A stretch of 32,000 nucleotides of DNA. It comes from Candidatus Auribacterota bacterium (GTDB taxonomy: Bacteria; Auribacterota; UBA6266). Positions 1-32,000 of the stretch are shown one piece after another. Within the stretch, counting starts at the first letter, position 1; each line of letters opens with the position of its first letter. Below the pieces are notes generated by a model. The model had not been told where the DNA came from and did no database searches. It saw only the letters and a list, made by a program, of their open reading frames with translations. The DNA is taken from NCBI GenBank assembly GCA_023136205.1, contig JAGLRQ010000023.1, positions 1 to 32,000 of the forward strand, written 5' to 3'. The position numbers and the translations under genes were made by a program.

Positions 1-230
1 ATTTCTATAATTGCCGGAGCATGTTCCCGCGAAGAACCAAGCCCAAAATTATTTCCACCTACAACAAAGTCACCTTTTTCCATAGACGCGGCAAATTCCG
101 GACGGGCATCTTCCAGAACATGTTTCGCGAGTTGGGGCAAATCAGACCTCAAATGAAATAATCGTCCCGGAGCAATGTGGTCCGTGCTTATGTCATCTCC
201 AAAAATCCAGGCTTTACCATTTAGTTTCAT
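1..230 (-). CDS. leuD: Isopropylmalate/(homo)aconitate-type dehydratase small subunit (LeuD-like). Only the N-terminal part is present because the gene runs off the left edge.
   Basis: Reverse translation from the ATG at 230-228 gives MKLNGKAWIFGDDISTDHIAPGRLFHLRS...GGNNFGLGSSREHAPAIIE, the LeuD/aconitase swivel-domain signature. It starts 13 nt after the large-subunit stop. It is absent from the ORF track because the window truncates it. Confidence 0.85.
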   Translation of the reverse strand, partial: MKLNGKAWIFGDDISTDHIAPGRLFHLRSDLPQLAKHVLEDARPEFAASMEKGDFVVGGNNFGLGSSREHAPAIIE

Positions 231-243
231 TTACACACCTTGT

Positions 244-1497
244 TTATAAAAATTCTCTCGGATCAGTAATTTTACCGGTTATCGCAGTTGCGGCACATGT
301 ATGAGGTGAAGCAAGAAAAATATTACCTTTAACATTTCCCATGCGCCCGCGGAAATTCCTGTTCTGGGATGATAAGCAATTTTCTCCATCTCCAAGTATT
401 CCCTGATGAACACCCACGCAAGGGCCGCAGCCGGGAGGATTAATTACCGCACCTGCTTCCACAAGCGTTGTAATAATACCTTTTCTAATTGCTTCAAGAT
501 AAATTGACCTTGACGCAGGTGTTACTAAAAGCCTTGTCTTTTTATTCGCTTTTTTCCCTTTTAAAATTTTTGCCGCAATTTCCAGATCTTTCAGCCGGCC
601 GTTTGTACAGGTACCAATATGTACCTGATGAATCACAATATCTTTAATCGCACTAATCTTTTTAGTATTATCTACTGTATGCGGCAATGACACCATTGGC
701 TCAAGATCACTGACATTTATCCTGAATTCCTTTTCATATACGGCATCTGAATCCGCTTTAATCTCCTTAAAATCCTTTTCTCTTCCAACTGATTTAAGAT
801 ACCTTTTTGTAATATCATCAGAAGCAATCAAACCAACCTTGGCGCCGGCTTCAACAGCCATATTAGAAATAGTAAATCTGTCACTCATATCAAGGTTCTT
901 TATAGTTGAACCTGTAAATTCCAGAGCTTTATAAGTAGCTCCATCAGCGCCAATAACACCTATAAAGTAAAGTATGACATCCTTTGAACACACTCCTTTT
1001 TTAAAATCACCTTCACATATAATTTCAAAGGTTTCCGGAACCCTGAGCCAGGTTTTTCCAAGAGCTATACCTACCGCAACATCTGTAGAACCCATCCCCG
1101 TTGAAAACGCGCATAATGCTCCTCCTGTACATGTATGAGAGTCAGCGCCGATAAGGATATCTCCGGGCTTCACCAGTTTTTCGTTTATTAACTGATGGCA
1201 CACGCCCTCCCCAATATCTGAAAGAGCCACACCGGTAGATTCAGAAAACTCTCTTAAGAGGTTATGGTCATTTGAAAGTTCTTTTCTCGGGCTCGGAGCA
1301 GCATGGTCAATAAATAGAATCGTCTTATCAGGATTGGCAGCCTTAACAAGATTCATTTTTTTGAGCTGTGTTACAGCAAGCGGGCCCGTCCCATCCTGGG
1401 TAAGGCAAACATCTACCGGCACAACAACAATTTCCCCGGGACAGACATTTTTACCGCAGTGTTCACTAATAATTTTTTCGGATATTGTTTTTCCCAT
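244..1497 (-). CDS. leuC: Isopropylmalate/(homo)aconitate-type dehydratase large subunit (LeuC-like, short archaeal-type form)
   Basis: Aconitase-family motifs are present: DHAAPSP, GADSHTCTGGA, and Fe-S ligand regions GTCTNGR and CGPCVG. I place the start at the internal Met (MGKTISEKIISEH), which matches the usual family N-terminus and sits 4 nt after the upstream stop at 1502. The track start at 1539 would overlap the upstream gene by 38 nt. Confidence 0.88.
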   Translation of the reverse strand: MGKTISEKIISEHCGKNVCPGEIVVVPVDVCLTQDGTGPLAVTQLKKMNLVKAANPDKTILFIDHAAPSPRKELSNDHNLLREFSESTGVALSDIGEGVCHQLINEKLVKPGDILIGADSHTCTGGALCAFSTGMGSTDVAVGIALGKTWLRVPETFEIICEGDFKKGVCSKDVILYFIGVIGADGATYKALEFTGSTIKNLDMSDRFTISNMAVEAGAKVGLIASDDITKRYLKSVGREKDFKEIKADSDAVYEKEFRINVSDLEPMVSLPHTVDNTKKISAIKDIVIHQVHIGTCTNGRLKDLEIAAKILKGKKANKKTRLLVTPASRSIYLEAIRKGIITTLVEAGAVINPPGCGPCVGVHQGILGDGENCLSSQNRNFRGRMGNVKGNIFLASPHTCAATAITGKITDPREFL

Positions 1498-1501
1498 ATT
1501 A

Positions 1502-3310
1502 TTATTCCACGGTTTCTTCGTATTTAACAAGATCTTCAAATTTCATATCCATGCCAAGGATACCGATTATTTTGTCAGACTCATCCACGATAGGGGCCGA
1601 TACTGTTATGCAAAGCCTGCCGGTTATCTTTGAGGTATAGAAATCTGTTACACAGGGTTTACCGTTTTTCATCGGCTCAACAAACCACTGCCTTCCGGAA
1701 TAATCCTTTTCATGCAAAAGCGTTTCATATTTATTTCTATCTGCTATATCAGATATATTTTTAGTGAATTTCTTTCCATTGCTATCAACAACATAAGCAA
1801 ACTGGATAAAAGGATCTTCTTCCACAACCTTTTCAAGCATAGATTCGATTTCAGACACATTCATACGCTGAAGTTCTTTCCTGCCGGCATAATCTTCTAC
1901 CAAATGCAAAGCTACTTCTTCAGCCCTGAGCTTCAAATTATCAAAATCAGATTTAAAGTATTCGGAAAGATATTTTTTGCCTTTTACAATCATTTCTTCA
2001 GGCGAAATTGAAGTGATTCTTCCCTTCTCGTAATCTTTCATTATACTCTCAAATATTCTCTTTACACCGGGATGCCTTTTATCCACCTTCATATTTTCAT
2101 TCAGGCTCAGATAAGTATTAAACCAGTGCACAATCCCGGCAACCCCCGATTTATCCGTAACAACAATTTCAATCGGCCGGTTAAGTATTTTAGCAGTATC
2201 AAAAATATTATAGATCTCTTCGTTTTTCGAAACACCGTCGGCATGGATTCCCGCGCTTGTTGTATTAAAAGTTTTGCCCACAAACGGATAATTTGAAGGA
2301 ACGCCGGCATTTATTTCATCTCTAAAATAATTACCTATATGCGTTATAGTTGTTGTATCCATTCCGTCTGCAGTCCCTTTCAGCTGCATATATTCAATAA
2401 CAGCTCCTTCAACGGGACAATTACCTGTTCTTTCCCCAAAACCAAGCAGGCTTCCGTTTAAATAACCGCACCCGTAAAGCCATGCTGCTACAGAATTTAC
2501 AAGAACCTTATGAAAATCATTATGTCCATGCCATTCAAGGAGATCACTCGGCACACCAGCTTCTTTACGAAATACTTCCACAAGTTTTGGGACACCCCTG
2601 GGCAACGCAGCCTCAGGATAAGGAAGCCCATAACCCATTGTGTCGCACAGGCGAATTTTAATCGGTATATTTGCTTCCTCGCTCATCTGCATCAACTTTT
2701 GCGCAAAAGGAAGTGCAAAACCATAGATATCGGCTCTGGTAATATCTTCAAAGTGACATCTGACACGGATACCATCCGAAAGCGCTGTTTCAACAATATC
2801 AACATATTGTTCAAATGCCTTTTTCTTATCAAGCTTCAATTTAAGGTATATATGATAATCAGAGGCTGAAGTCAAAATACCTGTCTCCTTAAGGCCCATT
2901 TCCCTTACCAGCTGAAAATCTTTTTTTACCGCTCTTATCCAACCGGTAATCTCTGGATATTTAAATCCTTTTTCCTGTAATTTTTCAACAGCTTCTCTGT
3001 CTTTATTACTGTAGAGGAAAAATTCGGAGGTCCGGATAATACCATTCGGGCCGCTAAGACGGCTCAAAAGAGTGAAGATATCTATAATTTGTTTTACCGT
3101 ATAAGGAGGCCTTGCCTGCTGGCCATCCCTGAATGTGGTATCACTAATGTATATTTTCTCAGGCATGTTCAGTTTCGCCGCTTGTTTATCAAACAAAATC
3201 TTAGGAACATTCGAATAAGGAAAATACTCCCTGAAAAGTTCAGGTTTTTCCTGGTTTTTAAGCTGAAATTTCTTATAATTTTTACCAAACAGTTTTATTA
3301 TATCGCTCAT
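1502..3310 (-). CDS. HMGL-like 2-oxoacid:acetyl-CoA Claisen-condensing synthase (LeuA/NifV/CimA/Re-citrate-synthase superfamily) with a C-terminal Cache/PDC-like domain
   Basis: The N-terminal TIM barrel shows DTTFRDGQQA, CHFEDITRAD, and HGHNDFHKVLVNS (metal His-x-His). The last ~130 aa (FAYVVDSNGKK...YSGRQWFVEPMKNGKPCVTDFYTSKITGRLCITVSAPIVDESDKIIGILGMDMKFEDL) match the Cache/PDC consensus pattern rather than a LeuA_dimer regulatory domain. An SD-like AGGGAGAA precedes the ATG. Confidence 0.8.
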   Translation of the reverse strand: MSDIIKLFGKNYKKFQLKNQEKPELFREYFPYSNVPKILFDKQAAKLNMPEKIYISDTTFRDGQQARPPYTVKQIIDIFTLLSRLSGPNGIIRTSEFFLYSNKDREAVEKLQEKGFKYPEITGWIRAVKKDFQLVREMGLKETGILTSASDYHIYLKLKLDKKKAFEQYVDIVETALSDGIRVRCHFEDITRADIYGFALPFAQKLMQMSEEANIPIKIRLCDTMGYGLPYPEAALPRGVPKLVEVFRKEAGVPSDLLEWHGHNDFHKVLVNSVAAWLYGCGYLNGSLLGFGERTGNCPVEGAVIEYMQLKGTADGMDTTTITHIGNYFRDEINAGVPSNYPFVGKTFNTTSAGIHADGVSKNEEIYNIFDTAKILNRPIEIVVTDKSGVAGIVHWFNTYLSLNENMKVDKRHPGVKRIFESIMKDYEKGRITSISPEEMIVKGKKYLSEYFKSDFDNLKLRAEEVALHLVEDYAGRKELQRMNVSEIESMLEKVVEEDPFIQFAYVVDSNGKKFTKNISDIADRNKYETLLHEKDYSGRQWFVEPMKNGKPCVTDFYTSKITGRLCITVSAPIVDESDKIIGILGMDMKFEDLVKYEETVE

Positions 3311-3327
3311 TTTTATATTTATTCTCC

Positions 3328-3648
3328 CTATTTAATTGATTCTTCTATCCATTGTTTAAGTTTCGGTTTCTGCATCGCTCCTGAAGTTTGATTCTTAATT
3401 TCCCCTGCTTTAAAAAGAATCAGCGTGGGAACACTCATAACATTATACATTGCCGCCGCCGCGCGGCAGTCATCAACATCTGCTTTCACAAAGACAACTT
3501 CCTGCATTTCTCCCGACAATTCCTCAAAGAGAGGGGCTATCATTTTACACGGCATACACCACTCAGCAGAAAAATCAACCACAACAGGCTTAGAATTTTT
3601 CAGCACCTTTTCTTCAAAATCATTTTCTATCACATGAATTACAGCCAT
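3328..3648 (-). CDS. trxA: Thioredoxin with a variant WCMPC active site
   Basis: The translation VVDFSAEWCMPCKMIAP...SVPTLILFKAGE is a thioredoxin fold signature. I prefer the ATG at 3648 (MAVIHV...) because the GGGAGA SD is about 6 nt upstream of it. The track ATG at 3654 overlaps that SD. Confidence 0.9.
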   Translation of the reverse strand: MAVIHVIENDFEEKVLKNSKPVVVDFSAEWCMPCKMIAPLFEELSGEMQEVVFVKADVDDCRAAAAMYNVMSVPTLILFKAGEIKNQTSGAMQKPKLKQWIEESIK

Positions 3649-3804
3649 AATCATCTCCCGTTTTTTAACATATTAATCTGAAAATCGAGTGGTAATGTTA
3701 GCATTTCAGCATTTAAAAATGCAACAAAAATCAAAGAAACAGCTTTACCTTCCTCTCAAATTTGTGCAAAATAGCTAAAAAATACAAGTACAAGGAGGAA
3801 GTAA

Positions 3805-4383
3805 GTGTTAAAAAGACCTATTTGCATATTACTTATTTTATTTGCCAGCAGTATTGCTTTTGGTATTGATCTCCCTTTCAATGTTTATACCGATTATAAT
3901 GCTCAGGACAATCACTATGTCCCTTCCGGCTGGATGGGAGATGTCGGGGCAATAACACTTAATCAAAATTGTAAGGAAAATACCCATTCCGGAAAATTCT
4001 GCATCAAAATTGTTTATACAGGCGAAAGCACCAATGGCCAGGGGTGGATAGGAATCTACTGGCAGAATCCTGCAAATAACTGGGGAAATTCAAGAGGCGG
4101 ATACAATTTGACAGGGTCACAAGCACTCGAAATCCGGGCACGCAGTGAAAAAGACGGCAGTATTGTAGAATTCAAAATGGGCGGAATTGAAGGAGATTTT
4201 CCGGATACTCACACAGGAGCGACGGGCCCGGTTACATTAACAAAAGAATGGAAAAAATATATCATAGATCTATCCGGTGCCGACTTAAGCTATATCAGCG
4301 GCGGGTTCTGCCTTACAATGACGCAGATAAACAATCCTAACGGCGCTGTCATTTATTTAGACGATATAAGATATGTGAAATAA
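3805..4383 (+). CDS. Small secreted protein with a carbohydrate-binding-module-like beta-sandwich
   Basis: GTG start preceded by AAGGAGGA. The N-terminus is a signal peptide (MLKRPICILLILFASSIAFG). The rest is rich in Trp, Gly and Asn (GWIGIYWQNPANNWGNS...LTKEWKKYIIDL...IYLDDIRYV), which resembles CBM/jelly-roll modules. No catalytic motif is seen. Confidence 0.6.
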   Translation: MLKRPICILLILFASSIAFGIDLPFNVYTDYNAQDNHYVPSGWMGDVGAITLNQNCKENTHSGKFCIKIVYTGESTNGQGWIGIYWQNPANNWGNSRGGYNLTGSQALEIRARSEKDGSIVEFKMGGIEGDFPDTHTGATGPVTLTKEWKKYIIDLSGADLSYISGGFCLTMTQINNPNGAVIYLDDIRYVK

Positions 4384-4404
4384 GTCTCTGGCCATTTTCT
4401 TAAT

Positions 4405-7400
4405 TTATTTTTTATAATAAATATCTATCTTCGCCGGCAATTCAAAAAACTTTATTTCCGAATCTGTATCCGTGTTTTTATAGTTTTGGCCATTAAGCAT
4501 TATCTGTTCAACTCTGTTCGCCTTAGAGACTTTAAAAACAAAACCGCCTGGCGGAGATTCCGCGTCTCCGCTAAAACGCGCTTTTAAAATTTCTTTTTCT
4601 TTCTTAAGACTATAACTTATATCTCCGTAATAGGTATGTAAACCTTTTACCGAAACACCTTCTTTTAGCCAGGTATCGTCTATACCCACACCTAATATCA
4701 ACTGCTTGTTCTGTTCACAGACAAACAAACTCCTTACCGCGTTTAAATACTCAGCGCCGATCCAGGTATGGGGCATATCCCCCAGATAAAACGGAGGCCG
4801 ATAACCGGTATCAATTACCTCGGCCCACTGATTCCATGCTATAGGCTGACGATGTTTCAGCAGATATTTTAATGTATCAAGGGCCCGGATTTTCTGTCCC
4901 ATATAAGCAAAAGCTGCAGCATTTCTTATTTCATAAGGCCCGAAAATAAATCTTGAGGCCGCGCTGGTAAACATCCTTTTTTTCAACTCAAAATAATATT
5001 TACTAAAGGTATTATTTGTTTGCGGCTGAGGCAAGTTCGGCAATTCGTTACAGTATATAATCGCACAAGCCGTGGACGCGGGGTCATAATCAGCTTTTTC
5101 AACGCAACCGGGCACATAGTCTATATTTTTTGTTTTTATGACCATGTCTATCGACTTATAAACTGATTTTTTAAGTTTGTCATATTCTTTTTGAGCCCAT
5201 TGAGCCAATTCATCCTCCTCCAGGGCCTGGGCAATTTTTACACCGGAACGCCAGCCTTCCAAGGCCCAGAAATTGTCCCAATATGAATGAACTGGAGGGA
5301 TATATCCTTCGTGGCTGATAGAATCCGGGAGTATCCCATAAAATACTTTCTTTTCAGTCGCCTCATATTCAGGGGTGAGCCTCTGACTTCTTAAATAGAC
5401 CAGATACTCCAGGGCCTTAACTACATTAGGCAATTTGTTTTTAAGCCACGTTTTATCTTTTGTAAAAACATAATATTGAAAAACAGTAAATATAAACTCA
5501 CCCTGGCTGTCATATTCATCGACAATTTCCGGGCCTTCTTTCATGCGTACAATGGGCGGGATTTCACCGGTCTCATATTGATAGCCCGTATACCAGTCAA
5601 TGAATTCCTTCGCTTCATCAACTAACCCCAGCTTCAGGAAAAGAGAACTGACAATACCGCCATCGCGTATCCAGGCCTTATCATAATTCCTTGGGCCCGG
5701 CTGTAAACTGGGGCCGTCTTTGGTTATGAGATTATAGGCAATATTAGACTTGAAAGTATTTATCATATCCTTATCAGGGATATTTATTTCAATTTTATTT
5801 ACCTTTGATTTCCAGAAATCAACATTTTCCTGGAACATTTTTTTAATTTTAGCGCTGATTTGACTTTCCTTCATATTTATATTTAAATGCGGATCTTTAT
5901 CATGAAACGGTATAGCTATAAAATAATCTTTTGACTCTCCTGGTTTAAGTGTATAGCTATACTCTAGAGCTCCGGAAGCATCCCAGTCAACAGGATCCCA
6001 ATCAGGACATTGGGCTAAATCTTTGTTAGGAGGCAAAACTCCTTTTTGGATGACATTAACAATATCTCCTTCAGGCAGATCATCAACTTGTATCATTCCC
6101 GGCTGAGAACCAAAATCAACAGGCTTTATTAAGGGAAAAATTTTATATTTTTGGTTAACTTCAACGGTATAATTTTTATACTGGATATTGTAAATTGGTG
6201 AAAACCCGCCTTGCTCCTCACACGGCCACCAGGGCGGGTATATCTGAAAAGGACGTATGGCCAAAAATAACTTGCCCGTAACTGTTTCTTTGCGGTCATT
6301 TTTGATATTATACCAGGCATAAGCGCTGGATTCACCGGGCTTGCCATAGGCAAATAATTTTATCTGCATGGTGATATCTTTATAATCCCATTTTACCAAA
6401 GGCAAAGGCAGGTATTCGTTTTCCAGAGACTGGGTCACTGCCACGTCTTCTCGGGTAATCAGTTTATTATCCAGGTATAAGAATGGCATAATAGAAAAAC
6501 CCTGTTTATGAGGTTCTATAGTCCCGTCTTCACCGAAAAGCGCTTCGTTATGGTCATCTGCTACTCCAACTATAGTCCAGTAACCCTGCTCTTTGGATAA
6601 CCATCGGGGATAATATCCCAGAGGAGATTCCTGTCCGGCCAGCTCGTATTTCGCTTTTAGAGAGCCGGCCTCTGCAGGGTCTTTGATTTCTATTTCTTTT
6701 ATACTAAAACTGTTTTCAAGAGCGCTCTTATTTAATTTTATCCTGACCCGCTGTGTCTGTGTTTCCCAGAAATATATCTTATCTCTGCCCCCATTACCTT
6801 TGGTTTGAGTATAAACAGTAAACCAGTCTATCCCATCATCAGACAAAGCAACATCATAAGACTGGGCATAGTTCTCACCCCAATAAATAAACAACCCGGC
6901 GATCTCCTTTTGTGTCTGAAAATTTATTTCAAGCCACTGTTTATTCTCCTGATTACTCTGCCAAACAGTATCCATACGGCCGTCTGTAATGTTTTCCGCA
7001 TCACCAGAGGAAGAAGAAGCCTGAGTCAAAACCCCTTCATCCGCTTCTTTAATTGAGACTTCATATAATTCATATCCATAAGGCAAACTTCTTTTTTTAG
7101 CCGATACTTTAAGGAAGCCTGCCTTTATTTTCTCAAAATATATATCATCAACCACCCCGTCTGAATCCAGGGCAGTATAAACTACATGCCATTTCTTTTT
7201 ATCTTCTGAAACCAGAATATCGTATTGCTTGGCATATGTCTTGCCCCAATGCAGCCTGAGGCCGGTCAATGTCCTGGGTTTATCCAAACCAATTTCCAGC
7301 CATTCCAGCTCTGAAGATTTACTCTTCCATAATGTCTCTGTATTCCCGTCTACAGCACATGCGGCTTTATGTTGACTGTCCTCAAAAGAAGAGGCCTTGG

Positions 7401-7995
7401 CTTCCACCTTAATATTGCTGGCCTTTTTTTCAAACCCAACAAAGGATAGTTCATCAATATCTATATACCCTTTTCCTCCTTCACCGCAGGAGATAGCAAA
7501 TTCGATTTTTTTTATTTCTTTTAAATCTCCTCTCGGGCCAGGGCCCCAGCCGTAGGCCACATTCCTTTTGTTCAAAACTATCTTCTGCCAATTTGGAGAG
7601 AACTTAAAATTATCCCATTTCTTCCAATAGGTATTTCCCTTATCATCAATTAATTTAAATTCAAGATTGTTGTCAGGCGTTATGCCTCTAACATAAAATA
7701 TGAACTTATAGTTTTGGGGCAACGAAATAGAAACGTCTTTGGTTATAATTACATGACCTTTGCGTTTACTAAAATCAAAGTTAACCCGTATAGCTTTGTC
7801 TTCAAAACCCTGACTGGAAGTCAATTCAATTTCTGTTTTTTCCGACTTTGATTCTACCCAGTCATGAATTTCGTTAAAATCATCAAGCGTTTTCTTAATA
7901 TTCTGCTGTGCGCTTACATCAGCATGGGCGAATAAAAAGAACGTCCAAATAAAAATCGATATGATTCTAATCAATCCGTTAAATTTTTTCACCAC
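4405..7995 (-). CDS. Large secreted multidomain protein: CBM-like module, two F5/8 type C (discoidin) domains, and a C-terminal GH15/glucoamylase-like (alpha/alpha)6 domain
   Basis: A signal peptide is present (IISIFIWTFFLFAHADVSAQ). Two discoidin-like repeats are seen (AVDGNTETLWKS...WLEIGLDKP...LRLHWGKTYAKQYDILVSEDKKKW and ITDGRMDTVWQS...WLEINF...LFIYWGENYAQSYDVALSDDGIDW). The C-terminal region contains NYDKAWIRDGG, typical of GH15-like barrels. The start is one of two tandem GTG codons (7995 or 7992) after AAGGAG. Confidence 0.75.
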   Translation of the reverse strand: MVKKFNGLIRIISIFIWTFFLFAHADVSAQQNIKKTLDDFNEIHDWVESKSEKTEIELTSSQGFEDKAIRVNFDFSKRKGHVIITKDVSISLPQNYKFIFYVRGITPDNNLEFKLIDDKGNTYWKKWDNFKFSPNWQKIVLNKRNVAYGWGPGPRGDLKEIKKIEFAISCGEGGKGYIDIDELSFVGFEKKASNIKVEAKASSFEDSQHKAACAVDGNTETLWKSKSSELEWLEIGLDKPRTLTGLRLHWGKTYAKQYDILVSEDKKKWHVVYTALDSDGVVDDIYFEKIKAGFLKVSAKKRSLPYGYELYEVSIKEADEGVLTQASSSSGDAENITDGRMDTVWQSNQENKQWLEINFQTQKEIAGLFIYWGENYAQSYDVALSDDGIDWFTVYTQTKGNGGRDKIYFWETQTQRVRIKLNKSALENSFSIKEIEIKDPAEAGSLKAKYELAGQESPLGYYPRWLSKEQGYWTIVGVADDHNEALFGEDGTIEPHKQGFSIMPFLYLDNKLITREDVAVTQSLENEYLPLPLVKWDYKDITMQIKLFAYGKPGESSAYAWYNIKNDRKETVTGKLFLAIRPFQIYPPWWPCEEQGGFSPIYNIQYKNYTVEVNQKYKIFPLIKPVDFGSQPGMIQVDDLPEGDIVNVIQKGVLPPNKDLAQCPDWDPVDWDASGALEYSYTLKPGESKDYFIAIPFHDKDPHLNINMKESQISAKIKKMFQENVDFWKSKVNKIEINIPDKDMINTFKSNIAYNLITKDGPSLQPGPRNYDKAWIRDGGIVSSLFLKLGLVDEAKEFIDWYTGYQYETGEIPPIVRMKEGPEIVDEYDSQGEFIFTVFQYYVFTKDKTWLKNKLPNVVKALEYLVYLRSQRLTPEYEATEKKVFYGILPDSISHEGYIPPVHSYWDNFWALEGWRSGVKIAQALEEDELAQWAQKEYDKLKKSVYKSIDMVIKTKNIDYVPGCVEKADYDPASTACAIIYCNELPNLPQPQTNNTFSKYYFELKKRMFTSAASRFIFGPYEIRNAAAFAYMGQKIRALDTLKYLLKHRQPIAWNQWAEVIDTGYRPPFYLGDMPHTWIGAEYLNAVRSLFVCEQNKQLILGVGIDDTWLKEGVSVKGLHTYYGDISYSLKKEKEILKARFSGDAESPPGGFVFKVSKANRVEQIMLNGQNYKNTDTDSEIKFFELPAKIDIYYKK

Positions 7996-8180
7996 CTACT
8001 CCTTTCTTCTCGATTTCTTAAAAGTTTATTCTGCTTTTGTTCAAATCAAAACAAATTCACATTTATTCTATTTATTTTCCAATTCCTGCGTTTATAATGA
8101 TCCCCGAAATTAAGGGTAGTGTCAAGAATCTTCAGCACATTGATATCCCCATTTTGTACCCGCGATATGTCCTTAACCTC

Positions 8181-8211
8181 AGAAAAATAGAAAAATAGGG
8201 ACAACTGTCCC
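8181..8211 (-). terminator. Probable rho-independent terminator of queA and the upstream operon
   Basis: Immediately after the queA stop, the minus strand reads GGGACAGTTGTCCC (GC-rich 5-6 bp stem) followed by TATTTTTCTATTTTTCT. Confidence 0.55.
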
Positions 8212-9240
8212 TCAGCCAACAATAAACATTGCATCGCCGTAAGAATAAAAGCGCATATTTTCGTCAACGGCCTTCTTATAGGCTTTCATAATGTTTTCTC
8301 TTCCGGCAAGAGCGCATACAAGCATCAGAAGCGTGGAACATGGAAGGTGAAAATTGGTTATCATATTTTTTACTATCTTAAAGCTGTAACCCGGATAAAT
8401 AAAAATATCTGTCTCGGTGTCTCCGGCTTGTACTTTACCGCCGGAATAAGACGCTTCCAGAGCCCGAACAACCGTCGTACCGACAGAAATTATACGCCTC
8501 TTCTCTCTAAGAGCCCTGTTAATTTTTTCTGCGGCCTCTTCCGAGATAAAAAAGGATTCCGAGTGCATTCTATGCTCTTCTATTTTATCTTCCTCAACAG
8601 GTAAAAAAGTCCCAAGGCCTACATGCAGAGTTATTTCAGCAAACTCAACACCTTTTTCATCCAGTTCTTTCAAAAGGCCTTGCGTAAAATGCAACCCCGC
8701 TGTAGGAGCCGCGACAGCCCCTTTCACCTTCGCAAAAACAGTCTGATAATCTCCTTTATCCTTATCATTCAGGTTAGATTCCTTCCTGTTTATATACGGA
8801 GGAAGAGGCATAAGGCCGTAACTCTTCATTATCAATTCAGGCGAAATATCAGGAAAGGACAGAACAACAAAACCATCTTTGATCTCTTCAACCCGCATCG
8901 TAGCTGAGTCCCTGACACTGAGGACTGTTCCCTTCTTTAACCTCTTAAGAGGCCGGGCCATGGCCTGCCAGCAGCCGCCGGATAATTCTTTCACCAGCAG
9001 AACTTCAATCCTGGCACCGGAAGGATATTTAGACGCGATTATTTTACAGGGCAAAACCTCTGTATTATTAAGTACCAGTAAATCACCATCCCTAAAAACT
9101 TTTCCAATATCTTTAAACGAAAGAATTTCCATCACTGTGCCTTTTTCCATGACCATCAGTTTTGATGAAGATCGGGGTGAGGCCGGTTTCTGAGCAATCA
9201 GCCTCTCAGGAAGGTTATATTCAAATTCTATTTTTCTCAA
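8212..9240 (-). CDS. queA: S-adenosylmethionine:tRNA ribosyltransferase-isomerase
   Basis: Full-length match to the QueA pattern: FEYNLPERLIAQKP, LPPYI, GAVAAPTAGLHFT, SVGTTVVRALE, NFHLPCSTLLMLV. Confidence 0.95.
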   Translation of the reverse strand: MRKIEFEYNLPERLIAQKPASPRSSSKLMVMEKGTVMEILSFKDIGKVFRDGDLLVLNNTEVLPCKIIASKYPSGARIEVLLVKELSGGCWQAMARPLKRLKKGTVLSVRDSATMRVEEIKDGFVVLSFPDISPELIMKSYGLMPLPPYINRKESNLNDKDKGDYQTVFAKVKGAVAAPTAGLHFTQGLLKELDEKGVEFAEITLHVGLGTFLPVEEDKIEEHRMHSESFFISEEAAEKINRALREKRRIISVGTTVVRALEASYSGGKVQAGDTETDIFIYPGYSFKIVKNMITNFHLPCSTLLMLVCALAGRENIMKAYKKAVDENMRFYSYGDAMFIVG

Positions 9241-10387
9241 TCTTTGCTCCGGGATAATAATATTTTAATATTTTTTTATAGTTATAGCCCTTTTTCGCTA
9301 ATGTCAGGGCCCCATATTGACACATGCCAACACCGTGGCCATGGCCTTTCCCTCCAAAATAGACACGTTTACCCCTCTTTTTTAACTTAAACAAACCACT
9401 TTTAACCTTTTTGGAACCCAAAGCCATTCTAAAATCATTTATTTTCACATTAAGACTGCCGTAACTGTGCACAATCGTAAGTTCTGTTATTCGCTTACCG
9501 TATTTACTCCTTTTGGATGGACGAATACTCTTTAAAGTTCCCAGCTTAAAACCCGCGGAACGCAGTTTTGTTTCTATTTCAGACATGGACAGCACAGCCT
9601 GCCATTTATAATCCGGAGCATTCCTGCAGTGGCGGCATTTGACCCCCTTCGGAAAATTATCCTTAAATTTGACCCAGACATTTTCAGGGATCTCTGTACA
9701 CCCCCCGCAGACAGTCGAAAAAAACGAACAGAGAGGTTTGCCTTTATAAATCAAAATCTCCCCCCTGGTCGCGTCAACCGCGGAATTAGTCTCACGCGTT
9801 TCAGTTCCGGCGCCCGCGTAATTCTGCGACACAGAACTTAAATCATAAGGCGTTCCCTCATTGTTTATAACATGGTAAAACGCGTAGGAACGCGACGCAA
9901 TAGCCTGAGCTTTGAGTGCTTGAATGTTCCATGTAGGATACACCTCATTAGGAACAACCCCTTTAATATAATCTTCGATATCAAGGCGGTTTATCACCAG
10001 TAGAAAGGTTTTATTGTCTTTCACTGTTTTTCGAAGTCTGATAATGCCTTTTAATTTGCGTTCCCCTACATCGATTAAACCGGAAGAAGTTATTGTAAGA
10101 TAATCCCCTTTATATCTTTTATTATTTATCAGAATATCATCTTTATAGATACCGACTTCGAATTTAGATCCGGCCCTGATAGTAAAGGCAAGCAAACCAT
10201 TTTGTGTTTTAACCGCGCAAATTTCATTTGAACACAATTCAACCGGGCGCGAGGCCTGCATAATTAAGACGTTAATATTCTCCGGAGGCCTTATGGGGAA
10301 AGACATGCCGAGAAGAAACAGGGCTCCAAAAGCCAGCAATACAAAACATATGCCTGCTGACATTTTTTCTCTGTTTAAAATTTTCAT
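9221..10387 (-). CDS. SpoIID/LytB-domain protein (peptidoglycan-remodelling lytic transglycosylase family)
   Basis: An N-terminal membrane/signal segment is present. SpoIID signatures are seen: EDYIKGVVPNEV, ALKAQAIASRSYA, and FFSTVCGGCTE. The 3' end overlaps the queA start by 20 nt. Confidence 0.85.
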   Translation of the reverse strand: MKILNREKMSAGICFVLLAFGALFLLGMSFPIRPPENINVLIMQASRPVELCSNEICAVKTQNGLLAFTIRAGSKFEVGIYKDDILINNKRYKGDYLTITSSGLIDVGERKLKGIIRLRKTVKDNKTFLLVINRLDIEDYIKGVVPNEVYPTWNIQALKAQAIASRSYAFYHVINNEGTPYDLSSVSQNYAGAGTETRETNSAVDATRGEILIYKGKPLCSFFSTVCGGCTEIPENVWVKFKDNFPKGVKCRHCRNAPDYKWQAVLSMSEIETKLRSAGFKLGTLKSIRPSKRSKYGKRITELTIVHSYGSLNVKINDFRMALGSKKVKSGLFKLKKRGKRVYFGGKGHGHGVGMCQYGALTLAKKGYNYKKILKYYYPGAKIEKNRI

Positions 10388-13050
10388 TAACTGGATTTTT
10401 CAGAAAGGAATTTCAGGGAAGCATTTATTTTCACAGAAGTTTCCTGAAGCTGTTTTTTCTTTTCCTTTTGCTTATCAACAACTTCTTTCGGCGCTTTCTT
10501 AAGAAAAGCCCTGTTGGAAAGCTTCTTGTTAATAACAGCCCGATCTTCTTCTATTTTAGCCAGCTGGGCTTCCAGGCGGCTTTTCTCAGAACTGATATCT
10601 ACCGCTGATTCAATAGTCATATAGACATTGCCAAAAGGAAAAATAGCCGTAGGTATTGGCCCTTCAGGCTTAAAAGAAGTGTCGAATTTAATACTGCTGC
10701 CCTTTACAAGCTTTTTAAAACCAGGCATATCCTCTTCAAGAAACCCGGCCAATTTTTTATTTGAACATTTTATAATATAATCAACATCTTTTGAAGGAGG
10801 CACATTATGGTCACTGCGCAGATTCCGCATGCTCTTTACAAGCTCATATTTACCTTCAACCATCTTAACTATTCTACTGTCTTCTTTGTTACCCTTGATA
10901 TCCGGCCAATTTGATACCATTATTGATTTACAGGGTTTTTCACGCCCGGAAATTTCATAAAGCTTCTGCCAGATTTCCTCCGTAATAAACGGCATTATTG
11001 GATGTAAGAGCTGCATCGAGACTTCCAGAACATTTAAAAGAACAGATCTCACCCTGTTCTTATCGGAAATATCCTCTCCGTAGAGAGAGGGCTTTACAGT
11101 CTCAATATATTTATCACAGAACTCATGCCATATAAATTCGTAAAGTGCTTGAGCAGCGTCATTAAAGCGATATGCCGCGAATGATTTATTAACCACGCCC
11201 GCGGTTTGCGCAAGCCGGTATAAAATATACTTATCATCAGGAGTAAGAACCATCTCATCAGGCTCGCTAAAATCCTCCATAAACATCAATAGAAACCTCG
11301 ACGCATTCCATATTTTATTTGTAAAATTCCTTCCGATTTCAAATTTTTGATCTGAAAGAAAAACGTCCTGGCCCTGAGCGGTTATAATTATTACACTAAA
11401 CCTGAGAGCATCCGCCCCATATTTCTCAACAACATCAATAGGATCTATTCCGTTTCCAAGGGATTTGGACATTTTCCTTCCGACTTCGTCCCTCACAGTC
11501 CCATGTATATAAATATCCTTAAACGGCTCCTTCCCCATAAATTCATAACCTGCCATTATCATCCTGGCCACCCAGAAAAATATTATCTCCGAAGCAGTAG
11601 AAAGAGTGTTCGTCGGATAGAAATAATCAAGGTCGGGATTTTTCTCCGGCCATCCAAAAGTAGAAAAAGGCCAGAGCCAGGAAGAAAACCATGTATCAAG
11701 AACATCCTTATCCTGCTCTAAATCCTTACTTCCGCATTCAGGACATGCCCCGGGGACATCCTCCGCGACCATAACTTCATTACAGGCCTTACAATACCAG
11801 ACAGGAATGCGATGCCCCCACCAGATCTGGCGGGATATACACCAGTCTCTTATACCCTCAAGCCAGTTACAATATACCTTTACCCATCTCTCAGGATAAA
11901 TCTTTACCTTACCTGTTTTGACGGCTTTAAGAGCAGGCTCCGCTAAAGGTTTCATCTTCACGAACCACTGCTCCGAAATATACGGTTCAATCACTGTGTG
12001 ACACCTGTAACAATGCCCTACAGAATGTTCATGGTTTTCTATTCTTTCAAGAAGTTTTTTCTCTTCAAGGTCAATTATGATTTTTTCACGGGCTTCATAC
12101 CTGTCCATTCCCTGGTATTCCAGGCCCGCATCAGCATTCATCACAGCCTTTTCATCCATAACAACAATAGGCGTAAGATTGTGCCTGCGCCCTATCTCAA
12201 AATCATTAGGGTCATGTGCCGGCGTCACCTTCACCGCACCTGTCCCAAACTCAGGATCAACAAAATCATCCGCTATTACCGGGATTTCTCTGTCCGCCAA
12301 CGGCAGTACAAGAGTCTTTCCAATATATTTTTTAAATCTTTTATCCTTCGGATTTACGGCAACGGCTGTGTCCCCGAGCATCGTTTCCGGCCTGGTAGTA
12401 GCAACCGTAATATATTCCTTAGTATCTTTTACTGGATACCTTATGTACCAGAGATTACCCTTATGCATTTCATGTTCGGCTTCTTCATCGGATAAAGCGG
12501 TTTCACATCTCGGGCACCAGTTAATAATGTAGCGCCCTTTATATACCAGGCCTTTCTTATAAAGATCCACAAAGACTTTGCGGACAGCCTGTGACAACCC
12601 TTCATCCATCGTAAATCTGGTTCTTTCCCAGTCACATGAACAGCCGATTTTTTTCAATTGCGCGAGAATTCTGCTCTCGCATTGTTCTTTCCACTGCCAG
12701 ACCCTTTTAACAAAAGCATCCCTGCCAACCTCTTTTCTTGTCTTACCTTCTTTGGCCAGTTCTTTTTCAACAATGTTCTGAGTTGCTATGCCGGCATGAT
12801 CTGTTCCCGGCATCCACTCAGCCGCATATCCCTGCATCCTTTTAAAACGGATAAGGATATCCTGGATAGTATTATTTAATCCGTGGCCCATATGAAGGAC
12901 TGAAGTGACATTAGGAGGCGGTATCACAATTGTATACGGTTTTTTATTCTTATCCGCAACCGTGTGAAAAAATCCATTCTCTTCCCAGAATTTGTAGAAC
13001 TTATCTTCTACATTTTTAGGGTTATATTGTTTTGGTAAGTCAACTTTCAT
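10387..13050 (-). CDS. valS: Valine--tRNA ligase
   Basis: The class I HIGH motif (VLHMGH), KMSKS, the editing-domain region and a C-terminal coiled coil are present. I place the start at the internal Met (MKVDLPKQYNPKNVEDKFYKFWEE) at 13050, directly after the cimA stop at 13052. The 28-aa track extension would lie inside cimA. Confidence 0.95.
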   Translation of the reverse strand: MKVDLPKQYNPKNVEDKFYKFWEENGFFHTVADKNKKPYTIVIPPPNVTSVLHMGHGLNNTIQDILIRFKRMQGYAAEWMPGTDHAGIATQNIVEKELAKEGKTRKEVGRDAFVKRVWQWKEQCESRILAQLKKIGCSCDWERTRFTMDEGLSQAVRKVFVDLYKKGLVYKGRYIINWCPRCETALSDEEAEHEMHKGNLWYIRYPVKDTKEYITVATTRPETMLGDTAVAVNPKDKRFKKYIGKTLVLPLADREIPVIADDFVDPEFGTGAVKVTPAHDPNDFEIGRRHNLTPIVVMDEKAVMNADAGLEYQGMDRYEAREKIIIDLEEKKLLERIENHEHSVGHCYRCHTVIEPYISEQWFVKMKPLAEPALKAVKTGKVKIYPERWVKVYCNWLEGIRDWCISRQIWWGHRIPVWYCKACNEVMVAEDVPGACPECGSKDLEQDKDVLDTWFSSWLWPFSTFGWPEKNPDLDYFYPTNTLSTASEIIFFWVARMIMAGYEFMGKEPFKDIYIHGTVRDEVGRKMSKSLGNGIDPIDVVEKYGADALRFSVIIITAQGQDVFLSDQKFEIGRNFTNKIWNASRFLLMFMEDFSEPDEMVLTPDDKYILYRLAQTAGVVNKSFAAYRFNDAAQALYEFIWHEFCDKYIETVKPSLYGEDISDKNRVRSVLLNVLEVSMQLLHPIMPFITEEIWQKLYEISGREKPCKSIMVSNWPDIKGNKEDSRIVKMVEGKYELVKSMRNLRSDHNVPPSKDVDYIIKCSNKKLAGFLEEDMPGFKKLVKGSSIKFDTSFKPEGPIPTAIFPFGNVYMTIESAVDISSEKSRLEAQLAKIEEDRAVINKKLSNRAFLKKAPKEVVDKQKEKKKQLQETSVKINASLKFLSEKSS

Positions 13051-13051
13051 T

Positions 13052-14638
13052 TTACTTGCTTTTTTTCTGTTTTTCTTCGTCTTTGAAAAGCTTATACTCA
13101 ACACTGTCAACCAACGCTTCCCAGCAGGCTTCAATAATATTTTCAGAAACCCCTACAGTTCCCCAGATATCTTTGCCGTCTGTTGATTCAATAAGAACCC
13201 TTACCTTCGCGGCCGTCCCGGATTTCGCATCCAGGACCCTCACCTTGAAATCCGTCAAACGCACATCGGCTATCCGCGGGTAGAAAGGAATAAGGGCTTT
13301 TCTCAAAGCGCCGTCAAGAGCATTTACAGGCCCGTCTCCTCCGGCAGCAGTATGCTCCGATTTTCCTTCAACCGAGACTTTTATTGTCGCTTCAGAGATA
13401 AGTTTCTTATCCGCTCTTTTTTCATCCACCACCCTAAACCCCTCAAGATCAAAAAAGCTCTTATGCTTGCTAAGGGCCTTTTTCATAAGTATCTCAAATG
13501 ATGCTTCGGCAGCTTCAAATTCATATCCTTTTCTTTCCATCTCCTTGAGGCTTTTTAAAATCTTTTTTGCTTCGGGAGATTTATCACCGACGTCAAGCCC
13601 GTATTCAATGGCTTTTAAAAGAACATTGCTCTGCCCTGAAAGATCAGAAACAAGAATTCTTCTTCTGTTACCCACCTGTTCCGGCCGAATGTGTTCATAA
13701 CTTGTCTGCTCTTTCTGAACAGCATTTACATGGACACCGGCTTTGTGGGCAAAAGCACTGTCACCGACATACGGCATCTTATTGTTATGGCGGAGATTCG
13801 CAAGCTCATCAACAAACTTTGAAGCTTCAGTGAACTGTTTAAGCTGCGCGTCCGTAACGCAATCAATTCCCATTTTCAATTTAAGCGAGGGAACAATTTC
13901 ACAGAGATTCGCGTTACCGGTTCTTTCTCCATAACCGTTCATTGTCCCCTGAACCTGAACCGCGCCCAATTCTACCGCGGTAAGAGAATTTGCCGTAGCA
14001 ATCCCGGCATCATTGTGAACATGAATTCCCAGAGAAACTATTATATGCTTCTTAACAATTTCAATTATCTGCCCAAGCCTTGAACCAAGTGTCCCGCCGT
14101 TTGTATCACACAACACCAGACACTCGGCCCCCGCTTTTTCAGCGGTTATGAGAGTTTCAACGGCATAACCTTCATCCAGCTCAAACCCGTCAAAAAAATG
14201 TTCCGCGTCGTAAAAAACAGTTTTTCCCTGATCTTTCAGATACTTAACGGAATCATAAATCATAGCCAGGTTTGTTTGCCTGTCAACCTTTAAAACCTTT
14301 TCAACATGAAGTACAGAACTTTTTCCAAAAATAGTAACCACCGGAGTCCGCGCTTCAATAAGGGCAAGGATGTTAGGATCCTCTTCAACCTTATTCTTGG
14401 CTCTTCGAGTACTCCCGAAAGCGGCGATCCTGGCATTCTTCAATTTAACTTTCCTTATAGAATTGAAAAATTCCATATCTTTAGGATTGGAACCCGGCCA
14501 ACCCCCTTCAATATAGACAATACCTATCTCGTCAAGTTTTCCGGCTAACCGCAGTTTATCCGCCACGGAAAACGCGACACCTTCCGCCTGTGTTCCGTCC
14601 CTAAGAGTGGTATCGTAGATTTCAACTGTTTTTTTCAT
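13052..14638 (-). CDS. cimA: (R)-citramalate synthase (LeuA-family with a LeuA_dimer C-terminal domain)
   Basis: The translation contains [30 protein letters not shown], and a C-terminal regulatory domain ([22 protein letters not shown]). The length and N-terminus match the CimA-type subfamily as I recall it. Discriminating it from LeuA needs a profile search. Confidence 0.8.
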
Positions 14639-15866
14639 TTTTTAACACCTTGTTTTTACCGGGTTTAAAAACCTCATGAAGAACCTGCACGGCCTTTTTA
14701 GCATGTTTCCTTTCTATAATACATGAAATTTTTATTTCCGATGTACTTATCATTTCAATATTAATTCCGGCATCAGCCAGAGTCTTAAACATTAAAGCCG
14801 CGACACCGGGATGACTTTTCATGCCGACACCAACTATTGATACCTTTGCTATTTCATCATCACATTTTATGCCCGAAGAACCAACGCCCCCGACCACGTT
14901 CTTTATAACCTCATCCGCTCTGGCAAGCTCGTCCCTTTTCAACGTAAAGGATATATCGGTTTTGCCTTGTTCACTAACATTCTGAACTATAACATCAACA
15001 TTAACATTAGACTCGGCAAGAGCGCCGAACACCTTGGAAGCAATTCCCGGCTTGTCAATAACCTCAACAATCGTTATCTTGGCTTCATCGGTATCAGATG
15101 TTACTCCAACAACTACAGGATCTTCCATATCTCCAATCTCCTCAGTTATTAATGTTCCTTCATCTTTAACAAAACTCGACCTTACGTGAATTTTAACACC
15201 ATATTTTTTACCGAACTCGACGGCCCGAAGCTGCAAAACCTTCGCGCCCAGGCTCGCAAGCTCCAGCATTTCGTCATATGACACCCTGTCAATTTTCTCA
15301 GCACCCTTCACAACCCTGGGGTCAGCCGCAAAAACACCGTCCACATCAGTGTATATCTCACAAACATCGGCCTTCATCGCGGAAGCCAGAGCAACGGCAG
15401 TGGTATCAGACCCTCCTCTCCCAAGGGTTGTAATATTGCCGTTCTCATCAATTCCCTGGAACCCCGCGACAATAATAATATTGCCTTTGCCCAGCTCTTC
15501 CTTCAACTTATCGGAAGAGATATCAAGTATTCTGGCTTTCCTGTGAGCGCTGTCAGTATAAATACCCACCTGGCTGCCGGTAAGTGAAATCGCTTTCTCT
15601 CCGAGACTATGTATCGCCATCGTAAGCAAAGCGGATGATATCTGTTCACCGGTAGACAGAAGAGCATCCATTTCTCTTTCAGAAGCATTTTCTGTTATTT
15701 CTTTTGTCAGGGCTATAAGCTCGTCAGTGGTTTTCCCAAGCGCGGAAACCACAGCTATAACTTCATTGCCTTCTTTCTTCGTCTCAACAATCCTTGCCGC
15801 GACATTTTTTATTCTATCAGGATTAGAAACCGAACTGCCTCCGTACTTCTGAACAATCAACGCCAT
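14622..15866 (-). CDS. lysC: Aspartate kinase (monofunctional, with ACT domains)
   Basis: The translation contains [26 protein letters not shown], and two C-terminal ACT repeats. It overlaps the cimA start by 17 nt. Confidence 0.95.
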
Positions 15867-15868
15867 AT

Positions 15869-17068
15869 TTAAATCTCCACAAAATATTCCATTAACTTAT
15901 GCCCCGCTTCAAATTTCCTGCATGGGGATTCACAACATTTTTCTTCATATTTTTTACAGCCGCAAGCATCAATACCCGAACCGCACATGCAGAAAGGAAC
16001 AAGGTCTCTCGTATGCGTTTTAAGAGACACAGGCGTCGCGTGATCACAAAGAAAAAGCATCCTGAAATCTCCCTGTTTAACAAGGTAATCATAAACAGGT
16101 TTTACTATCTTTTTATCAATGTTTTCTATTGCTTTTATTTTCTCCCTTACATCGCCGTTGTGCCCCGCCTCGTCAGGAGCTTCAATATGAATAAATAAAA
16201 GGTCTTTTTCCGAAAGCGCTTTTATAGCATACGATGCTTTTCCTTCATAATTAGTATCGTAATACCCCGTCGCGCCCGGAACATTTATCACATCCATTCC
16301 TAAAGCTTTACCAATGCCTTTCAATAAATCTACCGCGGAGATTATCGCGCCGCTCAAGGCGAACTTTTCTTTAAAAAGAGGAATCCGGGGAAGCTTGCCC
16401 GCCCCCCACAGCCATATCATATTAGCAGGGTTCTCACGCAGGTCAACCCTTACCGAATTGATATCACTATCTTTTAAAACGTCAACAGACTCCCTCATAA
16501 GTTTTTTCAAAAACCCGGACCCCTTCCCCAAAGGAAGGTTAGGTTCAATGGGTTTGCCTGATATATCATGAGGAGGAACACATTTTAAATGTTTCGCGTC
16601 CGAACCCAGAACATCTTTTGAAATAATCAAAAGATGCCTGTAACTTACTCCCGCGCAAAATCTTAAACCTTTACGGCCAAGTTTTTCATTAAGATACTCA
16701 ATTATTATTTTCGCTTCTTCGGTTTTTATATGCCCGGCGCTGTAATCGGACATAATGCCGTTATCAACAGTAGTAAGATTGCACCTGAAAGCAATCTCAT
16801 CTTTTTTAAGTTCGATATTTTTGCTTAAAGCTTCAAAAGGGCCTCTTCCCGTATAGTATTTCCTGGGGTCATAGCCTAAGATAGACATATTGGCAATATC
16901 GCTTCCGGGCTCAAGGCTGTTGGGTATGGTTTTAACACTCCCGCATAAGCCTTCACAAGCAATACGGTCAATATTGGGTTTCTTCGCAACCTGGAGAGGC
17001 GTTTTTCCTCCAAGTTCCTCTACTCCGTAATCGGACATACCGTCGCCGACTATTACAGCATATTTCAT
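15869..17068 (-). CDS. ApgM-type cofactor-independent phosphoglycerate-mutase-like protein; its position suggests the non-canonical homoserine kinase analog
   Basis: The translation shows metalloenzyme superfamily motifs (VIVGDGMSD, EAPDEAGHNGD, DHATP). It sits between thrC and lysC, and no thrB is present in the operon. The C-terminal tail is unusually Cys-rich (FCMCGSGIDACGCKKYEEKCCESPC). Confidence 0.8.
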   Translation of the reverse strand: MKYAVIVGDGMSDYGVEELGGKTPLQVAKKPNIDRIACEGLCGSVKTIPNSLEPGSDIANMSILGYDPRKYYTGRGPFEALSKNIELKKDEIAFRCNLTTVDNGIMSDYSAGHIKTEEAKIIIEYLNEKLGRKGLRFCAGVSYRHLLIISKDVLGSDAKHLKCVPPHDISGKPIEPNLPLGKGSGFLKKLMRESVDVLKDSDINSVRVDLRENPANMIWLWGAGKLPRIPLFKEKFALSGAIISAVDLLKGIGKALGMDVINVPGATGYYDTNYEGKASYAIKALSEKDLLFIHIEAPDEAGHNGDVREKIKAIENIDKKIVKPVYDYLVKQGDFRMLFLCDHATPVSLKTHTRDLVPFCMCGSGIDACGCKKYEEKCCESPCRKFEAGHKLMEYFVEI

Positions 17069-17092
17069 GAAAGTTTCTCCGATATCCGCGTC

Positions 17093-18142
17093 CTAAAAAA
17101 TTAAATCAATAACCTTTTTAACATCTGCTTCACAGGATACAGGTTCCTTAACGGATTTTATAGCACGGTCAGGATCTTTAAGGCCGTGGCCGGTAAGAGT
17201 ACAGGTTATTACCCCGCTGTTAAAATATCCCTCGTTTATCTTCTTTATCATTCCCGCAACCGAAGCAGCCGAAGCAGGCTCGCAAAAAACACCTTCTTCC
17301 GCAAGCATCTTATACGCTTCAAGAATTTCATCATCAGTAACAAGATCTATCAAACCGCCCGATTCATCCCTCGCCGCTTCCGCCTGTTTCCAGCTCGCGG
17401 GATTACCAATCTTTATGGCTGTCGCAATGGTTTCAGGTTTTTTGATTACATGTCCCCGGACAATCGGCGCGGAACCTGCCGCCTGAAAGCCAAGCATTAC
17501 CGGTTTGCGGCTTGTTTTTTTCTCTTTAAAATACTCGCAATATCCCATCCAGTAAGCAGTAATATTACCGGCATTCCCGACTGGTATCGCATGATAAACA
17601 GGGGCATCCCCCAGAAAATCACAGATTTCAAAAGCCGCGGTTTTCTGTCCCTGTATTCTGTACGGATTAAGCGAATTCACAAGAGTTATCGGATATTTAG
17701 ACGTAATCTCCTTAACCATTTCCAAAGCATCATCAAAATTCCCTTTTACAGCAATTACCTTTGCACCGTGAATAAGCGCCTGAGCAAGTTTACCCAGAGC
17801 AATCGCCCCTTCCGGAATAAGAACAACACATGTAATAGCGGCTCTGGAAGCATAAGCTGCCGCGGACGCCGAGGTATTACCGGTCGAAGCGCACATAACA
17901 GCTTTTGAACCTTCCTCCACGGCTTTAGAAACAGCCATAGTCATGCCCCTGTCTTTAAACGAACCGGTAGGATTCGCACCGTCAAATTTAAGGTATACCT
18001 TAAGCTTCCCCTTTGAAAGCCCTGACAGTCTGTCTGAATAAATCAGAGGAGTATTCCCCTCGTTCAGCGTAACAACCGGGGTTTTTTCCGTGACAGGTAA
18101 ATATTTTTTATATTTATCTATAAGGCCTTTCCAGTATTTCAT
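17093..18142 (-). CDS. thrC: Threonine synthase
   Basis: The PLP-Lys motif (NPTGSFKDRG) is present, and overall length and motifs fit the short ThrC form. It abuts the hom stop. Confidence 0.93.
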   Translation of the reverse strand: MKYWKGLIDKYKKYLPVTEKTPVVTLNEGNTPLIYSDRLSGLSKGKLKVYLKFDGANPTGSFKDRGMTMAVSKAVEEGSKAVMCASTGNTSASAAAYASRAAITCVVLIPEGAIALGKLAQALIHGAKVIAVKGNFDDALEMVKEITSKYPITLVNSLNPYRIQGQKTAAFEICDFLGDAPVYHAIPVGNAGNITAYWMGYCEYFKEKKTSRKPVMLGFQAAGSAPIVRGHVIKKPETIATAIKIGNPASWKQAEAARDESGGLIDLVTDDEILEAYKMLAEEGVFCEPASAASVAGMIKKINEGYFNSGVITCTLTGHGLKDPDRAIKSVKEPVSCEADVKKVIDLIF

Positions 18143-19434
18143 TACCTTCCTCCCACTCTGTACACAACGGTTTTAGCTTTAACCATGCCAAGGTTATCAA
18201 TAAGCTTAACAGCTTTTTGTACATCCTTTTCACAGGCCTTATGAGTCATAACAACTATCGGAACAGCACTTCCCTTGTTTCTTTCTTTCTGAATAACAGA
18301 GGAAATACTTATCTGGTTTTTACCGAGAACCCCTGCAATTTTTGAAAGAACACCGGGCTTATCTATTACCCTGAACCTGAAATAATACTGGCTCCGAATT
18401 TTACCCATAGGTTTAACTTTCTTTCTGCTGTTGGGAAAATCAAGAATAAACGGTTTTGATTTACCCGATAGAATATTGCGGGAAATATCAAGAATATCCG
18501 AGACAACGGCGCTTGCGGTCGGTTTCTCCCCGGCCCCTAATCCATAATAAAGGATGTTACCCACAAAATCACCTTCAACCAGCACCGCATTGTAAGCCGC
18601 ACTAACCGCGGCAAGCATGCTTTTTTCCTTTACCATAACAGGAGTCACACTGACTTCAATTCCGTCCTGCTTCTCCTTATAAACCGCAAGCAGTTTAATT
18701 ACCAGCCCGAGCTCCCTTGCATAGTCTATATCTATCTGCTCAACATTCTCTATGCCCTTGACATAAATATCTTTTAAGTCAATCCATTTACCCGAAGCAA
18801 GAGACGCCAGGAGAGCAATTTTATGAGCTGAATCCATACCTCTAACATCAAGTTTCGGGTTCGCTTCAGCATAACCTTCTTTTTGAGCAGCTTTTAATGC
18901 TTCCCTGTAAGAAATCCCCTCATCCCGCATCCTCGATAAAATATAATTGGTGGTTCCGTTAATAATCGCGTGGATAGAATAAATCTTATTAGCCGCCAGG
19001 CCTTCTCTCAATCCTTTTAATACCGGAATTCCACCGCCGACACTCGCTTCAAAAAATATCTCAGAATTATTTTTCGCGGCATGTTCGAAAAGCTCTTTGC
19101 CGTGTTCAGCAAGAAGGGCTTTGTTCGCGGTCACAACCCTTTTGCCTTTTGAGAGAGCCTTCTTTATAAATTCTTTCGCGGGATGAATTCCCCCAATAAG
19201 CTCAACAACAATATCAATAGAATCATCTTCCAATATCAAATCAGGATTGGAAACAAGCATCCCTTTTGCAAGTTTTATCCCTCTGTTTGATTTGATATTC
19301 TTATCAGCCACTTTTACCAGTTTAACAGAAATACCAATCTTTTTACTGAAAGCAGCACTGTTCTTAAGAAGATTTTTAACAACTCCCTTTCCAACCGTTC
19401 CAAAACCAATTATTCCAACATTTATTTTCTTCAT
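18142..19434 (-). CDS. hom: Homoserine dehydrogenase with a C-terminal ACT domain
   Basis: The translation shows a Rossmann motif (GIIGFGTVGKGV), a catalytic region (NGTTNYILSRM...EADP..DV.G.D.A.K), and an ACT tail (YYFRFRVIDKPGVLSKIAGVLG). Confidence 0.93.
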   Translation of the reverse strand: MKKINVGIIGFGTVGKGVVKNLLKNSAAFSKKIGISVKLVKVADKNIKSNRGIKLAKGMLVSNPDLILEDDSIDIVVELIGGIHPAKEFIKKALSKGKRVVTANKALLAEHGKELFEHAAKNNSEIFFEASVGGGIPVLKGLREGLAANKIYSIHAIINGTTNYILSRMRDEGISYREALKAAQKEGYAEANPKLDVRGMDSAHKIALLASLASGKWIDLKDIYVKGIENVEQIDIDYARELGLVIKLLAVYKEKQDGIEVSVTPVMVKEKSMLAAVSAAYNAVLVEGDFVGNILYYGLGAGEKPTASAVVSDILDISRNILSGKSKPFILDFPNSRKKVKPMGKIRSQYYFRFRVIDKPGVLSKIAGVLGKNQISISSVIQKERNKGSAVPIVVMTHKACEKDVQKAVKLIDNLGMVKAKTVVYRVGGR

Positions 19435-19475
19435 TTTTTACCTCGGTTTTACTTAAAACTAAAGACTAATCGAAC

Positions 19476-19503
19476 ATTTTATCATCTTTTTTGAAGATGA
19501 CAA
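19476..19503 (-). promoter_or_regulatory. Putative sigma70-type promoter of the hom-thrC-...-queA gene string
   Basis: The minus strand reads TTGTCA, a 16-nt spacer, then TAAAAT. It lies ~40 nt upstream of the hom ATG, which has a GAGGT SD. Confidence 0.45.
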
Positions 19504-19590
19504 ATACTTTTTATCCCAAAATTCGCATTAGAATGCGGATGAAGAGTGCAAATTCCGGGTTGAACCAAGGGCAGAGGATTCAGAATAAAG

Positions 19591-21099
19591 TTACCTTGAG
19601 CTTGTTTTCCCTTTCTCCTTGAGAACCCTGAGCAAAACCTTGTTCAAGTCCTCAATGCTGAACGGCTTTTTTATTGCAGCCAGAAAACCCATCTTCCTGT
19701 AATGGACAAGTGCGGGGTCATATGAATAGCCGCTGGTAATAACGGCTTTCACGTCAGGGTCAATCTTCTTTAACTCTTTTACTGTTTCTTTGCCGCCTAT
19801 ACCTTTTGAAACAGTAAGATCCAAAATTACCAGATTGTAGGGGTTTTTTGATTTAAGAGCGGCTTTATACTTTAGTACGGCTTCTTTACCATTTTTCACC
19901 AGGTCAGCTTTACATCCTATATACTCAAGCATCTCGCCGGCTATTTTTCTGACTATCGCTTCATCATCCATAAAGAGAATCCTGCATTTGACAGGATAAA
20001 CCTTTTTTTCCCGGGGCGCTTCTTTAACCTTTCCGGATTCATCCGCCGGCAGATAAATACAAAAAGTTGTTCCTTTTCTGGCCTTTGAATCCACAGTAAT
20101 CACCCCCGCGTGGTTGAGCACAACGGAATAAGAAACCGCAAGCCCCAACCCCCGCCCATTTTCCTTCGTTGTAAAATAGGGGTTAAATATCTTCCGGAGA
20201 TTCTGTTTGCTTATACCAACACCGTTATCCTTTATGGATATAACCACATACTTGCCGGCTTTAAGCGGAAGAATCCGGTCTTTTTTCACTACAGCATTTT
20301 TAATTTTTATTAATATTTTTCCACCCGCGGGCATTGCCTGCTCGGCATTTATAACCAGATTATTAATAACCTGGCTCACCTGCCCGTCATCCACTCTGAC
20401 CGGCCATAAATCTTTCTGAACTTCAAAAGAGCATTTGACATTGCCTCCCCTCACCGAAATACTCGAGGTATCCTTGACCACATGGGAAATATTAATCGTT
20501 TTTCTTAAAGGCACGCCTCCCTTGGCAAAAGTCAGGAACTGTTGGGTAATCTTTCTCGCGCTCAGAGAAGCCTTCTCCGCTTCTTCAAGCAAATCCGTAA
20601 GCTTTTTCTTTCCGCCTGACTCCATTTTCACAAGAGAAATGTTGCCGAGTATAGCTGTCAGGATATTGTTAAAGTCATGCGCGATACCGCCCGCAAGAAT
20701 ACCTATTGACTCAAGCCTCTGTGCTTTTAACATCTCTCTATATTTTATCTCAGTAATATCACATGCTTTCGCTTCGACAATTTTTCCGGCATCTGTAAAA
20801 CTTTTATTGATAACGGCATCGAGAATAACCCACTTATCCTTACCCGTCCGTGTCCTGAAATGATATTCCAGTCCACGAATTTCACCTTTCTCATCAAGCA
20901 GCTTACGTATTGACTTCTCCCCCTTCACAAGAACCATTACATTTTTTATCAGCTTGCCTTCCAGCTCTTTATGGCTAATACCCAAACCAAGCATTTCTAC
21001 AAATCCGGGGTTCGCGTACAATATTTCTCCTTTATCAAAGGTATACTGACAGACCCCGCATTTTGTAAACTCGAGCAGTCTTTTGTACAAATCTTTCAT
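19591..21099 (-). CDS. Soluble hybrid sensor histidine kinase (PAS, HisKA, HATPase_c, receiver)
   Basis: The translation shows an N-terminal PAS-like region, an H-box (GIAHDFNNIL), an N-box (NLVINAEQAM), G-boxes (DNGVGI, GRGLGLA), and a C-terminal REC domain (ILFMDDE...LVILDLTV...K). No TM segment is visible. Confidence 0.9.
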   Translation of the reverse strand: MKDLYKRLLEFTKCGVCQYTFDKGEILYANPGFVEMLGLGISHKELEGKLIKNVMVLVKGEKSIRKLLDEKGEIRGLEYHFRTRTGKDKWVILDAVINKSFTDAGKIVEAKACDITEIKYREMLKAQRLESIGILAGGIAHDFNNILTAILGNISLVKMESGGKKKLTDLLEEAEKASLSARKITQQFLTFAKGGVPLRKTINISHVVKDTSSISVRGGNVKCSFEVQKDLWPVRVDDGQVSQVINNLVINAEQAMPAGGKILIKIKNAVVKKDRILPLKAGKYVVISIKDNGVGISKQNLRKIFNPYFTTKENGRGLGLAVSYSVVLNHAGVITVDSKARKGTTFCIYLPADESGKVKEAPREKKVYPVKCRILFMDDEAIVRKIAGEMLEYIGCKADLVKNGKEAVLKYKAALKSKNPYNLVILDLTVSKGIGGKETVKELKKIDPDVKAVITSGYSYDPALVHYRKMGFLAAIKKPFSIEDLNKVLLRVLKEKGKTSSR

Positions 21100-21121
21100 G
21101 GGTTCCCTTTATTGAAAATTT

Positions 21122-21790
21122 TCATTCAACTTTACCGATTGGCATAATGTATAAAGGTGTTTCTTCAAAAGGCATACCAATGATTTTCTTTACCTCTTTA
21201 TCCGTAAACGCTCCAACAGCAACCGTGCTCAGGCCAAGAGACTCCGCCTGAAGATATATGTTTTCAGAAGCATGGCCTGCTTCCATATCAACATACCTTA
21301 CGCCTCTTTTTCCATATCTGTTGGTAACTCTATTGTAAACAGCGGAAAATACAATAACAACCGATCCTTCCGCAACACAGCTTTGCCCGAATGATGCTGA
21401 AGACAAATCCTTCCTTACATCTTTTCTGCCGGTTTGTATCAATTCATGTTTTTTAGGATCGTACCTATAAATTCCCTCGGACAAACCTTCGACATTGCCG
21501 ACCACCACATATACCATAAGCGGATAAGATGCTCCGGCGGACGGAGCTGCCCTGTAACCTTTCTTTTTTCCAGTAATACCCTGTGCCGCCCACAGTATCT
21601 GAGACACATCTTTAAGGGTTACGGCCCCATAAGAAAAATTTCTTACAGACCTTCTGTTAGAAATAGCTTTTTCTATGGAATGCGTACTATCAAGGGAAGG
21701 CTTTGGAAGGGTTACTACAATCCCCGCTTTCGCGCTGCTGCCAGCCATAAAAATAACTCCCGTTATAAGAAGTTTAAAAAAAAGAGACAT
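21122..21790 (-). CDS. SagB/ThcOx-type nitroreductase-family protein with an N-terminal signal or anchor peptide
   Basis: The N-terminus is hydrophobic (MSLFFKLLITGVIFMAGSSAKAG). The rest shows RRSVRNF, ILWAAQGIT, PSAGASYPL, GIYRYDPKKHEL and EAGHASENIYLQAESLGL, the SagB-type dehydrogenase pattern. A strong SD (AAGGAGGG) precedes the start. Confidence 0.8.
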   Translation of the reverse strand: MSLFFKLLITGVIFMAGSSAKAGIVVTLPKPSLDSTHSIEKAISNRRSVRNFSYGAVTLKDVSQILWAAQGITGKKKGYRAAPSAGASYPLMVYVVVGNVEGLSEGIYRYDPKKHELIQTGRKDVRKDLSSASFGQSCVAEGSVVIVFSAVYNRVTNRYGKRGVRYVDMEAGHASENIYLQAESLGLSTVAVGAFTDKEVKKIIGMPFEETPLYIMPIGKVE

Positions 21791-21828
21791 AATATCACCC
21801 TCCTTTTTTAATAATACCTAAGCCACGT

Positions 21829-21837
21829 ATTATATCA
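21829..21837 (-). promoter_or_regulatory. Putative extended -10 promoter element for the nitroreductase/hybrid-kinase pair
   Basis: The minus strand reads TGATATAAT (TGn + TATAAT) ~40 nt upstream of the ATG at 21790. There is no good -35, as is common for extended -10 promoters. Confidence 0.4.
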
Positions 21838-21949
21838 CAAATAGATATTATTTTTCTTGAGCCCTTTTACTTTACTTATGTATGACGTCAAGACCTGACA
21901 CTATTTACCCTATTGAATTAAATAGAAACGTCCCCTTTTCCTTCCTTGA

Positions 21950-22771
21950 TCATAGTTTGTCTATAAAATTCAGCGCTTCTCTTAGGACTTTTCCATCACA
22001 CAAACCATGACCCATCCCCGGAACGTCAATTAATTTGGCATTGAATTTCTTTTTGGTATAACCATTGTGGTATACATCCAGTATATCCCCATGCCGCCAA
22101 TCAGATTTTCCCGTAATTAATACGAATTTTACATTCCTTTTAGCCCTGTTAGAATGTGTTGGTTTAGGAATATCATATGCATATTCACCGTTAGTTGTTG
22201 AATATGTTTGCTTAACTTTTTTATAAAAGTTTGCCCCGCAAATAGGTATAGCACCTGAGAACAAATCGGAATGTAAAAAAGCCAGAGTAGAAGCAGTTCG
22301 ACCTCCTCCTGACAAACCGGAGATATAAATCCTATCCCTGTTTACCTTAAACATCTCCATCATTTTATAGACACCTACCACAGTCAAACTCATCCTATGG
22401 TCAATATCATGATTGTTGCCCACTCTTTGCGGAGCAATAAAAAGAAGTTGCTTTTCTTTTATGATATTTTTCCAACTCGCCGGAATTTTCATATTGTCAT
22501 CCGAATTAATAAATGCCAGAACTCCAAACGGTTTTGTACCATCATAGTTTTTAGGGACGTAAATATAAAATTTCTCGTTTTTCAAAGTATAAGAATAATT
22601 CAAATAAGAATGCTTCTTTTTAACCTTTGGCAATTTACCTTTAAAGGAATGAACTGTATCCATCTCTGAGAAAACCAATGAGGAAAGAATAAAATACACA
22701 CCTAAAAAACTTAGGCAGGGAGAAACAAGTTTATTCATTTTCTTAATACTTATCACTTTTATTGCATTCAT
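21950..22771 (-). CDS. Secreted alpha/beta-hydrolase (esterase / PHB-depolymerase-like family)
   Basis: The translation has a hydrophobic N-terminus, a nucleophile elbow (GLSGGG), and a C-terminal GMGHG His. An AAGGAG SD lies 8 nt upstream of the ATG. Confidence 0.7.
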   Translation of the reverse strand: MNAIKVISIKKMNKLVSPCLSFLGVYFILSSLVFSEMDTVHSFKGKLPKVKKKHSYLNYSYTLKNEKFYIYVPKNYDGTKPFGVLAFINSDDNMKIPASWKNIIKEKQLLFIAPQRVGNNHDIDHRMSLTVVGVYKMMEMFKVNRDRIYISGLSGGGRTASTLAFLHSDLFSGAIPICGANFYKKVKQTYSTTNGEYAYDIPKPTHSNRAKRNVKFVLITGKSDWRHGDILDVYHNGYTKKKFNAKLIDVPGMGHGLCDGKVLREALNFIDKL

Positions 22772-22826
22772 AACAGCATCTCCTTAGAAAGCTAACTCCG
22801 CACCTTATCGCTACACTATTTACTAC

Positions 22827-23360
22827 CTACCGGACTCTTTTTACAGTTAATATATCTGATGCAGTGTAATAAAATGGGAGATTCACAAATTTGCAACCTT
22901 CTTTAACGGCCTTATTGGGAAGAGCAAGAACAACTATTTGAAAGTCAACCCCTATACCCGCGCCTTCTTTTTCTCCGATATAAATTCCGCCCTCAAATCT
23001 ACCATCCTGAGATACCACAGGCTTTGATTGTGCCCACCACCATTTGACGTGAGAAAGCGGCTTTACAAAAGGGACTAACTCCACTTGCTTTTCCTGCAAG
23101 GCAAGGTTAACTCTCGAATTAGATTCAACCTGCGCCGCCGTAGTGCGAAAATCAACATTCCCGCTAATTTTCACTATATAACCGGATACCTCAGCGCCAT
23201 TTTCAGGTTCTGAAAGTTTAACATTTATTATCCAATTCTTAGCCATAGAAGCGAGTTTCTCAACTCGCTTAACCCGCAGAAAAGTATAAATAGATATAAT
23301 AGAGGCAAAAATACCCAGGATTAGCCCGGACGAGCTAACAATTTCCCATAATTTCATCAT
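22827..23360 (-). CDS. Hypothetical N-terminally membrane-anchored protein with a beta-rich extracytoplasmic domain
   Basis: One TM helix is present (SSGLILGIFASIISIYTFL). It is followed by an Ig-like-looking segment (KLSEPENGAEVSGYIVKISGNVDF). I recognise no family. Confidence 0.55.
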   Translation of the reverse strand: MMKLWEIVSSSGLILGIFASIISIYTFLRVKRVEKLASMAKNWIINVKLSEPENGAEVSGYIVKISGNVDFRTTAAQVESNSRVNLALQEKQVELVPFVKPLSHVKWWWAQSKPVVSQDGRFEGGIYIGEKEGAGIGVDFQIVVLALPNKAVKEGCKFVNLPFYYTASDILTVKRVR

Positions 23361-23544
23361 ATTTTCTATCCCTATCCCAATTTAAATAAAAACAGTCTGG
23401 TTCCAACACAATTAAACGGTAAATTGGTTAATTATTTAATCACCAATTAACCATTCACCGTTTTAAACGACCTGTCCACAATTATTGAACGAAGTTTGAG
23501 TTTATTTTGAAAACAATTTCCATCCTTGTCCCGTTTCGCGGGAT

Positions 23545-23874
23545 TTATGAATCAAGAGGATTAAAATTATCTCTTTTTTGCTTAATTCTTAGTTCAACAC
23601 TTCGATTTATCTTCTCTTTTGTTTCTTCACCTATATGCGTAAACTTCAACTTATTAATCATTTCTTTCAAATTATGTTCTAAAACCAGTTTTCCAAAAGC
23701 TTCATCAAGAAAAGAAGGAGTCACAAGTTTAACTCCCTCAAAGGACACTTCAATATCACCCTTATCCCAATTTTCAAGAACCATCTCCCTGATAGCTTGC
23801 CCACCCTTCTTTTGAGGGCTATCAATTCGCTGAGAACAGTATTCGCCAATTATTTCTTGTATTTTTATCAACAT
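23545..23874 (-). CDS. DUF4325-like (STAS-like) small protein
   Basis: The 109-aa translation contains GQAIREMVLENWDKGDIEVSFEGVKLVTPSFLDEAFGKL. This matches my recollection of the DUF4325/STAS-like signature (xxF.GV..vtsSFldE.fG.L). An AAGGA SD is present. The start is 10 nt after the upstream GHKL gene stop. Confidence 0.65.
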   Translation of the reverse strand: MLIKIQEIIGEYCSQRIDSPQKKGGQAIREMVLENWDKGDIEVSFEGVKLVTPSFLDEAFGKLVLEHNLKEMINKLKFTHIGEETKEKINRSVELRIKQKRDNFNPLDS

Positions 23875-23884
23875 AAAACAATCC

Positions 23885-24817
23885 TTACCTAATTAACTTA
23901 TAATCTTCAGGAATAGGCTCTGACTTAAAAAATATCTTACTTCCCGGCTTGCTGTTTATTGTAGCATCAATGAAAGTTCCAGGGAATTTAAAATCCAGCC
24001 TTTCAATGTTTTTTACAACTTTTGATTTAGCCCCGCTATATGTAATTATCTCTTCATAAAACCCGTTACCGGAAATTATTATGAATTCTCCTCCAACAAA
24101 GTTAATAAACTCTCTAAACTCTGACAATCCAACTCCGGAATTTTCACGGCCTAAAGTTCCGGTTACCCCTCTAACTAAGGCTCTTTTAATTGCAAATGTA
24201 GAATCTAATTGTATCAAATCATTAAATTTTCTTGCTAAATGATTCTTTATGCCTATTCCCAAATCGCTTATGCAGACTCTTACTCTGTGAGTTTTTTGAT
24301 ATCCCTGCCCCAAAACAAAACAACCGGTTTTGGAACCACTATGCTGTTGAACATTTAAAATTAATTCAGCTAAACTTTCATGTATATGGTTACAAACATT
24401 AGAAGATAATTTTAATTCCTTTTCAATAATATTAATGAGCTGCTCTATTTCATAGTCATCAGGAAAATCAAACCGTCTAATTTTATAAATATACGTTCCA
24501 TTATGCTGCGGCGCCTTGCCATTCAAATAGGATTTAACTCCAACAAACTCACAAAAGCCGCATTCTGAAAGGAAATTTGATACTTCTTTGTCTTTTGGAT
24601 ATATATGGGATATCTTAGACTCTCGAACAGCCATTAAATATTTGCCCACCGCGGATAAAATATTTACACCAGAAGGATATATAAACTCTAATTCCGAAAA
24701 ATTCAGACAAATTTCTTCCCCATGTTCGACACTTAACATTTCTTTTATACAATTCATTACTTGTTTAGTGTCAGCATTTAAACCTAATCCGAATCTACCA
24801 GATAACTTTAATTCCAT
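23885..24817 (-). CDS. STAS-like N-terminal domain fused to a GHKL (RsbW/SpoIIAB-like) ATPase/kinase domain
   Basis: The N-terminal domain reads ICLNFSELEFIYPSGVNILSAVGKYL (STAS-like). The Bergerat-fold boxes are ESLAELILNVQQHS (N-box), ISDLGIGIKNHL (G1) and RENSGVGLSEF (G2). I prefer the ATG at 24817 (MELKLSG) over the GTG at 24841. Confidence 0.7.
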   Translation of the reverse strand: MELKLSGRFGLGLNADTKQVMNCIKEMLSVEHGEEICLNFSELEFIYPSGVNILSAVGKYLMAVRESKISHIYPKDKEVSNFLSECGFCEFVGVKSYLNGKAPQHNGTYIYKIRRFDFPDDYEIEQLINIIEKELKLSSNVCNHIHESLAELILNVQQHSGSKTGCFVLGQGYQKTHRVRVCISDLGIGIKNHLARKFNDLIQLDSTFAIKRALVRGVTGTLGRENSGVGLSEFREFINFVGGEFIIISGNGFYEEIITYSGAKSKVVKNIERLDFKFPGTFIDATINSKPGSKIFFKSEPIPEDYKLIR

Positions 24818-24858
24818 TTTTTTGCCTTTATAACAATGCACAAATTACAATAGCCCGC

Positions 24859-24886
24859 ATTATATGCAAAGTTTTGAAAAAAACAA
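24859..24886 (-). promoter_or_regulatory. Putative sigma70 promoter for the STAS-GHKL/DUF4325 pair
   Basis: The minus strand reads TTGTTT, a 16-nt spacer, then a perfect TATAAT. It lies ~40 nt upstream of the ATG at 24817. Confidence 0.45.
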
Positions 24887-25015
24887 ATAATTTATTATTC
24901 ATTTTTACCATTCTGCTTGCACCGTAATGAACTTTGCTTTACGTCAGGGGCTTGTGCAGAATAGCAAAATCTTTTCCCACCCCTTTTCCACTTCGCGGAA
25001 TTTGATGCAAATCGA

Positions 25016-25294
25016 TTATTCTAATTCAATTCTTTCTATTTCTCCAAGTGGAATACCAATACGGTTTTTAAGTTGAATTTCCATCTCTTCTAAGAGATAC
25101 TCCGGAGCTCTTAGAACACCAATTGTATCACTTTCTCCTTTTAAAATAATCTTATTCCCTTCTTGTTTAATTTCTCCAAGTTTTTCTCCAAAATCAGGTT
25201 GTTCAAAACCACTATTCCCTTTATTGAAAAATTTTGACCCTCTATTAAAATCAAGTTCTATTTCAGGATGATTACCAATGATATATTTCTTCAT
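25016..25294 (-). CDS. Hypothetical 92-aa acidic protein
   Basis: This is an uninterrupted ORF in a gene-dense minus-strand context, 66 nt downstream of the HNH gene. I recognise no motif. Confidence 0.45.
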   Translation of the reverse strand: MKKYIIGNHPEIELDFNRGSKFFNKGNSGFEQPDFGEKLGEIKQEGNKIILKGESDTIGVLRAPEYLLEEMEIQLKNRIGIPLGEIERIELE

Positions 25295-25360
25295 CTTTTT
25301 TCCTTTTTGAGCTTTTACCTATTTTTTTATGTGATATTCTCAATCTCGATCCTCAATCTT

Positions 25361-26131
25361 TTATTTTTTATAGATTTTATTGTAATGATATTCAACGTAC
25401 TCTTTTTTAGGGGCAGGAGGTATAAAAGTAAATATTTTATTGTGCTCTTTGTCTACCACTGCTTCACAATCTTCAGGAAATATAGCAATCTCACCGTAGT
25501 CAAATAAAACATGATGGTTAGGGCAGAGTACCAACATATTTGCTTTTATATCTGGCCCATCATGACCCAATGGTTTAATATGGTGAGTTTCTGCATATCC
25601 CTTTCCTTCTATACTTAATCTAGTACCACATATTTGGCACTGGCAATTCCGGTCTTCTTTAACCTTATTAGATAACGCAGTATCGCGAACCGACCTTGTA
25701 ATTGTAGTAGTAGTCTTCTCAGGAGGATATTCTTCCATAAATTCTGGTTTAGGTTGTTCTATAATTTCAACATAATTAGATATTTTGTTATAAGCGTCAT
25801 TAATTTTTTTGTCTGAGATAGAAAAAGTTCCATCTCGATTCTCCGTCAATATTCCTTGTCTTTGAAGTAATCCCTGTTTAGCTGCATCAATATGATGTTT
25901 CCAAATCGAATAGTTTCCTCTATTCATAGGTTTACAATCTTCATTGTTTAAGATATTTAGTGATTTAATAACATATTTTTTAAACTTAGATGATTGGTAT
26001 CTTTCATTCTTGACTATCATGTAGATTAGAATCAGGTTTTCAAAGTAATTTGTGCGTATTTGAGAATTATGATTTCTTTGCGGATTGTTGATATATTTTT
26101 CTCCCTTTGGAGTTATCTGGTAGTTAATCAT
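25361..26131 (-). CDS. HNH endonuclease with an N-terminal Mrr_N-like winged-helix domain
   Basis: The C-terminal region reads CQCQICGTRL...AETHHIKPLGHDGPDIKANMLVLCPNHHVLFDYG, a McrA-type HNH with a Cys pair and HH..N..H. The N-terminal half (SIWKHHIDAAKQGLLQRQGILTENRDGTFSISDKK) resembles the Mrr_N wHTH. A good SD (AGGTGA) lies ~5 nt upstream of the ATG. Confidence 0.8.
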   Translation of the reverse strand: MINYQITPKGEKYINNPQRNHNSQIRTNYFENLILIYMIVKNERYQSSKFKKYVIKSLNILNNEDCKPMNRGNYSIWKHHIDAAKQGLLQRQGILTENRDGTFSISDKKINDAYNKISNYVEIIEQPKPEFMEEYPPEKTTTTITRSVRDTALSNKVKEDRNCQCQICGTRLSIEGKGYAETHHIKPLGHDGPDIKANMLVLCPNHHVLFDYGEIAIFPEDCEAVVDKEHNKIFTFIPPAPKKEYVEYHYNKIYKK

Positions 26132-26412
26132 TTATTCACCTGTTTATTCTTGTTAGCTGTCCTATCAGAAAAATCAAGAGGAATTAACCTGTCCTTTCTG
26201 GCCCTTGCAATCTTGATTATACCCTTCTCCTCAAGCTCCAGCAACCCCAAAGAAATTGATTCCAAATTTAGGAATTTCAAAAATGGTTTTTTCCTGTTCA
26301 CGAGTTTGGATTTTACAACAGGTATTGTAATGAAGTTGATTAAATGTGTTTGGATGCGAGATATGCGACTGAGGGTTCCGTTTAAGAAAATAGGGACAGT
26401 CCACCCGCTCAC
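26128..26412 (-). CDS. Doubtful small ORF, possibly a wHTH-like protein, whose stop overlaps the HNH start (ATGA)
   Basis: The C-terminal part (FLKFLNLESISLGLLELEEKGIIKIARARKDR) looks helix-turn-helix-like, and the stop/start overlap suggests coupling. Against this, the only full-length start is a GTG embedded in the 13-bp inverted repeat, and no SD is visible. Confidence 0.25.
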   Translation of the reverse strand: MSGWTVPIFLNGTLSRISRIQTHLINFITIPVVKSKLVNRKKPFLKFLNLESISLGLLELEEKGIIKIARARKDRLIPLDFSDRTANKNKQVNK

Positions 26413-26442
26413 TACGCTCGCTTGGGACAGTCCCTATTTTCT
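26385..26442. repeat. Perfect 13-bp inverted repeat (AGAAAATAGGGAC / GTCCCTATTTTCT) separated by 32 bp
   Basis: Read directly from the sequence. The arms are at 26385-26397 and 26430-26442, and each carries the near-palindrome GGGACAGTCC. The repeat lies 68 nt downstream of the tRNA-Pro 3' end, at the edge of the AT-rich island. Confidence 0.8.
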
Positions 26443-26509
26443 GTAACGAAGCAGGCAAGCGCATATAAGCAACTGGAATAGATATCTGGTGTAAATTTCA
26501 AACTAAAAA

Positions 26510-26586
<77 letters not shown>

Positions 26587-26681
26587 ACATATCAAAATTT
26601 TAATGCGTTAACCAATTTGATTAGTATCTCGTATTTAGTGAATAGTATCTAGTAAAAATTTTTTATTCGTGTTCTTTGTTG

Positions 26682-27026
26682 TTATTCGTACTTGGTTGGT
26701 TGAAACAGCTTCTTCAACGCGACAAGCTGTTTTTTTACATCAAGCAGAACTGCCTTATCCACTGCAGTAACCTTATCCTCTTTACGCAGCTCCTTTAACC
26801 TCTTCCTCGCCCCGTCAATAGTAAACTTCTCTTCATAAAGCAGTTTCTTAATACGCAGAACAGCCTCAATATCTTTCTTTTGATACATCCTCTGTCCGCG
26901 GGGGCTCTTGGAAGGCCGCAGCTGGCCGAATTCAGTCTGCCAGTACCTGAGAACAAACGGTTCAAGGCCGCAGAGATCACTGACTTCACCAATGGTAAAA
27001 TACATCTTATCAGGAATCTTAACCAT
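26682..27026 (-). CDS. MerR-family transcriptional regulator (small, coiled-coil C-terminus)
   Basis: The translation [46 protein letters not shown] is a MerR HTH signature. Confidence 0.88.
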
Positions 27027-27047
27027 GATATACCATCCTATTTTTTT

Positions 27048-28043
27048 CTATAAACTTTCCGGTTTTACACTTCTGGCCATTAAATCTTTAACAGCCTGAA
27101 GAGGATCCTTTCCTTTATATAAAATATTATAAACTTCCATGCTAATAGGAATTTCAACGTTATACCGCTTTGCAAGCTCTACGGCTGATTTGGCAGTTTT
27201 AACCCCTTCGGCAACCATACAGGTCTTAGCCTGAGCTTCTTCAAGGCTCAGCCCTGAACCGATTTCCCGGCCCAGCCTTAAATTCCGCCCGAATTTACTT
27301 ATACAGGTTGTTATCAAATCTCCCATACCGGCAAGGCCGAAAAAGGTTTCTCTCTCGGCTCCCATTTTAACACCAAGCCGGGAAATCTCACACAAGGACC
27401 GAGTGAGAAGAGCTGCTTTACTGTTATCCCCAAACCCCAGAGAATCACAAATACCCGCGGCTATAGCTATAACATTTTTTAAAGCGGCGGCAATCTCCAC
27501 GCCGATAACATCTCTACCGGTATAAACCCTGAAACTTTCCGTATGAAAAAGATTTTGAACCTCTTTAGCGATCGCGGTATCAGAAGATGCCGCGACAACA
27601 GTTGAAGGCATATTCTTCACAACCTCCTCAGCATGGCTGGGGCCCGACAACACCGCAATCCTGGAAATTCCTGTTTCTTCACTTATAATTTCAGACATTC
27701 TTTTTAAGGTATCGTTTTCGATGCCTTTAGAAAGACTGACACATGTCACGCCGGACTTAATAAAATCCTTACACTTAATACAAACCTCGCGCATAACATG
27801 AGAGGGCACAACAAAAATAACAAACGAAGCATCCGAAAGCACCAAGGCAACATCATCGGTTACCAAAATATCAGCGGGAACCTTAACCCCCGGAAGAAAC
27901 TTCTTATTCTCCCCGGATTTTTTTATATCGTTAATATTATCGGGAAAAGCGCCCCACAGCCTGACATTATTTCCTTTCGAATGCAGCATCACCGCAGCCG
28001 CAGTCCCCCAGCTTCCATCTCCCATTATCGCTATATTGCTCAT
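27048..28043 (-). CDS. gpsA: NAD(P)H-dependent glycerol-3-phosphate dehydrogenase
   Basis: The translation shows GDGSWGTAAA (Rossmann motif), SKGIE, GPSHAEEV and NVIAIAAG. Confidence 0.94.
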   Translation of the reverse strand: MSNIAIMGDGSWGTAAAVMLHSKGNNVRLWGAFPDNINDIKKSGENKKFLPGVKVPADILVTDDVALVLSDASFVIFVVPSHVMREVCIKCKDFIKSGVTCVSLSKGIENDTLKRMSEIISEETGISRIAVLSGPSHAEEVVKNMPSTVVAASSDTAIAKEVQNLFHTESFRVYTGRDVIGVEIAAALKNVIAIAAGICDSLGFGDNSKAALLTRSLCEISRLGVKMGAERETFFGLAGMGDLITTCISKFGRNLRLGREIGSGLSLEEAQAKTCMVAEGVKTAKSAVELAKRYNVEIPISMEVYNILYKGKDPLQAVKDLMARSVKPESL

Positions 28044-28654
28044 TTTCCTCTCCTGGGAAAACTAAACTTATTTTCTGTCCCTTTTAAAAGACGCTTTATA
28101 TTTTCCCTGTGGGTATAAATAGCCACAAGAGCCGCAACAGCAGTAAACAAAATAACACTCAGCGGCTCATCCAAATACCACATAACAACCGGAAGTACAG
28201 CGGCAGAAACAATCGAACCGACAGAAACAAATCGAGTCAAACACAATATAATAAAAAACAAAACAAACACCGCAATAGCAGCAATATAATTCAAAGCTAC
28301 AATAACACCTACGCCCGCGGCAACACCTTTACCCCCTTTAAACCGCAGAAAGACAGGCCAGATATGGCCTGCTATAACAGCAGCGCCCGAAAGAACAACA
28401 TAACTGTCAAAATAAAGGCCGCAGATAAAAACAGGCAAAAACCCTTTCAACACATCCAGTAAAAGGGTTACAACACCATAGCCTTTTCCGGCAACACGAG
28501 CCACATTCGTAGCGCCCACATTACCGCTGCCGGACAGCCTTATATCAACACCTTTAAAAAGCCGGCAGATTACATAGGCCGTAGGAAAAGAACCGACAAG
28601 ATAAGAGACAAACACAAAAAACAGAGCTTCCTTCACAAAAACCACCCCATACAC
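28040..28654 (-). CDS. plsY: Glycerol-3-phosphate acyltransferase PlsY
   Basis: The protein is polytopic with YLVGSFPTAY, SGNVGATNV and FKGGKGVA motifs. It has a 4-nt overlap with the gpsA start. Confidence 0.92.
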   Translation of the reverse strand: MYGVVFVKEALFFVFVSYLVGSFPTAYVICRLFKGVDIRLSGSGNVGATNVARVAGKGYGVVTLLLDVLKGFLPVFICGLYFDSYVVLSGAAVIAGHIWPVFLRFKGGKGVAAGVGVIVALNYIAAIAVFVLFFIILCLTRFVSVGSIVSAAVLPVVMWYLDEPLSVILFTAVAALVAIYTHRENIKRLLKGTENKFSFPRRGK

Positions 28655-28710
28655 TTTATAAATACATCATAATTTCTGCTATAATAACAGGTTATAACTA
28701 ATAAACCTAA

Positions 28711-30036
28711 CTATTTATAAATGGATTCCCTGTTGCGAAACTTAAGAATAATAGGAACACCTATTATCCCGAAAGATTCCCTTATACAGTTATAAAGATA
28801 ACGCTCATAACTCTTTCTAAGATGCCTTTTATTATTCACAAAAAGCAAAAATGTCGGCGGGCATGTACCGCATTGAGTTGTATAATATATTTTCGCCCGG
28901 ACTTTCTTAACCAGAGGAGGATTATGCCTTTCAACAGCGCTTTGAACCACACGGTTTATATCGGACGTAGATACCTTTATCTTCCGGAAATTATCCATCG
29001 CTTTAAAAAGGCTCACAGTCTCATCAATATTCCTGCCCGTCAAAGCGGATATAAATATCACCGGAGCATAAGACAAAAAAGGAAGCTTATTATAAAGCCT
29101 TTTTTTATAATCTTCCTGAGTAACCCCTTTAACAAGATCCCACTTGTTAACGCCTATCACACAGGCCTTTCCCTTAGAAGCAACAAGCCCAGCTATCTTA
29201 ACTTCCAGAGCGCCCAGCCCCCGCTCAGCATCAATGAGGACAAAGGCTATGTCACACCTGCTCATGCTTATTTCAGCCCTCATAACGCTGTAATGCTCCA
29301 CGGCATCTTTTATTTTTTTCTTCTGCCGTATCCCGGCAGTATCAATAAAAGTAAAAGCGTCCTTACCTTTATGAAAAAGGATATCCACAGCATCCCTCGT
29401 TGTCCCGGGAACATTATCAACAATAACCCTGTCCTCAGAAAGAAGCTTATTGATATAGGAGGACTTGCCTGAATTGGGCCTTCCCACAACAGCTACCTTT
29501 ATAGAATTGTCATCATAATCTTCTACATCCAGCAGAGGTAAATATGAAAGAGTTCTTTCAACAAGCTCACCTATACCATGCCCGTGAATAGAGGAAACAC
29601 CAATAATGGGGTCTATCCCCATCTTATAAAAAACAACCATATCCTGCATCAACTCTTCATTGTCACATTTATTAACGGCAACAATAATCGGTTTGCCCGA
29701 ACGCCTCGCGTGCTCGGCAACCTCAAGGTCAAGAGGAACACAGCCAGCCATAACATCAACAACCAGTATCAGTACATCAGCAGCCGATATCGCCACATCA
29801 GCCTGTTTCAGGATATCCGATTCTACTTTGGACCTGGCATCAGAATGTATTCCACCCGTATCAATAAGCTCAAAAACAGTATCATCATATTTAACAACCG
29901 AAGAGAGCCTGTCTCTCGTAACACCCGGTTCAGGATTAACAATAGCAATCCTCTTTTTAACGATCCTGTTAAAAAGAGATGATTTGCCGACATTAGGCCT
30001 GCCGATTACCGCTATTTTTTTTATATTTTTTTTCAT
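28711..30036 (-). CDS. der: Ribosome-associated GTPase Der/EngA
   Basis: Two tandem G-domains are present (GRPNVGKSS...DTGG...NKCD and GRPNSGKSS...DTAG...NKWD), plus a KH-like C-terminus. Confidence 0.95.
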   Translation of the reverse strand: MKKNIKKIAVIGRPNVGKSSLFNRIVKKRIAIVNPEPGVTRDRLSSVVKYDDTVFELIDTGGIHSDARSKVESDILKQADVAISAADVLILVVDVMAGCVPLDLEVAEHARRSGKPIIVAVNKCDNEELMQDMVVFYKMGIDPIIGVSSIHGHGIGELVERTLSYLPLLDVEDYDDNSIKVAVVGRPNSGKSSYINKLLSEDRVIVDNVPGTTRDAVDILFHKGKDAFTFIDTAGIRQKKKIKDAVEHYSVMRAEISMSRCDIAFVLIDAERGLGALEVKIAGLVASKGKACVIGVNKWDLVKGVTQEDYKKRLYNKLPFLSYAPVIFISALTGRNIDETVSLFKAMDNFRKIKVSTSDINRVVQSAVERHNPPLVKKVRAKIYYTTQCGTCPPTFLLFVNNKRHLRKSYERYLYNCIRESFGIIGVPIILKFRNRESIYK

Positions 30037-30044
30037 AAGAATAT

Positions 30045-30635
30045 CTATTTCCTTTTTCCCGCATCTTCCTCAGCGCTCACAGCCTGTTTTGCCCCTTCAA
30101 GCAGATAGCCAATCCCGGAAACAACGGTAAACAGCGTCGCCAGATAGACAGGTATCAAAGGGCGTGGAAATATAAACAGAAGCCAGATAACCGCGGTCAT
30201 CTGTAAAAATGTTGTAACTTTACCCAGCATACTCGGCTTAACGTTAACATCTCCGACAACCATCCACATCAGCAGCGAACCGGCAATAATAAGAGCATCT
30301 CTTGTTATGACAAGAACAGCATACCAGTAGGGAAAATGAAAATTCATCGAGGTTCCTGCCATGCTCGGAAAGGTCAATATTATAACAGCGGACATCAACA
30401 ATAGTTTGTCCGCTATGGGATCAAGGATAATGCCAAGCCTGCTTTTTTGATTATAGTTTCTCGCTATAAAACCATCCAGCGCGTCAGTTATCACCCCTAT
30501 AACAAAAATAACAATAGCAAGAAACCTGTAAGTCTCGGCCACGGCAGGCTCCGATACCCTGAAGTAATGGAGCATAGCCACAAAAAGCGGCACCAGGAGT
30601 ATCCTTAAAACTGTTATTCTATTCGCCCAATTCAT
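30045..30635 (-). CDS. pgsA: CDP-alcohol phosphatidyltransferase (phosphatidylglycerophosphate synthase-like)
   Basis: The CDP-OH-P motif is present (DALDGFIARNYNQKSRLGIILDPIADKL) in a multi-TM protein. It overlaps the gltX 3' end by 17 nt. Confidence 0.85.
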   Translation of the reverse strand: MNWANRITVLRILLVPLFVAMLHYFRVSEPAVAETYRFLAIVIFVIGVITDALDGFIARNYNQKSRLGIILDPIADKLLLMSAVIILTFPSMAGTSMNFHFPYWYAVLVITRDALIIAGSLLMWMVVGDVNVKPSMLGKVTTFLQMTAVIWLLFIFPRPLIPVYLATLFTVVSGIGYLLEGAKQAVSAEEDAGKRK

Positions 30636-31968
30636 ACGGAAACTCCCCGCTTTTTATAAAAGACATCGCGTCTTTAATTCTTTTTATACACGCATCCTTA
30701 CCGACAGCCACAATGGTTTCAAAGATCGGAGGGCTGGCAGCTATCCCCGTAATAGAAACCCTCACAGGATGAATCAACTTCGCATTAGAAACATTCAAGG
30801 ACTCTTTTAATGCCACAAAGGCTTTTTCCAGATTCTCAATACTGAAATCATCCGCGTCTTCTATAACAGAAAGAACCTTATCAAGAACATCCAAAACCCC
30901 GTCCTTTAAAAGGTATTTTTTAACAGCCTTCCGGCCATATTTAATTTCCTTCGCGAAGAAAAATTTGGTAAGAGGCACTACCTCGGCAAAAGTTTTCAAC
31001 CTTTCCTGAACAAGCGCAATAACAAATTCATATTTTTGTTTATTCTCTTCCGTATCCAGCAGGCTCTCCAAATACCCCCTGCAGTAAGAGCAAAGCTCTT
31101 TAACATCCATCTCCCTTATATAAACACCGTTTAACCACTGCAGTTTCTTAAGATCAAATATAGCGCCTTTCTTCCCTATCCTATCAAGGCTGAATGCTTC
31201 AATTATCTCATCAATACTCATCTTCTCCCTGTCATCCCCCGGAGCCCATCCCAGCAAAGAAAGAAAATTCACAAAAGCTTTATCCAGATAACCTTCTTTG
31301 CGATAATGTTCAACAGAAGTAGCTCCATGTCTTTTACTCAGCCTGGAGGCGTCAGGCCCCAGTATTAAAGGAACGTGAGCGAATTGAGGGACTTTAAATC
31401 CAAGAGCTTTATAAAGTAAAAGCTGTTTCGGTGTATTGGAAAGATGGTCATCTCCCCTGATCACGTGAGTTATGCCCATAAGACAGTCATCAACAACACA
31501 CGCAAAATTATACGCGGCAGTTCCATCGGACTTCATCAAAACAATGTCCTTTATAAAAGAACAGTCAAACTCCACCTTATCATGAATAATATCCTGAATA
31601 GCTACTTTGCCCGATTCAGGAACCTTGAAAATTATAGCTTTATGATTTCCCTTCACTTCATCCGATTCATACGCCAGGCCTTTAGCAAGCAGATCTTCCG
31701 CGTGCTTGCGGTAGATCTCTTTTCTCCCGGATTGAAAGAAAGGCCCCTCATCCCAATCTATTCCAAGCCACTTAAGGCTTTCAAAGATTGCTTTTGTAGA
31801 TTCCTCAGTGGATCTCACAGCATCCGTATCTTCTATCCTTAAAACAAGCTTTCCTTTGTTTCTTCTAACATACAGCCAGTTAAAAAGAGCCGTACGCGCT
31901 CCGCCCACATGAAGATATCCTGTCGGAGCGGGAGCAAATCTGGCCTTAACTATTGTGGTATCGTTCAT
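30619..31968 (-). CDS. gltX: Glutamate--tRNA ligase
   Basis: The translation shows RFAPAPTGYLHVGGARTALFNW (HIGH region), LRIEDTD and LSKRHG (KMSKS-equivalent). Confidence 0.94.
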   Translation of the reverse strand: MNDTTIVKARFAPAPTGYLHVGGARTALFNWLYVRRNKGKLVLRIEDTDAVRSTEESTKAIFESLKWLGIDWDEGPFFQSGRKEIYRKHAEDLLAKGLAYESDEVKGNHKAIIFKVPESGKVAIQDIIHDKVEFDCSFIKDIVLMKSDGTAAYNFACVVDDCLMGITHVIRGDDHLSNTPKQLLLYKALGFKVPQFAHVPLILGPDASRLSKRHGATSVEHYRKEGYLDKAFVNFLSLLGWAPGDDREKMSIDEIIEAFSLDRIGKKGAIFDLKKLQWLNGVYIREMDVKELCSYCRGYLESLLDTEENKQKYEFVIALVQERLKTFAEVVPLTKFFFAKEIKYGRKAVKKYLLKDGVLDVLDKVLSVIEDADDFSIENLEKAFVALKESLNVSNAKLIHPVRVSITGIAASPPIFETIVAVGKDACIKRIKDAMSFIKSGEFPYELGE

Positions 31969-32000
31969 TTCATCCTCTTTTCCAGTAATTTAATCTTTCT

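Follow-up and report, generated by a model that had tools for sequence, protein, structure and literature searches.

Organization of the rcs locus

The locus described here lies in the window, a 32,000-nucleotide stretch (positions 1-32,000) of contig JAGLRQ010000023.1 from a Ca. Auribacterota genome (GCA_023136205.1). Its central gene, rcs, encodes a protein in which a DRE-TIM condensing-enzyme part (residues 52-452) is followed by a C-terminal tail, and it is flanked by genes for a thioredoxin and for a two-subunit dehydratase of the LeuC/LeuD type (Table 1).

Table 1. Features of the rcs locus, with positions given in the window.
Feature	Position	Strand	Basis
rcs, gene for a very probable long-form Re-citrate synthase, 602 aa, 68.9 kDa	1502..3310	-	ORF and orthology
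HMGL-like DRE-TIM catalytic barrel, residues 52-327	2330..3157	-	PF00682, E 3.9e-34; Foldseek to homocitrate/isopropylmalate synthases
RDGQQ catalytic-helix motif, residues 61-65	3116..3130	-	invariant in clade
HxH divalent-metal site, H261 and H263 (H261-G-H263)	2522..2530	-	sequence and homologue alignment
Helical subdomains after the barrel, residues 328-452, at whose end short-form homologues stop	1955..2329	-	weak HCS_D2 match; short-form C-termini
One cytoplasmic Cache/PDC module at residues 455-597, made up of a long first helix and a PAS-like core	1520..1948	-	Pfam, fold matches
Predicted ligand-pocket residues R540, W542, F543, Y558, S560, T563, T569, D588	1547..1693	-	conservation; PctA/KinD alignment
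LeuC/HacA-family large subunit, 417 aa, putative aconitase large subunit (acnL)	244..1497	-	profile matches, context
LeuD/HacB-family small subunit, 5' part, cut by contig end	1..230	-	profile matches; rest on contig C82
Thioredoxin, WCMPC active site, probably first operon gene	3328..3654	-	17 bp upstream of rcs

The start codon of acnL is the ATG at position 1497, 4 bp beyond the rcs stop, and the other half of the LeuD-like gene is found on contig C82, followed there by icd, fumA, fumB, and an nfnAB-like pair. The window contig and C82 are joined, across 55 bp, by a 538-kb contig that encodes an identical Rcs and carries the gene order trx-rcs-acnL-acnS-icd-fumA-fumB-nfnA-nfnB-pgm, and the same operon order recurs in relatives whose Rcs proteins are 77-78% identical. 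A promoter scan returned fewer sites than in shuffled sequence. The WCMPC thioredoxin gene (3328-3654, reverse strand) is also syntenic in relatives, and its product could serve oxygen-sensitive downstream enzymes. The nfnAB-like (SudAB/GltD-like) pair (L131:15287-17516) shares the operon with the NADP-isocitrate dehydrogenase (NADP-IDH) gene, which suggests that NADPH from IDH is coupled to transhydrogenation. Placed between rcs and icd, the LeuC/LeuD-type pair (1-1497, reverse strand) belongs to the two-subunit HacAB/LeuCD family and is apparently the only aconitase of the genome, where no other was found; similar two-subunit aconitases occur in Syntrophorhabdus-type loci (L021, L035, L049, L051). 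The small-subunit loop that distinguishes homoaconitase from LeuD carries a one-residue insertion here, and its alignment is ambiguous.

Further along the window, a single threonine/isoleucine cluster on the reverse strand (13052-19434) comprises hom, thrC, a phosphoglycerate-mutase-family gene of the 'proposed homoserine kinase' type (TIGR02535), an aspartokinase gene, and cimA, and continues into valS. The gene at 13052-14638 was originally described as a LeuA/CimA type with a LeuA_dimer domain; the domain is present, and the gene is CimA, not LeuA (TIGR00977, 767 bits against a cut-off of 450). A probably exported protein of 1196 aa with two F5/8 type C (CBM32-like) domains is encoded at 4405-7995 (reverse strand), its long C-terminal region having no Pfam match and reading as glycoside-hydrolase-like, and facing it at 3805-4383 (forward strand) is a gene for a 192-aa exported protein, also with no Pfam match. 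The region from about 22000 to 26400 is lower in GC (32-36%) and encodes a DUF4325 protein, an HNH endonuclease, and a number of proteins with no Pfam match; it is a possible small defence or mobile island. Elsewhere in the genome, nitrogenase genes (the start of nifH, the end of nifD, nifK, nifE, and parts of nifN and nifB) are located at the end of contig C23, on contig C64, and at the start of contig C54; the GC content of C64 is 45% against a genome mean of 39%, and the nif genes are either a recent acquisition or a binning error.

Assignment of Rcs to the Re-citrate synthases

The reading of the N-terminal part as a DRE-TIM synthase with an RDGQQ motif and an HxH metal site is borne out by the HMGL-like match in Pfam and by the invariance of RDGQQ and H261-x-H263 among 106 homologues. 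The identity of Rcs to solved LeuA, CimA, and homocitrate synthases is 20-26%, the closest among its named relatives are from Ca. Auribacterota, and NCBIfam holds no model for the Re-citrate synthase clade; structure searches found no solved Re-citrate synthase. Over 590 residues, including the tail, Rcs aligns gap-free (56% identical, 73% similar) with SYN_02536, which an exact sequence look-up returned as Q2LTE1, 'Citrate (Re)-synthase', of Syntrophus aciditrophicus SB (ABC77353.2). The identical sequence is listed as SYN_02536, an isolated Re-citrate synthase, in Table S1 of PMC12016533, which attributes the characterization to Kim et al. (2013, J Bacteriol 195:1689). The same Cache tail is present in Q2LTE1 (PDC_1 match, E 1e-11), and the mass computed for this protein minus its first Met and plus a Strep-tag is 72,890 Da. 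For the purified S. aciditrophicus enzyme, Kim and colleagues are said to have found a subunit mass of 72,892 Da in 2013, and if this value is right, its agreement with the computed mass indicates that the purified enzyme carried the tail.

Orthology and the operon together make it very probable that Rcs belongs to the Syntrophus/Clostridium kluyveri clade of Re-face citrate synthases and feeds the synthesis of 2-oxoglutarate and glutamate. Many anaerobic bacteria enter glutamate synthesis through this kind of enzyme. The gene is unremarkable within a known, characterized enzyme clade, and its architecture is not new: the counter-evidence that the original prediction had named, a characterized subfamily with this architecture, is half there, as the same arrangement is found in the purified S. 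aciditrophicus enzyme and is widespread, although no paper found mentions the Cache module. The original prediction had also left the substrate open among isopropylmalate, homocitrate, and Re-citrate, a choice in which orthology, the aconitase-IDH-fumarase operon, and separate LeuA, CimA, and leuCDB genes now point to Re-citrate.

The two other substrates merit consideration on their own evidence. The best NCBIfam match of Rcs is nifV (TIGR02660), the downstream dehydratase belongs to the HacA/LeuC family, and the assembled genome has fragments of nifH, nifD, nifK, nifE, nifN, and nifB yet lacks nifV, all of which would suit a protein that is, or doubles as, a homocitrate synthase for nitrogenase FeMo-cofactor or for the aminoadipate lysine route. 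Such a role is nonetheless very improbable, as the nifV score is 138 bits against a cut-off of 463, rcs is not nif-linked, the operon dehydrogenase exceeds the NADP-IDH cut-off and falls below the homoisocitrate models, and the genome encodes dapF adjoining lysA; nifV may moreover have escaped assembly, the nif cluster being broken up at three contig ends. Since the gene is kept in five same-family genomes that have no nifK match, homocitrate is unlikely to be the main product of Rcs. More improbable still is that Rcs makes isopropylmalate or citramalate, with its regulatory domain exchanged for another and the downstream LeuCD-like pair as partner, as family membership and the LeuC/LeuD-like neighbors might suggest. 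All LeuA and CimA models fall far under their cut-offs (the best LeuA model at 130 bits against 517, the CimA model TIGR00977 at 74 against 450), genuine LeuA, CimA, and leuCDB are located elsewhere in the genome, and icd, not leuB, comes after the LeuCD-like pair.

For Re-citrate synthesis, the preferred assignment, the wider genome provides a coherent setting. Three HMGL proteins are encoded (LeuA in an ilv cluster, CimA, and Rcs) along with two LeuCD pairs (the rcs-linked pair and one in a leuCDB-asd cluster), and a search for Si-citrate synthase gave no PF00285 match in the genome, which is 92.65% complete. Aconitase, IDH, or fumarase genes lie within 6 kb at 23 of 80 homologous loci, many of them cut short, and are mostly directly downstream. 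A biosynthetic horse-shoe TCA pathway has been described for Auribacterota (PMC9324843), and the Rcs operon and genome content fit this pathway.

A single Cache module at the C-terminus

The tail of Rcs exceeds the Pfam cut-offs of two Cache families, MCP-like_PDC_1 (PF22673; residues 488-594, E 5.8e-17, 62.6 bits against 27) and dCache_1 (PF02743; residues 450-594, 51.8 bits against 45), and the consensus from which a Cache module was originally recognized spans D509-L594. The dCache_1 profile is matched at positions 20-155 of 240 only, and Rcs ends after one module; a two-module dCache_1 architecture was rejected, the second PAS-like module being absent. AlphaFold models of full-length Rcs (pLDDT 91.7) and of the tail alone (pLDDT 92.3) are confident, the latter showing a helix at residues 455-475 and then a five-strand core. 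The best fold match to the tail is KinD (Z 15.7, rmsd 3.5, 135 aligned), with further matches to WalK (Z 15.0), Mlp24 (14.2), CitA (14.1), and YkuI (11.3). The modeling that had been proposed as a check for a PDC fold has in this way returned Cache/PDC sensors as the top fold matches. The position of the module at the tail stands as first described, and its extent does not: because the long first helix is part of the module, its start is put near residue 455, giving a length of ~143 aa in place of ~130 aa from ~470.

Rcs has no hydrophobic segment (maximum 19-residue Kyte-Doolittle mean of 1.07) and is on this ground soluble, in line with the cytoplasmic location originally given to the module. 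Unlike typical extracytoplasmic Cache receptors, Rcs has no signaling output domain in Pfam. A two-copy complex prediction for the tail (score 0.17) speaks neither for nor against pairing. LeuA_dimer (PF08502) is absent from Rcs, while the same Pfam search detects it in the gene at 13052-14638. The Cache module had been described as taking the place of LeuA_dimer; the absence is correct, but short members of the clade have no C-terminal regulatory domain of any kind, and the Cache tail is an add-on, not a LeuA_dimer replacement.

Distribution of long and short forms

The same three Pfam matches occur in all of the best 120 homologues. A chance fusion or assembly artefact was rejected, given an identical protein on three other contigs and thousands of homologues. 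Among Syntrophales, the match extends to residue 596-601 in 46 of 61 genomes searched; in the phylum Ca. Auribacterota, the gene is present in 32 of the 61 genomes searched (23 long, 9 short), and long forms also occur in records of Desulfovibrionaceae, Nitrospirota, Omnitrophota, Margulisbacteria, Lentisphaerota, and Spirochaetota. Short homologues stop close to the position equivalent to Rcs 452, at most a few residues away. In the catalytic-core tree, short and long forms are interleaved: the 139-row tree shows 7 changes and the 46-row tree 6, strong branches force at least four short/long changes, and a single short clade is rejected (AU p=0.00073, 46 rows). The Cache module is therefore dispensable for catalysis in the clade. 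A branch (support 95, 144 columns) separates the enzyme tails from chemoreceptor tails. The simplest reading is that a Cache module was fused once to the enzyme clade and then repeatedly lost, a direction suggested by the trees. The sampling was based on long-form queries and the trees are unrooted in practice (the branches to a LeuA/CimA root were very long, and that root was set aside), so they do not decide between loss and re-acquisition.

The long form is widely misnamed; its public names, among them histone-lysine N-methyltransferase, triose-phosphate isomerase, and cache domain-containing protein, are wrong or unhelpful, and short forms are publicly misnamed 2-isopropylmalate synthase. 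A homologue on a contig labeled Odoribacter splanchnicus (L089) nests in Desulfovibrio sequences (support 99), probably through bin contamination or transfer, and a clostridial-type short enzyme (P0292) contains an exact internal repeat of ~150 residues that is probably an assembly artefact.

The predicted ligand pocket and its relatives

In a profile alignment to solved sensors, R540, W542, F543, Y558, S560, and D588 of the tail align with R126, W128, Y129, Y144, D146, and D173 of PctA, and R540 also aligns with R131 of KinD, which has a Y-x-S-x-I-T-G stretch in common with Rcs. Across 139 enzyme tails, conservation reaches 97% for R540, 100% for W542, 89% for Y558, 100% for S560, 98% for T569, and 100% for D588, where the mean over the module is ~63%. 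In PctA, Y121, R126, and W128 bind the ligand's carboxyl group and Y144 and D173 bind the amino group, with the D173A substitution abolishing binding (PMC8915833). Four of the five dCache_1AA motif residues are kept in Rcs (the equivalents of R126, W128, Y144, and D173), and that of Y121 is missing, the position being K535 in Rcs and variable in the family, mostly E/D/S, by sequence alignment only. Lacking a Y121 equivalent and having serine (S560) in place of PctA D146, the Rcs tail is not a dCache_1AA member. The predicted pocket would instead be a hybrid, in which four amino-acid-motif residues are combined with the KinD-like Y-x-S-x-I-T-G, and it could work like a dCache_1AA sensor. Several of the conserved positions (W-F, G, T, and D) are at the same time part of the consensus of Cache folds at large, and their role may be structural.

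A profile search covering 1.8 billion representatives returned first fragments of the enzyme itself and then chemoreceptors in which a C-terminal Cache module lies behind the MCP signaling domain. These tails share the pocket residues but have E and Q where the enzymes have Q503 and K514, and since they keep the same pocket, its conservation may reflect common descent and not a need particular to enzyme control. The chemoreceptors with a single C-terminal Cache after the signaling domain make up a large family with a strongly conserved pocket (P0178, P0183-P0288), for which no characterization was found. Intracellular Cache domains are treated as a known minority in PMC4822843 and called rare in bioRxiv 2023.04.06.535858. 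Literature searches on citrate synthase with Cache, Cache with HMGL, and dCache with metabolic enzymes, carried out mostly outside the subscription literature, retrieved nothing relevant, and no study on what the tail does in the enzyme came to light.

A proposed allosteric role for the tail

The best explanation overall, and a reasonably probable one, is that Rcs is a Re-citrate synthase with the Cache module acting as a metabolite-binding allosteric domain. In this mechanism, the metal-dependent DRE-TIM barrel would condense acetyl-CoA and oxaloacetate to citrate, which the two-subunit aconitase and NADP-isocitrate dehydrogenase would take to 2-oxoglutarate for glutamate synthesis. The Cache module, kin to the C-terminal modules of chemoreceptors, would be a detachable ligand-binding domain that was fused once and lost several times. 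A small carboxylate-bearing metabolite would most likely be held by R540, W542, and S560, with Y558 and D588 placed for an alpha-amino group and K514 a candidate contact for the side-chain carboxylate of glutamate. The long first helix would then relay the signal to the post-barrel subdomains, and flux toward 2-oxoglutarate would be damped.

With a conserved predicted pocket and a detachable module, the idea of an allosteric sensor is plausible, and from the sequence evidence some effector probably binds the Cache module and exerts allosteric control. Glutamate or glutamine can be put forward as the ligand only tentatively, glutamate being the single best guess. For the broadest version, in which a chemoreceptor-derived Cache module, fused once to Re-citrate synthase, would be a true allosteric switch responding to glutamate or a 2-oxo acid across many anaerobic phyla, the balance is even.

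A module that is structural only, contributing to oligomerization, stability, or the docking of a partner (aconitase, thioredoxin) with no effector, is rather unlikely. The incomplete amino-acid motif, with no Y121 equivalent, would be in keeping with it, as would the frequent use of PAS-like folds as interaction domains, and the S. aciditrophicus enzyme is reportedly a homotetramer that needed GroEL for expression. However, the polar ligand-contact positions R540, S560, T569, and D588 are 97-100% conserved while surface positions are variable, and short forms (C. kluyveri) function without the module. Within the allosteric explanation, and counted in the probability given to it, is a variant in which the module would be a KinD-like sensor, responding not to an amino acid but to a small carboxylate or 2-oxo acid (pyruvate, 2-oxoglutarate, oxaloacetate). 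KinD ranks first among the structural matches and second among the sequence matches, shares the Y-x-S-x-I-T-G stretch, and has at the position of R540 the residue (R131) mutated in 4JGQ/4JGR, and the title of 4JGP is that of a pyruvate complex; but KinD has Gln at the D173 equivalent, where D588 is invariant in enzyme tails, and it is the PctA equivalent of D588 that binds the amino group and is essential for binding (PMC8915833). This variant is unlikely, somewhat more so than the structural role.

Little is known of how entry to glutamate synthesis is regulated in anaerobes with a one-way TCA branch. Enzymes that occur naturally with and without the tail, a clear-cut boundary between the domains, and a predicted pocket of defined residues offer a cheap and clean experimental system. 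If the allosteric explanation is true, DRE-TIM synthases would have in the tail their third kind of regulatory domain. It would also be a case, apparently undescribed in the literature found, of a Cache domain in control of a central-metabolism enzyme, and would bring a metabolic enzyme into the short list of intracellular Cache domains; the chemoreceptor C-terminal modules, having the same pocket, would be predicted to bind the same class of ligand.

Comparison with known systems

Among characterized enzymes, S. aciditrophicus Q2LTE1 shares with Rcs the RDGQQ motif, the HxH site, the Cache tail, and the same pocket residues, but comes from a different phylum, is 629 aa long with short extra ends, and is encoded by a gene alone between uvrD-like and aspS, whereas rcs lies in a TCA operon. 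C. kluyveri CKL_0973 (Li et al. 2007) is placed in the same clade by PMC12016533 and has the same N-terminal and barrel motifs in the sequence listed there; by reading of that error-prone, machine-read sequence, it is a short form that ends just past the 452 equivalent and has no Cache module. LeuA and CimA resemble Rcs in the DRE-TIM barrel, the post-barrel subdomains, a C-terminal domain in the same place, and the logic of end-product feedback, but differ in substrate, in sequence (~20-26% identity), and in a regulatory fold, LeuA_dimer, that is unrelated.

Precedents for a cytoplasmic Cache domain are YkuI_C and Diacid_rec (PMC4822843) and the stand-alone dCache_1AM of actinobacteria (bioRxiv 2023.04.06.535858); the intracellular cases in these texts are in or beside signaling proteins, with fusion to a central-metabolism enzyme not described among them. 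The dCache_1AA sensors PctA and Tlp3 (PMC8915833) are like the Rcs tail in the fold of the membrane-distal module and in the equivalents of R126, W128, Y144, and D173, and the sensor domain of B. subtilis KinD is like it in the R131 equivalent and Y-x-S-x-I-T-G. Compared with all three, the Rcs tail has one module, not two, has no membrane helices, and is fused to a metabolic enzyme, and it differs from PctA further in the missing Y121 equivalent and the serine for D146. The nearest non-enzyme relatives of the Rcs tail are the chemoreceptors with a C-terminal Cache, and the pocket is common to both.

Follow-up and report, generated by a model that had tools for sequence, protein, structure and literature searches.

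Two adjacent genes, here called K and S, lie on the minus strand of the window (the whole 32,000-nt stretch of contig JAGLRQ010000023.1 that was analysed), and sequence comparison shows homology of K with VapK and of S with VapS, which makes the pair a member of the CapKS/VapKSC family. With a probability of roughly 0.55, we suspect from these sequence relationships that K-S is a toxin-less CapK/CapS-VapK/VapS member, i.e., a self-contained ssDNA-triggered phospho-switch, whose output would be either intrinsic or exerted in trans. CapKS and VapKSC were described in 2026 as DNA-damage-sensing phage-defence switches, in which an ssDNA-activated kinase phosphorylates a conserved serine of a STAS protein, with the consequence that a repressor or a PIN toxin is freed (Chambers et al., EMBO J 2026, PMC13373217). 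VapKSC consists of the VapK kinase, the VapS STAS antitoxin and the VapC PIN toxin, which is inhibited by VapS, while CapS binds DNA via a wHTH, CapK and CapS being transcriptional controllers of immune operons (PMC13373217). The sequence-only reading of this DNA had suspected an uncharacterised defence or stress module; the family turns out to have been characterised already, and the defence role is in line with the relatives, which act in phage defence (PMC13373217).

The two genes and their surroundings

Gene K (23885..24817, minus strand) encodes a 310-aa STAS-GHKL protein that, judged from its sequence, is serine-kinase-like and of the VapK/CapK family, with a STAS-like domain at approximately aa 1-95 (nt 24533-24817, minus) and a GHKL domain at approximately aa 140-290 (nt 23948-24400, minus). 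The product of gene S (23545..23874, minus) has 109 aa and is a VapS-type, STAS-like DUF4325 protein. The mechanical list of open reading frames runs K out to a GTG at 24841, but the start was placed at the ATG of MELKL, because homologues begin with M..KLxGRFGLG and an independent gene call also gives 310 aa. The two genes are separated by a spacer of 10 nt (23875..23884, minus), and since the Shine-Dalgarno-like AGGTAAGGA overlaps the K stop codon, translational coupling of K and S is plausible.

K carries the motifs EFIYPSGVNIL (aa 44-54), ESLAELILNVQQHS (aa 147-160), DLGIGI (aa 185-190) and GVGLS (aa 228-232), and across 75 diverse K relatives the ATP-binding residues E151, N155, D185, G187, G228 and G230 are invariant. 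N155 (codon 24353..24355, minus), the predicted N-box Mg-ATP ligand, aligns with VapK N160, and in CapK the active-site mutant N218A loses function (PMC13373217). F45 (codon 24683..24685, minus) is the apparent counterpart of the ssDNA-stacking residues VapK F54 and CapK W68, for which a role in the ssDNA response was shown by mutation (PMC13373217); it is aligned with VapK F54 by hhalign (LEFIYPSGV vs CRFLRPNAV), and the position is aromatic (F, W or Y) in 67/75 relatives. [quoted passage not shown]

Single-domain profiles detect K weakly: Pfam HATPase_c gives 19.6 bits, under the 26.4-bit cutoff (VapK is likewise weak, with 23.4 bits), TIGR02886 gives 17 bits where 115 are required, which leaves K outside the curated HATPase_c_2 and SpoIIAA models, and at the N-terminus there are weak matches to SpoIIAA and slr1659-type regulators and, in the Pfam and NCBIfam scans, no match to an HTH family. 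Profile comparison is much clearer, as the K family profile aligned with VapK by hhalign reaches a probability of 98.1% (E 1.3e-13, 236 columns), and VapK scores 51 bits against the HMM of the window subfamily. A tblastn search with K also reaches the VapK of Deinococcus gobiensis (27% identity, E 7e-14), whose locus is listed in Dataset EV3 and continues with a STAS-like gene and then a PIN gene (PF01850). The AF2 model of K (pLDDT 86.7) resembles GHKL folds; Foldseek returned generic GHKL matches (GyrB, MutL, TopoVI-B) with a query TM below 0.3. Thus the proposed fusion of a STAS-like and a GHKL module in K stands, with the motifs present, a GHKL fold in the AF2 model and homology to VapK. 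In MORC and paraMORC proteins, with which K had also been compared, the GHKL domain leads into a transducer domain of the S5 fold, and additional effector or DNA-binding modules come after it. In the model of K the STAS strand begins at residue 2 and the chain ends about 20 residues past the GHKL sheet, with no transducer domain. As the relatives of K are, in addition, protein kinases of the anti-sigma type, the MORC/paraMORC analogy was abandoned. The K family counts 1272 cluster representatives at E<=1e-10, and about a third of its kinases have acidic, SSB-tip-like C-termini. In PADLOC v2 K has a single match, which covers the first 220 positions of a long DrmA model, and a model for S does not exist, therefore the pair is not a catalogued PADLOC v2 defence system.

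That S is a DUF4325 protein, as had been assumed from a motif, was confirmed by Pfam PF14213 (E 7.3e-14), the family which VapS also matches (E 2.7e-17), and BLASTP aligns S with VapS at 25% identity across 103 aa (E 5e-5). The AF2 model of S (pLDDT 87.4) consists of a STAS core and one basic C-terminal helix (aa 83-103). Foldseek gave it no significant match, the hits being weak STAS ones with TM 0.4-0.5. According to Pfam and the model, the 109 aa of S hold no C-terminal wHTH, for which reason S cannot be a CapS-type repressor. Helix alpha-2 begins at residue 53 in the model, with S54 and T52 at its N-terminus, and in the characterised relatives VapS S48 and CapS S54 also lie at the start of this helix (PMC13373217). 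S54 (codon 23713..23715, minus), within the motif TPSF, is thus the predicted phospho-acceptor, with T52 as the alternative. A serine directly before the invariant Phe (-1) was found in 15/15 PIN-less S proteins and in K-S fusions, whereas it stands at -2 in VapS and the Deinococcus S, the two PIN-linked S proteins in the comparison, and because of this shift of the register by one the choice between S54 and T52 is uncertain. S is also shorter than these two proteins by approximately 7-12 residues and is without their C-terminal extension of about 17 residues.

The pair had further been described as a two-gene unit with its own promoter. The 10-nt gap and the sequence TTGTTT-N16-TATAAT (24859..24886, minus), which ends 41 nt before the ATG of K, are indeed there, but the latter does not rise above chance, with 1 match in the 32-kb window and 0.84 expected; it was consequently rejected as evidence, and as a candidate K promoter we regard it as plausible. 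A generic promoter scan, which found 12 promoter-like sites compared with 14.9 in shuffles, did not list it. Between the upstream 92-aa ORF and this site, a hairpin with a 12-bp stem (24905..24967, minus), in a 141-nt stretch with a z-score of -2.3, is a possible transcription boundary. Directly 3' of the S stop codon there is a short GC hairpin, and the 184-nt gap downstream of S contains a long AT-rich hairpin (23412..23466, minus; z-score -2.4). Since hairpins follow both the upstream gene and S, a separate K-S transcription unit is weakly supported. In the two gaps flanking the pair, neither a plausible small ORF nor a known RNA family was identified.

At roughly 23.5-26.1 kb the GC content drops from about 0.42 to about 0.32, and within this stretch K, S, a 92-aa ORF (25016..25294, minus; GC3 0.15) and a gene for an HNH_2 nuclease (25361..26131, minus; GC3 0.26) share the strand and an unusually low GC3 of 0.15-0.27. 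The islet is bordered by a tRNA-Pro(GGG) gene (26510..26586, minus). The 256-aa nuclease matches Pfam HNH_2 (E 3e-9), Mrr_N weakly at its N-terminus (E 0.002), PADLOC mREase_IV (E 9e-7) and, below the cutoff, the NCBIfam PT-DNA restriction endonuclease (E 4e-12); by these matches it is a candidate modification-dependent (type IV) restriction enzyme. The 92-aa ORF, which the gene call of an independent assembly also includes, has no family match in Pfam, PADLOC, NCBIfam or PHROG. Downstream of S, across the 184-nt gap, the next gene (22827-23360) codes for a 177-aa protein that has a transmembrane segment at its N-terminus, and an esterase-like protein is also encoded there. PADLOC matches neither of the two, and the base composition of the 177-aa gene is like that of the backbone and unlike that of the K-S pair. 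The pair may therefore have come in a 2.6-kb low-GC islet beside tRNA-Pro together with the restriction-type nuclease, and, because HNH, the 92-aa ORF, K and S are alike in base composition, there is room for a functional link within the islet. Pfam scans of ORFs of at least 90 aa found no sigma factor, PP2C phosphatase or PIN protein in the 32-kb window, and tblastn of the window with a vapKSC PIN protein gave no match, the third gene of the Deinococcus locus being recognised as PF01850 as a positive control. The sequence-only reading was accordingly right about its nuclease and membrane-protein neighbours, about the lack of a sigma factor and phosphatase and, given the islet at tRNA-Pro and the weak type IV restriction-like matches of the nuclease, about a defence-type setting.

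Relatives and their neighbourhoods

In 20/20 distinct loci examined the S gene follows immediately after K, and single-gene K-S fusions of 425 aa also occur, which stand alone among housekeeping genes. A PIN gene is near the pair in 1 of 17 assessable contexts. Pairs that are 50-57% identical to the one studied here occupy at least five unrelated contexts, none of which includes the HNH gene, the 92-aa ORF or the gene of the 177-aa membrane protein. Many pairs are located in prophages or small islands, some beside integrases or other TA systems, and PIN-less pairs come from Nitrospirota and Elusimicrobia MAGs, Bacillota, phages of Burkholderia and Actinomycetota, and an Aureabacteria MAG. One relative has a CBASS-type patatin gene 430 nt downstream of S, and in another a small sigma-region-4-like HTH gene lies upstream. 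With about 20 contexts, in which relatives of the K studied here are over-represented, this census is to be read as a sample and not as a statistic. The profile of the window subfamily found 4 loci in metagenome contigs and none in genome contigs or viral contigs; three subfamily profiles found no loci in viral contigs, and one subfamily profile gave 10 genome loci. Direct profile matches to PHROG 3364 (K, E 1e-40), 9989 (S, E 1e-4) and 5816 (the K-S fusion, E 3e-6), all annotated 'unknown function', identify the pair and its fused form as recurrent phage or prophage genes.

Proposed switch and competing explanations

To hypothesize, K with its STAS and GHKL domains would be an anti-sigma-factor-type kinase that phosphorylates proteins on serine. 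By analogy with the characterised relatives, ssDNA, which might arise from DNA damage, phage replication or restriction, would bind in the groove between the two domains and stack on F45, turning K on. Activated K would then phosphorylate S, presumably at Ser54 at the start of helix alpha-2, and upon phosphorylation S would switch between being bound to a partner and being free. The output of this switch may lie within K and S themselves, or it may be provided in trans by a conserved component of the host or of a phage. Since the same pair and the single-gene K-S fusions recur in many unrelated neighbourhoods, and no neighbour is conserved in the approximately 20 contexts of the biased sample, the module is most likely self-contained.

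The sequence-only reading had favoured another output, namely that the pair gates an effector encoded beside it. The candidates for this would be the HNH protein, perhaps together with the 92-aa ORF, and the membrane protein of 177 aa, on which S would act as VapS does on VapC. The family is modular in a way that suits such an arrangement, since VapS inhibits a nuclease and 88/443 capKS pairs lie just downstream of restriction-modification systems (PMC13373217), and the shared strand and low GC3 of HNH, the 92-aa ORF, K and S next to tRNA-Pro may mean that they arrived together; the patatin gene behind one related pair also points in this direction. On the other hand, the census that had been suggested for travelling nucleases found none of these neighbours beside the close homologous pairs, a hairpin and the promoter-like site lie between the 92-aa ORF and K, and S is without the C-terminal extension of the two PIN-linked S proteins. 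The membrane protein is unlikely as an effector with its backbone-like composition, the hairpin-filled gap of 184 nt before it and its lack of conservation. Gating of an adjacent effector therefore seems unlikely to us, although it deserves some weight. A pair so tight, with plausible translational coupling and no conserved third gene, could also be a toxin-antitoxin-like system, in which activated K does the harm, for instance because it phosphorylates or sequesters proteins of the host, and is restrained by S as an inhibitor or a decoy substrate. The pair also behaves as a mobile two-gene cassette in prophage accessory regions, near integrases and other TA systems, but fusions that persist stably among housekeeping genes are unusual for toxin-antitoxin pairs, and in the characterised relatives K is the sensor and not the toxin (PMC13373217), so that we think this quite improbable.

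As family and gene order are those of vapKSC and the third gene alone is missing, the pair might be a remnant that has lost its PIN toxin and is now decaying, or is kept as an anti-addiction module neutralising incoming VapC-type toxins. PIN-less pairs, however, make up whole subfamilies, in the bacterial and phage groups named above; they retain the ATP-binding residues, the aromatic sensor residue and the serine, and their S proteins are without exception shorter than the two that are linked to a PIN gene. These observations indicate a long-standing architecture and not a recent loss, and make a remnant very improbable. Finally, classical partner switching of the RsbW/RsbV kind could act on a sigma factor whose gene is in another part of the genome, for which the weak SpoIIAA and slr1659-type matches at the K N-terminus, the structural likeness of CapK/CapS to SpoIIAB/SpoIIAA (PMC13373217) and the sigma-region-4-like gene upstream of one relative might be cited. 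Given that there is no sigma factor or PP2C in the 32 kb, that K is twice the size of RsbW or SpoIIAB and has a STAS domain of its own, and that the pair is horizontally mobile and phage-borne, which speaks against control of a core regulon, we reject this explanation as highly improbable. The toxin-less, self-contained phospho-switch is hence the reading that we prefer.

Significance and comparison with known systems

The CapKS/VapKSC family has been known since 2026 as a case in which ssDNA can be sensed by an anti-sigma-type kinase that turns immunity on (PMC13373217). The VapK catalogue of its Dataset EV3 holds three-gene loci with a PIN toxin only, and capK is always followed by the wHTH repressor capS (PMC13373217); the toxin-less, HTH-less kinase-STAS pair is a variant that is not in that catalogue. 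In the window and the sampled relatives such a pair very often stands alone, in tRNA-linked islets, by integrases, in prophage accessory regions or as one fused gene. Because of the strict conservation of their motifs these pairs are suggested to be functional, and if they are, they represent an undescribed output route for a DNA-damage- or phage-sensing kinase. To go further, most of the CapK/VapK-like family might consist of self-contained KS-only modules, split or fused (425 aa), as a minimal ssDNA-triggered phospho-switch, a generalisation that we hold tentatively and with more doubt than belief; their output may be, e.g., on the SSB/ssDNA-processing machinery, as hinted by the SSB-tip-like acidic C-termini. 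Should this be true, there would be a far larger sensor family, spread by prophages, in which VapKSC and CapKS as published are special cases. The homology also provides a functional lead for Pfam DUF4325 and for PHROG families 3364, 9989 and 5816.

In SpoIIAB/SpoIIAA and RsbW/RsbV, a GHKL serine kinase is paired with a STAS substrate whose serine lies at the start of helix alpha-2. Unlike these, K has about 310 aa with a fused STAS domain instead of about 145 aa, there is no linked sigma factor or PP2C, and the pair is of a mobile, phage-borne type and not part of a core regulon. Like CapK and CapS, the pair combines a GHKL kinase that includes a STAS domain with a separate STAS protein as its partner, the ssDNA trigger residue is at the equivalent position, and the place of the pair just downstream of a restriction-type nuclease recalls the capKS pairs after restriction-modification systems; it differs in that K is without an N-terminal HTH, S is without a wHTH and no recognisable immune operon follows. 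Compared with VapKSC, there is no VapC/PIN at the locus, nor in 16/17 sampled relatives, and S is shorter, without the C-terminal insert, with its serine at -1 instead of -2, and the sequence identity to VapK and VapS is about 25%. At the same time, K has the architecture of VapK (STAS and GHKL, no HTH, about 300 aa), S is likewise a DUF4325 STAS protein with a short C-terminal helix, and K and S follow in the same order and in tight linkage; the active-site Asn and the alpha-2 serine are kept, as is an aromatic residue at the ssDNA-stacking position, and both systems are found in mobile or defence-type settings.

The gene pair and its protein domains

Gene K (23885-24817, minus strand) encodes a 310-aa protein with STAS and GHKL parts, and gene S (23545-23874, minus strand), encoding a 109-aa STAS-like protein, begins 10 nt past the K stop codon, which confirms the short gap described in the sequence-only reading; every motif quoted there for the two proteins was also found. 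We place the start of K at ATG 24817 and not at GTG 24841, the start in the mechanical ORF list: 8 homologues begin at the equivalent position, and in an independent assembly the called gene is likewise 310 aa long. The K stop codon is overlapped by a Shine-Dalgarno-like AGGTAAGGA ahead of S. The promoter TTGTTT-N16-TATAAT ascribed to the pair is indeed present (24859-24886, minus strand), but it is not evidence by itself, because this one match in the window compares with 0.84 expected by chance, and a generic promoter scan gave no excess of promoter-like sites. Hairpins after the upstream 92-aa ORF (orf92) and after S are compatible with K-S as a separate transcription unit.

The association of S with DUF4325 was borne out (Pfam PF14213, "STAS-like", E 7.3e-14), and in its AF2 model (pLDDT 87.4) helix alpha-2 starts at residue 53, so that S54 (motif TPSF) lies at the helix N-terminus. 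K matches HATPase_c below threshold (19.6 bits), and its N-terminus has weak matches to SpoIIAA/slr1659-type STAS regulators. In the confident AF2 model of K (pLDDT 86.7) an N-terminal beta-alpha-beta domain precedes a GHKL fold, and this fold, together with homology to the STAS-GHKL kinase VapK, upholds the view of K as a STAS-like module fused to a GHKL domain; Foldseek returned generic GHKL domains only (TopoVI-B, GyrB, Hsp90, CheA P4; E ~1e-4).

A profile search with K of 1.84 billion cluster representatives gave 4890 relatives at E<=1e-3, of which 1272 reach E<=1e-10; the best matches listed are mostly 280-340 aa and aligned over nearly the full length. E151 and N155 (N-box), D185 and G187 (G1), and G228 and G230 (G2) are invariant in all 75 diverse relatives, therefore the ATP site is under selection; 67 of the 75 have an aromatic residue at position 45. 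In 15/15 PIN-less S proteins compared, a serine (window codon 23713-23715) stands immediately N-terminal to an invariant Phe, while in both PIN-linked ones (VapS ASPF, Deinococcus ISAF) it stands one residue earlier. The C-terminal tail is longer in these two than in PIN-less S. Residues 37-263 of K also match positions 27-246 of the 1750-position PADLOC DrmA model PDLC02567 (E 8.5e-8), which suggests that some DISARM-type helicase proteins may carry an N-terminal STAS-GHKL module like K.

The local islet

The HNH_2 nuclease gene (25361-26131), orf92 (25016-25294), K and S form an acquired islet of 2.6 kb, since their GC3 (0.26, 0.15, 0.27 and 0.26, respectively) differs sharply from the backbone (0.35-0.45) and they adjoin tRNA-Pro(GGG). 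The nuclease has weak type IV restriction-like matches; orf92, between HNH and K, is among the gene calls of independent assemblies, although it has no match in Pfam, NCBIfam, PADLOC or PHROGs. Downstream of S, the gene of a 177-aa membrane protein (22827-23360) has a backbone-like GC3 of 0.365 and is probably native, and a hybrid histidine kinase (PAS-HisKA-HATPase_c-receiver, 19591-21099), 2.4 kb downstream of the pair, has backbone-like composition, is unrelated to the pair and lies outside the islet. An imperfect inverted repeat of 42 nt (26361-26466; core GGGACTGTCC / GGACAGTCCC, 22-nt loop) lies at the low-GC islet edge, downstream of tRNA-Pro by 45-150 nt, and overlaps a doubtful 94-aa ORF (26128-26412) abutting the HNH gene; it could be a tRNA terminator or an integration-site remnant, and a direct repeat of the tRNA-Pro 3' end was not found.

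Relatives, fusions and C-terminal tips

At every K examined, an S gene lies directly downstream, and the surroundings vary. Among close homologue pairs (50-57% identity), one is inserted into a purine-biosynthesis operon (L001), and others are overlapped by an XRE/CapH-like HTH gene (L005), preceded by a PDC-M05 MNT/HEPN pair (L007), placed immediately after a tyrosine integrase (L012) or preceded by an unannotated 326-aa gene (L013). In a second subfamily (L016-L024, Nitrospirota and Elusimicrobia MAGs) housekeeping genes flank the pair, and in a single locus a CBASS-type patatin gene follows it at a distance of 430 nt. This patatin phospholipase (L018:6454-7458, Candidatus Magnetomicrobium MAG; CBASS effector models E 1.9e-73), on the same strand as K-S, may serve as another effector or stand there by coincidence. 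Pairs also occur in the accessory region of Streptococcus prophages just upstream of paratox, beside the integrase of Burkholderia phage vB_E188, between tail genes and integrase in Gordonia phage Phishy, and after a small sigma-region-4-like HTH gene on an Alicyclobacillus plasmid; K, S and their fusion match three PHROG families, all of "unknown function".

K-S pairs elsewhere often have small DNA-binding genes beside them, the window having no such gene: a 57-aa protein, AbrB-like by eye, downstream of the pair (L001:11370-11543), the XRE/CapH-like HTH overlapping the K start (L005:215-412), a 153-aa HTH regulator (L008:3372-3833) and the sigma-region-4-like HTH (L037:79-357). More distant K-like GHKL proteins at L031 and L032 (5001-5951), of 293 and 316 aa and without a DUF4325 neighbour, lie inside a large operon whose other genes encode a 1040-aa TPR protein, NurA, a HerA-like ATPase and several unknown products.

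Proteins of 425 aa (P0171-P0218, P0225; loci L027-L030) join K and DUF4325 in one polypeptide, retain the serine motif HSF ([TP]HSF) and stand alone among housekeeping genes (e.g., ileS, alaS/recX, purD); one such cluster has 569 member sequences.

An acidic run with a hydrophobic or aromatic C-terminal tip (e.g., EEGDIF, PEEDIF, EEDMLF, DIDILF, DEDDWF) ends roughly a third of K-family kinases (P0028-P0165), namely 24/75 of those aligned and 31/124 full-length representatives, against 1.2% among internal 8-mers of the same proteins; window K, ending in ...SEPIPEDYKLIR (23885-23920), lacks it. These tips look similar to the SSB C-terminal tip, DDDIPF, and could serve as an autoinhibitory mimic of ssDNA or mimic SSB partners. 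The CapK/VapK paper (PMC13373217) contains neither "SSB" nor "acidic".

The proposed switch and its relation to CapKS and VapKSC

The sequence-only reading suggested that the pair might be an uncharacterised defence or stress module; its family was, however, described in 2026 (Chambers et al., EMBO J, PMC13373217), so the pair is not the surprise first expected. CapK (HTH-STAS-GHKL), activated by ssDNA, phosphorylates CapS (STAS-wHTH) at a conserved serine in helix alpha-2 of the STAS domain, which splits the CapS dimer and lifts the repression of an immune operon downstream. VapKSC comprises VapK (STAS-GHKL, without HTH), VapS (STAS with a short C-terminal helix) and the PIN toxin VapC, which VapS inhibits unless it carries the phosphomimetic S48E; VapK F54 (CapK W68) is required for the response, and the operon protects against a phage (PMC13373217). 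Against the VapK and VapS sequences of that paper's supplementary model file, the window-subfamily K profile matched VapK with 98.1% probability (E 1.3e-13, 236 columns), VapK scored 51 bits against this profile (E 1e-8 at library scale), and the alignment of S with VapS spans 103 residues at 25% identity (E 5e-5). Independently, a tblastn search of plasmids with K reached a locus of Deinococcus gobiensis (E 7e-14 at 27% identity) whose genes carry the annotations HTH / ATP-binding / STAS-like / PIN and which is a vapKSC entry in Dataset EV3 of PMC13373217.

From the observed homology, motif conservation, pairing or fusion, and absence and variability of outputs, we suspect, with a probability of roughly 0.55, that K is a serine kinase which would be activated by ssDNA and phosphorylate S at S54, the putative acceptor, switching S between a bound and a free state. 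The output would not be a conserved cis-encoded partner, and the module would therefore be self-contained or act in trans. Restriction of phage DNA supplying ssDNA to K is a plausible scenario, because 88/443 capKS pairs come after an R-M system (PMC13373217).

The sequence-only reading had suggested that the pair might gate a neighbouring effector, such as the nuclease or the membrane protein, and the islet does hold a nuclease; none of the window neighbours recurs beside any homologous pair examined, which argues against an effector encoded nearby under K-S control and leaves this reading unlikely. A toxin role for K, with S acting as the antidote, would fit the strict pairing, and we hold it for less likely still. 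A vapKSC remnant or anti-addiction module is rather improbable. A PIN gene accompanies one of 17 assessable split pairs (the Deinococcus locus). In the window, neither the neighbours nor any other large ORF gave a PIN domain in Pfam scans, and tblastn of a vapKSC PIN protein against the window gave no match. The same Pfam scans revealed no sigma factor or PP2C, as anticipated; classical sigma-factor partner switching in trans seems to us the least probable of these readings.

The K-S pair is of a known kind, though only since 2026. Unlike CapK and CapS, window K has no HTH and window S no wHTH, and unlike VapKSC the window has no PIN gene, therefore the pair lacks a defining feature of both systems. 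This toxin-less, domain-less architecture is not described in PMC13373217: Dataset EV3 holds three-gene vapKSC loci only, and the text uses none of the terms "two-gene", "lacking VapC" and "without VapC". The likenesses to VapKSC are that K F45 aligns with VapK F54 and K N155 with VapK N160, that VapS, like S, is a DUF4325 protein (E 2.7e-17), and that HATPase_c is sub-threshold for VapK just as for K, while the HTH genes flanking K-S pairs elsewhere echo the HTH fused to CapK.
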